Shown: piece by piece, positions 1 to 64,000 of the stretch | How positions within the stretch are numbered: the stretch's first letter is position 1 | How the letters are laid out: the number at the start of each line of letters is the position of its first letter | From: Streptosporangiaceae bacterium | GTDB taxonomy: Bacteria; Actinomycetota; Actinomycetes; Streptosporangiales; Streptosporangiaceae | DNA length: 64,000 nt | Direction of reading: 5' to 3' | Assembly: GCA_052143655.1 (NCBI GenBank) | Contig: JBKQSL010000045.1 | Span: forward strand, 3,793-67,792 | Program-made: the position numbers and the translations under genes | The notes under the pieces: model-generated | Database searches by the model: none | Told to the model about the DNA's origin: nothing | What the model saw: the letters and a program-made list of their open reading frames with translations, nothing else

Positions 1-29
1 TCACGTACGTGTGCCAACTGGGCTGAATG

Positions 30-125
30 CTAGCCGTGGCAGCGGGGGGCCGTCGCCAAGCCGACCGCGAGCGCCAGCCCGGCTGCGCAGAGCGCAAAGA
101 CTGTACTGATCCTGTGGCGGTTCAT
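30..125 (-). CDS. Short signal-peptide ORF (31 codons); probably the 5' part of a secreted-protein gene that is frameshifted or runs off the window
   Basis: ATG at 125. MNRHRISTVFALCAAGLALAVGLATA looks like n-region + hydrophobic core + AxA-like site. Stop at 30-32 comes right after a homopolymer (plus-strand G6 at 44-49); removing one base keeps the frame open to position 1. Confidence 0.3.
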   Translation of the reverse strand: MNRHRISTVFALCAAGLALAVGLATAPRCHG

Positions 126-206
126 CAGAACCCCCAGTAGCCCCAGCTCGTGACGTACAGCGAGTGCGGTGCGGCCAGCGGCTTGGGCTGGGTCGGCCCA
201 GGACAG

Positions 207-600
207 CTACATGTCGTGGTAGTAGTACCGCCCGTCGTGCCGCCAGGTGTTGCCCGTGGTCACCGTCACCGGGACCGTGTAGTACGGGCAGTCGACCATC
301 GGCGTGCAGCCTGCGCGGACCGCATGCAGGTAGCCCTTCACTGTGGCCGCGCCTGTGTGGTTGTACGGATACCAGTGCAGGTCCGTCAGGAACGGGGAAC
401 CGCCCTGCCCGAAGAGGATCCGGACGGGCTGATCCGCGAAAGTCCAGGCATGGGAGTCATTCAAGACCACCCCCGGGGCATTTGTAGTTCGTGCACTGGG
501 GCAGCGGGACGGCCTGTACGGCGGTCAGCGGAGTTAAGGCGCCGGCGAGCAGGGCGGCAACAGCGAAGAGCACTGCTGCCCACTTTGTGATCCTTATCAT
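207..600 (-). pseudogene. Small secreted protein gene with a 1-nt frameshift in a homopolymer (or assembly indel)
   Basis: SD-like gaggggg ~9 nt before ATG at 600. MIRITKWAAVLFAVAALLAGALTPLTAVQA signal peptide frame stops at 457-459. The next frame (207..470) continues VVLNDSHAWTFADQP... Span is 394 nt = 3n+1, and the junction is the ccccc/gggg run at 470-478. Confidence 0.45.
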
Positions 601-659
601 GATATCTACCCCCTCATGGCTCAGGCTCCGACGCTTGAGCGCCCCCGAATTAGGGACGG

Positions 660-1223
660 ATGTCCTGCCCCCGGACGGACCGAAGGCCCGGCGGCAACAT
701 GCAGGCGCACGATAATGAGCCAGTGGCAGCCAGGAAGCCCGCACGACCGCCCATCACCAGCATCCCGCTCACCAAGCGCACCGGTTACATCCGGTACGAG
801 CTGAACTGGCAGGCCACCGCTTTGCGGATGCAGTATGAGCGCCTGGTTCACCATCTCGGGCTGTCCGAGAACGAGCGGCTTCTCGGCTACATGCAGTCGG
901 TCACCGACCTGGATTACCTGGTCATCACCGCGCACCGGATCTACCGCCTCGCAGACATTGCTAAGGGCTACGGGATTGACCGGGACGGCGAGCTGAAGGA
1001 CGTCATCGGCGCGTTCCGCCGGGACTGGAAGCCGAAGCTGATCAAGATCCGGGATGCGCTGGAGCATCTGGACCACGGCTCGGTGGGCCTGCTGCCGTAC
1101 GAGGGCGACGGCGTCATCACGTTCGCGTCCATCCTTGGTCCCATCGACGTCCACGAGCTGTACAAGGCGGCGGATGAGCTATGCCAGGCGATCAGCCGCG
1201 CTGTCGCGTCTTGCGGGCCGTAA
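660..1223 (+). CDS. Hypothetical protein, possible HEPN-like nuclease fold (R-x4-H motif)
   Basis: Uninterrupted 187-codon ORF (alternative ATG at 699). Contains KLIKIRDALEHLDHG, i.e. R-D-A-L-E-H, matching the HEPN Rx4-6H signature. No other recognisable domain. Confidence 0.55.
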   Translation: MSCPRTDRRPGGNMQAHDNEPVAARKPARPPITSIPLTKRTGYIRYELNWQATALRMQYERLVHHLGLSENERLLGYMQSVTDLDYLVITAHRIYRLADIAKGYGIDRDGELKDVIGAFRRDWKPKLIKIRDALEHLDHGSVGLLPYEGDGVITFASILGPIDVHELYKAADELCQAISRAVASCGP

Positions 1224-2030
1224 TCAGACTTGAGCGAGTAACTACCTCCCGGGTTGTCTCACTATGCGAAACGGTACTTTGCGCAACCAGATAGTTGTGA
1301 AGCACCAGCAGAAGTGCGGAACTGCACTGCCCGTTCTCTTCTTACGCATCAGCGCGCTCGGGCACCCCGTCACCCCCGTGACGTCACTGAACTCTGCGCT
1401 TCGGTCGTAGACCCCTCATCACCAGCGCACTGGCGCATAGCCCTTAGTTACTCGGGAACCGTTAATGAGGCGGGGAAACATCGTGTACGCCATACGCAGT
1501 CAATCAGGTATTGCGCACGGCATAGGCAGCAGCGCCACCGGTAAGGGAAATAGGCATGAACTACCGGCACCACTACTTCGGCTACCTGGACTGTGGGGCC
1601 TGATCATCGTCGCCATCGGCGTCGCCGGGATCAGGTTCACCTGGTACAGGAATCGCAGGTATGAACGCCAGCAGCACGACAGCCCAGGTCGCGAGTAAGA
1701 ACGTGCTGCGCCTCCAGATTCCCGGCCGACGTGCGCAGCCCGAGGGCGGGGCCTGCTACCTACTGCTACTGCAGCGCATAGAAGAGCAGCAGATAAGCAA
1801 GCAAGAACTGCTAAACCACGAGCAGAAGCAGCGGTACGAGAGTCGAACCGGCGACACACTACTAGGACCAGGAACTCTCTCCAACCTGGTGAGCAGCTCA
1901 ATCAAGCCCTCATCCCCTCTTCCACCTGGTCACACTCGCAGTGATCATTAACGTTAATTCTCCGTAGTGGCGGTAATTGGCAGTAATCAGCACATCATTA
2001 TCCTGTCTAACGAAGTTCAGTGCCCTATTT

Positions 2031-2150
2031 AATGGCTGATGAATAACACGCCACGCCGCCCCTCAGCCTCTATTTATGGCATCAGCATGGCAATGATCCC
2101 AATGCCATTAACTCTAATGGCATTAATTCATAGGGGTCATTGCCGTTAAC
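2031..2150. repeat. Cluster of ATGGC(A/T) / TAATGGCATTA motifs (operator- or iteron-like)
   Basis: atggct 2032-2037, atggca 2076-2081, atggca 2087-2092, aatgccatta 2101-2110 (reverse orientation), taatggcatta 2115-2125 (5-bp arm palindrome), cattgcc 2138-2144. Lies in an AT-rich stretch at the 3' end of ORF 2123..2323. Confidence 0.4.
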
Positions 2151-2323
2151 CGGGTGCGCACCCGCATATTGGCGACGGGCAGCCAGTCATTAAGCGTGGC
2201 CAGTCGCAGCCTGCCCGGCCTCATCGACTCCAGCAGCGCCAGCACGTCCTGGTCGTCAGCGCTCCTGCCCGCCTCGCGCAGCCTCTTCTCATCCACCTGC
2301 ACCGTGATCGTGATAATGGACAT
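2123..2323 (-). CDS. Small (66 aa) hypothetical protein, ribbon-helix-helix/VapB-antitoxin-like N-terminus
   Basis: ATG at 2323 inside ORF 2123..2425. MSIITITVQVDEKRLREAGRSADDQDVLALLESM resembles the T-x-x-x-D-x-x-L-L-x-E-A start of small RHH antitoxins. The opposite-strand ORF is Ser-rich shadow. Confidence 0.4.
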   Translation of the reverse strand: MSIITITVQVDEKRLREAGRSADDQDVLALLESMRPGRLRLATLNDWLPVANMRVRTRLTAMTPMN

Positions 2324-2367
2324 CAACCCCCTGACCTGGGAGTTTACGGCGCTATGCACCGAGTGGC

Positions 2368-2787
2368 ATGATGATGCCCGTGCATGAGCCGCACCAGGAC
2401 TGGCACGACCTGCGCTGGTCAGCATGGGTACCGGTCGAGGACATCGAGCGGGTACCAGCCAAGCGAGGCATCTACCGGCTGCGCTGCCAGTCCAGCAAGG
2501 ACAAGCTCATCTACGTGGGCATCAGCGACCGGCTCAGCTCACGGCTGAACGGGTTGCGTCGTGCTCTGCCGAGGGCCCGGCAGCATATGGATGACCAGAC
2601 CTATGTCGGCCACTCAGCCGCCCGCTGCGTTGTCCAGCACCAGGATCGGGGCGAGAGCGTCGAGGTGAGCTGGGCAGAGATCGCCGGCATCGACCGGCGC
2701 GAGCTGATGGGCCTGGAGGTAGACCTGATCGCCGCGTGCCGGGCGGCGTACGGCCACAGCCCAGCGTGCCAGTTCCACGGGGAGTAG
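2368..2787 (+). CDS. GIY-YIG domain nuclease (stand-alone, 139 aa)
   Basis: RGIYRLRCQSSKDKLIYVGIS = GIY-(x11)-YVG motif, followed by conserved Arg cluster (SRLNGLRR) and acidic residue (GLEVDLI). Confidence 0.75.
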   Translation: MMMPVHEPHQDWHDLRWSAWVPVEDIERVPAKRGIYRLRCQSSKDKLIYVGISDRLSSRLNGLRRALPRARQHMDDQTYVGHSAARCVVQHQDRGESVEVSWAEIAGIDRRELMGLEVDLIAACRAAYGHSPACQFHGE

Positions 2788-3271
2788 CCCTGATCAAAGC
2801 AGCATTACGGGACTAACCTCCAACGTTGTCAACGGTGTGCAGCATGATCCTTTAGGAGTTTTGGCCGGTCAGTATGGGTGTTAGGCGCCCAGGGCGCATA
2901 GGCGGTTCCTGGGGCCTTGACGGGCGCCACAGCGCCTGTCAGGGGGGGCGGGCCATCAGCCGATATAGGCACTGAGGCGCTACAGGGGCACACGGAGGCC
3001 ATTACGGCGATAGTCAAGTTTAGGCAAAATCGAAGAGGCTACCGGTGCGCAGGGTGATGGCAGGACTACCCGTAATTGCGGTTTATTAATTAAATCCCCA
3101 TAACTTTATAGGACATAGATAGTTAGCACAGGTAGTTAGTTTGAAACAAGAAGGGGGCACCGTTAAGCCGGTCTTGCCGAGGAAAGGGCACCAGGAGATT
3201 TTCGCAGATCCCGCCTTCCACCCAGGTGACAGTGCCCGGATTCTGGACAGTACGGGGCTTATCCGGGGGGG

Positions 3272-3973
3272 TTACATATCGCCCATCAGCCCGCGCAGCC
3301 TCCTGATCCGCTCGTCAAGGTAGCGGGCCGCCTCGTAGATTTGCTCAGCGGCAGCGGCCGGGCTCGCTCGATCAAGCATGATCGCCGCATCCATCAGCGC
3401 CTCCACCGCTCCCGGCCTCAGTGTCCTTTTCAGCGTGTCAGCGGCCAGGTACAGGGCGTCGGCCGTGCTGGGATTGATATGCCGGGCCGCCTGGTGCAAG
3501 ATCAGCGCGGCTTCAGGGTCTATCAGCTCGATCTCCGCCAAGGCGTCACGGATCGCCTGCTTAGTCGCCTCGGTCCCCTGCTGGATCATGTCGCGGAGGG
3601 TGTCTTCGGTCAGGCCGGACATCCCCTTGAGCTGAGCAATCGGGCCTTCCTCACGGCTGGCCTTCCACTGTTCGAGGACCTCGATGGGGTAATCCTCGGG
3701 CTTCACCCGGTCCACGTACTGATGGTGCGGAGTGCAGAGGTAGATGAGGTTGCACCAGTGCCGCCGGTCCTCGTTGCTCATCGCCGGCACATACCGGGGG
3801 CCGTTGGGCCGGGCTGCCCTGATATGGGCGATCTCCAGGTTGTTGACAGGAGTGCCGTTGACAATAACGGTGACCGGCGCGCTGCAAGGAGGATCGGGCC
3901 AGTAGCAGGTCCCCTGGCCCAGGGCTGCAAGAGCTGTCAGCGTAGCGCGGGTATATCCGCGCGGATCAGGCAT
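3272..3973 (-). CDS. HNH endonuclease domain protein with C-terminal all-helical extension (233 aa)
   Basis: GTCYWPDPPC...NNLEIAHIRAARPNGPRY...NLIYLCTPHHQYVD = Cys pair + H-N-H core. C-terminal ~130 aa are Ala/Leu-rich helical. Confidence 0.8.
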   Translation of the reverse strand: MPDPRGYTRATLTALAALGQGTCYWPDPPCSAPVTVIVNGTPVNNLEIAHIRAARPNGPRYVPAMSNEDRRHWCNLIYLCTPHHQYVDRVKPEDYPIEVLEQWKASREEGPIAQLKGMSGLTEDTLRDMIQQGTEATKQAIRDALAEIELIDPEAALILHQAARHINPSTADALYLAADTLKRTLRPGAVEALMDAAIMLDRASPAAAAEQIYEAARYLDERIRRLRGLMGDM

Positions 3974-4013
3974 TACATCCTCCGGGAATGTCTAATTGAG
4001 ATTCACGGACCGT

Positions 4014-4463
4014 TTAAGGACGGAGAATGCTGATCACGCCCACTACAGCGCTTACGCATCCTGCTGTCACGCTGATTATTCCTGCGATGCCTCCCATTTG
4101 CTCGATCTTGGTTTGTTCCAGTCTGACCAGAACGGCCACGTCACTAGGAGGGTGGTCATGAAGAGAGCGAGCTTGCCCCGGATTTTTCGTCAGGTTGCCG
4201 GCGCGCATGCGGTGCCAGCCCAACCGCGCGTACATTTTCGCGAGCGTATGATCCGTGCTTCCTCTGCTACAACCGAGTAGCAAACCGTTGACGCTGTTCT
4301 TGCATGGCTTTCTGTTGAGCGTAGTCACACCGCATGTCGTCGGGAGACTGAACAGTATCAGCCATCCAATGATCCCGGCCACCGCTCCTGTAGATAGTAA
4401 GCCCCACCCGATATTACCGGCAGCGAATGCCAGCACAGCGCACACGATGAACCCGGCAAGCAA
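4014..4463 (-). CDS. Membrane protein (149 aa), first gene of a two-gene unit with the HNH gene
   Basis: Two N-terminal TM segments (FIVCAVLAFAAGNIGWGLL, AVAGIIGWLILFSL), Cys-containing loop, C-terminal TM (GIAGIISVTAGCVSAVVGVISIL). Same strand, 40 nt upstream of HNH gene. Confidence 0.6.
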   Translation of the reverse strand: MLAGFIVCAVLAFAAGNIGWGLLSTGAVAGIIGWLILFSLPTTCGVTTLNRKPCKNSVNGLLLGCSRGSTDHTLAKMYARLGWHRMRAGNLTKNPGQARSLHDHPPSDVAVLVRLEQTKIEQMGGIAGIISVTAGCVSAVVGVISILRP

Positions 4464-4635
4464 TCCTAAAAGTGTGATGCCTTTTGCCGTGGCGTCATCT
4501 CCTCGGGCTCAGCCCGCTGTGTCATAGCACCCCCTGCGCTCGCCAGGAATAATGCACCGCACTCAGGTACCGGGGTAACTCTCCCGATGAACGGCTCATG
4601 CTCGGAATCTAACCCGGCCTGGAGATTCCGGCTAG

Positions 4636-4770
4636 TGGCTCTTTAGCGTTGCGCAGAGCAGTGCCGTAGGGGCGCTGGATGAGCTGGACCGGCTGGCGTC
4701 GCTGCTGGAGCGCGGGCTGCTGACCCGTGAGGAGTTCGAGGCAATGAAGGCGAAGATCATCGCAGGCTGA
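4636..4770 (+). pseudogene. SHOCT-domain remnant (no start codon)
   Basis: Open frame after TAG 4633-4635 reads ...ALDELDRLASLLERGLLTREEFEAMKAKIIAG*, a typical SHOCT C-terminal motif. No ATG/GTG/TTG in frame, so it is likely the tail of a disrupted gene. Confidence 0.45.
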
Positions 4771-4827
4771 GCGCGTCCCGGCAGCCTGATTTGCCCGGCG
4801 TGCACTGGCGGGCGGACCATCGGGGTC

Positions 4828-5712
4828 ATGGGCAACTTCTCGAAGCACCCCAGGGCTACGGAGCAGCAGCCGCCTGACGCGCCCGCGCTGCCGTCCGGCA
4901 CGAAGCCAGTGCCCCTTAGCGGCCCCGTGCACGATTCGTCCATGACAACGGGGAAGTACGTGCCCAGTCGCGATCCACGAAGGCCGCCTAGGGAGAAATT
5001 TCCGAGTAGCAGAGAGCGCACCGACCGGAAGCCCTCGTTTGAGCGGGAGGTCCCGATCGAGCAGATGCCACCTGAGGGCAAACAGGAGATGGCGCCTGAG
5101 GTCAATCAGGAGATAAAGCCGGTAAAGGATGCGTCCAGCAACGGGCAGCTACGCAGTCCCGCGACAGGTCCCGTGACGAAGGGCGTCGAGGACACGGCCG
5201 TCAACTGCCTGACTTCGGCACTGGAGACGGTTGCGAAACTCGCCGTCCCCCATCTCGCCCCGGTCGTCACCATGTGCGAGTTCGTGATCAAGGGCATCGA
5301 CGCGTGGAAAGGCCTGGACTCTACCGGGGGAAAGTCGATCACACTTCCGGTGCCGATTCCTGGCCTACCTGGTGACTTTAGCCTGAACGTGCGTTTCGAC
5401 CTGACCGAGGACTCCAACCACTCAGGCTTCTCGGCGTCGGTCAGCCCGCCTGGCCCCCTAGCCGGCGCGTTCTCGCTCAAGCCTCTGGATCAGCCAGGCA
5501 GCCAGCAGCAGGCGGAAACTACCAAGGCGGGCGCAGAGCCCATCAAACCGTACGCCGGGTTGCCCCTTGACCAGCAGCGGGTGTTGCGCGCCGCTGAGCA
5601 GCAGATCGGGCCCGAGCTGGCTGCGAAGATGCCGGACCGGAGTCGGCGGCGCCTGCTGCTGGGCTACGACCCTGAATTGCGGTTCTGTGTGTGGGCGTGC
5701 GCTGAAGCCTGA
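4828..5712 (+). CDS. Hypothetical protein (294 aa), disordered charged N-half, unknown C-terminal domain
   Basis: Long ORF with coding-like composition; no recognisable motif. Confidence 0.5.
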   Translation: MGNFSKHPRATEQQPPDAPALPSGTKPVPLSGPVHDSSMTTGKYVPSRDPRRPPREKFPSSRERTDRKPSFEREVPIEQMPPEGKQEMAPEVNQEIKPVKDASSNGQLRSPATGPVTKGVEDTAVNCLTSALETVAKLAVPHLAPVVTMCEFVIKGIDAWKGLDSTGGKSITLPVPIPGLPGDFSLNVRFDLTEDSNHSGFSASVSPPGPLAGAFSLKPLDQPGSQQQAETTKAGAEPIKPYAGLPLDQQRVLRAAEQQIGPELAAKMPDRSRRRLLLGYDPELRFCVWACAEA

Positions 5713-5876
5713 GGACAGGCCGGGCATTCGTGGCCGCCTTGCGCAGGTGCCCCTCCTCGTCGGGTCATGCCGCGTCCGTCAGATTGAGGCGGTCCGGTGG
5801 GGTGCTGGCGGGCACCGGCACGGAGGCGCCCGTAACTACGAGCGGTAACGCCGGCCGGGTAGTACCAGGTGGGGTG

Positions 5877-6085
5877 CGGGAGACGTCGCGCGGGACATCG
5901 TGGGGGACGCGTGGGACATGCGGGACATGTCCCACACTGGACGCGAGCGGGACGACCCTGAATTAATGAATTGCTATACGCGCGGAAGCCACGATGATGA
6001 TTTTTAATACTTTCGGGGCTGGCAATGCATGAGCGATCATTGCAGCGCGCTCTTGGCGATGTCCCACTGTCCCACCATGTCCCAC
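5877..6085. repeat. Two opposed iteron arrays (GTGGGACAT / ATGTCCCAC) flanking an AT-rich core; candidate origin of replication of the island
   Basis: Left: gggacat 5892-5898, ggggac 5903-5908, gtgggacat 5911-5919, palindrome gggacatgtccc 5922-5933, gggac 5949-5953. AT-rich core ~5958-6020 (gaattaatgaattgctatac...gatgatgatttttaatac). Right: atgtcccac 6059-6067, tgtcccac 6068-6075, atgtcccac 6077-6085. Immediately 3' of the replicase gene. Confidence 0.55.
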
Positions 6086-6117
6086 TCCCTGTTTTATTAA
6101 CAAATTCCGGTGCCCAG

Positions 6118-8496
6118 TCACGCATCCGCCACCGCCGGGTGGTAGGTATCGTCGTCACTCAGCGTGACCTTTTCTTCGTCCAGCAGCAGGTCCAGCGCGT
6201 CATCGACGTACTTCCTGTCGCGGCTGGCCGCTGCGTGCTGCAGCAAGCGGCGCTTCATCGGGCCGTCCTTCTTCAGCTTCCGCACGATGACGCCGGCCAC
6301 CCGCTGCACCTGCTGGTCCGCGTACTCCTCCTCGCTGGCGCGCACGCGGGTGGCGGTGAGGACAGCGCCCTCGGCGTTGAGCGCGTGCCGCGCCCGCGCC
6401 GCCCGCGCGTTCTTCTCCTGCACCGCGTCGATGCACTTCTGGCGGGTGTTGCGGGACACCTCCATGAGGATCCCCGCCAGGTCCCAGTCCTCGTCGCTGA
6501 TCTCCCCCGGCTCTTCGCTGGAGATGATGGCGATGGCGGCGGCGGCCTTCAGCCGGCACAGCATCGCGTGGCCTTCCAGCCCGGCCTCCTTCCCGGAGTT
6601 GCGCGCGTGGTGATCGGCTGCCACTTCAAGGATGGCCTTGTCGCACACGCGCAGGTCGCGGTAGGTATCCAGCTCGCGGATATGCGGCGGGGCGGCCATG
6701 TCCAGCGTCTTGATCTCGCTGTCGCCGTTGCGGATGCGGGCGAGCACAGCGTCAGGATTGAACGGCGGCCCGTCCGGGTCGGTGCCCGGAAGCCATAAGA
6801 ACCGCTGGGGGGTGCCGCCGGCGCTGTCGTCCAGCAGCACGGCGGCGACCTCGGGCTGGATCGCGCAGACCAGAGTCAGCCGGTAGGAGTCCTGCTCCAC
6901 CGTCAGGTTGCGGGCCTGCTCGGCGTTGGTGAACCCGATGCGCTCCCCCATCCAGGCCGACCGGAGCAGCGGCAGCAGCGTCGCGCCCTTCCGCTCGGCC
7001 AGCCGGGTGATGATCTCCACCTCCTCGACGGCCACGAGCAGCGTGTCGGTGATGCGCTTCAGCTCCCCGCCTTCACGCCGGACCATCGCGCGGACGATGC
7101 CTTCCCCGGTGCCCGCGTTGCTGATGTGCGCCACCCCGGGCACCATCTCGGCGGCGACCCGGGCTGCGTTGCCCTTGCCCTGGCCGGATGAGCCGACGAT
7201 CCCGGCGAACATGTTCAGGCTCTTCCGGGTCCCGACGATGCCGGGGATCGTCAGCCGGTGGTCGGTCAGCGCGACGGCGCGGGCCATCACGCAGCCGAGC
7301 AGTGCCCACGGGGGGACGCCGCGCTCCCGTGCCACGTCCCGGATGATCTTTAAGTTGGGCCGGGCGTCCCAGAACTCAGCTTCCCGGTCCGCGTGGTCAA
7401 GCGCCGGGTAGCGGATCTTGCCGTCGCGCTCCAGCGCCTCCTTGCTCCACTTGCGCGCGTCGTCGGGCAGCTCGTCTGCGAACTTCGCCGCCACGCGGGT
7501 GATCTTCTTGCGGAGATCATCGTCAGTGAACGGATCGTCGGAGCGGGCGTCGGGGTTATCCCGAGCGGTGATGTCGCAGATCTGCCGCACGGTGGCGAAG
7601 ATCTTGGACTGGTCATGGGTTTTGCCCCATATGCCCCGGATAACCCGCGTGATGGTGATGTCGTGCGGGAGGGGGAACGGGATGCCACCGGCCAGTAGCT
7701 CCTCGAACCCCGGCAGCGGCTCGCCGCTGTCGTACACGGCGTCGGATGACGGCTTTGACCACAGGTCGGTGATGAACTGCGCCAGCCTGCGCCCGGAGAC
7801 GTCGCCGACCGGCGGCGGCCCGTCCGGGAACCGCACCCAGCGGTACGGCCGGACCACCCCGTCCGCCTTGGACTTCTTCTCGGTCGGCGGGATGATCAGC
7901 ATCCCGATGCTCTCGTTGCCGTCCCGCGAGCCCTTCAGGTCCAGCCCGGGAAACTTGTCCTGCCCGAACCCGTCCTTGGACCCGATGCCTAACGGCGCGG
8001 TCAGGTAGTGCCGGCCTCCGCTGGGAGTGACCGTCTCCCCGTACACCGTGGGCATCTCGCCGCCGAGATGGTCAGCCAGCTTGTCCAGCGAGCCGGGGCA
8101 CTTATAGGAGTCCTCGTCCAGCCCGTTGAAGATCTTCATGACTGCGCACAGGCCCATGTTCCGGCCGGGCTTCCACCGGTCCACTACGGCCGGGTCGCCC
8201 TTGGCCTGCTTCCAGGAATCGCCGCCGGCGTACCTGCCATGATCATCGAAATAGCAGATGAACAGCGGCACGCCCCAACGCGCGAGTTGCCTGGCACGCT
8301 CCAGATCCTCACGCTGCTGGCTGGTTAGGCCGCTGCCGCTCAAGATCTCGCCGGCGGCAAGCTGGTGGGCGCTCTTCCTCACCGGGCCACCCCCGCCCGG
8401 GTCGGGCTGGTGCGGGGGCAGTGGCCTGGTAATAACCTGTTTCTCCGGTAATTCCTGAACGCCCGGCCGGTAATTGGTCTGCTGTACAATATTCAC
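6118..8496 (-). CDS. Bifunctional primase-polymerase (PrimPol) fused to DUF3987-like P-loop helicase/replicase (792 aa)
   Basis: PrimPol motifs: GLDED (DxD), VTPSGGRHYL (sGG-H), GLDLKG...IIPPT. Central/C-terminal Walker A AGIVGSSGQGKGNA. Confidence 0.85.
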   Translation of the reverse strand: MNIVQQTNYRPGVQELPEKQVITRPLPPHQPDPGGGGPVRKSAHQLAAGEILSGSGLTSQQREDLERARQLARWGVPLFICYFDDHGRYAGGDSWKQAKGDPAVVDRWKPGRNMGLCAVMKIFNGLDEDSYKCPGSLDKLADHLGGEMPTVYGETVTPSGGRHYLTAPLGIGSKDGFGQDKFPGLDLKGSRDGNESIGMLIIPPTEKKSKADGVVRPYRWVRFPDGPPPVGDVSGRRLAQFITDLWSKPSSDAVYDSGEPLPGFEELLAGGIPFPLPHDITITRVIRGIWGKTHDQSKIFATVRQICDITARDNPDARSDDPFTDDDLRKKITRVAAKFADELPDDARKWSKEALERDGKIRYPALDHADREAEFWDARPNLKIIRDVARERGVPPWALLGCVMARAVALTDHRLTIPGIVGTRKSLNMFAGIVGSSGQGKGNAARVAAEMVPGVAHISNAGTGEGIVRAMVRREGGELKRITDTLLVAVEEVEIITRLAERKGATLLPLLRSAWMGERIGFTNAEQARNLTVEQDSYRLTLVCAIQPEVAAVLLDDSAGGTPQRFLWLPGTDPDGPPFNPDAVLARIRNGDSEIKTLDMAAPPHIRELDTYRDLRVCDKAILEVAADHHARNSGKEAGLEGHAMLCRLKAAAAIAIISSEEPGEISDEDWDLAGILMEVSRNTRQKCIDAVQEKNARAARARHALNAEGAVLTATRVRASEEEYADQQVQRVAGVIVRKLKKDGPMKRRLLQHAAASRDRKYVDDALDLLLDEEKVTLSDDDTYHPAVADA

Positions 8497-8584
8497 TAGG
8501 ACTTGACTCCTCGCGGTGGTTTCGGTCTACCTCTGGTTAGGACGGGTGAACGGGCCGGGGAACGCCTCCCCGGCCCGGTTCCCT

Positions 8585-8926
8585 TTAGGCAGCAGCCACC
8601 AGCCGCTTAGCGGCGATGGATGGTACGAGAAGGTGCACGATCTCGTGCTTGTTGTGGCACCGGCCGCCACATACGCTCTTCGGCAGTGAGATTTCGGCCA
8701 AGGCCGACTGCGTGTCTTCGAGGCTGGGCCAAAGGCTGACCGATAAGACCCGGCACCATGCGAGGACGGCCCACTCACCCTCGCCCGATACCCAGCAGTG
8801 CCTCGGCCACTGGCACCGGGCGGCGACATTGTAAGTCTGGTGCTTTACCGGGCAGCGCCGGTGCGATAGCGGCCGGTATAAGTTCTCGGCCTCGGGGTTG
8901 AACAGCTTGTCGTTGTCGAGGTACAT
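8585..8926 (-). CDS. Hypothetical Cys/Trp-rich protein (113 aa) between xis-like and replicase genes
   Basis: Same-strand ORF in the xis->replicase transcription unit; no recognised family. Confidence 0.45.
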   Translation of the reverse strand: MYLDNDKLFNPEAENLYRPLSHRRCPVKHQTYNVAARCQWPRHCWVSGEGEWAVLAWCRVLSVSLWPSLEDTQSALAEISLPKSVCGGRCHNKHEIVHLLVPSIAAKRLVAAA

Positions 8927-8996
8927 TGATGGTCTCCAGTTAGTTGATGTCCGACCAGGCCCGGGGCTCCACCCCCGGGCTTAGTCATTTCTGGGG

Positions 8997-9212
8997 TCAG
9001 GCAGCGATCAGCCGCCCTGCCGTACTGGTGTCCCGCTCCCGCTGGGCCAGCCAGGCGTCCACCTCGCTGCGCCGGTAGTAGCGCTTGCGCGGGGTCAGCA
9101 GGAAGCTCGCCGGGCCGAACTGTTCGCGGCGCCAGCGGTCGAGCGTCTGCCGGGACACGCCGAGATAGTCCATTACCTCGGCGGGGGTCATGAAGTCCGG
9201 GCTGTCGTGCAT
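8997..9212 (-). CDS. xis: Excisionase-family / AlpA-like helix-turn-helix DNA-binding protein (71 aa)
   Basis: FMTPAEVMDYLGVSRQTLDRWRREQ...RKRYYRRSEVDAWL is the MerR-superfamily excisionase HTH pattern. Confidence 0.8.
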   Translation of the reverse strand: MHDSPDFMTPAEVMDYLGVSRQTLDRWRREQFGPASFLLTPRKRYYRRSEVDAWLAQRERDTSTAGRLIAA

Positions 9213-9300
9213 GAAACCTCCTCAGGGGCTCACTTATATGGTAGCGGCGGTGAGCGTGAAAAAGGTAACGCGGGCCCCGCGCTGACCGCCGGGCGTGCTT

Positions 9301-9353
9301 ATGTACCCCACATTGTTGAGGGCAAGAGAATATGTACCCCATATGAGGTACAT
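9301..9353. promoter_or_regulatory. Repeated ATGTACCCCA boxes plus inverted GGTACAT in the divergent promoter region upstream of xis (operator candidate)
   Basis: atgtacccca at 9301-9310 and 9332-9341. The second copy forms atgtacc-ccatatga-ggtacat (9332-9353). Related gtaccc at 9364-9369. Confidence 0.4.
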
Positions 9354-9635
9354 GACCGGGGCAGTACCCGAGTTCACCGGCTCTCGGTGACGTTCTGACT
9401 ACGCTGCGCCGGTCGTTCCGGGAAAGTACCCGCCTGGGTTTGACAACGCCTAAGCCGCGCCGGGTACGGTGCCCCTGACAAGTGAATGAGGGAACGCGGA
9501 GAGCGGTCCATCCTGGATTTAAGTCCCTTCGCGATCCGTGTTCTCGGGCGTGCGTGGGGCGCGCTACTGTAAACACCGAGCCGATGGGGGCCCCCACACC
9601 CCATCGGCTCCTCATGCATTTAAGGCAGTATCACG

Positions 9636-10166
9636 GTGAATCAGTTTCCGGTCCGCCCGTATGTCGGCGTCGGGCTCCCCATGTCATCCAGGACCGCGCA
9701 TGTGATCGAGGGCGCGGTGATCGGCGTGGTGGCGGGCAACGCGCTGGCCCGCTGGCCGCGCCTGCGCTACGTCGCCGCGATCATCTGCCTGCTGCTCGCC
9801 GCGTACTTCGTCGTGGCGGGGATCCACTTCGGCGAGGCTGCCGGCAGCTTGGTGTACGCGCTCGTGCTGGCCGGCATCGCCGCGCTGTTCATCCGGTCGG
9901 GTTGCAAGGGCATCGCGAAGATGAAGCTGAACCGCACACCCGGATGGATGGCCGCTCTGCCGACCGGTCAGGCAGTGCCTTCGGGCCCCGACGTCAGCTT
10001 CAAGATCACGAGCGTGGTCCCGGACGAGGCGACGGTCCGGTCCGACGCCGCCCGCACCTGGGCGACCGCGATCCTGGAGTTGGAGAACGGGCACACGCAC
10101 TCGGCGCTGCTGGAGTCAGATGGCCGCCAGGTGCGCTGGCAGGCCGCCCCGGCAGGTTCGTGCTGA
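9636..10166 (+). CDS. Membrane protein (176 aa)
   Basis: GTG start (alt ATG 9681). Three hydrophobic helices (AVIGVVAGNALA, YVAAIICLLLAAYFVVAGI, LVYALVLAGIAALFI) and a soluble C-terminal part. Confidence 0.5.
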   Translation: MNQFPVRPYVGVGLPMSSRTAHVIEGAVIGVVAGNALARWPRLRYVAAIICLLLAAYFVVAGIHFGEAAGSLVYALVLAGIAALFIRSGCKGIAKMKLNRTPGWMAALPTGQAVPSGPDVSFKITSVVPDEATVRSDAARTWATAILELENGHTHSALLESDGRQVRWQAAPAGSC

Positions 10167-10244
10167 ACTGGCACGCTACTCCATTCCCGCCGAACCTTTC
10201 TGAACTACTTCGTACAGGCGTACCATTCGCCTTGGGGGACGTTC

Positions 10245-10856
10245 ATGGCGCTACGTTTCAATCCGCCGCCAGGCTGGCCGCCTGCACCTCCCGGGTGGAC
10301 GCCGCCGCCAGGCTGGAGTCCCGATCCGTCGTGGCCGCCGGTACCTCCGGGCTGGCAATTGCTGGTGCTGGACGCGGCGCCCAGCGCGCAGCAGCCAGCC
10401 GATAGTCCCGAGCCCCTGGTGCAGCAGCAGCGGGCAGTACCCGTCACCAGCAGCTCGGTCCGGCCGCCCTTCGTAACACGCGGGTGGGGCAGGCTCAGTC
10501 CCTGGGCTAGGCCATTCGCGCTGATCGGTTCGGCGGTCGTGCTGATCGTCGTCGTTGTAGTGCTCGCGCAGCCGGGCACGCCGTCGCCGCCTCCCGGCGG
10601 CTGGTACGCGGCGGGCGTGCAGTACGAGCACGCCAACGACGTGGCGCAGGGCAACGCGCGTCTCATCGGCCCGTTCAGCATGCTGGGGCACGAGTGCCGC
10701 CAGCAGCTCGCGTGGGTTGAGGCGGGTCACCCGACGCTGGTTCACAACCCGCCGGTGCCCCCGCTGAGTGCTAAGCAGAGCTGGCTAAACGGCTGCCAGG
10801 CAGGCTATTTGCACGACCATCCAGACCAGCAGGTCATTAACGGGCTCTTCCAATGA
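10245..10856 (+). CDS. Single-pass membrane protein with N-terminal PPGW repeats (203 aa)
   Basis: NPPPGWPPAPPGWTPPPGWSPDPSWPPVPPGW, then TM ALIGSAVVLIVVVVVLA. Stop overlaps next start (ATGA 10853-10856). Confidence 0.6.
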   Translation: MALRFNPPPGWPPAPPGWTPPPGWSPDPSWPPVPPGWQLLVLDAAPSAQQPADSPEPLVQQQRAVPVTSSSVRPPFVTRGWGRLSPWARPFALIGSAVVLIVVVVVLAQPGTPSPPPGGWYAAGVQYEHANDVAQGNARLIGPFSMLGHECRQQLAWVEAGHPTLVHNPPVPPLSAKQSWLNGCQAGYLHDHPDQQVINGLFQ

Positions 10857-11665
10857 ACCGCCTGATCTGGCCCGTTGCGATTGTCCTGGCGGCGCTGATC
10901 CTCTCGGCAGGGGTGCTGACCGCGTACTCGCTGCGCCACCATCCGCCCGCCAGCAACGGGCCTAGCCACCCTGCTGTGGCCGCTTCGCCGTCCGCCTCGT
11001 CACCGCACCCGATTAACGCCTCCAAGGCGGCGTCAACCCTGGAAATGGACCCGACTCTTGCGCTGCGCTATGCCGAGAACGGCGTCGGCGGGTGCCTGCA
11101 ACAAGCCTGGGACAACGCGGGGTATGCCAACATGTTCGATGAGTACGCGGGCAGCGGCGTGGTGCAGTTCAGCACCGGCACCCAGCAAGATCCCACCGGC
11201 AGCACCCAGGCGCGCACGCTGATCTCCGTCACGGTTCACCAGAACGGCACGCTATCCGCGAATGCCGCCCTGGAGCACTGGGGTTGCCAGCCGTACCGCT
11301 TCCGCCCACGGGGCGGCGTCACGGCTCCGTCGGCTCCGACCATGCCCCGGCCGCCCGGCCTGGACAAGTCCGGCCCCCTTGACGTCGGCTGTGCTACCCA
11401 GGGGAACACGGCAACCGTGACGTTCTACAACCCGGGCAGTTCCACCCAGACGGTCGGGTCATTCACGCTGGACTGGGAGTTCTACAACAGCGACCCTGAC
11501 AACGGAACGCCGCAAGGCGAGGACACGTACAGCGGCCGGTGGCCCGTCAGCTCCACCAACATCGCTACGGTCACCCTCAGCGTGCCAGCGATGCTGTCGG
11601 GCGACTCCTCGTGTGCGGTAGCTGGATGGAGTCAGTACGGGGTCTCGGTGCAGCCGGGCGGCTGA
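10853..11665 (+). CDS. Signal-anchored extracytoplasmic protein (270 aa)
   Basis: MNRLIWPVAIVLAALILSAGVLTAY anchor; translationally coupled to upstream gene; no known domain. Confidence 0.6.
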   Translation: MNRLIWPVAIVLAALILSAGVLTAYSLRHHPPASNGPSHPAVAASPSASSPHPINASKAASTLEMDPTLALRYAENGVGGCLQQAWDNAGYANMFDEYAGSGVVQFSTGTQQDPTGSTQARTLISVTVHQNGTLSANAALEHWGCQPYRFRPRGGVTAPSAPTMPRPPGLDKSGPLDVGCATQGNTATVTFYNPGSSTQTVGSFTLDWEFYNSDPDNGTPQGEDTYSGRWPVSSTNIATVTLSVPAMLSGDSSCAVAGWSQYGVSVQPGG

Positions 11666-11707
11666 CTCAGCTCGCAACAAGCTGTAACGCGACTACGCCG
11701 CCGATCC

Positions 11708-12292
11708 ATGGACGTTACGAAGCTCTTGCTGGACGCCATGGATAAGTACAACTCAGACGGCGGAACCTATGACGAACCGCTGGCGGAGGTCATATCCCGG
11801 GTCCGGGTGAACGGCTGCATGACCAAGCTGGACCTGCTGGCGATGATCACCTGGAAGCGCATCCGCACCGCCGCGCCGTGGGTTTACGACCTGCTGACCA
11901 CTCAGGATGCGAAGGTGCGCGACTGTACCGAGGCGGCGTTCCAGCCCGGGTTGTCCGACCAGCAGCGCATCGACGCGCTGAAGGACATCCCTGGGTGCAG
12001 GGGCGGCGCGTCCATGGCCACGGTCGCGCTGTGCGCATACGATCCGGTGGAGTTCGGCATCATGGATGACCGGGCACTGGATGCGCTTGAGGATGACCCG
12101 CTGGAGATAGACCTGCACCGGAGGCGCAGGGGCCTGACCTTGCGCTACCTGATCAAGGTTCGTGAACTCCGGGACATGCTGGCGCAGGTCCGGACGGGCG
12201 TCACCGCCCGCAACTTGGACCAGGCGCTCTTCGTAATTGGCGACCCGAAGCGGCGCCGGGTTACGGGGCCGAGAAGTTCGTCCGAAACTTAA
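11708..12292 (+). CDS. Hypothetical soluble protein (194 aa)
   Basis: Clean ORF with coding-like composition; no motif I can name confidently. Confidence 0.55.
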   Translation: MDVTKLLLDAMDKYNSDGGTYDEPLAEVISRVRVNGCMTKLDLLAMITWKRIRTAAPWVYDLLTTQDAKVRDCTEAAFQPGLSDQQRIDALKDIPGCRGGASMATVALCAYDPVEFGIMDDRALDALEDDPLEIDLHRRRRGLTLRYLIKVRELRDMLAQVRTGVTARNLDQALFVIGDPKRRRVTGPRSSSET

Positions 12293-12960
12293 GACCCAGG
12301 CGGCTTGTTGCGGGTGAAGAACAGGTAGAGCGTGATGGAGGTCAGGGCCCCGCCGAACGCCTGCCCTATTGGTCCCGACCCCGCTGGCGGCAGCAGGTGC
12401 AGCAGCCCGAGGTTCGCTCCGCCGACCGGCACGACGATCGTCCAGAACATCTCCCGGCTGGTCAGGCTGTGCAGCCCTTCGGTGACTGCCTTGCGCACGG
12501 ACTTCTCCAACTCAGCTGGAGTCGGAGACTTGGTGACCTCGAAGATATCGACGGCGCCGCCGGTCTCTGCCAGGACCTTCGGTTGAGGGATAGTAGTAGT
12601 GGCTTGAACGATCGCCGGGTAGACGGTGGCACTGGTCGTCAGCGTGCCCTCACCTCGCAGGACTGCCGCTGCCTGCCACACCTTCTCCACATCGCGCATG
12701 TCCACGAACTCGCTGACCTGCCGCTGAATCTCGCTGGCGTGGCGCGACAGCGACTCGATCAGGTCCTTGTTCGCCTGGTATGCCTTCAGCGCGGGCTCGG
12801 CTAGCTCGTACAGCTTTCGAACCTGCTCAGCCAGCCGCCGGATCTCCTCCTCGTCCACGGCGGCGATCCTACCGGCGCCCGGCGACAGCGCCCGGCCGTC
12901 CGGCGCGCCGGACTTGTTCTGTTCGAGTCGCTGGTGATGGCAGGGAACGTAGTTGCTCAC
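12289..12960 (-). CDS. Hypothetical protein with coiled-coil N-half and C-terminal hydrophobic segments (223 aa)
   Basis: EEEIRRLAEQVRKLYELAEPALKAYQANKDLIESL...; C-terminal FWTIVVPVGGANLGLLHLL and GGALTSITLYLFF. Stop codons of this and 11708..12292 overlap in cttaag. Confidence 0.5.
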   Translation of the reverse strand: MSNYVPCHHQRLEQNKSGAPDGRALSPGAGRIAAVDEEEIRRLAEQVRKLYELAEPALKAYQANKDLIESLSRHASEIQRQVSEFVDMRDVEKVWQAAAVLRGEGTLTTSATVYPAIVQATTTIPQPKVLAETGGAVDIFEVTKSPTPAELEKSVRKAVTEGLHSLTSREMFWTIVVPVGGANLGLLHLLPPAGSGPIGQAFGGALTSITLYLFFTRNKPPGS

Positions 12961-13032
12961 CTACTCATAGCCCCAGGTCAGGCCGTCGATTCGACACCCC
13001 GTGATGGCAGGAATCCGCAAATTCTGATGGCA

Positions 13033-13063
13033 AAGCCCCGTCCGGCTGTCCGAAACGGGGCTT
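13033..13063 (-). terminator. Stem-loop downstream of tRNA-Asn (9-bp stem, 13-nt loop; no clear U-tract)
   Basis: aagccccgt (13033-13041) pairs with acggggctt (13055-13063). Confidence 0.35.
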
Positions 13064-13089
13064 CTAGCTGGGCAAACACAATATTAAGA

Positions 13090-13165
13090 TGGCTCCCGCG
13101 ATAGGACTCGAACCTATAACCTGCCGGTTAACAGCCGGACGCTCTGCCGATTGAGCTACGCGGGA
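13090..13165 (-). tRNA. asnT: tRNA-Asn (anticodon GTT), CCA encoded
   Basis: Reverse complement tcccgcg-ta-gctc-aatcggca-gagc-g-tccgg-CTGTTAA-ccggc-aggtt-atagg-ttcgagt-cctat-cgcggga-g-cca folds as a cloverleaf; anticodon loop CTGTTAA. Confidence 0.95.
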
Positions 13166-13463
13166 CTGCACGGCGCCGAGGTGCGGTACTGGCTTGCAGG
13201 CCCTTCCTCGCCGCGGCCACCAGGGTAGCGTAGCCGGCACTATGCCGGAGCGCATGCCGCCTCCGGAGCGCATAACCCGCCGCGTGGCGGGCATGACCGG
13301 AAGGTCCGGCGCGTTTCGGGCGGGCGGCGGGAACGAGAACTCCCCGGGAACGTCCGGGACCCCGCGGCCACTCCGGGCCGGGACAGCTCAGCCCTGCACT
13401 GCCCGGGCCCGCCCCAGGCCGGCGCGGCAGTGCAGGGAACGAGACTTGCGAGAGAAGGTTTCT

Positions 13464-13823
13464 ATGCACGGCTATCGGCTCACCTTGCTGGCCGGCGTCG
13501 CCACCGGGTACGTGCTCGGCGCGCGGGCGGGCCGGGAGCGCTACGAGCAGATCAAGAAGTTCGCCCGCACCGCGGCGGATCACCCGGCCGTGCAGCAGGC
13601 GGCCGGCGCGCTCCAGGCGCAGGCCGCGGGCGCGGCCAGCAGTGCCAGGGCCCGGATCAGCGGCGAACTGCACCAGCGGGCTCAGGGCGCCCGGCAGAAG
13701 ATGACTGACCGGCTGCCGGGCCACCGGGGCGCCAACGGCTCCGCGGGCAGCCCGGGCACCGGGGAGGCAGGAAGCCCGTTCGCGGCCGCGAGCAGCCGCG
13801 CGGAGCGCAACGGCCATCACTGA
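13464..13823 (+). CDS. YtxH-like small membrane-anchored protein (119 aa)
   Basis: SD gaagg before ATG 13464. MHGYRLTLLAGVATGYVLGARAGRERYEQIKK matches the YtxH N-terminal pattern. Confidence 0.6.
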   Translation: MHGYRLTLLAGVATGYVLGARAGRERYEQIKKFARTAADHPAVQQAAGALQAQAAGAASSARARISGELHQRAQGARQKMTDRLPGHRGANGSAGSPGTGEAGSPFAAASSRAERNGHH

Positions 13824-13854
13824 CCTGGCTGGCTGACCGCCTCCCGCCCAGGGC

Positions 13855-15009
<1,155 letters not shown>

Positions 15010-15170
15010 GCAGACCAGTCTGCGTCAGGAATCCGGCGTTACGGGGATCTAATATTGTCACCTGAAGGCTAGTAACGTCACGAGCGGTGTGTGTGCATCC
15101 GGCTACGCAGTGCCCTGAGCGGCTACGCAGCGCTCCGAATTGGCGGCGCCGGGTGTGCGCTGTTGCCGCC

Positions 15171-17111
15171 TTATACCGAACCCGAGGCTCGGTCAGAGAG
15201 CACCTTGCGGCGCTGCTCCAGCGCCACCAGATCACCGAACATCCGGTTGTACTCGGCCAGCTGATCCACCGGGCTGAGCCGCTGCAGCCGGGACTTGATC
15301 GCCGCGATCCGCCGGCTCACCGCCAGTTCCTCGACCCGTGCCAGCACGGCCTCGGCGTAGCGCGCGTCCGGCTCGCCCTCGGTGCCCGGCGCGTGCAGCG
15401 CATCGACGGCCAGCTGAGTCAGCATGGCGGTCACCCGGTCGTCAGGCGCCGCGGTCCGCAGCCGCTCGGCCCACTCGCGGCCGCCGGCCGCTCCCCCGGT
15501 GCCGCCGCAGGCGGCGATGACCTCGAACACGGTGCCGTGCACCGGCGCGGTGAACGCCTGCGCGCCGAGCGCGTCGAAAGCGGGCCCGCACAGCGCCGGG
15601 CGCTGCACGGCCAGCTTGAGCGCCTCCCGCTCCACCTGGATAACCGGATCGTTAAGGTCATACGCGGTATCCGCTGGGCGAGGCTGAGGGACCAGACCAC
15701 TTCCGGCGCCGTGCTGCTCTGGCTTGCTGGCCGAGTGCCTGCGCCTGCTCTGCCGCTGTGCTGCCCGAAGGTGCTCCCCAATCCTGGAGAGGACCAATTC
15801 CTCGTCCATCAAACCGAGCCAGCGATCGACCAGCCCCGCGTACACCTTGCGCCTGGCGGTGTCCTTAATGCGAGCGATAAGAGCGGCGGCCGCGTCCAGG
15901 CCTGCAAGGCGACCTTCGACAGTCTCTGGGTCAAAAGGCATCATGGCCCGCCGGATTGCAAACTCGTAGAGAGGTACACGACTCGCGATAAGGTCACGAA
16001 CTGCTGCCTCGCCCTGCTTGAGCCTCAGGTCACACGGATCCAGACCATCGGGCTGGATCGCCACGAACGTCTGCGTTACAAACTTTTCCTCGAATTCGAA
16101 GGCTCGCAGCGCAGCTCTGTTGCCTGCCGCATCACCGTCGAAGGTGAAGATGACATCTCCGCGCTCCCAATCGGAGTCACCAAGCAAGCGTCGAATGATC
16201 TTGATGTGCCCCTCGCCGAACGACGTGCCGCTGGTCGCGACCGCCGTGGTGATGCCGGCCAGGTGGCAGGCCATCACGTCGGTGTAGCCCTCGACGATCA
16301 CCGCCTGGCGGCGCTGGGCGATGTCGCGCTTGGCCAGGTCCGCGCCGTACAAGACAGTGCTCTTCTTGAACAGCGGGGTCTCCGGGGTGTTCAGGTACTT
16401 GGCCCCGTCGTCGTCGGCACGCAGCTTGCGGGCGCCGAACGCGATCACGTCCCCGGACAGGTCCCGGATCGGCCAGATCAGGCGACCGCGGAAACGGTCG
16501 ATCAGGCCCCGGCGGCCCTGCGTGGCCAGGCCGCCGGTGAGCAGCTCGTGCTCGGTGAAGCCCTGGCCGCGCAGGTGCCGGGTCAGCGCCTCCCACTCGG
16601 CGGGTGCGTAGCCGACGCCGAAGTGCTGCGCATCCTCCAGCGTGAAGCCCCGGCCGGACAGGAAATCCCGGCCGGGCACGGCATCGGGGCCGGCCAGCCG
16701 TTCGGCGTAGAACTCACTGGCGGCCTTGTGCGCCGCCAGGAGGCGGCGGCGCTGGCTCTGCTCCCGGCCGGGGACGTGCCCGCCCTGCTCGTAGCGCAGG
16801 TCAATCCCGGCCCGGGCCGCCAGCCGCTCGACCGCCTCGGTGAACGTGAGGCTGTCGATCTTCTGCACGAAGCTGATGACGTCGCCGCCCTCAGAGCAGG
16901 AGAAGCAGTACCACAGGCCGCGTGCCGGGGTCACGTTGAACGACGGCGTCTTCTCGTCGTGGAACGGGCACAGCCCTTTCAGCGAGCCGCCGCCGGCGCT
17001 GCGCAGCTGCAGATACTCGCCGACCACCTCGTCAATCGCCGAACGCTCGCGCACCAGTGCGATGTCCTCGTCGCGGATCCGGCCTGGCATCCACCGCCTC
17101 CGCTTCTTCAT
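15171..17111 (-). CDS. dnaG: DNA primase DnaG
   Basis: CHC2 zinc finger CPFHDEKTPSFNVTPARGLWYCFSC; TOPRIM VIVEGYTDV. Alternative start ATG 17090 (MPGRIRDEDI). Confidence 0.95.
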   Translation of the reverse strand: MKKRRRWMPGRIRDEDIALVRERSAIDEVVGEYLQLRSAGGGSLKGLCPFHDEKTPSFNVTPARGLWYCFSCSEGGDVISFVQKIDSLTFTEAVERLAARAGIDLRYEQGGHVPGREQSQRRRLLAAHKAASEFYAERLAGPDAVPGRDFLSGRGFTLEDAQHFGVGYAPAEWEALTRHLRGQGFTEHELLTGGLATQGRRGLIDRFRGRLIWPIRDLSGDVIAFGARKLRADDDGAKYLNTPETPLFKKSTVLYGADLAKRDIAQRRQAVIVEGYTDVMACHLAGITTAVATSGTSFGEGHIKIIRRLLGDSDWERGDVIFTFDGDAAGNRAALRAFEFEEKFVTQTFVAIQPDGLDPCDLRLKQGEAAVRDLIASRVPLYEFAIRRAMMPFDPETVEGRLAGLDAAAALIARIKDTARRKVYAGLVDRWLGLMDEELVLSRIGEHLRAAQRQSRRRHSASKPEQHGAGSGLVPQPRPADTAYDLNDPVIQVEREALKLAVQRPALCGPAFDALGAQAFTAPVHGTVFEVIAACGGTGGAAGGREWAERLRTAAPDDRVTAMLTQLAVDALHAPGTEGEPDARYAEAVLARVEELAVSRRIAAIKSRLQRLSPVDQLAEYNRMFGDLVALEQRRKVLSDRASGSV

Positions 17112-17241
17112 GCCCGCTCTGCTGTGCCCGGTCTGCTTGCCTGCTCAGCTGGGCCCATCCGGCCGCACGGCGATGCTGCCCGTCGCGCTGCCTGGTCGCG
17201 GCGAGTCTAGCCGGGCCCAGGCGGACTGGTAGCCTCCGGCC

Positions 17242-17997
17242 GTGACCAGCCTGCTCGTACTCTGGGATGTCGACTACACCCTGATCGACGCGGCCGCTGC
17301 CGGGCGGCGGCTGTACGAGATCGCGTTCGCGGACATGTTCGGGGCCGAACTGCCCTATCCGACGTCGATGGCCGGGCGCACCGACCGGGCCATCGCGCTG
17401 GAGGTGCTGACCCTCGCCGGGGTCGCCGACCCGGTCCAGCAGGTGGCCGCGTTCGAGGCGCGGCTGGCAGCCTGCGCCGCCTCGGTGGCCGGGCTGGTCC
17501 GCGAGCACGGCCGGGCGCTGCCCGGTGCGGTCGCGGCGCTGACTGCGCTCGAAGCGCTGGCCGGCGACGGGTCGGCCGACGGTGCCGCCCGCGGGCTCGT
17601 CGTGCAGTCGGTGCTGACCGGCAACATCCGCGAGCTGGCGGAGGTGAAGCTCGGCGCGCTCGGCCTGACCGGCTACCTCGACCTGGAGGCCGGGGCGTAC
17701 GGCAGCGTCAGCGAGGTCCGGGCTGATCTGGTTGAGGTCGCCCGGGGCAACGCCGCCCGCCGCTACGGCGCGGATTTCGGCGGTGCCGCCACCGTGCTGG
17801 TCGGCGATACTCCCCGCGACGTCGAGGCCGCCCGCGCCGCCGGTGCCCGTGCCGTCGGCGTCGCCACCGGCAGTTTCACCCTCGGGGAACTCGACGCGGC
17901 AGGCGCGGACGCGGTCCTGCCCGACCTCGCCGACACTGCAGCCGTCCTGGCCTCCATCCTCGGCGCGGGGAGCTGCCAGGCTGCCCGAGTTCCATGA
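17242..17997 (+). CDS. HAD-superfamily hydrolase
   Basis: Motif I LWDVDYTLID, motif IV LVGDTPRDVEAA. Confidence 0.85.
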   Translation: MTSLLVLWDVDYTLIDAAAAGRRLYEIAFADMFGAELPYPTSMAGRTDRAIALEVLTLAGVADPVQQVAAFEARLAACAASVAGLVREHGRALPGAVAALTALEALAGDGSADGAARGLVVQSVLTGNIRELAEVKLGALGLTGYLDLEAGAYGSVSEVRADLVEVARGNAARRYGADFGGAATVLVGDTPRDVEAARAAGARAVGVATGSFTLGELDAAGADAVLPDLADTAAVLASILGAGSCQAARVP

Positions 17998-18053
17998 TCC
18001 CGGTGAGTGGTCAGGTCCATGTGCGGACGGGTTACCGAGATCATGGAATCCGG
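17984..18053 (+). repeat. Imperfect-palindromic ~70-bp element, copy 1 (REP/MITE-like)
   Basis: cccgagttccatgatcccggtgag...gttaccgagatcatggaatccgg. Arms are reverse complements; ~90% identical to 19109-19179. Overlaps the 3' ends of the convergent HAD and DUF559 genes. Confidence 0.75.
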
Positions 18054-19015
18054 CCTGGCGGCACAAGGGCGGTGGCGCAGCCTGGCCGGCACGGGCGCAC
18101 CGGGCCGCGCCAGCCGCGGCGGCGCAGCGCCGCGGCTACCTCGGCGGCCGTCGTGCAGGGGCGGTCGTGCACGTCGGCCCAGTTGTAGCGCAAGGTGACC
18201 AGGCCGAGCGCGGCTGCCGCATTGTCCCGGCGCTGGTCCGCCCATCGCACGTGTACCGGATGCGCGGCCAGCCCGTCCAGCTCTACGCAGACCCCGAACT
18301 CGGCATACAGGTTGTCCCGGTACTGCACCCTGCCCGCGGCCGTCGACCTCGCCTGACGCGCCGCGCGGGGCAGGCCGTGCCGCCGCTCGACATCTCGGAC
18401 ATACCGGTGCTCCAGGGCCGAGTGCGCCCCGGCACCGGTATCGCCGAGCACGGCCAGCACGGCGGATCGGCGGCGCAGCCGGCCACGGGCCTGCGCCGCG
18501 GCGGCGAGCCGGGGCGCGGTCGTCAGCCGCGCGCCGCAGGCCGCGCTGAGCCAGTGGATCGCCTCATCCAGCCCGGCGGCCGCCGCGGCAAGATCGAGCA
18601 CGGTGTCCTCGATCCTTGTCCTGGGCGGATTCAGCACCGGGTGCCGGGCCCGCTCCAGGCCGACAGAGCGGTGTATGACCAGGCCGGGGACCGGCCTGAC
18701 CTGCCGCGTGCCCGGCACCGTCAGGTGAATCAGCTCGGACTGCGGCGCTATCCGGTACAGCTCGGCCGCGCTGTGGTAGCTGAGCACCGCTCCGGGACCG
18801 GCCCGCAGTACGGCCGCCCACAAGACGGCGCTGCGGCACGGACTGCCGGTGAAGGTGGCGTAGACGCCGAGCTGGAGCTGGCGCCAGCGCCCGGCGCGGA
18901 GCTGAGTGTCGATCATCTGCCCGGCAGCGCCCAGCCGCACGGCCTGAGCGCGGGATACGACCCCGTCCTGAATCGCAAGCAGCTCCCCCAGCCGGCCGGT
19001 GACGTCGGTGCTCAT
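18041..19015 (-). CDS. AbiEi-like wHTH + DUF559 (Vsr-like endonuclease fold) protein
   Basis: MSTDVTGRLGELLAIQDGVVSRAQAVRLG... N-terminus; C-terminal ...GRVQYRDNLYAEFGVCVELDGLAAH... typical of DUF559. Start ATG 19015 chosen because the upstream ATG 19120 lies inside the repeat. Confidence 0.7.
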   Translation of the reverse strand: MSTDVTGRLGELLAIQDGVVSRAQAVRLGAAGQMIDTQLRAGRWRQLQLGVYATFTGSPCRSAVLWAAVLRAGPGAVLSYHSAAELYRIAPQSELIHLTVPGTRQVRPVPGLVIHRSVGLERARHPVLNPPRTRIEDTVLDLAAAAAGLDEAIHWLSAACGARLTTAPRLAAAAQARGRLRRRSAVLAVLGDTGAGAHSALEHRYVRDVERRHGLPRAARQARSTAAGRVQYRDNLYAEFGVCVELDGLAAHPVHVRWADQRRDNAAAALGLVTLRYNWADVHDRPCTTAAEVAAALRRRGWRGPVRPCRPGCATALVPPGRIP

Positions 19016-19108
19016 GGGCAGAGCCTGACGGCCCCGGCTGACCGCCCGCACGGCCTCTTCCCCCCTGTGAATAACCTCCCCGACCAGGCCGCTACCTGTG
19101 GACAGCAG

Positions 19109-19179
19109 CCGGAGTTTCATGATCTCGGTGAGTTCTCAGGTCCATGTGCGGACGGGTTACCGAGATCATGGAACTCCGG
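19109..19179 (+). repeat. Imperfect-palindromic ~70-bp element, copy 2
   Basis: ccggagtttcatgatctcggtgag...gttaccgagatcatggaactccgg, ~21-bp stem with one bulge. Direct repeat of copy 1. Confidence 0.75.
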
Positions 19180-19258
19180 CCCGCGGCGGCGGCGGGGCCG
19201 GTCAGCCGGACCGGGGTCGCTCAGCCGGGCAGGTCGGGGAGAGGGACGGCGGGGTCGC

Positions 19259-20488
19259 TCAGCCGAGCAGGTCGGGGAGCGGGACGGCGGGGTCGGTGAG
19301 ACGGGCCATGTCGACGGGGACGGCGGCCCTGATCAGCGCCTGGATGTCGTCGTTGACGTCCCAGACGTTGACATTCATCCCGGCAACGACCGCGCCCGCG
19401 CTCAGCCAGAACGCGATGAACTCGCCGGACTCCTGATCCCCCCGGTAGACGACGTTGTCGTAATTGCCCGGCTCAGGCAGCCCGGCGGCCTCCATCCCGA
19501 GGTCGTACTGATCGCTGTAGAAGTACGGGATCCAGTCGTAGGACACCTGCTGGCCCAGCATGGACCGGGCGGCGGCCGGGCCGCCGGCCAGCGCGTTGCC
19601 CCAGTGCTCGACCCGGATCCGGCGCTGCAGCAGCGGGCTGGTCCAGCGGGCGACGTCACCGGCCGCGAAGATGTCCGGGTCTGCGGTGCGCAGCGCCGCG
19701 TCCACCAGGATGCCGTTGTCGACGTCCAGGCCCGCGGCGGCCGCGAAGTCCGCGTTCGGCAGCACGCCGATGCCGATCACGACGACATCGGCCGGCAACT
19801 CGGCGCCCGCCGAGGTGCCGACCGCGCGCACCTGCCCGCCGCTGCCGCGCAGCCCGGTGACGCCCTCGCCGAACCGGAACGTCACCCCGTGGCGGCGATG
19901 CAGCGCGGCGAAATACTCGCCGAGCTCCGGGCCGATCGAGCGGCGCAGCGGGCCGGCCTCCGGCTCGACGACCGTCACCTCGCAGTCGTAGTGCCGCGCG
20001 GCCGCGGCGGTCTCCAGGCCGATCCAGCCTGCGCCGACGACGACCACCTGGCCGCCGACCGACAGCGCGGCCCGCAGCCGCTCGCTGTCGCCGATGGTGC
20101 GCAGGTAGAACACGCCGCCGAGGTCAGTGCCGGGCACGTCGAGCGGGCGCGGCGAGACTCCGGTGGTGATCAGCAGCTTGTCGTAGCCGACCGTGCTGCC
20201 GCCGGACAGGCTGACGGCCCGGGCGGCGCGGTCCAGCGCCGTGACCCGGGTGCCGAGCCGCAGGTCCACCTGGTGCTCGGAATACCAGCCCGGCTCGTGC
20301 ACGAACACCGACTCGCGCTCGTCGCTGCCGAGCAGCAGCCCCTTCGACAGCGGCGGGCGCTCGTACGGCCGCTCCTCCTCCGCGCCTGCCAGCACCACCT
20401 GCCCGGTGAAGCCCTCCTCCCGCAGGGTCTGCGCGGCCTTGGCTCCCGCCAGGCTCGCGCCGGCGATGACATAGGTTCCCTCGGGCAT
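19259..20488 (-). CDS. FAD/NAD(P)-dependent oxidoreductase, ferredoxin-reductase-like
   Basis: Two Rossmann motifs YVIAGASLAGAKAA and VVVVGAGWIGLE. SD aaggag before ATG 20488. Confidence 0.85.
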   Translation of the reverse strand: MPEGTYVIAGASLAGAKAAQTLREEGFTGQVVLAGAEEERPYERPPLSKGLLLGSDERESVFVHEPGWYSEHQVDLRLGTRVTALDRAARAVSLSGGSTVGYDKLLITTGVSPRPLDVPGTDLGGVFYLRTIGDSERLRAALSVGGQVVVVGAGWIGLETAAAARHYDCEVTVVEPEAGPLRRSIGPELGEYFAALHRRHGVTFRFGEGVTGLRGSGGQVRAVGTSAGAELPADVVVIGIGVLPNADFAAAAGLDVDNGILVDAALRTADPDIFAAGDVARWTSPLLQRRIRVEHWGNALAGGPAAARSMLGQQVSYDWIPYFYSDQYDLGMEAAGLPEPGNYDNVVYRGDQESGEFIAFWLSAGAVVAGMNVNVWDVNDDIQALIRAAVPVDMARLTDPAVPLPDLLG

Positions 20489-20542
20489 GGCGGGCTCCTT
20501 CCGGTAACGGCCTCCGCCGGTCATGATGCCAGGCCAGGCGCC

Positions 20543-21799
20543 TCAGGTCCGGTGCGGGCCGACCGGCCGGGCCGCACGGCACAGCCGGGCGTGCCAGGCA
20601 GCCGCCGACACATCCGTGAGCGAAGCTACCTGGTCGACGATCACTCGCAGCCGCTCCGGGTCGGACTTCGCTGCCGTGAACGCCGGGGCGAACATCAGGT
20701 CCAGCGTCGACGGCGCGCCGGCCAGCACTGCCGCAGCCAGCTCGCCGATGATCTCGCGTTCCCTGGCCTGCACGGCCGCCGCGCCCGCCCTGGTCATGAC
20801 GTAATGCGCGGTGACCGCCTTCAGCAGCGCGCACTCCAGCCGCTGCCGGGCCGGCACGGTCAGGATGGCGGCATAACGGGTCAGCGGCGGGCTGCCGCCG
20901 GGCCGGGTGGCCTGCTGCGCCGCCCGGCAGAACCGGCCGATCAGCTCGCTGGTCAGGTTCTTGACCCCGGCGGATGCGGCGGGACCGCCGTCGAAGCCAG
21001 CCGGCCAGCAGTCCAGTTCCATCAGCTCGTCGAACACCGCGCACAGGTCCGCATGGCTGACCGCGCCCGGCATCAGGTAGCTGGCCAGGGCCAGTTCGGC
21101 GACCGCGGCGCGCTCAGCCGGGTCGCGCAGCTGCTCCAGCCTGATCAGCTGCGAGTGCAGCCCGTCCTCCAGGTCGTGCACCGAGTAGGCCACGTCGTCA
21201 GCCCAGTCCATCACCTGGGCTTCCAGGCATGGCCGCTGGTCCGGGACGCCCTCCCGGATCCAGCCGAAGACCGCGGCGTCGTCGGCGTAGGCGCCGTACT
21301 TGGCCGGGCCGCGGCCGGCCGGGGCCAGCCACGGGTACTTGAGGGTAGCGTCCAGCGAGGCCCGGGTCAGGTTCAGCCCCGCGGCCGGGACTTTCGCCTC
21401 CAGCCGGGTCAGCAGGCGCAGGCTCTGGGCGTTCCCCTCGAACCCGCCGCAGCTCGCGGCCAGCTCGGCGAGGGCGTTCTCGCCATTGTGGCCGAAAGGA
21501 GGATGGCCCAGGTCATGGGCCAGGCACGCGGTGTCGACCAGGTCGGGGTCGCAGCCGAGCGCGGCGCCGAGCTCGCGCCCGATCTGCGCGCATTCCAGCG
21601 AGTGGGTGAGCCGGGTGCGGATGAAGTCCGCCGAGCCGACCTCGACTACCTGGGTCTTGGCCGCCAGCCGGCGCAGCGCCGCGCTGTGCAGCACCCGGGC
21701 GCGGTCCCGCTCGAAGGGACCGCGCCCGGGAATGCGCGCGTGCTTGGGCGGCTCGGCCGCCCAGCGGGCCGTCGCGTGGCCGTCGTACCCGGCGGTCAC
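20543..21799 (-). CDS. dgt: dGTP triphosphohydrolase-like HD-domain protein
   Basis: [18 protein letters not shown]...[16 protein letters not shown] motif. Confidence 0.9.
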
Positions 21800-21883
21800 C
21801 GGCGGCTCGCGTGAGCGTGCCGCGGCAGCCAGGTACTGACGCTGGTCAGCACCCGGCCCGTCCGCGCACGCTCACCGGGATCG

Positions 21884-24574
21884 TCACCGGCTGTCGCTGC
21901 CCCCTCCGGCGGATTCCAGGACGGCGGCCCGGCCGGCCTCCAGCCGGGCGACCGGCACCCGGAACGGCGAGCAGGACACGTAGTTCAGCCCGGCGTTGTG
22001 GAAGAAGTGCACCGACTCGGGGTCGCCGCCGTGCTCGCCGCACACCCCGATCTTCAGGTCGGGCCGGGTGGCCCGGCCCTCTTCGACCGCGATCTTGACC
22101 ATCCGGCCGATGCCGTCGGCGTCCAGCGTCTCGAACGGCGACACGCCGAACACGCCGAGGTCGATGTACCGGCTGAAGAACGCGCCCTCGACGTCGTCGC
22201 GGGAGAAGCCCCAGCCCATCTGGGTCAGGTCGTTGGTGCCGAAGGAGAAGAACTGAGCGGCCTGGGCGATCTGGCCCGCGGTCATCGCTGCCCGCGGCAC
22301 CTCGATCATCGTGCCGATCAGCGTGTGCACCTCGTTCCCGCTCTCGGCCCACACCTCCGCCAGGACCTTCTCGATCTCCTCGCGGGTTGCCTCAAGCTCC
22401 TGCACCGCGCCGACCAGCGGAACCATGATCTCCGGGTGCGGGTCGCCGCCGGCCTTGACCCGGTCCGCGGCGGCGTGCGCGATCGCCCGCACCTGCATCG
22501 CGAACAGGCCGGGGATGACCAGGCCGAGGCGGACGCCGCGCAGGCCGAGCATCGGGTTCTGCTCGTGCAGCCGCCGGACCGCCTCCAGCAGCTTGCGGTC
22601 GGTCTCGGTGGCGCTGTCGCCGGCCAGCGCGACCTTCACGGACAGCTCGGTCAGGTCGGGCAGGAACTCGTGCAGCGGCGGGTCGATCAGCCGGATGGTG
22701 ACCGGCAGGCCGTCCATTGCCTCGAAGATCTCCACGAAGTCGCCGCGCTGCAGCGGCTCGAGCGCGTCCAGGGCCGCCTGCCGCTCGGCGTCGTCGGTGG
22801 CCAGGATCAGCCGCTCGACCAGCTGCCGCCGCTCGCCGAGGAACATGTGCTCAGTGCGGGTCAGGCCGATGCCCTCGGCGCCGAACCGGACCGCGCGGGC
22901 GGAATCCTCGCCGGTGTCGGAGTTGGCCCGCACGCCGAGCCGCCGCCGCTCGTCCGCGTGCCGCATCAGCGCGTCCACGGCGACAACCAGCTCATCGGCG
23001 TCGTCGCTGAGCCCGCTCTCGAAGTACTCCACCACCGGGGAGGGCACCACCGGCACCTCGCCGAGGTACACCTCACCGGAGGTGCCGTCGAGAGAGATCA
23101 CGTCGCCCTCGCTGACGGTCACCCCGCGGGGCGTGCTGAACTTGCGGCCGACCAGGTCGACCTCCAGCTCGTCGGCGCCGCAGACGCAGGTCTTGCCCAT
23201 GCCGCGGGCGACGACGGCCGCGTGGCTGGTCTTGCCGCCGCGACTGGTGAGGATGCCGCGGGCGGCGATCATGCCGTGCAGGTCGTCCGGGTTGGTCTCG
23301 CGCCGGACCAGGATGACGTTCTCGCCCGCCTCGGCCCGCTCGACCGCCCGGCCGGAGTCGAAGACGGCCTTGCCGACGGCCGCGCCGGGCGAGGCGCTGA
23401 CCGCCTTGGTGATCCGCTCGGCGCCGTGCCGGGTGTCGAACCTCGGGAACATCAGCTGCGCGAGCTGGCTGCCGGTCACCCGGGTCAGCGCCTCGTCCAT
23501 GTCGATCAGGCCCTGCTCGACCAGCTGCATGGCGATCCGGAACGCGGCGCCCGCGGTGCGCTTGCCCACCCGGGTCTGCAGCATCCACAGCTTGCCGCGC
23601 TCGATCGTGAACTCGATGTCGCACAGGTCCTTGTAGTGGTTCTCCAGCGTGTTCATGATGTCCATGAGCTGGCGGTAGGACTTGGCGTCGATCTGCTCAA
23701 GGTCCTGCAGCGGGACGGTGTTGCGGATGCCGGCCACGACGTCCTCGCCCTGCGCGTTCTCCAGGTAGTCGCCGTACACGCCCGGCTGGCCGCTGCCCGG
23801 GTCCCGGGTGAACGCCACGCCGGTGCCGGAGTCCGCGCCGAGGTTGCCGAAGACCATGGCCACGATGTTGACCGCGGTGCCGAGGTCGGTGGGGATGCGC
23901 TCCTGGCGCCGGTACAGGATGGCGCGGTCGGCGTTCCAGGAGTTGAACACCGCCTCGACGGCCATGTCCATCTGCTCGCGCGGGTCCTGCGGGAAGTCCC
24001 GGCCGGTCTTGTCCTTGATGATGCCCTTGAAGGTCCCGACCAGGCTGCGCATGTCGTCGGCATCCAGGTCAAGGTCGTTCTTGGTGCCCTTGGCGTCCTT
24101 GGCGCGGTCGAGGGCGTGCTCGAACGCCTCACCCTCGATGTCCAGGACGGTCTTGCCGAACATCTGCAGCAGCCGCCGGTAGGCGTCCCAGGCGAACCGC
24201 TCGTTGCTGGCCTGCTTGGCCAGGCCCTGCACCGACTGGTCGGACAGGCCGATGTTCAGGACCGTCTCCATCATGCCCGGCATCGAGAACTTGGCCCCGG
24301 ACCGGACGCTGACCAGCAGCGGGTCCTCGTGGTCACCAAGGCGCTTGGCCATCTTCTCCTCAAGCTGGGCGAGGTGCTCGCTGACCTCCTCGGCCAGGCC
24401 CGCGGGCACCGACCCCTGCTCCAGGTAATGGCGGCACGCCTCGGTGGTGATGATGAACCCCGGTGGAACCGGCAGGCCCAGGTTCGTCATCTCGGCCAGG
24501 TTGGCGCCCTTGCCACCCAGCAGGTCCTTGAGGTCCTTGTTACCCTCAGTGAAGTCATAGACAAGCTTCGGCAC
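21884..24574 (-). CDS. ppdK: Pyruvate, phosphate dikinase
   Basis: MPKLVYDFTEGNKDLKDLLGGKGANLAEM; phosphohistidine loop TSRGGKTSHAAVVARGMG; C-terminal GVCGEHGGDP. Confidence 0.97.
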   Translation of the reverse strand: MPKLVYDFTEGNKDLKDLLGGKGANLAEMTNLGLPVPPGFIITTEACRHYLEQGSVPAGLAEEVSEHLAQLEEKMAKRLGDHEDPLLVSVRSGAKFSMPGMMETVLNIGLSDQSVQGLAKQASNERFAWDAYRRLLQMFGKTVLDIEGEAFEHALDRAKDAKGTKNDLDLDADDMRSLVGTFKGIIKDKTGRDFPQDPREQMDMAVEAVFNSWNADRAILYRRQERIPTDLGTAVNIVAMVFGNLGADSGTGVAFTRDPGSGQPGVYGDYLENAQGEDVVAGIRNTVPLQDLEQIDAKSYRQLMDIMNTLENHYKDLCDIEFTIERGKLWMLQTRVGKRTAGAAFRIAMQLVEQGLIDMDEALTRVTGSQLAQLMFPRFDTRHGAERITKAVSASPGAAVGKAVFDSGRAVERAEAGENVILVRRETNPDDLHGMIAARGILTSRGGKTSHAAVVARGMGKTCVCGADELEVDLVGRKFSTPRGVTVSEGDVISLDGTSGEVYLGEVPVVPSPVVEYFESGLSDDADELVVAVDALMRHADERRRLGVRANSDTGEDSARAVRFGAEGIGLTRTEHMFLGERRQLVERLILATDDAERQAALDALEPLQRGDFVEIFEAMDGLPVTIRLIDPPLHEFLPDLTELSVKVALAGDSATETDRKLLEAVRRLHEQNPMLGLRGVRLGLVIPGLFAMQVRAIAHAAADRVKAGGDPHPEIMVPLVGAVQELEATREEIEKVLAEVWAESGNEVHTLIGTMIEVPRAAMTAGQIAQAAQFFSFGTNDLTQMGWGFSRDDVEGAFFSRYIDLGVFGVSPFETLDADGIGRMVKIAVEEGRATRPDLKIGVCGEHGGDPESVHFFHNAGLNYVSCSPFRVPVARLEAGRAAVLESAGGGSDSR

Positions 24575-24724
24575 TGCGTGATCTCCCTCGGGGATGCTGC
24601 CAGCCGGGCGCAGGCCCGGACGCCCGCCGGCTCTGTGGACGAAGATGGCATGGTCAGTACGGCCTTTCGGCCTTGCTCCGACTCTACCGAGTGTGCCCGG
24701 CCCTACGCTGCCCCTGTGCGCAGC

Positions 24725-24768
24725 TAATTAGCCCTTCGCCCGCCGGTAATTAGCCCTTCGCCCGCCGG
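24725..24768. repeat. Perfect 22-bp tandem duplication (taattagcccttcgcccgccgg x2) in the ppdK / oxidoreductase divergent intergenic region
   Basis: 24725-24746 and 24747-24768 are identical. Confidence 0.95.
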
Positions 24769-24854
24769 CAGCCGACCGGAATTCCCTGGCTCGCGGAGCA
24801 GCGAACCGGCGGCGGGAGACTCCCCGTGTCAGGGGCGTCGGCGACAATGGCGGG

Positions 24855-25718
24855 ATGAAGATCTCCAGCTCCGCGATGATCGGCCTGCTGCATCCGGGCG
24901 AGATGGGGGCGGCGGTCGGGCGGTGCCTGGCCGACCGCGGGCACCGGGTGCTGTGGGCATCGCAGGGCCGCGGGCCGGATACCGCCCTGCGTGCCGCGGC
25001 GGCCGGGCTGACCGACGTGTCCAGCCCGGCCAAGATCGCGGCGCAGGCGGACGTGATCCTCGCGGTCTGCCCGCCGCACGCCGCGCTGGACATGGCCTGG
25101 GCCGTTCAGGGGTTCGGCGGGATCTATGTCGACGCCAACGCGATCTCCCCGGACACCGCGCGGGAGGTCGCCAGGCTGATCGCCGGCGGCGGCGGCCGCT
25201 ACGTCGACGGGGGCATCATCGGCCCGCCGCCGCGGGCGCTGGGCAGCACCCGGCTCTACTTGTCCGGCGAGCACGCCGAGGCGGTGCGCACCCTGTTCGA
25301 CAGGACGCCGCTGGACGCCAGGATCGCCGGCCCCGGGACGGTCGCCGCGTCCGCTGTGAAGATGGCCTACGCCGCGTGGACCAAGGGCACGGCGGCACTG
25401 CTGCTGGCGGCCAGGGCGCTGGGGCGGGCCGAGCAGGTCGAGCAGACGCTGCTGGCGGAGTGGGCGCTGTCGCAGCCGGGCCTGGCCGCCGAGTGCGGGC
25501 AGGCGGCGCGGTCGGCGGCTGCCAAGGGGTGGCGGTGGACCGCGGAGATGGAGGAGATCGCCGCGGCGATGGCCGGGGCTGGGCTGCCCGACGGGTTCCA
25601 CCAGGCCGCGGCGGAGATCTTCCGCCGCGCACCGCGGGCCGAGCCGGGCCAGCCCGCGGCCGAGCCGCTGACGGCCGTGCTCGCCGCGCTGGCCGGGCCA
25701 GTGCCGACGGCCGGCTAG
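24855..25718 (+). CDS. NAD(P)-binding dehydrogenase (6-phosphogluconate-dehydrogenase-like N-domain)
   Basis: MIGLLHPGEMGAAVG dinucleotide-binding start; 287 aa. Confidence 0.65.
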   Translation: MKISSSAMIGLLHPGEMGAAVGRCLADRGHRVLWASQGRGPDTALRAAAAGLTDVSSPAKIAAQADVILAVCPPHAALDMAWAVQGFGGIYVDANAISPDTAREVARLIAGGGGRYVDGGIIGPPPRALGSTRLYLSGEHAEAVRTLFDRTPLDARIAGPGTVAASAVKMAYAAWTKGTAALLLAARALGRAEQVEQTLLAEWALSQPGLAAECGQAARSAAAKGWRWTAEMEEIAAAMAGAGLPDGFHQAAAEIFRRAPRAEPGQPAAEPLTAVLAALAGPVPTAG

Positions 25719-26530
25719 CTGCCGTCCCGTGCCTGCCGCGAGGCGGCTCTGCGGCGCGACCGGAAGTCGGCCAGCCAGCGGTCGAACTCGGCGGCGACAA
25801 TCCGCTCCCCGGTCAGCCCGTCGGCGTGCTTCGAGGCCAGGAACACCGCGGGCGGCCCCATGATCTCCGCGGGCAGTAGCCGGGCCACGACATCGGCGGG
25901 CATGCCGTCGGGAATCATCCCGGTCGCCGTGGCGCCGCCGGGCAGCAGGATGTTCACGCCGATCCCGAACGGCCGCAGGTCCTCGGTCATGATCAGGCTC
26001 AGCGACTCGGCTCCGGCGCGGGACGGCCCGTAGGGCACGAAGCCGGCCCGGCGCATCGTCTCGTGGCTCATCGAGACGTTGATGAACCGGCCGTGCCGCT
26101 GCTGGGCGAACCTGCGGGCGAACGCCCGGGCGACGAGGAAGTAGCCGGTCAGGTTGGTGGCGATGACGTCGGTGAAGCCTGCTGGGCCGACGTCGAAGAA
26201 CGGCTGCGGCTGGGTCAGGAACCGCGGGTTCACCGTGCGCATGCCGATGCCGGCGTTGTTGACCACCAGGTCGATCTCGCCGAGCCGGGCGTACGCGGCG
26301 GCCGCGGCCTCCTCGACCGACTCCGGGTCGCGCACGTCCACCGGCAGCGGCTCGGCCTCCAGGCCGCTGGCCCGGTGCAGCGCGGTTACCTCGGTCAGCC
26401 GCGGCGTCGGCCGCGCCGCGATGGCCACGGCCGCCCCGGCCCGCATCAGCGCGATCGCGATGGCAGCGCCGATGCCGCTGGTCGCGCCGGTGACTACAGC
26501 CCGGACTCCGGAAAGCTCCTGCTCCTGCAC
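25715..26530 (-). CDS. Short-chain dehydrogenase/reductase (SDR)
   Basis: VVTGATSGIGAAIA and NNAGI motifs. Confidence 0.85.
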   Translation of the reverse strand: MQEQELSGVRAVVTGATSGIGAAIAIALMRAGAAVAIAARPTPRLTEVTALHRASGLEAEPLPVDVRDPESVEEAAAAAYARLGEIDLVVNNAGIGMRTVNPRFLTQPQPFFDVGPAGFTDVIATNLTGYFLVARAFARRFAQQRHGRFINVSMSHETMRRAGFVPYGPSRAGAESLSLIMTEDLRPFGIGVNILLPGGATATGMIPDGMPADVVARLLPAEIMGPPAVFLASKHADGLTGERIVAAEFDRWLADFRSRRRAASRQARDGS

Positions 26531-26606
26531 CAGGCCACTCTAGCCGCGGCGGCCGCAGGCCTGCGGCCGCCCGCACCGACGCAGGGCGGCCGCCCCGGGC
26601 CCTGCG

Positions 26607-28013
26607 TCAGCAGCCGGCCAGGCGCTGCTCCAGGTAGCCCGCCAGCGCGTCGAGGCCGACCCGCTCCTGGCGCATCGTGTCCCGCTCCCGGACCGTGACC
26701 GCCTGGTCGTCCAGGGTCTCGAAGTCCACGGTCACGCAGTACGGGGTGCCGATCTCGTCCTGGCGGCGGTAGCGGCGGCCGATAGCGCTGGCGTCGTCGA
26801 AGTCGGTATTCCACCGCTTGCGCAGCCTGGCGGCGACGTCCCGGGCCTTCGGCGACAGGTCGGCGTGCCGGGACAGCGGCAGCACCGCGACCTTGACCGG
26901 CGCGAGCCGGTGATCGAGCCGCAGCACGGTCCGCTTCTCCAGGTTGCCCTTGGCATCCGGCGCCTGGTCCTCGGTGTAGGAGTCCAGCAGGAACATCAGC
27001 ATCGACCGGTCCACCCCGGCGGCCGGCTCGACCACATACGGCACGAACCGGCTGCCCGACTCGGCGTCCAGGTAGGACATGTCCTGGCCGGAGGCCTTGG
27101 CGTGGGTGGTCAGGTCGTAGTCGGCCCGGTTGGCGATGCCCTCCAGCTCGCCCCACTCACTGCCGGGGAAGCCGTAGCGGTACTCGATGTCCACCGTGCG
27201 CTTGGAGTAGTGCGACAGCTTCTCCTTCGGGTGCTCGTACCGCCGCAGGTTCTCCTTGGTGACGCCGAGATCGAGGTACCACGCCTCGCGGGTCTCGATC
27301 CACCGCTCGTGCCATTCCTCGTCGGTGCCGGGCTCGACGAAGAACTCCATCTCCATCTGCTCGAACTCGCGGGTGCGGAAGATGAAGTTACCGGGCGTGA
27401 TCTCGTTGCGGAACGACTTGCCGACCTGCCCGATGCCGAACGGCACCTTCTTGCGCGAGGCCTGCAGCACGTTGCGGAAGTTGATGAAGATTCCCTGCGC
27501 GGTTTCCGGCCGCAGGTAGGCCAGGCCAGACTCCCCGCCCGCCTCCCCGTCCCGCTGCACTGCGCCCAGGTAGGTGCGCAGCAGCCCGCTGAACATCCGC
27601 GGCTCGGTGAACGCGCCCTTGGTGCCGCAGTTCGGGCAGGCGATCTGGGCCAGCCCGTCCTCCGGCGGGTGCCCGTGCTTTTCCTCGTAAGCCTCGATCA
27701 GGTGGTCGGCGCGGAACCGGCGGTGGCACGACTGGCACTCGGTCAGCGGGTCGACGAACTGGGTGACGTGCCCGCTGGCCTGCCACACCTCGGTGGCGAG
27801 GATCACGCTGGAGTCCAGGCCGACGATGTCGTCGCGCTCATGCACCATAGACTTCCACCACTGGCGCTTGACGTTGTTCTTGATCTCGACACCCAGCGGG
27901 CCGTAATCCCATGCCGCGCGCAGCCCGCCGTAGATGTCGCTGGACGGAAACACGATCCCGCGGCGCTTGCACAGGCTGACGAGGGTATCCATGCGGTCAT
28001 TGCGGCGTGCCAT
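26607..28013 (-). CDS. glyQS: Glycine--tRNA ligase (dimeric class II)
   Basis: [36 protein letters not shown]; [21 protein letters not shown]. Confidence 0.95.
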
Positions 28014-28273
28014 CGGCGGTCTCCATCCGGCTGGCGGTCGGCGGCTTGCGGACGTGCGCCCGGCCTGCGGTGCGCGGAACTGCGAGCGCTCCCACTACGC
28101 TGCACGGAGAAAGGCGCATAATAATACTGCGCCGCAACTCACGTGCGAAAGCAGGGTCAATGGGTGCGGTGCTCCCCAAGCCTAGCGGCGATCACGACTG
28201 GCTGAGCGGCTAGTGTTGTGCGTGACCTGGGAGTAAACGGGCCGGTCAGCGGCCGGCCGGAGGGACATCACGG

Positions 28274-28702
28274 ATGAGCCGCACGAACCGCCCGGCCAGG
28301 CCGGCCCGGTCAGCGGGGACGGCCCAGCCAGCCCGCGGTGCCCGGCCGTCCGGACCACGGCCAGCCGGAGCGCGGCAGCGCCGGCCGGTACCACCGGGCA
28401 CGTCGCTGTACACGCCGGATGCGGCGCCGGGCCGGCGGTCGGTCGAGCGGCGCAGCGCGGCCATCCTGGTGTACCTGCACCAGCTGCCTGGGTGGGTGTT
28501 CCCGGTGGTGACGGCGGTGCTGCTGGTGGCGGGCCTGGCCGTGCGCGGCCCGGTCGGCGCCGTCCTGCTGTGCCTGCTCGCCGCCGTGCTCTCGCTGCTC
28601 GCCTACGTGTCGTGGCCGCGGCTGGCCGCCCTGGGCCGGGCCGGCCGGGTCGCGGCGATCGCCGTCATGCTGGCGCTGGCCGCCTGGCAGGCGACCCGCT
28701 GA
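28274..28702 (+). CDS. Membrane protein with Arg/Pro-rich N-terminus (142 aa)
   Basis: Three hydrophobic segments after a basic tail. Confidence 0.5.
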   Translation: MSRTNRPARPARSAGTAQPARGARPSGPRPAGARQRRPVPPGTSLYTPDAAPGRRSVERRSAAILVYLHQLPGWVFPVVTAVLLVAGLAVRGPVGAVLLCLLAAVLSLLAYVSWPRLAALGRAGRVAAIAVMLALAAWQATR

Positions 28703-28706
28703 CGCC

Positions 28707-28931
28707 GTGCAGTTCCGGCTGGAGGTCCGGCTGACGGCCGCCGACGTCGGCCGCCGCGTGGTGATCCGCTGGCGCCGCCCCGGGCCGGACGGCGACGAGA
28801 TCGCTGACGTCATCGGCCTGCTGGAAGCCGCGGACCAGGAGTTCTTCACGGTGCGCAGCGCGCGCCGCGGCCTGATCGTCGTCCCGCGCGAGCGCGCCCT
28901 GGCCGGGAAGGTCATTCCCCCGCCCCGCTGA
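28707..28931 (+). CDS. Small hypothetical protein (74 aa)
   Basis: ORF follows the previous gene by 4 nt; no motif. Confidence 0.4.
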   Translation: MQFRLEVRLTAADVGRRVVIRWRRPGPDGDEIADVIGLLEAADQEFFTVRSARRGLIVVPRERALAGKVIPPPR

Positions 28932-29034
28932 GCCCACGTCAGCCGCGGCCGGCCGCGGCCCTCGCCGTTCATGAGCGTGGAGTTTTCGCCGCGGTCTTCC
29001 GCAGGAAAAACTCCACGATCACCTCGCCGGGGGC

Positions 29035-29400
29035 TTAGACGACCGGGCCGGGCCGACCATCCCGGACAGCCGGGCCAAGGGTCGTGTGCTGCTGGATCGC
29101 AAGCTCGACCGCGTTCGGGTCGTCCGGGGTGAGGAACGGGCGCACCGACCGGCCCAGGTCCAGGATCAGCGCGGTCCGCTTGCCCTGCCGGGCCAGGTCC
29201 AGGCTGGCCCAGTACCGCGGGTTCGAGGTGCCCCAGATCCGGCCGCGGCCGCGCATCGAGCTCAGCTCGACCAGGCGCACCGACCGGATCGAGGAGTACT
29301 TGATGTGCTTGCTGCCCCAGGGAAAGTAGTAGCCGCGGACCACGATCTCGGTCGGCGTGCAGGTTATCCAGCGGTCGGAGTAGTCGTTCTCGTTTTCCAT
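29035..29400 (-). CDS. Hypothetical protein (121 aa)
   Basis: Clean ORF just downstream of uppS on the same strand. Confidence 0.5.
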   Translation of the reverse strand: MENENDYSDRWITCTPTEIVVRGYYFPWGSKHIKYSSIRSVRLVELSSMRGRGRIWGTSNPRYWASLDLARQGKRTALILDLGRSVRPFLTPDDPNAVELAIQQHTTLGPAVRDGRPGPVV

Positions 29401-29406
29401 GGCCAG

Positions 29407-30198
29407 TCACCGGCTTTCGGGCACGGGGTTGGGGATGGCACCGCCGTAGCGGCGGTCGCGGCGCGCGTAGATCTCGCAGGCGTGCCACAGATGGCGGCGG
29501 TCGAAATCGGGGAACAGCGTGTCGAGGAACACGAACTCGGCGTACGCGGACTGCCAGAGCAGGAAGTTCGAGGTGCGCTGCTCCCCTGACGACCGGATGA
29601 ACAGGTCCACGTCCGGGATGCCCGGCTCGTCGAGGTAGCGGGCGAAGACCTTCTCGTCGATCCGGCTGGCCCGCAGCTTGCCCGCCGCCACGTCGGCGGC
29701 GATGGCCGCGGCCGCGTCGACGATCTCCGCCCGGCCGCCGTAGTTGACGCAGAACTGCAGCGTGAGCACCGAGTTGCCGGCGGTCATCCGCTCGGCTTCC
29801 GCCAGTTCGGAGATGACGCTGCGCCACAACCGCTGGCGGCGGCCGGCCCAGCGGACCCGCACCCCCATCGCGTTCAGCTGGTCGCGGCGGCGCCGGATGA
29901 CATCGCGGTTGAACCCCATCAGGAACCGCACCTCGTCGGGCGAGCGGCGCCAGTTCTCAGTGGAGAACGCGTACGCCGACAGGTACGGGATGCCCAGCTC
30001 GATCGCGCCCATGATCACGTCGAACAGCGCGGACTCGCCGGCCTTGTGCCCCTCGGTGCGGGGCAGCCCCCGCTCCTTAGCCCAGCGGCCGTTGCCGTCC
30101 ATGACCAGCGCGACGTGCCGCGGCAGCAGGTTCGCGGGAATGCCGGGCGGCGTGGCACCGCCGGCGTGCGGCTCCGGCGGCCGGACCGGCGGGCTCAC
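29407..30198 (-). CDS. uppS: Isoprenyl transferase / undecaprenyl-diphosphate synthase
   Basis: [20 protein letters not shown]; [28 protein letters not shown] 30198 chosen to avoid overlap with recO (ORF extends to ATG 30267). Confidence 0.9.
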
Positions 30199-30208
30199 CA
30201 GCGGCCCA

Positions 30209-31069
30209 TCAGGCGTGCTCCACGTGCCGCAGCGAGCGGATCGAGTGCTCCAGGTGCCACTGCGCATAGGCGGCGACCAGCCCGCTGCACTCCACCTGGT
30301 GGCGGCGCTCGCTAGCGTCGGCGTACGCCCAGTCGCCGCGCAGCAGCGCGCGCATCAGCGCGATCGTCTGCGGCGGCGGGGTCACCGAGCCGGGGGCCCG
30401 GCAGACCTGGCAGGTCAGGCCGCCGGCCGCGATGCTGAAAGCGCGCAGCACCGGCCGGCTCGGGCGGCCGCCGGCCGCGCCAGGGCGCGCCGGGCCGGCC
30501 AGGCCGTCGAAGCCGGGCAGTTCCGGCGGCTCGTCGCCCGGATCGTCCCCGGGATCGGCCGCCGCGCGGGTGCCGCACACCGCGCACTCCTCCAGCGCCG
30601 GGGCGTAACCCGCGACCGCCAGCGACCGCAGCAGGAACGCGTCGAGCACCAGCCGCGGGTCGTGGGTCACCTCGCCGAGCGTCCGCAGGCCGCCGACCAG
30701 CAGCAGGAACTGGCGCAGGCTCGGCTCCTTCTCCACCGGGGTGAACCGCTCGGCCGTCTCCAGCATCGCGGTGCCCGTGGTGTAGCGGGGATAGTCGCTG
30801 GCCAGCGGGGCCCCGTACGGCCGCAGCGTCTCGGCCTGGGTGATCACGTCCAGCGACCGGCCGGTGTACAGCAGCAGGTCGACGTGGGTAAACGGCTCCA
30901 GCCGGGCACCGAACCGGGACTTGGTGCGCCGTACGCCCTTGGCCACGGCACGGACCCGGCCGGTCCGCCGGGTGAGCAGCGTGACGATGCGGTCGGCCTC
31001 GCCCAGCTTCTGGGTCCGCAGCACGATGCCGTCGTCCCGGTAGATGCTCACGCCGCTATTGTCCCGCAT
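30209..31069 (-). CDS. recO: DNA repair protein RecO
   Basis: (M)[33 protein letters not shown]; zinc-finger CAVC...CQVC. Alternative GTG start 31051. Confidence 0.85.
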
Positions 31070-31143
31070 CGGCCCGCTGCAGCAGCCGCGCCATGCACAG
31101 GCGCGCTCTGCGGGTGTACTGGCCCGCCCCCGGCCGCCCGCCG

Positions 31144-31803
31144 CTACTCGGCCGCCGGCGCGCTCTCCTCGGTCATCGCGATCACCCCGTACGCCTGGGC
31201 CGGGGTCATGCCGAGCTGCGCGGCGACCCGGTGCGCGGCATCGCGCTCCTCGCCGGCCAGCGCCCCGTCGGCCAGCCCGATCCGCACGATGTCGGCGAGG
31301 AACCACTCGCGGGCGGGCACGGCGAGCTGGATGGCCAGCGGGTTCAGCGTGGTGGCCAGCTCGGCGGCGGCCCGGTCCGCGGCGGCCGGGTCGGCGGCCG
31401 CAAGGCTCGCGACGGCCAGGTCGGCGTCCAGCGCAGGCTCACCGTAATCAGCCAGCCCGGCACCGTGGATCACCTCGATGGCCCGGCGCCGCGCCGCCGG
31501 ACTGCGCGGGTCACCGGCCGCCAGCATCGTCACCGCTGCCGCCCGCGCGCCGGCCGGCAGCGCGGCCTGCATCTGCTCCGACGTCGGCAGCCGCAGCACC
31601 TCGGGCCGGTAGGCGGTCCGGCAGTTCTGGCACTGCACATGCTCGCCGAGCCGGGCGAGCGGGATCAGCGGGATGAAGAACAGGTGGAACCAGCGCCGGC
31701 CGGACCGCAGCCGGTAAGGCCGGTCGCCGCCGCACCGCTGGCAATGGAACACGCCCTGGCCGATGACGCGGTAGTACACCCGCAATCCGAAGATCAGGAA
31801 CAC
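31144..31803 (-). CDS. Zinc-ribbon protein with C-terminal helical (TerB-like?) domain
   Basis: SD ggagg before GTG 31803. VFLIFGLRVYYRVIGQGVFHCQRCGGDRPY...CQNCRTAY. Confidence 0.65.
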   Translation of the reverse strand: MFLIFGLRVYYRVIGQGVFHCQRCGGDRPYRLRSGRRWFHLFFIPLIPLARLGEHVQCQNCRTAYRPEVLRLPTSEQMQAALPAGARAAAVTMLAAGDPRSPAARRRAIEVIHGAGLADYGEPALDADLAVASLAAADPAAADRAAAELATTLNPLAIQLAVPAREWFLADIVRIGLADGALAGEERDAAHRVAAQLGMTPAQAYGVIAMTEESAPAAE

Positions 31804-32154
31804 CGAGTCCCCTCCTGGCCGCTGCCCGGCGGCCATGCCGGTCCGCTGACTCCGCGTCCCGGGGATAGGAGATCCGGGGACACCGCCCGTCCGGTGAGCT
31901 CGGCCAGCCCCGCCGATCATCACACGTCCGGCGGTCAGCCCGGGGCGGAAACCCGCAAATGGGAGCCGCCCGCCGGTGCCCGCGACCTGTGCCGACGCGA
32001 TTGGCAACTCCGGGCCGAAAGTCCCTGGCGGCGCGGGCCGCAGGCCTCTACGCCAGAGTTCAGCGCAGGCGTGTGCTGGATATGGTCCAAGGTTAGCGCG
32101 GGCCTGTCGCAGGACCGGCCGGGCAGGACCTGGCCAGCAGGGAGGCGACAAGTC

Positions 32155-32733
32155 ATGCGGGTACTGGTCGTTTACGCAACCAAGCATGGCTCCACCCGGG
32201 GCATCGCCGAGCGCATCGCCGGTGACCTGGCTACCGCCGGGCACAAGGCGCAGGCGCACCGCGCGGCCGAGGCCGGTGACCTGTACCAGTGGGATGCCTT
32301 CGTCATCGGCAGCGCCACGTACCTGGGCCACTGGCGCAAGGAAGCGACGCACTTCGTGCGCAAGAACCGGGCGATCCTCGCCAGCAGGCCGGTCTGGCTG
32401 TTCAGCAGCGGGCCGCTGGCCGCTACCGCGGTCGGGGAGAACGGGGACCTGGGCGAGGCCGCCGATCGCGTCGCGGCCGAGCTGGCCGCCGAGCCGACGG
32501 AGATCAACGAGCTCAGCCGGGTCATCGGGCCGGTCGAGCACCGTGTCTTCTCCGGCGCGCTGGACCCGGCCACCCTCGACACCGGCGAGCGCCTGATGCG
32601 GCGGCTGCCGGCCGGCGCCGCGCTGCTGCCCGAGGGCGACTTCCGCGACTGGGCCACGATCGACGAGTGGGCAGCCGGCATCGCCGGGCGGCTCACCGGG
32701 GTCGAGGCCGACGAGGCGCGGGCCGCCCAGTAG
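32155..32733 (+). CDS. Flavodoxin-domain protein
   Basis: SD ggagg; MRVLVVYATKHGSTRGIAERIA. Confidence 0.8.
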   Translation: MRVLVVYATKHGSTRGIAERIAGDLATAGHKAQAHRAAEAGDLYQWDAFVIGSATYLGHWRKEATHFVRKNRAILASRPVWLFSSGPLAATAVGENGDLGEAADRVAAELAAEPTEINELSRVIGPVEHRVFSGALDPATLDTGERLMRRLPAGAALLPEGDFRDWATIDEWAAGIAGRLTGVEADEARAAQ

Positions 32734-32764
32734 CGGCACGCACAGTAGGACCGCCGGGCCGGGC

Positions 32765-33712
32765 TCAGTCGTAGAAGCCCAGGCGGCGCAGCTGCTTGGG
32801 GTCGCGCTGCCAGTCTTTGGCGATCTTGATGCGCAGGTCCAGGTAGACCCGAGTGCCGAGCAGCGCCTCGATCTGCCGCCGCGCCGCGGACCCGACCTCC
32901 TTCAGCCGGGCGCCCCGGGCGCCGATTACGATGGCCTTCTGGCTGGGCCGCTCGACGTACATCAGCGCGTGCACGTCGATGAGGTCGTCCCGTCCTTCCC
33001 GCGGCCCCATCTCCTCGACGACCACGGCGATCGAGTGCGGCAGCTCGTCCCGGACCCCTTCCAGGACCGCCTCCCGGATCAGCTCGGCGACCAGCAGCTG
33101 CTCGGGCTCGTCGGTCAGGTCCCCCGCCGGGTACAGCGGGCGGCCCGGCGGCAGGTGCGAGATCAGCACGTCGGCCAGCACCCCGGTGTTGAACCCGGAC
33201 ACCGCGGACACCGGCACGATGTCGGCCCAGTCGCCGAGACCGACGACGGCCGTGAGCTGTGCGGCGACCTGCGCCTTGGAAACCTGGTCGGTCTTGGTGA
33301 CGATCGCGATCACCGGCGTGCTGCCGACGCTGGCCAGCTCGGCGGCCAGGTACTTGTCCCCCGGCCCGATCCGCTCGTTAGCCGGAATGCACAGCCCGAT
33401 CACGTCCACCTCGGTGAGCGTGGAGCGGGCCAGGCTGTCCAGCCGCTCGCCGAGCAGCGTCCGGGGCCGGTGCAGGCCCGGAGTGTCCACGATGATCAGC
33501 TGCGCGTCCGGCCGGTGCACGATGCCCCGGATGGCCCGCCGGGTGGTCTGCGGGCGGCTGCTGGTGATTGCCACCTTGGTTCCGACCAGCGCGTTCATCA
33601 GCGTGGACTTGCCGACGTTCGGCCGCCCGGCGAAACAGGCGAAGCCGGAACGGAACACCGCGTCCGCAGGCGGCGGCAGCGGCGCCGGCGTCGGCACTGG
33701 CGGCGATCCCAT
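32765..33712 (-). CDS. era: GTPase Era
   Basis: GRPNVGKSTLMN, DTPG, TKTD, C-terminal KH region. Confidence 0.95.
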   Translation of the reverse strand: MGSPPVPTPAPLPPPADAVFRSGFACFAGRPNVGKSTLMNALVGTKVAITSSRPQTTRRAIRGIVHRPDAQLIIVDTPGLHRPRTLLGERLDSLARSTLTEVDVIGLCIPANERIGPGDKYLAAELASVGSTPVIAIVTKTDQVSKAQVAAQLTAVVGLGDWADIVPVSAVSGFNTGVLADVLISHLPPGRPLYPAGDLTDEPEQLLVAELIREAVLEGVRDELPHSIAVVVEEMGPREGRDDLIDVHALMYVERPSQKAIVIGARGARLKEVGSAARRQIEALLGTRVYLDLRIKIAKDWQRDPKQLRRLGFYD

Positions 33713-33823
33713 TTCCGCAATTCTTCCCTACTCCGGCTGGACAGCGCACCCCGCATGCCTCTGGCATGATCACCTCAGGCGAGATCGGGATGGACCGGGC
33801 ACCAACGGAAGGACCGCGCAGGC

Positions 33824-35032
33824 ATGACGGCAGGAGGCTTCTCCCGGCTGCGGCTGGCCCGGCTGCGGGACGTACTGGCCCGGCACATCGATAACGGCTC
33901 GGCGCCGGGGCTGGTCGCGCTGGTCAGCCGGCATGGCGAGGTGCACGCCGACGCGCTCGGGACGCTGGCTCACGGCGGCACCGAGCCAGTCTGGCGGGGC
34001 ACGATCTTCCGGGTGTCGTCGATGACCAAGCCGGTCATCGCCGCCGCCACGATGATCTGCGTCGAGGAGTGCGCGCTGCGGCTGGACGAGCCCGTGGACC
34101 GGCTGCTGCCCGAGCTTGCCGACCGCCGGGTGCTGACCCGGCTGGACGCTCCGCTGGAGGACACCGTGCCCGCGCACCGGCCGGTTTCCGTGCGGGACCT
34201 GCTGACGTTCCGGATGGGGTTCGGCATCCCGATGGCGCCGCCGGACGCCTGCCCGGTCACCCGGGCCGCGCTGGAGCTGAACCTGGGCCAGCACATGCCG
34301 GCCCCGGCCGGGCCGCCGGAGCCCGACGAGTGGATCCGCCGCCTCGGGACCCTGCCGCTGATGCACCAGCCGGGTGAGAAGTGGATGTACAACACCGGCG
34401 CCGACGTGCTCGGCGTGCTGATCGCGCGGGCCAGCGGCCAGCCGCTGGAGACGTTCCTGGCCGAACGGGTCTTCGGGCCGCTCGGCATGTCCGACACCGG
34501 TTTCGCGGTGCCCGCCAGCCAGCAAAGCCGGCTCGCCACCAGCTACTGGACCGACCCGGCGACCGGCAAGGTCGCGGTCTACGACGAGCCGTCCGGCCAG
34601 TGGAGCAGCCTGCCCGCGTTCCCGTCTGGCGGCGGCGGCCTGGTCTCGACCGCCGACGACTACCTGGTCTTCGGGCAGCTGCTGCTGGGCATGGGGAAGT
34701 ACGGCGGCGAGCGGATCCTGTCCCGGCCCTCGGTCGAGCTGATGACCGCCGATCACCTAACCCCGGCGCAGAAGGCGGTCTCCGGGCTGGTCCCCGGCTT
34801 CTTCGACAGCCACGGCTGGGGGTTCTGCATGTCCGTGCTGACCCGGCGGGACAACGTCGCCATGGCGCCCGGCACCTTCGGCTGGGACGGCGGGATGGGC
34901 ACCTGCTGGTACTGCGACCCGGCCGAGGACATGATCACGATCCTGATGACGAACCAGGCGTGGACCTCGCCGGAGCCGCCGGCGCTGTGCCGGGACTTCT
35001 GGACCAGCGCCTACCAGGCCATCGACGACTGA
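33824..35032 (+). CDS. Serine hydrolase, beta-lactamase family
   Basis: FRVSSMTKPV (SxxK). Confidence 0.85.
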   Translation: MTAGGFSRLRLARLRDVLARHIDNGSAPGLVALVSRHGEVHADALGTLAHGGTEPVWRGTIFRVSSMTKPVIAAATMICVEECALRLDEPVDRLLPELADRRVLTRLDAPLEDTVPAHRPVSVRDLLTFRMGFGIPMAPPDACPVTRAALELNLGQHMPAPAGPPEPDEWIRRLGTLPLMHQPGEKWMYNTGADVLGVLIARASGQPLETFLAERVFGPLGMSDTGFAVPASQQSRLATSYWTDPATGKVAVYDEPSGQWSSLPAFPSGGGGLVSTADDYLVFGQLLLGMGKYGGERILSRPSVELMTADHLTPAQKAVSGLVPGFFDSHGWGFCMSVLTRRDNVAMAPGTFGWDGGMGTCWYCDPAEDMITILMTNQAWTSPEPPALCRDFWTSAYQAIDD

Positions 35033-35044
35033 CCGGCGGGCTGA

Positions 35045-36137
35045 TCAGCCGTCGCCGTGGCCGGACGGCAACTCGACGGCAGCAGGCGGCAGGTCGGCAG
35101 ACTGCGCCGCGGCTGGCCATCCCGGCCGCCGGATGACCAGGACGGCCAGGGCCAGGCAGACCAGCGCCAGCCCGGTCACGGCCACCCCGGTCAGCCGCTC
35201 GCCGAGCACCAGCAGCGCCAGCAGCGCGGCCACCACCGGCTCGGCCAGCCCGAGGGTGGCCGCGGCAGGCGCGGGTACGGTCCGCAGTCCGCGGCCGTAG
35301 AGCAGGTAAGCGGCGACGGTGGCCAGGACGGCGAGTTCGGCGGTGACCGCCAGGCCCCGGGCGGTGCCCAGCCAGCCCGGCGAGGTGGCCAGCAGCACCG
35401 GGAGCAGCAGCAGGCCGCCGACGCCGAACAGGGCGCCCATCACCGCGCGCTCCGGCCGGCCGCCGGCGATCAGGCCCGCGGCGGTGACCGCGTAGGTCGC
35501 GTAGCACAGCCCGGCCAGCATGGCCAGCCCGAGGCCGGGCAGGCTGACCCCGGCGGCGCGGCCGCCGGTGACCAGCACCGCGCAGCCGGCTATCGCTCCC
35601 GCGGTGGCCGCCAGCCAGCGGCTGCCGAGCACGGCGCCGGTCGCGATCCGGCTGATCAGCCCGGTGAACACGGGCGCGCTGCCGATCGCGACGACCGTCC
35701 CGATCGCTACTCCGGTCAGCCGCACCGCCGAGAAGAACGCCAGCTGATAGCCGGCCACGCTGGCACCGCCGAGCGCCAGCAGGGCCGGGTACAGTCGGCC
35801 GCCGGTCACCAGCCAGCGCCAGTCCCGCGGCCCCGCGGCGGACGTTCGCGCCCCGCCGGACGAGCCCGTCCGGCCGGGCGCTTCCGGACGGCCCGGCGAA
35901 GTTGCCCTGCCGGACGTCTCCGGACGGCCCGGCGGAGTGGTCCCGCTGCGCGTGCGGGACCGGCCCGGGCGGACCAGGCCGATCAGCGCCAGCAGCGCCG
36001 ACGACGACGATGCGCGCCGCGCCCACTGACACCGCAGTCGCCCCGGCAGGCGCGAAGTGCGCCGTGGTCCCGGTGCTACCCCACAGTGCGGCGGAGGCCA
36101 GGACCGCCGCGGCGCCAGCCGCACGAGGAAGCCGCAT
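35045..36137 (-). pseudogene. EamA/DMT-family transporter with an apparent 1-nt frameshift (~35990-36000) and a low-complexity loop insertion
   Basis: N-terminus MRLPRAAGAAAVLASAALWGSTG...GAARIVVVG is in the frame of ORF 34935..36218. The remaining helices are in the frame of 35045..36280. Span is 1093 nt = 3n+1. Confidence 0.65.
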
Positions 36138-36182
36138 GACCGCGATTGTGCCAGTGCGCGAGCACTGCCCGGCCTGCGTCCC

Positions 36183-36236
36183 GCCATGATCCCGAAGCAT
36201 TGGCGCCACCGGGTGCACCGCGATGAATCCTCACCG
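36183..36236 (-). repeat. Palindromic-element family member (reverse orientation relative to 40477-40535)
   Basis: catgatcccgaag ... gatgaatcctcac; both 13-mers are identical to the reverse complement of 40477-40535. Confidence 0.65.
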
Positions 36237-36437
36237 AGGTTCGCAGCCGCAACCCGAACGCTGACTATCGAGTGGACCACACAGCTCTAACCCACTGGGT
36301 GGCCCGGACGGCCTTTCGTCCCGGCCTCTGCCCGGCATCTTGACCCACCGCCAAGAACCCCGATGGTCGAAGTCTTGCACCTGAGCGGTCGCCGGACCGG
36401 CGTAACCGCGCCGGAACTGCCGGGACCGCCAACGAGG

Positions 36438-37193
36438 TTAGGCCTGGAGCAGGTGGTGGTAGACGGCCTGAGTCGCGGCGCCTGGGGAGATTCCGAGTTC
36501 GTCGCGAAGGGTCTCGCGCAGCCTGGCGTGGACGTTGAGCGCCTCGGCGACGTTGCCCTGGGCGGCCAGGGCGCGCATGAGTACCTGATAACCGCTCTCC
36601 CGGAGCGGGGCGAGAGTGACGAGCTGGCGGCCGGCCCGAACTGCTGCTGGGAGCTCGGTCCCGCCGACCCCTAGCGCTGCAACTGCGTAGGATTCCAGGG
36701 CCCTGAGGCGGATGTCTGCCAGATGCTGGCGCTGCTGGGTGATCCAGGGTGCGTCCTCTCCGGGCAGGAACTCGCGCTCAGCGACGAATATTGCTACCAG
36801 GGACGGGCCCCAGGCCTGTTTCCAGCGACCGAGCGCGACTTGTGACTCGGCCCGGTGCGCGGCCTCTGCGGCGGCCTCCACATCGACCCGGGCGTCCTCT
36901 CCCAGCTGCAGGCGCAGGGCCGTCCGGCCGTCGATGACTTCCGGTCCCAGAATCTTGCGCAGCTTGGAGATCAGGGCATTGAGCCCGGTTTCGGCGGCGG
37001 TAGGGAGCAGACGTGGCCAGATGGCCTCGGCTAGCTCGTCGCGGCTGACGAGCCGGTGCCGGTTGAGGACCAGGTAGGCGAACAGGAGCCTGCCCTGGCG
37101 GCCCGGCAGGCGGCCGTCCAGGCGCTCGCCGTCCCGTTCGACGACTGTCTGCCCGCAGAGCTGGATCCTCGTGGCGGCTGGCACCAAGGTCAC
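36438..37193 (-). CDS. SARP/AfsR-family transcriptional regulator (OmpR-type wHTH + BTAD)
   Basis: RLLFAYLVLNRHRLVSRDELAEAIWP...; C-terminal YQVLMRALAAQGNVAEALNVHARLRETLRDELGISPG. Confidence 0.85.
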   Translation of the reverse strand: MTLVPAATRIQLCGQTVVERDGERLDGRLPGRQGRLLFAYLVLNRHRLVSRDELAEAIWPRLLPTAAETGLNALISKLRKILGPEVIDGRTALRLQLGEDARVDVEAAAEAAHRAESQVALGRWKQAWGPSLVAIFVAEREFLPGEDAPWITQQRQHLADIRLRALESYAVAALGVGGTELPAAVRAGRQLVTLAPLRESGYQVLMRALAAQGNVAEALNVHARLRETLRDELGISPGAATQAVYHHLLQA

Positions 37194-37243
37194 GCCAACA
37201 TTGTGCCAATAACGTGGGCGTATACCACCAGGAGGAGGAAGCG

Positions 37244-37402
37244 ATGGCCAGGATCATCCAGTGCGAGTGCGGGTTCGTGGCCCGGGGACAGACCGACGCC
37301 GAGGTGATCGGCGCGATCCGCGGGCACATGCGAACTGACCATCCCGATCTCCTGGCCACGGTCGATCAGGAGGACCTGCTCGGCTGGATCAAAGTGGAAT
37401 AG
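37244..37402 (+). CDS. DUF1059-like small metal-binding protein (52 aa)
   Basis: SD aggaggagg; MARIIQCECGFVARGQTDAEVIGAIRGHMRTDHPD. Confidence 0.7.
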   Translation: MARIIQCECGFVARGQTDAEVIGAIRGHMRTDHPDLLATVDQEDLLGWIKVE

Positions 37403-37424
37403 GCCAGACCCAGGGAGGGCCAAG

Positions 37425-38279
37425 ATGACCGCGCAAGACACCACGACGAAGTACGAGGGATATGAGAGAGGCGAGGTTCTGGTTACCCCGCAGTGGCTCG
37501 AGGAGCACCTCCACGACCCCGCGCTGCGCGTGGTCGAGGTGGACGTGAGCCGGGCTGGCTACGATGCGGGGCACATCGAGGGCGCCGTGCTGTGGAACGT
37601 CTACAGCGACCTGAAGGACAGCAGCTACCACCTCGTCGGCGAGCAGGCTGTCGGAAGCCTGCTCGCCCGCTCCGGGATCCGCCCGGACTCCACCGTGGTC
37701 GTCTACGGTTACGCACCCACGATGGGCCTGTGGCTGCTGAACCTGTACGGCCACGCCGACGTCCGCATCCTCGATTGCGCCCGGGCCAGGTGGCAGGACG
37801 AAGGCCGGCCCTGGACCAGTGCCGTAGCCAGCCCCGTCGCTACCCGGTACCCCCTGCCCGGCCAGGACACGCGGATCCGGGCCGGCCAGCGGAGGGTGGA
37901 AGATGCGATCGGCGACCCGGCGTGCACCATAGTGGATGTGCGCACCGAAGCGGAGTACCGCGGTGAGCGATTCTGGCCGTCCGGCGGCTCCGAACCAGGC
38001 GGTCGTGCCGGTCACATTCCCTCGGCCGTGCATCTGCCGGTCGAAGGCGTCCTCGATGAGCGCGGGTCGTTCCGCACCGCCGCCGAGCTGCGTGAGCTGT
38101 TCTCGCCACTCGGCCCATCTGGCGACGGCGAACTGATCACGTACTGCACCATCGGCGGCCGCGCCTGCACTGCCTGGTTCGCCCTGACGTACCTGCTCGG
38201 CCGCGACCATGTGCGGGTCTATGACGGCTCGTGGGCGGAGTGGGGGAAGCTGCCAGCCACGCCCGTCGACTGCGCCTAG
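37425..38279 (+). CDS. Rhodanese-type sulfurtransferase (tandem rhodanese domains)
   Basis: Active-site loop YCTIGGRAC. Confidence 0.85.
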   Translation: MTAQDTTTKYEGYERGEVLVTPQWLEEHLHDPALRVVEVDVSRAGYDAGHIEGAVLWNVYSDLKDSSYHLVGEQAVGSLLARSGIRPDSTVVVYGYAPTMGLWLLNLYGHADVRILDCARARWQDEGRPWTSAVASPVATRYPLPGQDTRIRAGQRRVEDAIGDPACTIVDVRTEAEYRGERFWPSGGSEPGGRAGHIPSAVHLPVEGVLDERGSFRTAAELRELFSPLGPSGDGELITYCTIGGRACTAWFALTYLLGRDHVRVYDGSWAEWGKLPATPVDCA

Positions 38280-38344
38280 CCGGATCGCAGTATCCAGCCA
38301 CGGGCTGGCCCGAGACGCCGCATCGTTCCCGCGGGCTGCTTCTG

Positions 38345-39094
38345 TCACGTGCAGGTCCAGCCGCCATCGACCACGAGCGTGTGGCCGGTGACATAGCTGG
38401 AAGCATCCGACGCCAGGAACAGCAGGGGTCCGTCGAGTTCCTCGATGGACGGGACGCGTGCCAGCAGGGTCTGGCTTTCGATGTGCGCGACGAAGCCGGG
38501 GTCGGCCAGCATTCCGGTCAGCTCGGTGGCGAAATACCCGGGAGCGAGCGCGTTCACGCGCACCCGCCGCGGACCCCACTGGGCGGCCAGCTGACGCGTA
38601 AGGTTAACCAGCGCGGCCTTGGTCGCATTGTAGGCGGCCATCGGCCCGCGCGAGGCGACCAGGCCGTAGATGGACGCGATGTTGATCACTGAGGCGTGCT
38701 CGCTGGCGAACAGCAGTGGTGCCGCCAGACGGCACAGGTCCAGCACCGCAACCAGGTTGACCTGAACGACGGTTTCCAGCTCGTCGAGTGTCTGATCTTC
38801 CAGCGGGCCGTCGTCGCAGATCCCGGCGTTGTTGACCAGGATGTCGAGCCGGCCGAAACGATCTGCTACCGCTGCAGCCACCGCCTGCCGGTGCGCGGCG
38901 GATGCGATATCGCCGGCCACCGCGACCGCATCGAGCTGGCCGGCCAGCTGCTCAAGGCGGTCTGCCCGCCGGGCCGTCACCACGACATCGGCGCCGGCCT
39001 CACGCAGCACCCTCGCAAATCGTTCGCCCAGGCCCGACGAGGCCCCCGTGACGAGAGCCACCCGGCCAGAAAGAAGCCCGCTGCCCGTATCCAT
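38345..39094 (-). CDS. Short-chain dehydrogenase/reductase (SDR)
   Basis: ALVTGASSGLGERFA and NNAGI motifs. Confidence 0.85.
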   Translation of the reverse strand: MDTGSGLLSGRVALVTGASSGLGERFARVLREAGADVVVTARRADRLEQLAGQLDAVAVAGDIASAAHRQAVAAAVADRFGRLDILVNNAGICDDGPLEDQTLDELETVVQVNLVAVLDLCRLAAPLLFASEHASVINIASIYGLVASRGPMAAYNATKAALVNLTRQLAAQWGPRRVRVNALAPGYFATELTGMLADPGFVAHIESQTLLARVPSIEELDGPLLFLASDASSYVTGHTLVVDGGWTCT

Positions 39095-39191
39095 CCCGTC
39101 ATCGTCCCATCACAGGCACGCCCGAGCGCTGGCAGCACATCCTGGGCGCTGAACCTCCGGTGCCGACAGGAGCGCGAGAACCCGGCGTGCT

Positions 39192-39515
39192 GTGCCGCCC
39201 AGCGACGGCAAACTCGTCCTCGACAGGCCACGAGGATTCGGCGATCTGCTTCCCTGCTCAGTCGTCGCAGGCCCGGAGGCCAGTCACTCACCGTGGCAGC
39301 ACTTTGCCTCCACGGGGGCGACTGGGAGCCAAGCGTGGCGCGAGTCCGGACTCGGAGCCCCAGCCGGTATCGACGCTCTCAGCCTGAAGATCAGCCACCT
39401 GGAACAGCAAGTCACCGATCTGCGGGCGCAACTCGAAGAACGCGGCGAAGACCTCGCCGCCGCCCGTGCCGCCAACCGCGAGCTCATAACCCGCCTGAAC
39501 GCCCGGCACCCGTGA
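39192..39515 (+). CDS. Doubtful ORF; only the C-terminal coiled-coil (LKISHLEQQVTDLRAQLEERGEDLAAARAANRELITRLN) looks protein-like, possible gene remnant
   Basis: GTG start, poor N-terminal composition. Confidence 0.25.
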   Translation: MPPSDGKLVLDRPRGFGDLLPCSVVAGPEASHSPWQHFASTGATGSQAWRESGLGAPAGIDALSLKISHLEQQVTDLRAQLEERGEDLAAARAANRELITRLNARHP

Positions 39516-39518
39516 CCG

Positions 39519-40142
39519 GTGGCCACGCCGCCCTCCCCGGGCGGTGCAGCCGGCTGCTACATTGACCGTTCCGTGGAAGTCACCTTGCCGGCCCTCGTCG
39601 CCGCCGCAACCCAGCAGGCCCGTTCGGCGGATTTCCAGTTCTCCTGCGAGCCAGGTACCGGCCAGTTGCTGGCGGTCCTCGCCGCGCACCTTCCCGCCCG
39701 CGCCCGGGTCCTCGAGCTCGGCACCGGCACCGGGGTGGGAACCGCCTGGATCGTCTCCGCGCTGCTCCCCAGGACCGACGTCACAGTGACCACGGTCGAG
39801 AAAGACCCGCAGACCGCGACCCTGGCCGCTCAGGGCGACTGGCCAAAGTTCGTTGACCTGCGGCACGGGGACGCACTGGACCTGCTGCCCGGGCTCGGCA
39901 CGTTCGACCTGATCTTCGCTGACGCTCAGGGCGGCAAATGGGAAGGACTCAGCCGCACGATCGCCGCCCTGAATCCGCACGGCCTGCTCGCCGTCGACGA
40001 CATGACCCCCGCGCCGGACTGGACCAGCGAGCAACGCGCCAGGCAAGACGAGGTACGCCGGACCCTGCTCACCAGTCCGCTGCTCACCTCGGTCGAACTC
40101 GACCACGGCTCCGGAGTCATCCTCAGCGCTCGCCACGCCTAG
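39519..40142 (+). CDS. Class I SAM-dependent (O-)methyltransferase
   Basis: VLELGTGTGVGTAWI SAM-binding motif. Confidence 0.75.
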   Translation: MATPPSPGGAAGCYIDRSVEVTLPALVAAATQQARSADFQFSCEPGTGQLLAVLAAHLPARARVLELGTGTGVGTAWIVSALLPRTDVTVTTVEKDPQTATLAAQGDWPKFVDLRHGDALDLLPGLGTFDLIFADAQGGKWEGLSRTIAALNPHGLLAVDDMTPAPDWTSEQRARQDEVRRTLLTSPLLTSVELDHGSGVILSARHA

Positions 40143-40476
40143 CGGCAGGCCGGCCACCGATTTCCAGCCATCCCCCGAGACACAGGCACACCGTCTCTCC
40201 GCGTCCTTGCACCACACCTGTCCCGGCAGATAGCCTCTCATCTAACAGCCTCTGAGCTGCACAAACAGGAGAAGCCAAGCCTCCGGCACATTGGCGAACC
40301 CCGGAGAACAGCCCCCACGCGTAGATCACTTTGACGCACACCGCGTCCCTGAACGCAGCCAGCGCCCCTTCCGCCCCGCCGAGCTGATCCGGCTCACCTG
40401 GGCGTCTGCGTAGTCGAAGAACGCCTCTGCTCGCACTCGCCGGCCCAGCCGTACCGCGGCCCCGCCCCCGCACCAC

Positions 40477-40535
40477 CCGTGAGGATTCATCACACAGCCA
40501 CCGGTGACCGCTACGTCTTCGGGATCATGAACCGG
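40477..40535 (+). repeat. Palindromic-element family member, 3' of the convergent methyltransferase genes
   Basis: ccgtgaggattcatc...cttcgggatcatgaaccgg. Termini resemble those of 17984-18053 and 19109-19179 (GGAWTYCATGATC-type). Confidence 0.6.
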
Positions 40536-40555
40536 CCGGCGGCGGCCGGCGCGCG

Positions 40556-41254
40556 TCAGCCGGGCTGCCAGATCGTGGTGCGCTTGACCTGGCTGTCTTC
40601 CAGGCCCGGCCAGGCCGGGACGTCATAGCTGGCCACCGGCGCGAACCCGGTCCGTGGCAGGTATGCCCGGCCCGGGTCGCCGAGCAGCACGCCAGCGCCC
40701 CGGGCCCGGGCCCGGCGCAGGAACGCGGCCAGCCGCCGTGCCAGCACGCGCTCGTAGCAGGCGTCCCCGGCCAGGATCAGATTCGCGGGAGTGCTGCCGT
40801 GCGGGGCAGCGCCATCGCCATCGCCATCGCCATCGCCATCGCCATCGCCGAGCACATCGCCGACGGCGAGATCGAGCACAACGCCGTTGGCCCGGGCATT
40901 GAGCGCAATCGCGGCCAGCGCCAGCGGGTCAATCTCGTTTGCGGTCACCGCGGCGGCGCCGGCCATCGCGGCCGCGATGGCCACCAGGCCGGACCCGGAC
41001 GCCACGTCCAGCACGACCCGCCCCGCCGCCCGTTCGGGGTGGTCGAGCAGGTGACGGGCGAGCGCAGTGCCCCCTGCCCACGGGAAAGCCCAGTACGGGA
41101 CCGGCAGCGGCGACTCGCCCATGGCCGTCTCGATCCGCTCCCACAGGCCGAACGGCTCGGGCGCCAGGTGCAGCCGGATCTCGGGCAGCAGCGGCGGCGA
41201 CACCAGGCGGGTGCTGGCCTGGATGAAGTCCGCGGCCGTTATCGCGGGCGGCAT
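40556..41254 (-). CDS. SAM-dependent methyltransferase (PrmA/COG3897-like)
   Basis: VVLDVASGSGLVAIAAAMAGA...ANEIDP. Start ATG 41254 (MPPAITAADF); the upstream part of the ORF is tandem-repeat sequence. Confidence 0.75.
   Translation of the reverse strand: MPPAITAADFIQASTRLVSPPLLPEIRLHLAPEPFGLWERIETAMGESPLPVPYWAFPWAGGTALARHLLDHPERAAGRVVLDVASGSGLVAIAAAMAGAAAVTANEIDPLALAAIALNARANGVVLDLAVGDVLGDGDGDGDGDGDGAAPHGSTPANLILAGDACYERVLARRLAAFLRRARARGAGVLLGDPGRAYLPRTGFAPVASYDVPAWPGLEDSQVKRTTIWQPG
40811..40846. repeat. Hexanucleotide microsatellite (gccatc)x6 inside the methyltransferase CDS, encoding (GD)6
   Basis: Perfect 36-bp array; protein reads LGDGDGDGDGDGDGAAP. Confidence 0.95.
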
Positions 41255-41325
41255 GCCCGGGCCCCGCCCGCCGCCGGGGCCGGCAGCGTGCGCCGCCGCA
41301 AAGCCTGTCGTCGCGAATCCTGTTA

Positions 41326-41370
41326 CCGCGGGGCCTGCCACCGCGGGGCCTGCCACCGCAGGGCCTGCCA
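41326..41370. repeat. 15-bp tandem repeat x3 (ccgcggggcctgcca; third copy 1 mismatch) starting 2 nt after a stop codon
   Basis: 41326-41340, 41341-41355, 41356-41370. Stop (tca) of the upstream minus-strand gene is at 41373-41375. Confidence 0.9.
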
Positions 41371-41372
41371 CC

Positions 41373-41747
41373 TCATGGCACGTCGCCGGAGGGCCGGTCA
41401 TCTCGGGGCCGGAGCGTCTGACGGATGGTGCCATCGGAAGCCGCATGGAAGATCACTGCGCCCGGGCCGGCCTCGCGCACGGCCGCCAGGTCCGCCGGAT
41501 CGGGCCCGGCCGTATCACTGACCAGTGCAGCCGCTTCCAGGCTGGCCGCCCCGCTGGAGACGGCCATTGCCACCGCCAGGCGCAGCGCGGACAGCCGCAG
41601 CGACGGCAGTGCCACTGCGGACGCCGCGTAGGTACGCCCGGTCTCGTCGCGTACGGCGGCGCCCTCGGCCGCCGCTACCCGCGCCCGGGCCGATCGGGCC
41701 AGCGTGATGATCTTGAGATCTTCCGGGCCCGGCTCTGCGCCGCTCAC
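41373..41747 (-). CDS. Cytidine-deaminase-fold-like small conserved protein
   Basis: GTG 41747; LKIITLARSARARVAAAEGAAVRDETGRTYAASAVALPSLRLSALRLAVAMAVSSGA. Position between the CBS-hemolysin gene and era-side genes is typical of actinobacteria. Confidence 0.55.
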   Translation of the reverse strand: MSGAEPGPEDLKIITLARSARARVAAAEGAAVRDETGRTYAASAVALPSLRLSALRLAVAMAVSSGAASLEAAALVSDTAGPDPADLAAVREAGPGAVIFHAASDGTIRQTLRPRDDRPSGDVP

Positions 41748-41884
41748 CCGGGTGAGTCTAGTGGCCGACTGCGCCGGCGAGCCCGGTTCCGGCCTACCCG
41801 GTGCCACCGGGCGGCCGTTTCCATCGAGCCCGCGGCGACCCGGAACGGCCCGACCCGCACCAGCCGGATCGGGCTGGAACCGCC

Positions 41885-43456
41885 CTAGCCGGATCCGGCC
41901 GGCTCGTCCCGGCCGGGGGCGGGTCCAGGACGATCGGGACCGCCGCGAGCACCCGGGCCGGGGTGGTCTGACGCGGCTGGCGCCCGCCTGCCCGCCGCGG
42001 GCGAAGTCACCTGCCCCGGCCGGGCAGCTGTCTGCGACCGGGCTGATGTCTGCGGCCGGGGCGACTGCGGCCCGGCCGGCAAATCCGGCTCCGGCCCCTG
42101 CGGCGGGTCCTGCTCCCGCGCCCGGGCGGCTGGCGACCGGGCGGGAGACTGAGCCGCCTGCTCGGCGCCGGGACGCCACTGGCCGTCGGCGAGCATGTCG
42201 CCGGGACCCGGCTGGAGCCGCCGAACCCGGACGGTGCCGATCCGGTTACGCCGCCCTGCCAGGTTCTCGGCGGTCAGCTCGAGCCCCGCAACGTGCGCCA
42301 CCGAGCCCGCGATCGGCACCCGGCCCAGCAGCTGGGCGAGCAGGCCGCCGACGGTCTCCACGTCCTCGGCCTCGATCGAGACGGCGAACAGCTCCTCTAG
42401 CTCCTCCACCGCCAGCCGCGCGGTCACCCGAGCGGTTCCCCCGCCCAGCCAATCCACCGGCGGCAGCTCCTTGTCGTACTCGTCGGTGATCTCGCCGACG
42501 ATCTCCTCGAGAATGTCCTCGATCGTCACCAGCCCCGCCGTGCCGCCGTACTCGTCGATGACGATGGCCAGGTGGATCTGCTGCGCCTGCATCTCCCGCA
42601 GAAGCTCGTCGACGGGCTTGCTCTCGGGCACGAACGTGGCCGGCCGCATGATCGAGCTGACCGCCTCCGCCTCCGCCTCCCGGTACTCGTAGCTGCGGGT
42701 GACGATGTCCTTGAGGTAGGCAATCCCGATGATGTCGTCGAGGTTCTCGCCGACCACGGGTATCCGGGAGAACCCGCTGCGCAGCGCCAGCGACAGCGCC
42801 TGGCGCAGGGTCTTGCCGTGCTCGACAAAGACCATCTCGGTGCGCGGCACCATGACCTCGCGGACGATCGTGTCGCTCAGCTCGAACACCGAGTGAATCA
42901 TCTCGCGCTCGTCTGGCTCGATCACCCGGCGGCGGGCCAGCAGGTCCACCAGCCCGCGCAGGTCCGCCTCCGAGCCGGACGGGCCGCCGCGCGGCTCCCC
43001 GCCGGGCCCGGGCGCACCGCCGCCGGCCAGCAGCCGGGGCAGCGGGCCGAGCAGGCGCACGACGGGACGCATGACGGCCGCCGCGGTGCTGGCCACCTGC
43101 ACCGCGCGGCGGTTGCCCAGCGACCGCGGCACAACCCCGACCATCAGGTAGGTCGCCACGATCATGACGGCGGCGGTGATGGCAAACACCCGCCAGCCTG
43201 TCCCGAGCCAGTGCACCAGGACCGCGCTGAGCAGCACCGTGGCCCCGACAACGGCCGCGATCCTGGCCAGCAGCAGCACCGCCACATAACGGGGAACCTC
43301 GGCCAGCACCGCATGCAGCGGCGCCGCCGAATGGCCGGCGGACCGGCCCAGCTCCTTGGCGCCCGCGCGGGACAGCCGCACCAGCGCGGCCTCGGCGCTG
43401 GCGCACCAGCCGGCCAGCAGCAGCAGCGCGGCCGTGGCCACGAGCAGCCAGCCCAC
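41885..43456 (-). CDS. Hemolysin-family / CNNM transporter-like protein (DUF21 + 2xCBS + CorC_HlyC) with ~110-aa low-complexity tail
   Basis: N-terminal TM helices; VREVMVPRTEMVFV...; CBS pair; CorC-like C-domain. Confidence 0.9.
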   Translation of the reverse strand: MGWLLVATAALLLLAGWCASAEAALVRLSRAGAKELGRSAGHSAAPLHAVLAEVPRYVAVLLLARIAAVVGATVLLSAVLVHWLGTGWRVFAITAAVMIVATYLMVGVVPRSLGNRRAVQVASTAAAVMRPVVRLLGPLPRLLAGGGAPGPGGEPRGGPSGSEADLRGLVDLLARRRVIEPDEREMIHSVFELSDTIVREVMVPRTEMVFVEHGKTLRQALSLALRSGFSRIPVVGENLDDIIGIAYLKDIVTRSYEYREAEAEAVSSIMRPATFVPESKPVDELLREMQAQQIHLAIVIDEYGGTAGLVTIEDILEEIVGEITDEYDKELPPVDWLGGGTARVTARLAVEELEELFAVSIEAEDVETVGGLLAQLLGRVPIAGSVAHVAGLELTAENLAGRRNRIGTVRVRRLQPGPGDMLADGQWRPGAEQAAQSPARSPAARAREQDPPQGPEPDLPAGPQSPRPQTSARSQTAARPGQVTSPAAGRRAPAASDHPGPGARGGPDRPGPAPGRDEPAGSG

Positions 43457-43461
43457 GGCGG

Positions 43462-44226
43462 CTAGCCCGGCCTTCCCCGGCTGCCGCCGGCTCCGCCCGC
43501 GGGACCGGGCTCGTCAGCGGCGGCCGGGCCGCCCGCAGCGCTGCCCGACTCGGTCACCCCGCCCGGCGCGGCAGTCCCGCCCCCGTCCTGAGCAGCACTG
43601 GCGTCCTGGGCAGGGTCCCCGTCCTGAGCAGCACCGCCGCGCTCCGCAGGAGTCCCGTCGCTGTCCCCAGCGACGCCATCCGGCCCGGCCGCAGCGTCCT
43701 GGCCGGTATCCGCGGCGGCGCCCGCCGGGCCGTCCTGGCCGGCTGCCCGGTCCGCGCGCCACGATGCGATCAGCCGGTCTTGCAGGCCGAACATGGTCGC
43801 GTGTTCGGCCGCATCGGCATGGTCGTAGCCGAGCAGGTGCAAGATGCCGTGCACGGTGAGCAGCTCCAGCTCGTCCGCCACCGGCAGGCCCGCCTGCCGG
43901 GCCTGCGCCGCGGCCACCTGCGGGCAGATCACCACGTCGCCGAGCAGGCCGGGGATGCCTTCCGGGTCGCTGCCGGCCGGGTCGGCCCGGCCGCCGCCCG
44001 GCTGCGGCGGCCGCAGCTCGTCCATGGGGAAGGACAGCACGTCTGTCGGTCCCGGCTCGCCCATCCAGCGCACGTGCAGCTCGGTCATCGCAGGCTCGTC
44101 GACCAGCAGCACCGACAGCTCGGCGAACGGGTGGATGCGCAGCTCGTCCAGGACGTGCCGGGCCAGTGCGGCAAGCGCGGCCGCGTCCGCCGGCGCCCCG
44201 GACTCGTTGGCGATCTCGATGCTCAC
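43462..44226 (-). CDS. ybeY: rRNA maturation endoribonuclease YbeY with ~90-aa Ala/Gly/Asp-rich C-terminal tail
   Basis: GTG 44226 ([10 protein letters not shown]); [11 protein letters not shown] zinc motif. Confidence 0.85.
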
Positions 44227-44245
44227 CGCGATCCCTGCTGCCCGG

Positions 44246-44290
44246 TCAGTGGGCCTGGTCTCAGTGGGCCTGGTCTCAGTGGGCCTGGTC
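44246..44290. repeat. Perfect 15-bp tandem repeat x3 (tcagtgggcctggtc) directly abutting the phoH stop codon
   Basis: 44246-44260, 44261-44275, 44276-44290. On the coding strand each unit is gaccaggcccacTGA, in frame with phoH. Confidence 0.95.
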
Positions 44291-45364
44291 TCATTGCGCC
44301 CGGCTTCCCTCACGCCGGGGGCGGCGGCCCGGCAGCCGCGGGTCCGCGGCCTTGCGGGCGTCATACCGCTCGTAGGCGTCCACGATCTCGCCAACCAGCT
44401 TGTGCCGCACCACGTCGTGGCTGGTCAGCCGGCAGAAATGAATGTCCTCGACGCCGTCGAGGATGTCCTGCACCAGGCGCAGCCCGGACAGCTGGCCGGC
44501 CGGCAGGTCGACTTGGGTCACGTCACCGGTGACGACAACCCGGGAGCCGAACCCCAGCCGGGTGAGGAACATCTTCATCTGCTCAGGCGAGGTGTTCTGC
44601 GCCTCGTCCAGGATGATGAACGAGTCGTTCAGCGTCCGGCCGCGCATGTACGCCAGCGGTGCGATCTCGATGGTCCCGGCCGCGGTCAGCCGCGGGATCG
44701 TGTCCTGGTCCAGCATGTCGTGCAGGGCATCGTAGAGCGGGCGCAGGTAGGGGTCGATCTTCTCGTAGAGCGTCCCCGGCAGGAAGCCCAGCCGCTCCCC
44801 CGCCTCCACGGCCGGCCGGGTCAGGATGATCCGGTTGACCTCCTTGGCCTGCAGCGCCTTGACCGCCTTGGCCATCGCCAGGTAGGTCTTGCCGGTGCCG
44901 GCCGGGCCGATCGCGAACACGATCGTATTCTGGTCGATCGCGTCGACGTAGCGCTTCTGGTTGAGCGTCTTGGGGCGGATCGTGCGGCCGCGCGCCGACA
45001 GGATGTCCAGCGTCAGCACCTCGGCCGGCCGCGGCCCGCTCTTGCGGCGCAGCATCGCCACGGTCCGCTCGATCGAGTCAGGCGTCAGCTCGGCACCGCC
45101 CGCCACCATCTGGATCAGCTCGGCGATCAGCCGCTGCGCGGCCGCCGTCTTGGCCGGCTCGCCGGTCAGGGTGATCTCGTTGCCGCGCACGTGGATATCG
45201 GCGTCGATCGCGCCCTCGATGACGTGCAGCAGCTCGTCGCGCGAGCCGAGCAGGCTGAGCATCGAGTGATCATCCGGAATGACGATCTTCACCGGTCCGC
45301 CGCCGGGCGGCGCCGCATCGCCGCGCAGGTCAGCGTCGCGGCGGTCAGTGGAATTGTCGGTCAA
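44291..45364 (-). CDS. phoH: PhoH-family ATPase
   Basis: Walker [14 protein letters not shown]; 357 aa. Confidence 0.95.
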
Positions 45365-45490
45365 AGGCCCTTCCCCGTGCTGGCAGGCGCCCCGGTGCCG
45401 GGGCGCCTGCCATGGTAGCTGCGCCGGCCACAGTGCCCGGGCGTCCCGGCAGCGCCCGGGCCGGCCAGGGCGCCGGCCCGGCTTGAGTCG

Positions 45491-45835
45491 TCATCCGGGC
45501 GGCCAGGTCAGCTGGCGGCCGCCCATGACATGCGCGTGCACGTGGCCGACGGTCTGGCCGCCGTGTGACCCGGTGTTGAACACCACCCGGTAGCCGGTGT
45601 CGGCGATCTGCTCCTGGCTGGCTACCCGGTGCGCCTGCGCCGCAACCTCCTCGACGAGCCCGTCTCCGGCCGCGGCGAGCGCAGACAGATCGGCGAAGTG
45701 ATCGCGCGTAATGACCAGGACGTGTACAGGAGCCTGCGGGTTTATGTCCCGGAACGCAACCGTTCGCGGCCCTTCGAGCACGCGAGCGGCCGGAATATCA
45801 CCTGCGGCGATACCGCAGAAGAGGCAATCTGCCAT
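45491..45835 (-). CDS. HIT-family (histidine triad) protein
   Basis: MADCLFCGI...; HVHAHV triad. Confidence 0.9.
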   Translation of the reverse strand: MADCLFCGIAAGDIPAARVLEGPRTVAFRDINPQAPVHVLVITRDHFADLSALAAAGDGLVEEVAAQAHRVASQEQIADTGYRVVFNTGSHGGQTVGHVHAHVMGGRQLTWPPG

Positions 45836-46066
45836 GGGCCAGATCTTAACGTGTGGCCCTACGAGAGGACTGGCGACATATATGGTTGCTCTACTGCGAA
45901 CCCCCGGCGCATTACCCCCGTGCGGCACAGTCTGCCCAGGCCTGCTTTCCCGCGGCCCTGGGGCACTGCCCGGAGCGGTCGCGGCTGAAATCTGTGAGCT
46001 GGCATTGGGGGGAAGTGCGATCGTTGAGGCAGATCCGCTGGCAGGCGTCGACATCGAAGATCAGTT

Positions 46067-46654
46067 ATGACGGCCAGTGAACCCGCGGACGTCGCTACGC
46101 GTCCTATGCACGTGACCGAAACCCTGCTGGCCGATAGCGCGGTAGGCGCGATCCCGGCCGACTGGGACGCCGACCGAGCAGTGACCGCCCTGTACTCCGC
46201 GCACTACCGGTCCCTGGTGCGCCTTGCGGCACTGCTGGTGCGCGACGTCGCCACCGCAGAGGAAGTCGTCCAGGAGTCGTTCGTCTCGATGCACGGCGGC
46301 TGGCGCCGCCTGCGGGACAGCGAGAAGGCCCTGTCATACCTGCGGCAGTCGGTGGTGAACAGGTCGCGCTCGGTGCTGCGGCACCGGGTCGTGGTTGACC
46401 GGAACGCGCCGAAGCCGCCGCCCGATATGCCGAGCGCCGAGCAGGGCGCGATCACCTTGCTGGAGCGATCCGCCGTGGTCGCCGCGCTGCGCACCCTGCC
46501 GGCCCGGCAGCGCGAGGCGCTCGTGCTGCGCTACTACGGCGACCTGTCCGAGGCCCAGATCGCCGCGGCCATGGGCATCAGCCGCGGGGCCGTGAAAAGC
46601 CACACCGCCCGGGCCATGGCGGCCCTGCGGGTCGTGCTGGAGCGTGAGGCATGA
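46067..46654 (+). CDS. ECF-type RNA polymerase sigma factor
   Basis: Region 2 EEVVQESFVSMHGGWRRL; region 4 LPARQREALVLRYYGDLSEAQIAAAMGISRGAVKSHTARA. Confidence 0.9.
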   Translation: MTASEPADVATRPMHVTETLLADSAVGAIPADWDADRAVTALYSAHYRSLVRLAALLVRDVATAEEVVQESFVSMHGGWRRLRDSEKALSYLRQSVVNRSRSVLRHRVVVDRNAPKPPPDMPSAEQGAITLLERSAVVAALRTLPARQREALVLRYYGDLSEAQIAAAMGISRGAVKSHTARAMAALRVVLEREA

Positions 46655-47910
46655 CCCACCACGACACGCCGTACGAGCAGATCCTGCGCCGGGCGCTGCA
46701 TGCGGCGGCGGACGGGGTCGAGCCGGAGGCCGACGGCCTGGAGCGAATCCGCGCCCGGCTGACCGTCCCGAGCCCGCTGCCGATCGCCTGGATGAGCGCG
46801 GCCCTCGCCGCCGTGTCCGCCGTCACGCTGGGCTGGCTGCAGGCGGCGTCGGAGCGGATGCCGGGCACGGCCGAATGGCTGCGGTCCGGCCCGCTGCACC
46901 GCGGCTGGACCGCGGTCACCGCGCTGCCGTCCCGGCTCGGCCTGGCGCAGCGGCTGCCCATGGTCAGCGGCTGGCTGCACACGGCGGGCCAGGGCCTGCG
47001 GGCCGGCACTGCCCGGCTGAACGAGGCTGCCGGCAGGCTGCCGGCCCCGAAGCTTCCGGCAGCGCTGCGCCCGGCCGCGAGCCAGGGCCGCCCTGTGCCC
47101 GGCGCCCGGCCCCGCCCGCAGGGCTGGCTGCGCACGGTCCCGGTGGTCGCCGTGGCCATCGTGATCGTGGGCATCGGCGCGCTCGCGCTCATCCGCCTGC
47201 CGCAGACCCTGTCCTCCGCGACCGGCGGCGGCCTCCCCGGGCTCAGCAACTCGGGCGGCAACGGGGGGCCAGCCGGCTCGGCGAACGGTACCGGCAAGCC
47301 GATCGCGGGCAGCCAGCAGTCCGGCAGTAGCCACTCCATCACCCCATTTATCTCGCGGCGGGCCGGCACGGCCATCTGCCCGCCCTCCGTGCCACCCATG
47401 TCGGGGGACCACAGCACGAAGCCCTCGCCGGGCGCCACGGCGAGCACTTCACCGTCGGCGCCGCCCGCCAGCCCGTCGTCGTCGCCGACGGCCAGCGCGT
47501 CGCCGTCGCCGACGGCCAGCGCGTCGCCGTCGACCAGTGACTCGCCGTCGCCCTCGACGTCGCCGTCGGCCAGTGACTCACCGTCGCCGGGCACCTCGTC
47601 GCCCAGCTCCGGCGAGAACAGCAGTTCCCCGGCGGCGCCCGCCAGCGGCGCCCAGGCGAACGGCACGGTGACCGGCGCCCAGACGGCTGTGCACTTCCAG
47701 GCGCAGTCCCAGTCGGTCACGAAGTCCACCGGCAGCGCCGCCGCCAGGGCTGCCGGAGCGGACCAGACGCCGTGCTCGCTGAGCGCGCTGGGCTACCAGC
47801 CAGTGCAGCGCAGCAGCAGGACCGGGGCCGCAAGCCAGCCAGGCGGGACTAACGCCGGGACGGCCGCCGCCCTGGCGGACGTCGCCGACCGGCGCGGCCT
47901 GGTGGCCTGA
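46651..47910 (+). CDS. Putative anti-sigma / membrane protein with Ser/Pro/Thr-rich extracytoplasmic region
   Basis: ATGA overlap with sigma gene; TM segments; SPSPTASASPSPTASASPSTSDSPSPS low-complexity (24-bp DNA repeat 47487-47534). Confidence 0.6.
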   Translation: MTHHDTPYEQILRRALHAAADGVEPEADGLERIRARLTVPSPLPIAWMSAALAAVSAVTLGWLQAASERMPGTAEWLRSGPLHRGWTAVTALPSRLGLAQRLPMVSGWLHTAGQGLRAGTARLNEAAGRLPAPKLPAALRPAASQGRPVPGARPRPQGWLRTVPVVAVAIVIVGIGALALIRLPQTLSSATGGGLPGLSNSGGNGGPAGSANGTGKPIAGSQQSGSSHSITPFISRRAGTAICPPSVPPMSGDHSTKPSPGATASTSPSAPPASPSSSPTASASPSPTASASPSTSDSPSPSTSPSASDSPSPGTSSPSSGENSSSPAAPASGAQANGTVTGAQTAVHFQAQSQSVTKSTGSAAARAAGADQTPCSLSALGYQPVQRSSRTGAASQPGGTNAGTAAALADVADRRGLVA

Positions 47911-47929
47911 CCCGGCTGAGCCGGGCGGG

Positions 47930-48664
47930 CTAGGGCCAGCGGCCGCAGCGGCTGAGCACCAGGGCCGCGGCCACCGCGCCAGCGGACGAGGCGCGAAGCA
48001 CGGCGGGCCCGAGCCGCGCGGATCCGGCCCCGGCAGCAGCGAGCGCGGCCGCCTCGGCCGGGCTGATGCCGCCCTCCGGGCCGACGATCAGCACGATGTC
48101 GCCGTCGGCGGGCAGCGCCGTGGCGGCGAGCGGCTGCGATGCGGCCGGGTCGAGCACCAGCGCCAGCCGGGCCGCCGCGACCCGGCTGGCCAGCGCGGCG
48201 GTGTCCATCGCCTCGGTGACCTCGGGAAACCAGGACCGGCGCGACTGCTTGGCCGCCTCGCGTGCCGTCACCCGCCAGCGGCCGAGCGCCCGGTCCGCCC
48301 GCTCGGGCCGCCAGCGGGCCACGCATCTCTCGGCGGCCCACGGGATCAGCACGTCGACGCCGACCTCGGTCATGATCTCCACGGCCAGCTCACCGCGATC
48401 ACCCTTGGGAATGCCCTGCACGACGACCAGCCGGGGCTGCGGTGGCGGCTGCACCCGCCGGGCCCTCACCGCGAGCTCCAGCGTGCCGGGCCGGGCGGCG
48501 GTGACGGTGCACTCGGCCAGCGTGCCCTGGCCATCGGTGAGGTCCACCCGCTCGCCCGCCGCGATCCGGCGCACCGTCGTCGCGTGCCGCCCCTCAGGCC
48601 CGGCCAGCATGACGTGGTCGTGCGCCAGGCCGGAGCGGCCGGCGACGAAGACCGGCGGGATCAC
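47930..48664 (-). CDS. rsmE: 16S rRNA (uracil1498-N3)-methyltransferase
   Basis: RHATTVRRIAAGERVDLTDGQG; IVGPEGGISPAE. Confidence 0.85.
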   Translation of the reverse strand: MIPPVFVAGRSGLAHDHVMLAGPEGRHATTVRRIAAGERVDLTDGQGTLAECTVTAARPGTLELAVRARRVQPPPQPRLVVVQGIPKGDRGELAVEIMTEVGVDVLIPWAAERCVARWRPERADRALGRWRVTAREAAKQSRRSWFPEVTEAMDTAALASRVAAARLALVLDPAASQPLAATALPADGDIVLIVGPEGGISPAEAAALAAAGAGSARLGPAVLRASSAGAVAAALVLSRCGRWP

Positions 48665-48700
48665 GTCAGCCGCCCGGCAGCATCGGCCGCACAGGCCGGG

Positions 48701-49840
48701 TCAGCGGCCGTTGAAGGCGTCACGCAGCCGGGAGAAGAAGCCATGCTGCCCGGGCGCGAACCGGCCGGGGGGCGATTCCTCGCCGCGCAGCCGGGCCAGC
48801 TCGCGCAGCAGGCCCTCCTGCTCGGCGTCCAGCTTGCTCGGCGTCTCCACGGTCACGTGGATCATCAGGTCGCCCCGGCCCTGTGCGTTCAGGTGCGCCG
48901 TGCCCTGCCCGTACAGCGGGATCGCCTGCCCGGACTGGGTGCCCGGCCGGATGTCGATCTCGGCCGGGCCGTCGAGGGTCTGCACCTTCAGCGTGGCGCC
49001 GAGGGCCGCCGCCACCATCGGGATGGTGACCGTGCAGTGCAGGTCGTCACCCGCCCGCTCGAAGATCGGGTGCGGCCGCTGGATGATCTCCAGGAAAAGG
49101 TCGCCGGGCGGGCCGCCGCCCGGCCCGGTCTCGCCCTCGCCCGCCAGCTGGATGTGCGTGCCGTCCTCCACGCCCGCCGGGATCCGGACCTTGATCGTGC
49201 GCCGGGTGCGGACCCGGCCGTCCGCGTCGCACTCCGGGCACGGCCGCCGGATCACGGTGCCGTAGCCGCCGCAGCCCGGGCACGGCCGCGAGGTCATCAC
49301 CTGGCCGAGGAACGAACGGGTGACCTGGTTCACCTCACCGCGTCCGTGGCAGACCTCGCAGGTCGTGGGGTGCGTGCCGGGCGCGGTGCCCTCGCCGGAG
49401 CAGGTCGGGCAGACCACCGCGGTGTCGATGGTCAGGTCCCGGGTGGTACCGAACGCGCATTCAGACAAGTCCAGCTCGACCCGGATGGTGGCGTTGCGGC
49501 CCCGGCGGGCCCGGCTGCGCGGCCCGCGGGCAGCGCCGCCACCGCCGAAGAACGCGTCCATGATGTCGCTGAACGGGAAGCCGGGCCCGAACCCGCCCGG
49601 CCCCGCACTGGCGCCGCCGCGCGGCGCGAACGGGTCAGCGCCCAGGTCGTACATCTGCCGCTTCTCCGGATCGGAGAGCACCTCGTAGGCCTGGTTGATG
49701 TCCTTGAACCGCTCCTGCGTCTGCGGGTCCGGGTTGACGTCAGGATGCAGTTCCCTGGCCAGCCGCCGGTACGCCTTCTTGATCTCGTCGGCGTCAGCAT
49801 CCCGGCGGACGCCGAGCGTCGCGTAGTAGTCGTTTGCCAC
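48701..49840 (-). CDS. dnaJ: Chaperone DnaJ
   Basis: J-domain DYYATLGV...LHPDVN; four CxxCxGxG repeats. Confidence 0.97.
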   Translation of the reverse strand: MANDYYATLGVRRDADADEIKKAYRRLARELHPDVNPDPQTQERFKDINQAYEVLSDPEKRQMYDLGADPFAPRGGASAGPGGFGPGFPFSDIMDAFFGGGGAARGPRSRARRGRNATIRVELDLSECAFGTTRDLTIDTAVVCPTCSGEGTAPGTHPTTCEVCHGRGEVNQVTRSFLGQVMTSRPCPGCGGYGTVIRRPCPECDADGRVRTRRTIKVRIPAGVEDGTHIQLAGEGETGPGGGPPGDLFLEIIQRPHPIFERAGDDLHCTVTIPMVAAALGATLKVQTLDGPAEIDIRPGTQSGQAIPLYGQGTAHLNAQGRGDLMIHVTVETPSKLDAEQEGLLRELARLRGEESPPGRFAPGQHGFFSRLRDAFNGR

Positions 49841-49848
49841 GCCGGTCC

Positions 49849-50862
49849 CTACTGTTCTGCCAGGATCTGGCCCACGTACCGTGCCACTGCGCGCACCGCT
49901 CCCATCGCCGTCGGGTAGTCCATCCGGGTCGGCCCGAGCACGCCGAGCTTGGCCAGCTGCTGGTCACCCGATCCGTACCCGGCGGCGACCAGCGACGTGC
50001 TGCGCAGTCCCTGAACCTCATTCTCCGCGCCGATCCGCACGGTCAGCGTGTCCTCGTCGGAGGATTCGCCGAGCAGCCGGATCAGCACCACCTGCTCCTC
50101 CAGCGCCTCCAGGACCTCGTGCATCCCGCGGGAGAAGTCGCCAGGGGCGAGGTTGGCTGCACCGCCGACGACGACCCGCTCCTCGTGCCGTTCGACCAGA
50201 GTCTCCAGGATTACGGAGAATATCGCCGCCGCATTGGCCCGCTCGCCCGGCATGACCCGTTCGGGCAGCTCGGCGACGACCGAGGCAACCTCAGTCAGCC
50301 TGCGCCCGTCGAGGCAGGCGTTGAGCACCGCGCGCAGCTGGGTGATCGACTCCTCGCCGATGCTGTCCGGCAGCTCGACCATCCGCTGCTCGACCCGCCC
50401 GGTGTCGGTGATCAGCACCAGCAGCAGCCGCCGGTCAGCCAGCGGCACCAGCTCAACGTGCCGGACCGACGACCTGGTCAGCGACGGGTACTGGACCATC
50501 GCCACCTGCCTGGTCAGCTGAGCTAGCAGCCGCACCGTCCGCAGGACCACGTCGTCGAGGTCATAGGCCCCGGCCAGGAAGGTCTCCACCGCGCGCCGCT
50601 CGGCCGGGGTGAACGGCTTGATGCCCGACAGCCGGTCGACGAACAGCCGGTACCCCTTGTCCGTCGGAACCCGCCCGGCGCTGGTGTGCGGCTGGACAAT
50701 GTAGCCCTGCTCTTCGAGCACGGCCATGTCGTTGCGGATGGTGGCCGGAGAGACGTCCAGGCTGTGCCGGTCCACGAGGGCTTTCGAGCCGACCGGCTCA
50801 TGCGAGGACACGTAGTCCTGCACGATGGCGCGCAAGACCGCTAGCTTCCTGTCGTCAAGCAC
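49849..50862 (-). CDS. hrcA: Heat-inducible transcription repressor HrcA
   Basis: [29 protein letters not shown]; SD gggagg before GTG 50862 (ORF extends to 50883 but that would overlap CIRCE). Confidence 0.9.
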
Positions 50863-50877
50863 GCGCAACCCCCTCCC

Positions 50878-50902
50878 TGGCACTCACATCTCTAGAGTGC
50901 CA
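50878..50902. promoter_or_regulatory. CIRCE operator (HrcA binding site)
   Basis: tggcactc-acatctcta-gagtgcca: perfect 8-bp arms, 9-bp spacer; compare consensus TTAGCACTC-N9-GAGTGCTAA. Confidence 0.75.
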
Positions 50903-51008
50903 AGTCTATGGGGCGAATGACGCTGGCGGCACGCCCGTGCGCCAGTGCCGATTAGGCAGCCGGGGTCATACCGTTTTAGCGTGGATTCATCAGCCGTATA
51001 GACGAGGG

Positions 51009-51695
51009 ATGATGACGAGTTATCCATCGCAGCCGACGCCGGGTCAGCCGACCACGGCCGCGCAGGCCGCCCTGGAGGGTGACCAGGCGGCCGGGAGCTG
51101 GCCGCTGGCATCGGTGCCGGATGACTGGCCAGATGGCGGGCCTGCCCCGCACCGGCCCGCGGCCGGCCCCGCGCCATTCCTGCATCCCGATCCCGTCACC
51201 GGCCCGCAGCCGGTCGCTGGCCTGCAGCCGGTCACCGGGCCGCACCTGGTCCAGGCGGTCGGCGCGGCGGGCCCGCCGGCCCCGGACGGATCCGGCCGGC
51301 CTGATCCGGGCGCGGCGGCCGGGACCGGCGGGCGGCTGCCCGCGGCCGAGGCGGACTGCCGCTGGGCGATGCTCAGCTACCTGGGCATCCCGTTCTTCAG
51401 CTTCGTGCCGCCGCTGGCTGTGTACCTGATCAGGCTGCGCACGCCGTTCAGCCGCCGGCATGCGGCCCAGGCGCTGAACCTGGCCATCACCATCCTGCTC
51501 TACAACCTGTCGGCCGTGATCATCGGCGGCGTGCTGGCGCTGGACGCGCTGCGGACCGCGCTGCTGATCGTGACGCCGGTCACGGCGGCCCTGTGGCTGG
51601 TGGCGCTGGCCTACCTGGCGCGCTGCGCCCTGGACGCCGGCCGCGGCGAGTTCCGCCCGATCCCGGCCTGGCTCTGCGCCACGCTCGTGCACTGA
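51009..51695 (+). CDS. DUF4870-like membrane protein with Pro-rich N-terminus
   Basis: CRWAMLSYLGIPFFSFVPPLAVYLI...RRHAAQALNLAITILLY. Confidence 0.65.
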   Translation: MMTSYPSQPTPGQPTTAAQAALEGDQAAGSWPLASVPDDWPDGGPAPHRPAAGPAPFLHPDPVTGPQPVAGLQPVTGPHLVQAVGAAGPPAPDGSGRPDPGAAAGTGGRLPAAEADCRWAMLSYLGIPFFSFVPPLAVYLIRLRTPFSRRHAAQALNLAITILLYNLSAVIIGGVLALDALRTALLIVTPVTAALWLVALAYLARCALDAGRGEFRPIPAWLCATLVH

Positions 51696-51725
51696 CCGCT
51701 CGCGCAGTGACGGTGGCTGGCTGGC

Positions 51726-52946
51726 CTAGTCAGTCAGGCCGCGGATCACCGCGTCGGCCAGCAGGCGGCCGCGGCCGGTCAGCACCACCCGGCCGGCATC
51801 GAGCGCGGCCGGATCAGCCAGGCCGTCAGCAGCGGCGGCCGCGGCCGCGGCCCGGCGCGCCGGGGCCAGCTCGGTCACCGGACAGCCGGCGGCGAGCCGG
51901 GTGCGCAGCATGATCTGCTCGGTCCGGCGCTCGCCGGCGGTGAGGATCTCCCGTCCCTGCCCAGGGCTGGCGCCCGCCGCCAGCCGCTGCGCGTAGGCGG
52001 CCGGATGCCGCACGTTCCACCAGCGGGTCCCGCCGACGTGACTGTGCGCCCCCGGGCCCACTCCCCACCAGTCGCCGCCGGTCCAGTACAGCAGGTTGAG
52101 CCGGCACTGCGCGCTTGGCGAGGCGGCCCAGTTGGACAGCTCGTACCAGCGCAGGCCCCGGCGGGACAGCAGGTCGTCGGCAGCGAGGTAGCGGTCGGCC
52201 ATCGCGTCGTCGTCCGGGGGCGGCAGCTCGCCGCGCCGGATCCGCGCCGCCAGCCGGGTGCCGTCCTCGACGATGAGCGCGTAGGCCGAGATATGGTCCG
52301 GGCCGGCGTCGGCCGCGGCCTGCACCGATTCCAGCCAGTCCTGGTCGCTCTCCCCCGGCGTGCCGTAGATGAGGTCCAGGCTGACGTGCTCGAACCCGGC
52401 CGCGCGGGCCCAGCCGGCGCAGGCCTGCGACCGTCCTGGCTGATGCACCCGGTCCAGCACGGCGAGCACGTGCGGGACGGCGCTCTGCATGCCCAGCGAG
52501 ATCCGGGTGAACCCGGCGGCGCGCAGCTGCTCCAGGCTGGCTGGCGTCACGGTTTCCGGGTTCGCCTCCGCGGTCACCTCGGCGTCCGGGGGCAGGCCGA
52601 ACTCGGCGTCGATGACAGTCAGGATCGCGCCCAGGTCAGCGGGCGGCAGCAGGGTCGGCGTGCCGCCGCCGAAGAACACCGCGCTGACCGGCAGGTCCGC
52701 GCCGCCCAGCACCCGGCGGGCCAGCCGGATTTCCGCGATGGCCTGAGCCGGGTAGGCGGCGCGGGAGACGCCCGGGCCGAGTTCGGCGGCGGTATAGGTG
52801 TTGAAGTCGCAGTAACCGCACCGCGTCGTGCAGAACGGCACGTGCACGTACATCCCGAATGGCCGGCTGCCCAGGCCCGCCAGCGCGCTGCCGGGCAGCT
52901 GCCCGTCCGCGGGGACCGGAGTTCCCGGTGGCGGGAGGTTAGGCAC
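51726..52946 (-). CDS. hemW: Radical SAM heme chaperone HemW (coproporphyrinogen-III-oxidase-like)
   Basis: YVHVPFCTTRCGYCDFNTY (CxxxCxxC). Confidence 0.9.
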   Translation of the reverse strand: MPNLPPPGTPVPADGQLPGSALAGLGSRPFGMYVHVPFCTTRCGYCDFNTYTAAELGPGVSRAAYPAQAIAEIRLARRVLGGADLPVSAVFFGGGTPTLLPPADLGAILTVIDAEFGLPPDAEVTAEANPETVTPASLEQLRAAGFTRISLGMQSAVPHVLAVLDRVHQPGRSQACAGWARAAGFEHVSLDLIYGTPGESDQDWLESVQAAADAGPDHISAYALIVEDGTRLAARIRRGELPPPDDDAMADRYLAADDLLSRRGLRWYELSNWAASPSAQCRLNLLYWTGGDWWGVGPGAHSHVGGTRWWNVRHPAAYAQRLAAGASPGQGREILTAGERRTEQIMLRTRLAAGCPVTELAPARRAAAAAAAADGLADPAALDAGRVVLTGRGRLLADAVIRGLTD

Positions 52947-52981
52947 TGCGCTGCGCCGCTGCGGAACCGGCCGGGCGCAGC

Positions 52982-53604
52982 TCAGGCACTGGCCTGGCGC
53001 AGGACCCGCGCGCCGATCGCGTCCCAGCCGGCGCCGCGGCCGTCCACTGCCAGCAGCTTGCGCATCAGGCTGGCGTCGCCGTAGAAGGCCCGCATCGACT
53101 CGGCCACGCTGACCCGGCTGTCCGGGCGGCGCAGCAGCGTGACCGCATCCCCGGCACCGACCCCGCCCTCGGTCAGCACGCGCAGGTAGGCCCCGGGACG
53201 GCCGGCGTCGGCGAACCGCCGCACCCAGCGTGACTCACCGAGCCACGTGGCGAACGTGACGCACGGGATACGCGCGGCGGTGACCTGCACGACCGCCGTG
53301 CCCAGCTGCCAGACGTCGCCGATCATGGCGTTGCTGACGTCGATCCCGCTGGTCGTGACGTTCTCGCCGAACAGGCCGTCTCGCGGCCCAGCTGCCCGGC
53401 CCACCAGTCCAGGTCCTCCCGGGCGTAGACGTAGACCGCCTGCTCGCGCCCGCCGTGGTTGTCGGTATCGGCGCACTCGTCCCCGGCCAGCCCGAGCCAG
53501 CCGAGCCGGACCTGGCCCGCCGCCGACCGCTTGTCGATCGCGCTGCGGCCCATCCGGCCGCCGATCGGCTGGTCGGTGATCACGCCGGTGTTCACGGAGA
53601 GCAC
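52982..53604 (-). pseudogene. MOSC-domain protein with apparent 1-nt frameshift near 53378-53388
   Basis: N-part VLSVNTGVITDQPIGGRMGRSAIDKR...YVYAREDLDWWAGQLGRE is in the frame of ORF 53323..54213. C-part DGLFGENVTTSGIDV...RIPCVTF is in the frame of 52982..53476. Span is 623 nt = 3n+2. Confidence 0.65.
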
Positions 53605-53924
53605 TCGCCCGCTGATCCCCGGCGCCTGGTGCGCCCCGGTCTTGTGTTCGTCCGCCGCGAGCCTGCCTGCCATGAGCCGCAGGTTATCCGACAGGCCCGG
53701 GAACAGCCTATTCAATTCCCGGCGGCCAGCTCGGGCCGGCCAGCCAGCCGGCGGATGCGGCCGATCCGGCTTACGGCCGATCCCGGGCGCGCGCGGTGGC
53801 GTTACCCTGGAAGCAGAGGCGGCAGAGCGGGCCGCTGGACGGCCCGCAGCCGGAGCAGGCTGGCGGCCCGCGAGCGGCGCAGGATCGGCGAGCGGGGGCA
53901 CGGCGATATGGCGGGGCGGACGAG

Positions 53925-54455
53925 ATGACGGCAGGCGGCTACGGCCAGGCGCAAGCGGCAGGCGGTCACGGTCAGCTGCGCCCCATGCCCGGACCAGGCC
54001 CGCTGCGCCCGCCGGGCGGGGGCCAGATGCGGGCCTCCGATCAGGACCGGGACGCCACTGCCAGCATCCTGCAGACCGCGTTCGCCGAAGGCAGGCTGAG
54101 CCAGGACGAATACGAGGACCGGGTTGGCCGCGCGCTGACGGCGCGGACCTTCGCCGAACTGGACGCGCTGACAGCCGACCTGCCGGGGCGGCGGCCGTTC
54201 GGGCCCGCCGCACCGCGGCACACCAACCAGCTGGCCGTCGCGTCGCTGATCTGCGGGGCGGCGCAGCCGTTCACCGGGATGCTGACCACGATCCCGGCCA
54301 TCGTCCTCGGCCATATCGCCCGGCATCAGATCCGCCGCACCGGCGAGGACGGCGCCGGCCTGGCCACCTGCGGACTGGCTCTGGGCTGGGCCGGGGTGGC
54401 CATACCGCTGCTGGCCCTGCTGGTGTTCTTCCTGGTCGTGGTGCGCCTGTTCTAG
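53925..54455 (+). CDS. DUF1707 (N) + DUF4190 (C) membrane protein
   Basis: MRASDQDRDATASILQTAFAEGRLSQDEYEDRV; C-terminal two-TM LAVASLICGA...IVLGHIARHQIRR. Confidence 0.7.
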   Translation: MTAGGYGQAQAAGGHGQLRPMPGPGPLRPPGGGQMRASDQDRDATASILQTAFAEGRLSQDEYEDRVGRALTARTFAELDALTADLPGRRPFGPAAPRHTNQLAVASLICGAAQPFTGMLTTIPAIVLGHIARHQIRRTGEDGAGLATCGLALGWAGVAIPLLALLVFFLVVVRLF

Positions 54456-54714
54456 CCAGCCAGACGGTCCCTGCTCCCGCTAGCCGGGTACCCTGCGCCG
54501 GCCGGGGACGCCCGGGCCAGGCCCGCGCCCGCCCGGTTGCGGCGAAGGATGCACGCGCCGGGCAGCGATCGGGCAAGCTCGCCGGGAGAATAGGACATGG
54601 ATAAGCGGCGACAGCCGGGGACTAAGGCGGCTCAGCCGCGGTAGCTGTGCAGTCGGCGAGCACCGGGCGGGCCGGACCGGGACACGCCAACCGCACCACA
54701 CTGAAGGATCAGGT

Positions 54715-55386
54715 ATGAACTCAGATAACGGCGAGGACCGAGACACGTCCGGCCAGCCGGGTCAGCCAGGAGAGCCGACCCAGCCAGGCCAGGAAGGCGC
54801 CTCCGGGCAGCCGGGCGAAGGCGCACCCGCCCAGCCGGGCGGGTTCGGGCAGCCGGGCCAGTACCCGCAATACGGCCAGCAGCCCGGCCAGGAAGGCGCG
54901 TACGGCCAGCCAGGTCAGTACGGGCAGCAGCCCGGCCAGGAGAGCCAGTACGGGCAGCCTGGCCCGTACGGGGCGCCAGGCCAGTACCCGCAGTGGGGCC
55001 AGGGCCAGCCCGGCCAGTACCCGCCGGCCGGCCAGTACCCGCCAGGCCAGCAGTACGGCCAGTACCCGCAGTACGGGCCGCAGGGGCAGTATCCGCAGCA
55101 GTACGGCCCGTACGGGCCCTACGCCTACGGGCCGCGGCAGGGCGGCACTAACGGCCTGGCCATCGCCTCGCTCATCCTGGGGCTCGCCCAGATCCTGGTG
55201 TGGTTCATCGCCGGCATCCCGGCGATCATCCTCGGCGCGATCGCGCTGCGGCAGATCCGCGAGCGGGGGCAGGCCGGCCGCGGCATGGCGATCACCGGCA
55301 TCGTCCTCGGCAGCCTGGGCCTGGTTGTACTGCTCTTGCTGATCGTCGTCGGCGTCGCCAATTCCGGCAGCTCAGCCGGGCGCTAG
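54715..55386 (+). CDS. DUF4190 membrane protein with Q/G/P/Y-rich N-terminal low-complexity region
   Basis: ([10 protein letters not shown])-type repeats, then [36 protein letters not shown]. Confidence 0.7.
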
Positions 55387-57299
55387 CGGCGCTTGTCACC
55401 GGCCTGATCGGCCGACAGCGCCGCCACGAACGCCTCCTGCGGCACCTCCACCCGGCCGATGACCTTCATCCGCCGCTTGCCCTCTTTCTGCTTCTCCAGC
55501 AGCTTGCGCTTGCGGGTGATGTCGCCGCCGTAGCACTTGGCCAGCACGTCCTTGCGCAGCGCCCGGATATTCTCCCGGGCGATGATCCGGGCGCCGATCG
55601 CCGCCTGGATCGGTACCTCGAACTGCTGACGCGGGATGAGTTCCTTCAGCCGCGCGGCCATCGACAGGCCGTAGTCGCGTGCCTTGTCGGTGTGCACGAT
55701 CTGGCTGAACGCGTCGACCGGCTGTCCCTGCAGCAGGATGTCGACCTTGACCAGGTCGGCCTCCTGCTCCCCGGCGGGCTCGTAGTCCAGCGAGGCGTAG
55801 CCGCGGGTGCGTGACTTCAGCTGGTCGAAAAAGTCGAAGATGATCTCCCCGAGCGGCATCGTGTAGCGGATCTCCACCCGCTCCGACGACAGGTAGTCCA
55901 TGCCCAGCAGGACGCCGCGGCGGCCCTGGCACAGCTCCATGATCGCGCCGATGTGCTCACTGGGAGCGAGCACAGTGGCCCGCACGACCGGCTCGAAGAT
56001 ATGCGCGATCTTGCCGTCGGGAAACTCGCTGGGGTTGGTGACGACGATCTCGCGGCCGGACTCGAGGACCACCCGGTACACGACGTTCGGCGCGGTGGAG
56101 ATCAGCGAGAGGTCGAACTCCCGCTCCAGCCGCTCCCGGACGATCTCCATGTGCAGCAGGCCGAGGAACCCGCAGCGGAAGCCGAACCCTAGCGCCGTGG
56201 AGGTCTCCGGCTCGTAGACCAGGGACGCGTCGTTCAGCTGGAGCTTGTCCAGCGCATCGCGCAGCTCGGGGTAGTCATCACCGTCCAGCGGGTACAGGCC
56301 GGAGAACACCATGGGCCTGGGGTGGGCGTACCCGGGCAGCGGTTCGGTGGCCGGGCGGGCCGTGGTCGTCACGGTGTCCCCGACCCGGGCCTGCCGGACA
56401 TTCTTGACTCCAGTGATCAGATAGCCGACCTCGCCGGCGGCCAGGCCGTCAGACGGCACCGGATCCGGCGAGATGACGCCGACCTCCAGCGTCTCGTGCA
56501 CCGACTTGGTGGACAGCATCAGGATCTTCTCCCGGCGGGACAGCCGTCCGTCCATGACCCGCACGTAGGTGACCACGCCGCGGTAGGTGTCATACACCGA
56601 GTCGAAGATCAGCGCCCGGGCCGGCGCGTCCGGATCGCCGCTGGGCGGGGGCACCTGCGCGACGATCTGGTGCAGCAGGTCGGTGACGCCCTCGCCGGTC
56701 TTCGCCGAGACCCGCAGCACGTCCGACGGGTCGCAGCCGATGATCCCGGCCAGCTCGGCGGCGCAGGCATCCGGCTGGGCGGCCGGCAGGTCGATCTTGT
56801 TGAGCACCGGGATGATCTGCAGGTCGGCGCCGAGCGCCAGGTACAGGTTCGCCAGCGTCTGCGCCTCGATGCCCTGGGCCGAGTCAACCAGCAGCACCGC
56901 GCCCTCGCACGCGGCCAGCGACCGGGACACCTCGTAGGTGAAGTCCACGTGACCGGGCGTGTCGATCAGGTTCAGCACGTACTGGGTGCCGTCTTCGCCG
57001 CGCCAGGGCAGCCGCACGGCCTGGCTCTTGATCGTGATGCCGCGCTCGCGCTCGATGTCCATCCGGTCCAGGTACTGCGCGCGCATCTGGCGGTCGTTCA
57101 CCACCCCGGTGAGCTGGAGCATGCGGTCAGCGAGCGTGGACTTGCCGTGGTCGATGTGCGCGATGATGCAGAAGTTGCGCAGCACCGACTGATCGGTGCG
57201 CGACGGCACGGGAGCCGCGGCCTCGCCGGCCGGCCGCACGGCGGCCGGCGGGGTGGCAGCCGGCGGCACGGGTGCCGCCGGCCCGGGCGTGGGTGGCAC
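55383..57299 (-). CDS. lepA: Translation elongation factor 4
   Basis: [30 protein letters not shown]. Confidence 0.97.
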
Positions 57300-57567
57300 A
57301 GAATCCGCCAGGTAGTCGTCGGGTCAAGCCGGTCTGGGATCCGCGGGCGGCCGGGCGCCGGCCAGCCACTGTCAGCCGCGGACCCGGCCAGGCCGGGCAG
57401 CGCTGCCCGCTGCGGCAGGGCACTCCGGCGCGCGCGCAGATCACTGTCGCCGTCTATCGTCGCATGCCGGGGCTGGTGCCCACGCCAGCCGGGCGGCCGT
57501 CAGGGAGGCCGGCCGCCGTGATCCGGTCCGCGGTGGCCCTGTGCCGGACCGTGTTTTCTGCGAGAGT

Positions 57568-57597
57568 TTGAGCGGCTGGCACGATCTCGGATATCCT
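57568..57597 (+). promoter_or_regulatory. Possible sigma-70 promoter of rpsT (-35 TTGAGC, 18-nt spacer, -10 TATCCT)
   Basis: ttgagc 57568-57573; tatcct 57592-57597; ~110 nt upstream of the rpsT GTG. Confidence 0.3.
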
Positions 57598-57710
57598 TTG
57601 GCGTCGGCTGCCTGCATGCCCGCATAGTTCCGGGTGCGCCCCTGCGGCCTGCGCCCGTGGCCGGGCACGACCCTGACTGACCCTGACAGACTTAGAGCGA
57701 GGCATTTCGC

Positions 57711-57983
57711 GTGGCGAACATCAAGTCCCAGATCAAGCGCAACAAGCAGAACGAGGCCGCGCACCAGCGGAACAAGGCCGTCAAGTCCGCGCTGAAGACC
57801 CACGTCCGCCGGTTCCGCGAGGCCGCCGAGACCGGTGACGTCGAGGCTGCGACCGCGGCGATGCGGGCGGCCTCGGTCAAGCTCGACAAGGCCGTGAGCA
57901 AGGGCGTCATCCACCGCAACCAGGCCGCGAACCGCAAGTCGGCCATCGCCCGGCGCCTGGAGCAGGTCAAGAAGGCCAGCTGA
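57711..57983 (+). CDS. rpsT: 30S ribosomal protein S20
   Basis: (V)[29 protein letters not shown]. Confidence 0.95.
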
Positions 57984-57994
57984 GCCAGCTCGGT

Positions 57995-58083
57995 CATGCC
58001 CGCGCCCGGAGGCGCCGGCCAGGCTCAGCCGGCATGCCCGCGCCCGGAGGCGCCGGCCAGGCTCAGCCGGCCAGGCTCAGCCG
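57995..58083. repeat. 38-bp tandem duplication x2 plus a 13-bp partial third copy between rpsT and holA
   Basis: catgcccgcgcccggaggcgccggccaggctcagccgg at 57995-58032 and 58033-58070; ccaggctcagccg 58071-58083. Confidence 0.9.
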
Positions 58084-59099
58084 CGCGACCGGCAGGCGAC
58101 GATCGTAGTGATGGCCCGCTCCAGCGCATAAGCGGCGCTGGCACCCTCGCCCTTGACCTGGGCGTCGGCGGTGGTGACGGCGCTGTGCGCCCGGGCCACG
58201 CCCTCCGGGGTCCAGCCGCGCAGCTGCTGGCGGACCCGGTCGATCTTCCATGGCGGCATCCCGAGCTCGGCGGCCAGCGCATCAGCGCCCCGGCCGCGCG
58301 AGGCGCTGCCCACCCGGCCCAGGGCCCGGACTCCCTGCGCGAGGGCGCTGCTGATCAGCACCGGCGAGGTGCCCACGGCCAGCGCCCAGCGCAGCTGCTC
58401 CAGGGAGTCGGCGAGCTTCCCCTCGAACGCCCGGTCCGCGACAGTGAAGCCGCTGGCCTCGGCCCGTCCCCGGTAATAGCGGCCGACGACATCCCCGGTG
58501 ATCACCCCGGTAGTGTCTGCCGATAGCTGGCTGCACGCCGCCGCCAGGTCCCGCAGGTCCGTGCCGACCGCATCCAGCAAGGCGCGCAGGCCGCTCTCGT
58601 CGGCCTTTCGCCCGGACCGGCGGAACTCGCCGCGCAGGAAGTCCAGCCGCTCACCGAACCGGCGGATGGCCGGGCAGTCGACCCGGCTGGCCCCGCCGGA
58701 GACCAGCGCGGTCAGCAGGGCCTTTCCCTTCGCGCCGCCCGCATGGGCAACGGCCAGCACAACATCGGGCGCGGGGCTGGCCGGGTAGCGGATGATCTCC
58801 GCCGCGACGTCCTTGGACGCGTCCTGGGCCGCCCGGACGATCACTACGCAGCCGCCGCCGAACAGCGACGGCGCGGTCAGCGAGGCCAGCTCGCCCGCGG
58901 TCAGGTCGGCGGCCCGGACGTCGTGCACGTCCGGGCCGCTGCCATCAAGGCCGGGACCGCCCCGGGTGGCGCCCGAGGCGGCCAGTATCGCGCCGATCGC
59001 CCGCTCGATCAGGAACTCCTCGTCGCCGACGAGGACGGTAACCGGGGCGGCGGCCGACCGGGCGGCAGATTCTGCGGCGCGGGACCGGGCTGGGGACAT
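58077..59099 (-). CDS. holA: DNA polymerase III delta subunit
   Basis: MSPARS...VTVLVGDEEFLIERAIG...; length and position next to rpsT fit holA. Start ATG 59099. Confidence 0.8.
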   Translation of the reverse strand: MSPARSRAAESAARSAAAPVTVLVGDEEFLIERAIGAILAASGATRGGPGLDGSGPDVHDVRAADLTAGELASLTAPSLFGGGCVVIVRAAQDASKDVAAEIIRYPASPAPDVVLAVAHAGGAKGKALLTALVSGGASRVDCPAIRRFGERLDFLRGEFRRSGRKADESGLRALLDAVGTDLRDLAAACSQLSADTTGVITGDVVGRYYRGRAEASGFTVADRAFEGKLADSLEQLRWALAVGTSPVLISSALAQGVRALGRVGSASRGRGADALAAELGMPPWKIDRVRQQLRGWTPEGVARAHSAVTTADAQVKGEGASAAYALERAITTIVACRSRG

Positions 59100-59160
59100 G
59101 ACCGCAGCATGCCACGAACCAGTGGCTGGATGCGCCGGACCGGCGCGGCCAGGTAGCGGG

Positions 59161-60390
59161 CTAACCGGTTGCGACCGGCTCGCCGCCCTGCCAGACCCGC
59201 AGCGGCTTGAGCCCGTACGCCCAGGCGAAGGCACCCTCGTGATCGGCGTCCCAGGCCACGATGTCGGCCAGCCGGCCGCGGGTCATCGCGCCGCGGTCGG
59301 GCGCCCGCAGCGCGTGCGCGCCGCCGATCGTCGCGGCCCGCAGTGCCTCGGCGACGCTCATCCCGTAGTTCGCCACGGCGAGCGTGATGATCAGCGGCAT
59401 CGAGGTGATCCCGTTGCCGCCGGGCGAGTGGTCGGAGCCGAGAGCCACGGCGACGCCCTTGTCGAGCAGCGCCCGGACCGGCGGGTGGCCGCCGGAGTCG
59501 TCGGCAGTGGCCGGGCAGACCACGGCGGCCACGCCCGACTGGGCCAGCGCGGCGACGTCCTCATCTTCGGCCCCGTGCAGCAGGTCCGCTGATGCGCAGC
59601 CCACCTCGGCAGCCAGCCGCGCGGCACCGACCCGGGTGTCACCGCAGGCGTGCAGCCGCGGCAGCAGCCCGGCGGAACGGCCCGCCGCGAGCACCCACCG
59701 CGCCTCGTGGTCGGTGAAGCGGCCATCGTCGCAGTAGACGTCCACGCTGTCGGCGCCGGCCGTGGCCGCGTCGGCGCACCAGGAGCCGACCGCATCGACG
59801 TAGTCGTGACGACGGCCGAAGTACTCCGGCGGCACCGCGTGCGCGGCGAGGAAGGTCACGTGTACCCGGGGCATCCCGGCCTCGGCCTCCAGCGAGCGCA
59901 GCAGCCGCACGTCCGCCAGCTCGCCGTCCCGGGTGAGGTGGTAGCCGGTCTTGGCCTCGATGGTGGTAGTCCCGTTCAGCACCCAGCGGCGCAGCCGCTC
60001 GCGGACCCCGTTGCACAAGGTCCACGGGTCGGTGCCGCGGGTGACCGTGACGGTGGACGCCAGGCCGCCGCCGGCGGCGGCGATCTCCGCGGAGGACGAC
60101 CCGCTGGAGCGCATCGCCAGCTCGGCCCACCGGTTGCCCGCGTAGACAGGGTGGGTGTGGGCGTCGATCAGGCCGGGTGTCACCAGGCCGCCGGCCAGGT
60201 TGTCCACGTGGTCCACGTCGACGATGTCGTCGATGACGCCGGGGATGCTGGCTGGCAGCTCGGCCGACGGGCCGACCCAGGCAATGCGGTCGTTGTGACA
60301 CAAGATGGCCGCGTTGCTCCACACCTCAGAGCCGGTCCAGAGCCGGCCGATGTTGGTCAGAAGCCGAACGGTCACCTTGCTGATCTCCAT
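59161..60390 (-). CDS. Amidohydrolase, imidazolonepropionase (HutI)-like
   Basis: GLIDAHTHPVYAGNRW, GTTTIEAKTGY, TFLAAHAVPPE, LGSDHSPG. Confidence 0.75.
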   Translation of the reverse strand: MEISKVTVRLLTNIGRLWTGSEVWSNAAILCHNDRIAWVGPSAELPASIPGVIDDIVDVDHVDNLAGGLVTPGLIDAHTHPVYAGNRWAELAMRSSGSSSAEIAAAGGGLASTVTVTRGTDPWTLCNGVRERLRRWVLNGTTTIEAKTGYHLTRDGELADVRLLRSLEAEAGMPRVHVTFLAAHAVPPEYFGRRHDYVDAVGSWCADAATAGADSVDVYCDDGRFTDHEARWVLAAGRSAGLLPRLHACGDTRVGAARLAAEVGCASADLLHGAEDEDVAALAQSGVAAVVCPATADDSGGHPPVRALLDKGVAVALGSDHSPGGNGITSMPLIITLAVANYGMSVAEALRAATIGGAHALRAPDRGAMTRGRLADIVAWDADHEGAFAWAYGLKPLRVWQGGEPVATG

Positions 60391-61253
60391 TTACTGCGGC
60401 GGTCGCCGCCGCGCACGTCCGTCAGGCGCGAGGATTCCGGTGGCAACAGCGGTCACCTGCCCTGGCTCGAGCCTGCTCGTTCCGCATCGGCAAAGATCCT
60501 GGGAAGCGTCCGGTGGAAGGAGATGCGCACGGGAACTCTGCGATGCGGAACTAACATATCGGTCAGCCGCGCTATTGCACCAGTGATCCGGCTAAAGAAG
60601 GTATGTGAACTTCGGCCATGATCAATGACGGCAGTCTATCGCGATAGCTGTTGCTTTCCGTAACGCCGACGCGGAGTTTCGCGCTCCGTAAGGGCGGTCG
60701 GCGGCGGCGTTCCGCGGCACGGCCAGCCGGGCGGCCAGCCCGGTAGGCCAGCCGGCCCCAGACGGGGCTGGTCGCGGGGCCGCGGCCAGGCCGCCACGGC
60801 GGGCTAGCCAGGCCGCGGTGACCAGCGGCAAGGCAAGATGATGCCAGGCGCAGAGCCGGAATCCGTCGGCTAGCGGCGCCGGCACCGGGCCACGCTGGCC
60901 AGCCGGCGCCGCCGGGCGCCACGGCCAGCCTGCCAGTGCCGGGCCGCGGGACCGGCAGCGCGGCGCGAACGCGGCTCGGCGACTGGCGGACCAGCAAGTA
61001 CGGGCAGGTGGCGCGGCCAGTCAGCGCGGCCAGCCCACCCAGCCGGGCGGCAGGACGGCATGCCGCCTTGGCCCGCCCGGCACGGGTTCCAGGGCGGTGG
61101 CCGCGCCGCGGAACCCTATATGCGAATCACAGATTGCGCCGCACGGTGCAATGTGCGATTCGCGCCCAGGCGGATTTATTACCGGAATAGCAACTTTGCA
61201 ATCGTATGCAACTGATGCCTTTCCGGTTTCCGGGCCGGTAATGCAATCGTGTG

Positions 61254-61283
61254 CGGATTTCCCCGGGCGCCGCCGGAAATCCG
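61254..61283 (-). terminator. Stem-loop abutting the hflX stop codon (9-bp stem, 12-nt loop, no U-tract)
   Basis: cggatttcc 61254-61262 pairs with ggaaatccg 61275-61283. Confidence 0.35.
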
Positions 61284-62801
61284 TCACGCAAGTGCCTGGG
61301 CCGCCGCCGGAGCCGGCAGCTGGCCGAGCTCGGCGGCCAACGCCGGCCGGACCCGGGCGGTCAGCAGCGTGCCGTCCGGGCCGTGCTCCAGGCTGAGGAC
61401 CTCGCCCTCGGAGTGCGCCCGCGACAGCAGGTCCCCGCGGCCGTAGGGCACCACCACCGTGACCTCCCGCTCGCGCCGCGGCAGCAGCCGCTCGATGGCG
61501 TCGAGCAGGTCGCTGGTCCCCTGGCCGGTGCGCGCCGAGACCGCGACGGCGTTGCGCTCGGCCAGCAGCAGGCCGTCGACCTTGACCGGGTCGGCGCAGT
61601 CCGCCTTGTTGATCACCACGAACTGGGGAACCTCAGCCGCTCCGATCTGCCCGAGGACCTCCCGCACCGCGGTGAGCTGGGCGCGCGGGTCGGCATCCGA
61701 GCCGTCGACGACGTGCAGGATCAGGTCGGCCTCGGCGACCTCCTCCAGCGTCGACCGGAACGCGTCGACCAGCTGGTGCGGCAGGTGCCGGACGAAGCCG
61801 ACCGTGTCGGTCAGCGTGAACGGCAGGCCCGACGGCGTGCGCGCCCGGCGCACCGCCGGGTCGAGCGTGGCGAACAGCGAGTCGTCGACCAGCAGGCTCG
61901 CGCCGGTCAGCCGGTTCAGCAGGCTGGACTTCCCGGCGTTGGTGTAGCCGGCGATCGCCACCGACGGCACCTCCCGGCGCCGCCGCCGGGAGCGCTGGAC
62001 CTCGCGGCCGACAGACATCTCCGCGATCTCCCGGTGCAGCTTGGTCACCCGGGCCCGGATCCGCCGCCGGTCAGTCTCGATCTTGGTCTCGCCGGGACCG
62101 CGGGTGCCGATCCCGCCGCCGCCGGACACCCGGCCGCCGGCCTGCCGGGACAGTGACTCGCCCCAGCCGCGCAGCCGCGGCAGCAGGTACTGCAGCTGGG
62201 CCAGCTCGACCTGGGCCTTGCCCTCCTTGCTGCGGGCGTGCTGGGCGAAGATGTCGAGGATCAGCGCCGTCCGGTCGATGACCTTGACCCGGACGATGCC
62301 CTCCAGCCGGCGCAGCTGGCCGGGAGCGAGCTCGCCGTCGCAGATCACCGTGTCCGCACCGGAGGAGGCCACCAGGTCCGCCAGCTCGGCGGCCTTGCCC
62401 GGGCCCACGTAAGTGGCGGCATCGGGGCGGCCGCGGCGCTGGATCAGGCCGTCCAGCACCTGCGAGCCGGCCGTCTCGGCCAGCCGGGACAGCTCGCGCA
62501 GCGAGTTCTCGGCCGCGGCCTGCGTGCCGTCGGTCCACACGCCCATGAGCACCACCCGCTCCAGCCGCAGCGCCCGGTACTCAACCTCGCTGACGTCCTG
62601 AAGCTCGGTAGACAGCCCCGCTACCCGGCTCAGTGCATGCCGGTCCTGCAGATCGAGCTGCCCGCTGTCGTCTGTCTCCGGCCGCTCGCCGGCGGCCATG
62701 CCTGCGGCATCAGCCTCGCGCCCGGGCGCGTCCGGATGAGCCCGCTGGCTCCGCTCATCCTGGCTGTCGTGCGGAAGTCTGTCGTGCGGAAGTGCAGTCA
62801 T
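61284..62801 (-). CDS. hflX: GTPase HflX
   Basis: VAIAGYTNAGKSSLLNRLTGA, DTVGF, NKAD. Confidence 0.95.
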   Translation of the reverse strand: MTALPHDRLPHDSQDERSQRAHPDAPGREADAAGMAAGERPETDDSGQLDLQDRHALSRVAGLSTELQDVSEVEYRALRLERVVLMGVWTDGTQAAAENSLRELSRLAETAGSQVLDGLIQRRGRPDAATYVGPGKAAELADLVASSGADTVICDGELAPGQLRRLEGIVRVKVIDRTALILDIFAQHARSKEGKAQVELAQLQYLLPRLRGWGESLSRQAGGRVSGGGGIGTRGPGETKIETDRRRIRARVTKLHREIAEMSVGREVQRSRRRRREVPSVAIAGYTNAGKSSLLNRLTGASLLVDDSLFATLDPAVRRARTPSGLPFTLTDTVGFVRHLPHQLVDAFRSTLEEVAEADLILHVVDGSDADPRAQLTAVREVLGQIGAAEVPQFVVINKADCADPVKVDGLLLAERNAVAVSARTGQGTSDLLDAIERLLPRREREVTVVVPYGRGDLLSRAHSEGEVLSLEHGPDGTLLTARVRPALAAELGQLPAPAAAQALA

Positions 62802-62952
62802 TCGCCATCCAAGGCGGCCACAGGGGCCGCCGTCTGCGTCAGTAGCCGCCTGCCGGCTGGCAGACGGTCTGTCGATAGTGCCATGGCCTGGTCACCATCG
62901 ACATCTCATTAACAACCGCGGCGCCCGGGATGTGCCCGGGTGGCGCTGCGTA

Positions 62953-63024
62953 CCGCGGGCCGCCTGCCGCGGGCCGCCTGCCGCGGGCCGCCTGCTGACG
63001 GGTGCTGACGGGTGCTGACGGCTG
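62953..63024. repeat. Two adjacent tandem arrays: 14-bp x3 (ccgcgggccgcctg) then 10-bp x3 (ctgacgggtg, last copy ctgacggctg) in the hflX/aceB divergent intergenic region
   Basis: 62953-62966, 62967-62980, 62981-62994; 62995-63004, 63005-63014, 63015-63024. Confidence 0.9.
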
Positions 63025-63187
63025 CTGCTGGGGGACCGGGGCGGCAGCAGGTCCGGCCAGCTCCGGCCCCGCCGGGTGAGCGGCCGGTTTCCCGGCGTCT
63101 GCCCGGGACCTTTGGCGTCTGGCGCAGTGGATGCGCTGCCTGGCAGGCTGGTGCTCTAACGCGGCTGGCGCACAAGGAGTGAGGTTC

Positions 63188-64000
63188 GTGGACGAGATCG
63201 AGGGCGTGCAGGTCACTGGTCCGATGCGGGAGCGGTACGAGGAGATACTGACCCCGCAGGCGCTTGAGCTGATCGCCGCCCTGCAGCGCGAACTCGGGCC
63301 GCGCCGGGCCGAGCTGCTTGCTGCCCGGGCCCGCCGCCAGGACGAGCTGTCCGCCGGGGGGACGCTCGACTTCCTCGACCAGACCGAGCACATCCGGTCC
63401 GACCGCAGCTGGCGGGTGTCGCCGCCGGCGCCAGGCCTGGAGGACCGCCGGGTGGAGATCACCGGGCCGACGGACGCGAAGATGACGATCAACGCGCTGA
63501 ACTCTGGCGCCAAGGTCTGGCTGGCCGACTTCGAGGACGCCAATACCCCGCTGTGGGACAACATGATCACCGGCCAGCTGAACCTCAGGGACGCGCTGGA
63601 CCGCAACCTCAGCTTCACCAGCGAGGACGGCAAGTCCTACGAGCTGGCGCCGGATTCGGAGCTGGCCACGATCGTGGTCCGGCCGCGCGGCTGGCACCTG
63701 TCGGAGAAGCATGTGCTGGTGGACGGCGAGCGGGTGTCGGGCAGCCTGTTCGACTTCGCGCTGTACTTCTTCCACTGCGCGCAGCGCCAGCTGGACAAGG
63801 GCAGGGGCCCGTACTTCTACCTGGCCAAGTTGGAAAGCCACCTGGAGGCGCGGCTGTGGAACGACGCCTTCAACCTCGCCCAGGACCGGCTCGGCATCCC
63901 GCGCGGGACGATCCGGGCCACGGTGCTGATCGAGACGATCCCGGCGGCGTTCGAGATGGAGGAGATCCTCTATGAACTGCGCGACCACAGCGCGGGGCTG
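63188..64000 (+). CDS. aceB: Malate synthase A, 5' part (runs off window end)
   Basis: SD aaggag 8 nt before GTG 63188. [27 protein letters not shown]...[39 protein letters not shown]; open to position 64000. Confidence 0.9.

Follow-up and report, generated by a model that had tools for sequence, protein, structure and literature searches.

Actinomycete AICEs have three accepted replication types (RepSA, RepAM and Prim-Pol), and cases that lack Int and Tra are regarded by Ghinet et al. as remnant or mobilisable elements at best (PMC3218068). Experiments have identified a DUF3987 protein as a 5'-3' helicase, working together with a PrimPol in a mobile element that has an integrase and is flanked by a tRNA (PMC11724360). 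PICI-type calls have been reported in Mycobacterium (PMC10085698), and integrated satellites, which the first-pass annotation of the present locus had held to be poorly described in Actinomycetota, have by now been described there (PMC10085698, PMC10690885, PMC12822802).

The locus that we compare with these systems lies at the left end of a 64-kb stretch of DNA (the window), of which positions 1-13089, plus at least 3.8 kb leftwards, are a horizontally acquired genomic island at a tRNA-Asn hot spot of a Streptosporangiaceae bacterium. The tRNA-Asn (GTT) occupies 13090..13165 on the minus strand (ARAGORN; Rfam RF00005, 68 bits) and alignment with relatives places the right boundary of the island at its 3' end at 13090, the sequences of the 23 related loci compared diverging directly after ...GGGAGCCA of the tRNA. 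Just past this end lies a G+C-rich, terminator-like hairpin (13033..13063, minus strand), a genome-specific sequence without counterpart in the relatives. The G+C content is 0.56-0.68 over 1-13000 versus 0.70-0.75 over 16-64 kb, and the ORFs left of the tRNA are mostly orphan. For the leftward extension a further 3.8 kb was taken from an identical MAG contig, which together with the island part of the window gives 16.9 kb; the sequence covered stops 3.8 kb left of the window, and the island size of at least about 17 kb is a lower bound. All public contigs of the region are 100% identical and collinear, which speaks neither for nor against mobility.

We looked at 80 sigma-linked related loci, none of which has any island protein downstream of tRNA-Asn. 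Empty sites, which the first-pass annotation had proposed to look for, were found in two relatives (L129 and L139), which have an MFS transporter next after the tRNA. Atypical composition, absence from relatives and a boundary at the tRNA 3' end, all present here, are the marks of a tRNA-associated genomic island, and the earlier view that the DNA left of the tRNA is unlike the core holds. The tRNA-Asn, beside dnaG and the gene for a sigma-70-family factor, is a busy integration site, with PF00589 tyrosine integrases or fragments of them directly after the tRNA in six relatives (L100, L143, L144, L148, L138 and L133). In the close relative L103 (sigma factor 89% identical) the tRNA directly adjoins genes for an HTH_17 protein and a DUF3987 helicase, and L114 likewise has HTH_17 and helicase at the tRNA-proximal end without an adjoining integrase. 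As no integrase follows in L103 over 9.3 kb, elements with the integrase at their far end may also use the tRNA-Asn site.

The replication module of the island runs on the minus strand in the order HTH_17 protein, 113-aa ORF, PrimPol-DUF3987 helicase and iteron/AT-rich block, the order and coordinates that had been claimed at the outset, and its ORFs are supported by GC3. The 792-aa replicase (6118..8496, minus strand; phrog_11515 'DNA polymerase/primase', 4.8e-62) joins an N-terminal AEP Prim-Pol domain, at about residues 55-245, to a C-terminal DUF3987-type P-loop helicase. Both the AEP catalytic motifs (DxD and sGGxH, here D127xD129 and sGG.H164) and the Walker A/B motifs of the helicase are present. 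In an alignment with relatives (A1) D127, D129 and G161 are invariant, as are S437, G440, K441 and E492 in and beyond the Walker A motif (G438-K441), with G438 nearly so. PF09250 is matched by 7/13 aligned relatives and PF13148 by 9/13; the replicase itself does not reach PF09250 in Pfam, and its PF13148 match (5.9e-5) is below the cut-off. The best fold matches, all weak and from a low-confidence model, are pRN1, CAPP and NrS-1 Prim-Pol. With the 'DNA primase/polymerase' proteins of temperate Gordonia and Mycobacterium phages the replicase shares 35-38% identity.

The first gene of the operon, preceded by GAGGAGG upstream of its start codon, encodes a 71-aa HTH_17 (excisionase-family) DNA-binding protein (8997..9212, minus strand; PF12728, 2.6e-13; phrog_66, 2.6e-13). 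It had been labelled an AlpA/Xis-type HTH, and the excisionase-family domain is there; TIGR01764 'excise' scores 23.9 bits against a cut-off of 28.8, and no AlpA family is among the Pfam matches listed, so that the label says too much. The further step of calling it an excision gene goes too far, as it is established solely as an HTH_17 domain protein, and Gordonia phage Jojo24 also has a small HTH gene, unrelated to this one, ahead of its PrimPol gene and far from the integrase. Between this gene and the replicase lies a Cys-rich orphan ORF of 113 aa (8585..8926, minus strand; GC3 0.77), which is also called as a gene in public contigs and has no family match in Pfam, PHROGs or NCBIfam. Upstream of the operon a divergent control region (9213..9635) carries GGTAC-containing repeats and palindromes (9300-9313, 9331-9353, 9356-9370 and 9418-9432) that may act as operators, and a perfect hairpin with 12-nt arms at 9578-9610. 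No repressor-like gene is divergent from the HTH_17 gene, the divergent neighbour being a hydrophobic 176-aa protein.

Directly 3' of the replicase gene, repeat searches identified an origin-like block (5890..6105), in which seven ATGTCCCAC-type iterons form two opposed arrays flanking AT-rich stretches at 5950-6010 and 6088-6105. The 9-mer occurs in four exact and three one-mismatch copies, all inside 5890-6085, with no further exact copy anywhere in the 64-kb window, and forms the top short-repeat cluster of 1-13100. The same layout, with iterons directly after the PrimPol stop codon, is found in the relatives L180 and L036. The replication operon has no visible decay, the replicase ORF being full-length with its motifs intact, and to judge from its sequence the replicon is apparently intact and of actinophage/satellite type. 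The control region would serve as a regulated promoter driving the HTH_17/113-aa/PrimPol-DUF3987 operon, and the replicase would bind the opposed iteron arrays, melt the adjoining AT-rich DNA, unwind it, and prime and extend DNA.

All credible ORFs were searched with profile libraries (Pfam, PHROGs, NCBIfam and PADLOC), and no match to PF00589, PF00239 or PF07508 was found in those of the island part of the window or the 3.8-kb extension. Across the 16.9 kb there is no recombinase, FtsK/Tra, Spd-like, NUDIX, Kor, terminase, portal, capsid, tail or lysis gene; six-frame HMM searches detected no integrase or packaging remnants, and HMMs built from related elements gave no terminase, portal or capsid match over the same length. 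The tRNA 3' segment has no second copy in the window with up to three mismatches allowed, and none in the 17.1-kb contig. Earlier statements that 1-13089 holds no recombinase, transfer or capsid gene and that the tRNA end is not repeated are thereby upheld by systematic searches; the suggestion of an int/att end to the left of the window finds no support over the 3.8-kb extension, which has neither. The 223-aa orphan ORF (12289..12960, minus strand; GC3 0.82), at the spot where other occupants of the site carry the integrase, is not an integrase; it has no match in Pfam, NCBIfam, PADLOC or PHROGs, and relatives have PF00589 integrases there.

We therefore favour, at a probability of roughly 45%, a mosaic, possibly decayed genomic island that lacks an integrase and occupies an integration hot spot, and not a demonstrated phage satellite. 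The element would have lost, or become separated from, its integration end, and the island would be the remnant of a small temperate or PICI-like element that is unable to excise itself. As no integrase, remnant of one or att repeat is present in 16.9 kb, although relatives of the replicase and inserts at the same site carry an integrase, such a loss or separation is the simplest account.

Since the left end lies beyond the 3.8-kb extension, an integrase could be situated farther left, and a close second in our ranking is an intact larger element with its tRNA-proximal part in the window. It could be a temperate phage of small size, a satellite of PICI-like type or a mobilisable element; its integrase and attR would be located over 3.8 kb beyond the left end of the window, and that distal integrase would carry out excision with the HTH_17 protein as directionality factor. 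This reading, which we consider somewhat less likely, would fit the low G+C content that persists to the end of the 17.1-kb public contig, a contig that reaches no core gene of the kind seen at the empty sites (the MFS transporter), and it would also fit the intact look of operon and origin and the tRNA-proximal HTH_17 and helicase genes of L103 and L114. At 17 kb from the tRNA two independent contigs stop no more than 100 bp apart, a third probably likewise, and these coinciding ends hint at a repeat or a strain-variable junction. However, compact relatives have the integrase 1-2.6 kb upstream of the helicase region and not 10 kb or more away, the integrase-bearing inserts at tRNA-Asn have it against the tRNA, and the 16.9 kb holds no structural or packaging gene. 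Nor does the left 10 kb, with few genes, the lowest G+C, a SHOCT fragment and many tiny ORFs, look like a functional element of compact build.

An ordinary AICE or a complete prophage, with its transfer or structural genes left of the window, is the least probable of the readings considered. AICEs are typically 9-24 kb, and most of one of typical size should already show. Prim-Pol is one of the accepted AICE replication types and the replicase has its kin in temperate phages; of the AICE hallmarks (PMC3218068) the locus has a Rep of Prim-Pol type and neither Int nor an FtsK/SpoIIIE Tra, PF01580 having no match in any ORF, in agreement with the first-pass annotation, which had found the AICE reading a poor fit. 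The structural, packaging and lysis genes of a prophage are likewise absent from the 16.9 kb, and the extension consists of an operon of small unknown genes and a DUF6650 gene, the latter just left of the window, with no phage morphogenesis genes.

Outside the replication module the genes are cargo, orphan or defence-like, the DUF6650 gene of the extension among them. Divergently from the HTH operon run four orphan genes of 176, 203, 270 and 194 aa (9636..12292, plus strand; GC3 0.79-0.90), the first three encoding hydrophobic proteins with apparently membrane-like segments and no family match in the library scans; the match of the 194-aa protein to phrog_24538 (1.2e-5) is the only one in the block. 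To the left of the origin-like block are a 294-aa orphan ORF with a low-complexity N-terminal part (4828..5712, plus strand; GC3 0.78) and no match in Pfam, PHROGs, NCBIfam or PADLOC, and a 28-aa SHOCT-domain fragment (4684..4770, plus strand), called with PF09851 on an identical public contig and probably a gene remnant. A 233-aa HNH-type nuclease (3272..3973, minus strand; phrog_29098, 1.3e-8) resembles in sequence the candidate anti-phage defence protein PDC-M68A (PADLOC, 8.6e-23) and also matches HNH 'Effector' models of PADLOC. A 139-aa ORF (2368..2787, plus strand) has a weak GIY-YIG nuclease signature (PF01541, E 0.0024, below cut-off). The low-G+C stretch at 207..2323 contains small orphan ORFs taken from gene calls on public contigs, of 87 aa (207-470, minus strand), 174 aa (699-1223, plus strand), 96 aa (1661-1951, plus strand) and 66 aa (2123-2323, minus strand), none with a family match in the library scans.

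Defence-like cargo is typical of satellites, and the island has its own primase/replicase with an adjoining origin-like block, as a satellite does. The first-pass reading of a P4-like or PICI-type satellite holds to the extent that the replicase has kin in PICI- and cfPICI-like elements, but the integrase, att repeats and packaging or capsid-hijack genes of such elements are absent from the 16.9 kb examined, and no master repressor is recognisable. Among the ORFs, many of them orphan, there is no Pfam or PHROGs match to TerS, terminase, portal, capsid or hijack genes. We consider it quite improbable that the island is functional without an integrase of its own, a self-replicating island or satellite that is excised, amplified in place or packaged by means of a recombinase and virion that a helper phage or a same-site element provides in trans. 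The intact replicon, of the type used by PICI/cfPICI-like actinobacterial elements, and the tRNA-Asn-specific integrases circulating in relatives would suit it; a trans-acting integrase would find no att repeat in the window or the 17.1-kb contig, no TerS, pac/cos-associated or capsid gene was found, no helper is known and all contigs are collinear. It would similarly be a long shot to propose a replication-competent, integrase-less island of Actinomycetota that retains a phage-type PrimPol-helicase replicon and iteron origin in the chromosome at a tRNA hot spot, and whose defence-like cargo is amplified in place on induction or mobilised in trans as a satellite.

As it stands the favoured remnant is a routine island that opens no new question. 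If its replicon were active, it would be one more self-replicating chromosomal island with candidate anti-phage genes, from an actinomycete family that has been little studied. Comparison with known systems is possibly more useful than the island itself. With AICEs the island shares its tRNA location and a Prim-Pol-type replicase, an accepted AICE module (PMC3218068, PMC2440964), whereas Int, FtsK/SpoIIIE Tra, Spd, NUDIX and Kor are all lacking. The AgaPP-AgaPH elements of Bacteroidota (PMC11724360) likewise have a PrimPol and DUF3987 helicase replicon, a tRNA flank, HTH genes and defence-type cargo, gained and lost there, but there PrimPol and helicase are two different proteins and the integrase belongs to the conserved components, while in the island the domains are fused and no integrase is visible.

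Temperate actinophages have kin of the replicase, and so do small elements with an integrase and either att boundaries or a capsid module (PICI/cfPICI-like). In Jojo24 (gp52-gp53) the gene for a 770-aa 'DNA primase/polymerase', 38% identical to the island replicase over 419 residues, comes directly after a small HTH gene, and the replication module of the Mycobacterium phage Firecracker group is grouped with it as a close system. Jojo24, however, is a complete phage of 40.6 kb that has structural and lysis genes, an integrase and a repressor, and its HTH has no detectable similarity to the island HTH_17. The PICI-like element L044 (13.5 kb) is also tRNA-integrated, at tRNA-Ala, with a homologous replicase after small ORFs; unlike the island it has a 52-bp perfect att repeat, an integrase adjoining the tRNA, a P27-type TerS-like gene (PF05119, 1.2e-4) and a 1165-aa protein that appears tape measure-like. 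In at least 13 compact IMG/VR elements a tyrosine integrase lies 1-2.6 kb upstream of the helicase region of the replicase, and in L180 a large serine recombinase is upstream. The cfPICI-like IMG/VR set (L027, L036, L043, L045, L049-L051, L055, L058 and L063) has a PrimPol-DUF3987 replicase homologous to that of the island, with 33-40% identity in the helicase half; as in the island, small genes precede it, the hosts are of high G+C and, in L036, the iteron origin comes directly after the replicase gene. These elements, of 8-14 kb, differ in having a tyrosine integrase at the distance given above and, downstream, TerL, portal, scaffold-like, major capsid and connector genes; we take the integrase/PrimPol-helicase/capsid elements of IMG/VR to be phiRv1/phiRv2-like. 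One PrimPol-DUF3987 family with a conserved rep-then-iteron origin thus spans three kinds of element in high-G+C Actinobacteria, namely temperate actinophages, small integrase-bearing satellite-like elements with att boundaries or a capsid module, and integrase-less islands like the present one.

The tRNA-Asn(GTT) gene at 13090-13165 on the minus strand is the sole tRNA of the window according to ARAGORN, with which Rfam agrees while returning no other known RNA element. To its right, where a sigma-70-family factor (13855-15009), dnaG (15171-17111) and, beyond them, housekeeping genes follow, the G+C content is 0.70-0.75, compared with 0.56-0.68 to its left, and the DNA on this left side is foreign and begins at the 3' end of the tRNA. 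The gene map of the island was built by GC3-guided gene calling together with gene calls on identical public contigs. Leftwards from the tRNA it shows ORFs of 223 aa (12289-12960, minus), 194 aa (11708-12292, plus), 270 aa (10853-11665, plus), 203 aa (10245-10856, plus) and 176 aa (9636-10166, plus), an intergenic region of about 420 bp (9213-9635), ORFs of 71 aa (8997-9212), 113 aa (8585-8926) and 792 aa (6118-8496), all three on the minus strand, a non-coding block (5713-6117) and sparse small genes on mixed strands (1-5712). The first-pass annotation had described from the sequence alone an island of deviating composition flanked by tRNA-Asn, and this observation was borne out in every checkable detail.

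The core side of the window has repeats of its own. A 364-aa gene (18041-19135, minus) with a weak AbiEi-type HTH is flanked by a duplicated sequence of about 110 nt (17980-18089 and 19105-19214; 78% identity, 89% over the first 84 nt); each copy holds a hairpin with arms of 20-22 nt that occur nowhere else in the 64 kb. Further right are a run of about seven GCCATC hexamers (about 40820-40860) and, near 55 kb (about 54830-55150), a cluster of the 8-mers GCCCGTAC / GCCAGTAC with six copies in 250 bp.

The island's replication module starts with the 71-aa protein, which is preceded by a GAGGAGG ribosome-binding site just before its start codon and by a divergent region (9213-9635) of repeats and palindromes containing GGTAC. 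The protein matches PF12728 (HTH_17) in Pfam and phrog_66 'excisionase and transcriptional regulator' in PHROGs, each at 2.6e-13, but it falls short of the NCBIfam cut-off for TIGR01764 'excise' and its Pfam matches include no AlpA family, so the label of excision gene given to it earlier is unproven. The 792-aa replicase matches phrog_11515 'DNA polymerase/primase' over residues 311-770 (4.8e-62) and, weakly, DUF3987 in Pfam, and its C-terminal 400 residues share 35-38% identity with the 'DNA primase/polymerase' of temperate actinophages, namely Gordonia phages Jojo24, Tarzan and Reyja and Mycobacterium phages of the Firecracker group. A word-indexed protein search returned only 7 matches even when the query was an alignment; an exhaustive HMMER search identified a large family with 3,897 cluster representatives at E<=1e-3, of which 1,450 at E<=1e-30. 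When the replicase was aligned with 12 relatives, the invariant columns included D127, D129 and G161 (sGG.H motif) as well as S437, G440 and K441 of the Walker A motif, with Pfam Prim-Pol matched by 7 of the 13 sequences and DUF3987 by 9. Sequence search against solved structures gave nothing useful. The AlphaFold model is confident for residues 55-245 (the Prim-Pol domain) only, and its four best PDB matches, all with weak scores, are the Prim-Pol domains of pRN1 ORF904 (two entries), CAPP and NrS-1. Biochemical work has established one DUF3987 protein as a 5'-3' helicase that acts together with a PrimPol in a mobile element (PMC11724360).

Just beyond the stop codon of the replicase, at 5890-6085, lie four exact and three one-mismatch copies of the 9-mer iteron ATGTCCCAC, three on one strand and four on the other with AT-rich DNA in between; this array is the top short-repeat cluster within 1-13100 and the exact 9-mer is found nowhere else in the 64 kb. 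The same layout is seen immediately 3' of the PrimPol gene both in L180, a Logan contig with a full-length replicase relative, where three copies of ACCGGGTA, an AT-rich stretch and four further copies follow each other, and in the IMG/VR provirus L036, where arrays of GGGACACG stand on both sides of an AT-rich stretch. Given these two parallels and the full ATGTCCCAC arrays, the replication and origin module looks complete and typical of its family. Judged by its sequence, the module is of the actinophage or satellite type and looks functional.

The remainder of the island is largely made up of orphans, five of which fill the span between the HTH_17 operon and the tRNA-Asn. A PADLOC scan of the ten larger ORFs (seven in the window and three in the leftward extension described below) gave a match for the 233-aa protein alone (3272-3973), which corresponds to candidate defence family PDC-M68A (8.6e-23) and to HNH effector models. 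A 139-aa protein carries a GIY-YIG signal below the Pfam threshold and the 194-aa protein weakly matches phrog_24538 (1.2e-5); Pfam, PHROGs and NCBIfam gave nothing for the other island ORFs. Genes are sparse in the left 10 kb, which holds a gene fragment, a 28-aa SHOCT remnant that suggests gene decay.

None of the scans of island ORFs returned a recombinase, FtsK/SpoIIIE, NUDIX, terminase, portal, capsid, tail or lysis gene. Six-frame HMM searches were likewise negative, with no remnant of an integrase or morphogenesis pseudogene; the models represented the integrase, TerL, two portal types and major capsid of related elements, and the integrases found at this tRNA-Asn in relatives. A second copy of the tRNA-Asn 3' segment (TTCGAGTCCTATCGCGGGAGCCA), the direct repeat of which would mark att, is absent from the window at up to 3 mismatches, and mismatch pattern searches, repeat finding and blastn-short over the window and L004, an identical MAG contig reaching further left, gave nothing beyond chance. 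A plasmid origin was considered and rejected, with no PLSDB DNA match and two weak protein matches only. The first-pass reading of the replication genes as satellite- or phage-type and not AICE holds; the Int and Tra that define an AICE are missing. Its identification of the island as a satellite is unproven: integrase, att, packaging or hijack genes and a helper are all missing. An ordinary AICE or prophage has no positive support either, the island lacking prophage virion genes as well, and of the readings considered we regard this as the least probable. A functional element that hitches without an integrase of its own likewise lacks positive support, and we consider it improbable, if slightly less so.

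With L004 (17,106 bp, GCA_052144355.1), found by exact-protein look-ups and 100% identical to window 1-13314, the sequence could be followed for 3,792 bp further left. The G+C content stays low over this extension. Its genes are those of a DUF6650 protein and a 358-aa protein, besides three small ORFs that overlap each other, one of them Cys-rich and HNH-like in its N-terminal part; since it is still island-like the island measures at least 16.9 kb. The extension holds neither an integrase nor an att repeat, and the suggestion that both might lie just leftwards was thus not confirmed over that length. The 358-aa gene (L004:14499-15575, 1.2-2.3 kb left of the window) has no Pfam family; its relatives, over 170 at cluster level, come from soil metagenomes and MAGs, are non-syntenic and show 50-76% identity among the matches listed. 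It is a widespread uncharacterised actinobacterial gene, and one genome-contig scan with its protein found non-syntenic relatives only. The protein collection places the same island genes on contigs of two further MAGs, one from Streptosporangiaceae with a contig of 108,524 bp (ACLQDY_02745-02800, proteins MGO9077947-MGO9077958) and another with one of 27,378 bp. An exact DNA scan of JGI metagenomes gave no match. Nine public contigs were compared and every one is collinear with the window or L004 (eight 100% identical; the core contig L015 99.8%); excised or rearranged forms were not seen. L004 and the Logan contig L005 end less than 100 bp apart, about 17.0-17.1 kb from the tRNA-Asn (L004:17009-17106), and the 27-kb contig probably ends there too; this common breakpoint suggests a repeat or a variable junction, and an IS element would be another possible cause. 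One public contig begins inside a perfect hairpin with 12-nt arms (9578-9610), which is probably an assembly artefact and disfavoured as an element end. In one MAG the island and core contigs share a 90-bp overlap just upstream of the tRNA-Asn (window 13225-13314).

We compared the tRNA-Asn site across 80 loci from a metagenome scan with the sigma factor (60-95% identity). In most loci reaching that far the tRNA-Asn lies downstream of the sigma gene, usually by 0.55-1 kb, and related loci diverge right after its CCA end. The empty site sought in relatives was seen in L129 and L139, where an MFS transporter directly follows the tRNA; in six other loci that position is taken by a complete or fragmentary tyrosine integrase, followed by unrelated cargo, and the island proteins are absent from all 80. 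The site is therefore a genuine hot spot at which integration is frequent, and the island is strain- or species-specific. In L103 (6616-16025) and L114 (3693-6032), which have a conserved tRNA-proximal sequence in common and carry an element that differs from that of the island, an HTH_17 gene and then replication-type genes stand near the tRNA-Asn; in L103 (sigma 89% identity) they follow it directly, with a DUF3987 helicase and further on WhiB, and no integrase is present in the 9.3 kb available. This arrangement, together with a left end of the island beyond the sequence read, keeps in play the main rival explanation, a larger element that is intact and has its integrase at the far end, which we hold to be a serious possibility.

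Relatives of the replicase have an integrase beside it and other occupants of the site have one against the tRNA-Asn, whereas here five orphan genes fill the integrase position and the left 10 kb contains few genes and a gene fragment. For these reasons our tentative preference, at a probability of about 0.45, is an island that is mosaic or decayed but has kept its replicon intact. As a tRNA-associated genomic island that combines a PrimPol-DUF3987 replicon with defence-like cargo, it is of a known kind.

The other homes of the replicase family were examined in 80 IMG/VR loci, all of high G+C. At least 13 are small proviruses of 8-14 kb with one common gene order. They begin with a tyrosine integrase encoded on the opposite strand, which in most cases is separated by one or more small ORFs from the PrimPol-helicase; behind this come TerL, portal, two small proteins, the major capsid protein and a connector-like protein. 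A compact set (L027, L036, L043, L045, L049-L051, L055, L058 and L063) has an SPP1-type portal and an HK97-type capsid protein. The compact architecture, which recurs in high-G+C Actinobacteria, resembles the capsid-forming-PICI pattern in its predicted genes, and we presume a likeness to phiRv1/phiRv2 of M. tuberculosis. SatelliteFinder classes phiRv1/phiRv2 with PICIs (PMC10085698). Another provirus, L044, contains a 13.5-kb element (71-13656) that lies between two perfect 52-bp copies of the tRNA-Ala 3' end. Besides an integrase and the replicase it has a TerS-like gene of the P27 type (PF05119, 1.2e-4) and a 1165-aa protein which, from its sequence, looks like a tape measure whose C-terminal part is a cell-wall hydrolase. 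The element resembles the EPIP satellites lately described from mycobacteria (PMC12822802). In L180 a large serine recombinase and two small ORFs precede the PrimPol and its iterons, and in phage Jojo24 a small HTH gene stands ahead of the PrimPol, with integrase and repressor 8 kb off and a complete virion gene set. With all of these, the compact proviruses, L044, L180 and Jojo24, the island has the replicase alone in common.

Follow-up and report, generated by a model that had tools for sequence, protein, structure and literature searches.

Genomic context of the replicase locus

Within the window (the whole 64-kb stretch of DNA analyzed), positions 1-13000 have a GC content of 64.4%, against 72.3% in the rest, and this low-GC stretch ends beside a tRNA-Asn gene, beyond which lies a chromosomal DnaG primase gene. 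The low-GC stretch carries a minus-strand replicase gene that converges with a plus-strand ORF, and the gap between the two contains opposed arrays of short repeats (iterons) on either side of a spacer. The features concerned are the following:

4828-5712 (+), convergent ORF with no assigned function
5713-6117, replicase 3' gap, 405 bp, non-coding, between the convergent genes 4828-5712 (+) and 6118-8496 (-)
5890-5935 (+), distal iteron array B, four plus-strand units and one inverted unit
5947-5955 (+), degenerate extra half-site GCGGGACGA at the spacer edge
5957-6058, spacer, AT-rich by composition, candidate DNA-unwinding element
6059-6085 (-), proximal iteron array A, three head-to-tail GTGGGACA(T) units on the replicase strand
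6086-6117, AT-rich linker of 32 bp (44% GC) from the replicase stop codon to the first iteron
6118-8496 (-), replicase gene, 792 aa from a GTG at 8496, GC3 0.89
8997-9212 (-), HTH_17 (excisionase/MerR-like) gene, Pfam HTH_17 at 2.6e-13, GC3 0.88
13090-13165 (-), tRNA-Asn
13855-15009, ORF reading like a principal-type sigma factor, judged by eye
15171-17111, DnaG primase gene

The HTH_17 gene opens the minus-strand operon, which closes with the replicase and the predicted origin, and is regarded as context, not as part of the origin; small HTH genes similar to it also lie upstream of the replicase in relatives. The visible part of the 13-kb island further encodes an HNH defence-type nuclease and contains no structural genes. 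No integrase or other mobility gene was recognized among the ORFs scanned in the visible island, no att repeat was found there and no long direct repeats in positions 1-14000, while a second copy of the tRNA-Asn 3' end was absent with up to 3 mismatches allowed. A megablast search of positions 1-13100 against phages and plasmids returned no match. Since no integrase, att repeat or structural gene is visible, the element may be a satellite, an AICE-like island or a remnant, and as a remnant it may carry an origin that no longer fires. The origin assignment proposed below marks the low-GC island beside tRNA-Asn as a replication-competent, or formerly competent, mobile element.

Organization of the repeat arrays in the intergenic gap

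The gap lies directly 3' of the replicase gene, as the preliminary description of this DNA had stated, and, in addition to what was stated there, also 3' of the convergent plus-strand ORF. Read from the replicase stop codon, the linker is followed by array A, whose three units (ATGTCCCAC at 6059-6067, CTGTCCCAC at 6067-6075 and CATGTCCCAC at 6076-6085) start 8 and 10 bp apart and all face the spacer; these are the three head-to-tail units that had been reported at 6059-6085. Array B consists of four plus-strand units (GCGGGACAT at 5890-5898, GTGGGGGAC at 5901-5909, GTGGGACAT at 5911-5919 and again GCGGGACAT at 5920-5928), with starts spaced 11, 10 and 9 bp and all facing the spacer, and of one inverted, core-proximal unit (ATGTCCCAC at 5927-5935) in the same orientation as array A. 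This inverted unit gives rise to the perfect palindrome GGGACATGTCCC at 5922-5933, which has no loop and was already recognized in the preliminary description. In both arrays the units are near-perfect and lie about one helical turn apart.

The GGGAC(AT) motif by which array B had originally been defined is present as GGGACAT at 5892-5898, 5913-5919 and 5922-5928. The unit placed at 5903 also exists, as a GGGGGAC variant, although its GGGAC occupies 5904-5908, one base away from the position given. The GGGAC noted at 5949 is degenerate and belongs to the half-site GCGGGACGA, whose status is uncertain because its match to the unit is limited to GCGGGAC. The claim that the left and right arrays are opposed holds for the outer units, which converge, but the left array is not of a single orientation, its unit at 5927-5935 being inverted. 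Similarly, the proposal of the 405-bp gap as a candidate ori stands for 5890-6117, whereas positions 5713-5889, with 72% GC and no repeats, probably lie outside the feature.

The spacer, previously called a markedly AT-rich core, has 43% GC in 5957-6030 and 49% in 5957-6058, against 70.7% for the window, and its lowest 60-bp stretch (40% GC) ranks 13th of 6394; it is moderately AT-rich, that is, relative to the genome and not in absolute terms. The distance from the last exact 8-mer copy of array A to the first of array B is 124 bp.

The exact unit TGTCCCAC/GTGGGACA occurs six times on the two strands of the 64-kb window. Five of these copies fall within 5911-6085, and the only one outside the arrays stands at 63553, leaving the visible 13-kb island with a single cluster of the unit. 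When one mismatch was allowed, 7 of 14 matches to the nine-mer were located in 5890-6085. In 5000 shuffles of the 405-bp gap that preserved dinucleotides, no 8-mer reached 5 copies, the maximum being 4 copies, attained in 12 of the shuffles; the local enrichment that had been named as a check on the arrays is hence confirmed within the 64-kb window. The raw 8-mer count per 300 bp is not unique to the gap, because G+C-rich words recur at other places: in other 300-bp windows of the 64 kb, one or another 8-mer, for instance CCGCGGCC or GCCATCGC, is present 5 to 8 times. Raw repeat count was used solely in combination with orientation, spacer and position, and it is the combination that is unique: a rare word is clustered in a non-coding position, in opposed orientations and with helical phasing, around an AT-rich spacer.

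The statement that no ORF explains the gap needs rewording, as mechanical ORFs do overlap it, but none has a coding-like pattern. A coding explanation was rejected because these ORFs are devoid of the GC1/GC2/GC3 codon-position pattern of real genes in the window. Rfam yielded no match in 5400-6400 at E ≤ 1, and tRNA alone in the whole window. A consensus scan detected no intrinsic terminator and no stem-loop with a T run within the gap, the sole terminator-like site being at 6154-6168, inside the replicase gene. RNA and terminator readings of the gap were rejected on the basis of these negative scans. One weak promoter-like site was also returned by the consensus scan.

These data bear on the possibility that the region has no present function, being either what is left of a decayed origin in a defunct island or a set of inverted repeats that terminates convergent transcripts. 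The two genes do converge at the gap, integrase and att site were not found, and the gap folded as a single strand is stabler than its shuffles (z = -3.2); nevertheless, the replicase ORF and its motifs are intact, the units remain near-perfect and phased by the helical turn, the palindrome is loop-less and no stem-loop with a T run is present, making such a loss of function quite improbable.

Domain structure of the replicase

The 792-aa replicase is longer than the form on record, which starts later and has 754 aa. Its C-terminal half matches phrog_11515, annotated as 'DNA polymerase/primase' (4.8e-62), and residues 66-334 match phrog_1156, 'DNA primase' (3.2e-5), while the match to Pfam DUF3987 (5.9e-5) is weak and under the gathering score. 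The Pfam domains of its relatives are PF09250 (Prim-Pol) and PF13148 (DUF3987). The AEP motifs LDED126 and SGGRH159 and the Walker A motif GSSGQGKG435 are intact, and a further motif present is SRDR758.

An AlphaFold model, built on 30 sequences and with a mean pLDDT of 81, predicts a PrimPol domain (60-245), a low-confidence linker, an MCM-like AAA+ ATPase (368-660), a long helix (668-744) and a C-terminal module (~745-790) with the order helix-helix-strand-strand. In this model the C-terminal module looks like a winged helix, and the profile matches to the RPA32 winged helix were all non-significant (E 0.18-1.9). Foldseek comparison of the model with the PDB placed MCM2-7 and archaeal MCM chains at the top (E ~1e-7 to 1e-5) and also matched the pRN1 primase 9aam (7e-5); SaPI Rep was absent from the top 50 structural matches. 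At the sequence level, phmmer detected no PDB chain at E ≤ 1, and the family profile matched none of the PDB entries of SaPI Rep at E ≤ 10. The neighbor of the gap, initially described as a PrimPol-helicase, is accordingly supported by PHROG, Pfam, AlphaFold and Foldseek as a protein with PrimPol, AAA+ and C-terminal winged-helix-like parts.

Conservation of the layout among related loci

An exhaustive HMMER search delimited a replicase family of 1450 representatives at E ≤ 1e-30, and members of this family are present in actinobacterial temperate phages, phage-plasmids and islands. A word-indexed protein search for close relatives gave seven matches (four with an alignment as query), tblastn matches of the replicase to plasmids were confined to Nonomuraea and Tsukamurella records, and a scan of genome contigs gave one locus, in Rhodococcus. 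Altogether 86 loci were collected, comprising the Rhodococcus genome locus, two Logan assembly contigs, the phages Jojo24 and Firecracker, a Nonomuraea plasmid and 80 IMG/VR contigs. The analysis set (n = 79) consisted of the window and of the 78 loci in which the replicase stop codon is present and followed by 300 bp or more of sequence. Arrays were scored where at least four copies of one 8-mer, counted in both orientations, lay in two clusters within 300 bp 3' of the stop codon.

Such arrays were found in 62 of the 79 loci, the window included, which bears out the suggestion that the same arrangement should be sought beside homologous replicases. In 54 of the 62, the downstream count was unmatched by any other 300-bp window of the locus (roughly 86-300 windows). 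After removal of redundancy, 59 array loci remained; the outermost copies are opposed in 53 of them, and both clusters hold at least two copies in 54. Across these 59 loci, the distance from the stop codon to the first copy has a median of 12 bp (32 bp in the window), the median spacer is 121 bp long (IQR 99-136; 124 bp in the window), and spacer GC is 0.49 versus 0.68 for the locus (0.52 versus 0.65 in the window). The window, with five exact copies, opposed outer copies and its 124-bp spacer, has the family layout, and its linker, spacer length and GC fall inside the family range. The usual pattern in the family is right-right-left, spacer, right-left-left, and the origin in the window is less symmetric than this norm because its proximal array is without the inner inverted unit that most relatives have. 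In the circular 59-kb plasmid of Nonomuraea gerenzanensis, TGTGGACA arrays flank a spacer of ~100 bp directly 3' of the replicase stop codon, inside a 690-bp stretch without an annotated gene. In the Gordonia phage Jojo24, gene 54 spans the whole predicted origin.

The other 17 of the 79 loci have no arrays 3' of the stop codon, so that the link between replicase and arrays is not universal. They include lytic mycobacteriophages such as Firecracker, whose replicase stop codon is overlapped by the following gene, and most of the 17 possess no comparable cluster elsewhere in the locus.

The repeat units vary by lineage (GGTGGACA, TGTCCACA, GGGGGGAC, CGTCACCA, CCTCCCCA, ACCGGGTA, CGTCCGAC and others), as one expects when the reader of the sites is a protein encoded by the element. 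Repeat similarity was correlated with sequence identity over the C-terminal 70 residues of the replicase when the helicase core was controlled (partial r 0.22, reached by 0 of 2000 permutations), and the reverse partial correlation, between repeat similarity and the helicase core with the tail controlled, was 0.04. Repeat similarity follows this C-terminal tail and not the helicase core, with a modest signal in which relatedness is partly controlled. Searched on its own, the 27-mer of array A had no match in metagenome or viral contigs, and a 16-mer from it was present in at least 120 loci, none of which encodes a relative of this replicase. Among replicases that are unrelated to this one and use the same 8-mer, no C-terminal tail could be aligned with the tail of this protein.

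Lineage variation also bears on the view that the arrays are degenerate host DnaA boxes, at which initiation or titration would proceed through the host initiator and not through the replicase tail. The repeat core is exactly TGTCCACA, which we take to be the core of the actinobacterial DnaA box TTGTCCACA, in 5 of the 59 related loci and is one base off in 11 more. However, the unit of the window, TGTCCCAC, differs from TGTCCACA at 3 of 8 positions in ungapped comparison, the gap holds no DnaA box with up to 1 mismatch, and many relatives have unrelated units such as CGTCACCA and ACCGGGTA, so that DnaA cannot be the common reader; of the alternatives considered, this is the least probable.

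Centromeres, attP arms and Streptomyces clt sites are likewise arrays of short direct and inverted repeats, and the repeats could in principle serve another protein, as a partition centromere, attP-like arm sites, a packaging site or a conjugative clt locus. The clt locus of pWTY27 lies beside traA (PMC3583192), and the operon in the window does include the HTH_17 gene, but no par, int, terminase or tra gene is adjacent to the arrays. Moreover, an integrated element would have its attP split, yet both arrays lie together here; the arrays keep their place at the replicase stop codon in 62 loci with varied neighbors, and the repeat sequence follows the replicase tail. Recognition by such a protein is consequently very unlikely.

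Iterons often have a dual role, as in iteron plasmids and at P4 crr. The arrays might therefore be bound by the replicase for control only (autoregulation, handcuffing, incompatibility or a crr-like second site), with the true start of replication elsewhere, for example within the gene or beyond the window, where the left part of the element lies. [quoted passage not shown] Against this, the visible 13-kb island has no second cluster of the unit, the isolated copy at 63553 being the only other exact one, the arrays enclose an AT-rich spacer of conserved length that control sites would not need, and the layout matches experimentally defined origins (PMC9371898, PMC3583192). A purely regulatory role is for these reasons considered unlikely.

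Proposed function as a replication origin

The observed repeats, with their orientation, phasing, spacer, position at the stop codon, conserved layout and link to the replicase tail, are best explained if region 5890-6117 is the cis-acting replication origin of the element that encodes replicase 6118-8496, and we consider this assignment likely. Its support is comparative and structural; on the model of SaPI Rep, SCCmec Cch2 and pWTY27 RepA, the replicase would bind these repeats and initiate replication there. According to this model, the C-terminal winged-helix-like domain would recognize the 8-9 bp unit GTGGGACA(T) in the two arrays, which point at each other over a low-GC spacer of ~100-125 bp, and one MCM-like AAA+ hexamer would assemble on each array. 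The spacer between the two hexamers could then be melted, the N-terminal PrimPol domain might lay the first primers on the exposed strands, and a host polymerase would extend these primers bidirectionally, in theta mode.

In the literature searched, no paper was found that reports this layout for replicases of the actinobacterial PrimPol/DUF3987 family, an absence that is no proof of its being undescribed, and a review of AICEs states the role of their Prim-pol proteins in replication as unknown (PMC2440964). More tentatively, and with considerable doubt, the loci may represent a widespread, not formally described class of origins, in which a PrimPol/MCM-like/winged-helix protein self-loads on dyad-symmetric 8-bp arrays after its own stop codon and the repeats serve as a 'replicon address' that differs by lineage and is determined by the ~70 C-terminal residues. 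Under the same tentative proposal, about a quarter of the lineages would have repeats equal or near to the DnaA-box core TGTCCACA, allowing cross-talk or competition with the host initiator, and the 13-kb island could be a replicative satellite or a defence island.

[quoted passage not shown] It further predicts which pairs of elements have replicon specificity in common, and the compact one-gene-plus-origin modules are candidate vectors for high-GC actinomycetes. It raises no new mechanistic question, the mechanism being that already worked out for SaPI Rep.

Comparison with known replication systems

The P4 alpha protein combines primase and helicase and reads 8-bp type I iterons through a DNA-binding domain at its C-terminus, and to this extent it resembles the window replicase as modeled. 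In contrast to the two separated cis regions of P4 (ori and crr), its Toprim primase and its D5-type helicase, the window has one compact dyad-symmetric locus, and the Pfam and PHROG matches are to DUF3987 and PrimPol-type families, not to D5_N or Toprim. The conceptual likeness to P4 ori/crr that had been suggested thus persists only in a looser form, as a primase-helicase with iterons, with one locus in place of two and a different helicase family; membership in the P4 type was rejected, given the single cluster and the absence of a Toprim or D5_N match. In classical iteron theta plasmids (RepA/pi/TrfA), direct repeats of 17-22 bp stand in tandem next to a single AT-rich element and DnaA boxes, and the initiators are WH1-WH2 proteins without helicase activity. 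Assignment to this class was rejected as well, since the window has 8-9 bp units, opposed arrays, no DnaA box and a PrimPol + AAA+ initiator.

The archaeal plasmid pRN1 needs ~100 bp downstream of orf904, and the authors of that work suggested that proteins of the PrimPol-helicase-winged-helix type assemble 3' of the genes that encode them (PMC4234260). Like the element in the window as modeled, pRN1 relies on a single replicase of this domain composition, ORF904, with an essential cis element just 3' of the gene that is poorly conserved in sequence and conserved in architecture among relatives. The pRN1 element differs in being a 100-nt stem-loop without iterons, served by an SF3 helicase in an archaeal host, whereas the window replicase has a predicted MCM-like fold. 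SCCmec Cch2 binds repeats downstream of its own gene (PMC7581432) and shares with the model for the window a self-loading helicase and direct repeats in the intergenic region just after the gene; unlike the window, it uses three 5-nt iterons only, a D5-type helicase and a separate polymerase-primase of the A family.

The replicon of the Streptomyces plasmid pWTY27 (GU226194) comprises repA, the PrimPol gene repB and 300 bp in which GTGGGAAC/TTCCCAC repeats occur together with AT-rich stretches. Specific binding of RepA to this region was demonstrated by EMSA and footprinting, and replication is bidirectional (PMC3583192). Judged by this published description, the window has the pWTY27-type layout, with an actinomycete host, 8-bp direct and inverted repeats, AT-rich regions and a PrimPol protein in the replicon, and GTGGGA is common to GTGGGAAC and the window unit. 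The differences are that the pWTY27 repeats lie upstream of repA and that the PrimPol RepB and the repeat-binding RepA (522 aa) are separate proteins.

The gap is best read against SaPI origins. These lie immediately downstream of rep, and their AT-rich region is flanked by iterons of opposite direction, which a self-loading PS2-insert helicase recognizes through its C-terminal winged helix; in SaPI5, a primase is fused to Rep (PMC9371898). A description of SaPI/PICI origins is also attributed to Ubeda et al. (2007), as cited in PMC7581432. The SaPI-like organization first suggested for this gap agrees with the published description point by point (PMC9371898, PMC7581432). The origin lies directly downstream of the replicase, with the first unit 32 bp after the stop codon, there are at least two iterons per side (three at 6059-6085 and four to five at 5890-5935) and the outer units converge. 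In SaPIs the initiator is the helicase itself, an MCM-like (PS2-insert) AAA+ protein ending in a winged helix; the modeled AAA+ part of the window replicase matches MCM chains in Foldseek, and a predicted PrimPol domain is fused to it, as the primase is in SaPI5. SaPI-type origins are further marked by ATP-independent, specific binding of Rep to its own iterons and by replication that depends on Rep; for the window, the covariation of the repeats with the replicase tail speaks indirectly for such binding. The region therefore has the architecture of a SaPI-type origin.

The window departs from SaPIs in its unit length (8-9 bp versus 5-6 bp), in its high-GC actinomycete host and in having no visible PICI packaging or regulatory genes. 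Furthermore, neither phmmer nor the family profile detected sequence similarity between its replicase and SaPI Rep, and for want of detectable homology the replicase is regarded as an analogue or very distant relative, not a member by descent. The type of layout itself is already known from SaPI, SCCmec Cch2, pRN1 and pWTY27, and the origin proposed here is another member of it.

Genomic island carrying the predicted origin

The replicase gene and the predicted origin lie in a GC-poor island (window 1-13165; 64.4% vs 72.3%) that abuts the 3' end of a tRNA-Asn gene; features in or beside it are:

13090-13165, minus strand: tRNA-Asn, whose 3' end the island abuts
3272-3973, minus strand: HNH endonuclease gene (233 aa), matching the candidate defence family PDC-M68A (8.6e-23)
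4014-4463, minus strand: membrane-protein-like ORF (149 aa), adjoining the HNH endonuclease gene

A second copy of the tRNA-Asn end was sought in the part of the island lying within the window and none was seen, and neither integrase nor structural genes were found in this visible part (1-13165); the left boundary of the island is therefore probably located beyond the window. Besides its similarity to PDC-M68A, the HNH endonuclease also matches CBASS-type HNH effector models, and the adjoining 149-aa ORF product resembles a membrane protein. The island thus seems to hold defence cargo. Across the entire window, AT content peaks at 1940-2130 and 3050-3110 (30-40% GC per 60 bp). These two places may represent island promoters or operators, and the former contains an inverted repeat, ATGCCATTA...TAATGGCAT, around positions 2102-2128.

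Repeats around the distal iteron array

The distal iteron array (5890-5935) is bracketed by two copies of an exact 13-nt direct repeat, ACGACCCTGAATT, the first located within the 3' end of the convergent ORF 4828-5712 (5666-5678), the second where the AT-rich spacer borders the array side (5952-5964). Both are followed by TGAATTGC, which overlaps the first copy (5673-5680) and lies a few bases beyond the second (5967-5974). The 13-nt repeat could be a recombination scar or have arisen by chance. The 294-aa ORF 4828-5712, which gave no match in Pfam, NCBIfam, PHROGs or PADLOC, also includes a 24-bp tandem repeat at 5063-5114 (2.2 copies, 85% matches).

Iteron arrays beside other replication genes

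The array layout, and even the word GTGGGACA, recurs across replicase families. Three metagenome contigs (L169, L177 and L205) carry this 8-mer, identical to that of the window, in opposed arrays immediately after the stop codon of unrelated replication genes:

L177, 2822-3146: GTGGGACA arrays after a Prim-Pol+PriCT_2+DUF927 gene
L169, 1129-1274: GTGGGACA arrays after the gene of a DUF5906 protein
L205, 1203-1331: GTGGGACA arrays after the gene of a Toprim primase with an AAA_25 helicase

The C-terminal tails of these three replication proteins showed no alignment with the tail of the window's replicase.

In actinobacteria, the DnaA box TTGTCCACA has TGTCCACA as its core. Exactly this sequence forms the iteron core in five of the 59 non-redundant family members (L006, L007, L009, L049 and L066), and eleven more differ from it by one base, a hint that host DnaA may come into play in those lineages; the iteron unit of the window differs from TGTCCACA at three positions.

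Related loci in a phage and a plasmid

The related loci with arrays include one on a phage and one on a plasmid:

Gordonia phage Jojo24 (L004, MZ209302.1), 4741-4934: predicted origin, a spacer flanked by CCTGGAAA arrays
Nonomuraea gerenzanensis plasmid III (L006, NZ_LT559120.1), 5299-5480: TGTGGACA arrays with two palindromes

The Jojo24 spacer has a GC content of approximately 51%, falling to 38% in its lowest 60 bp. The predicted origin is wholly contained in the annotated hypothetical gene 54 (4727-4957), which would make gene 54 either a mistaken annotation or a coding sequence that harbours the origin. In plasmid III, the arrays enclose an AT-rich spacer roughly 100 bp long and are situated directly 3' of an 884-aa replicase gene annotated as 'hypothetical', within 690 bp devoid of any listed gene. 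The presence of a terminase small-subunit gene in the vicinity suggests that plasmid III is a phage-plasmid.
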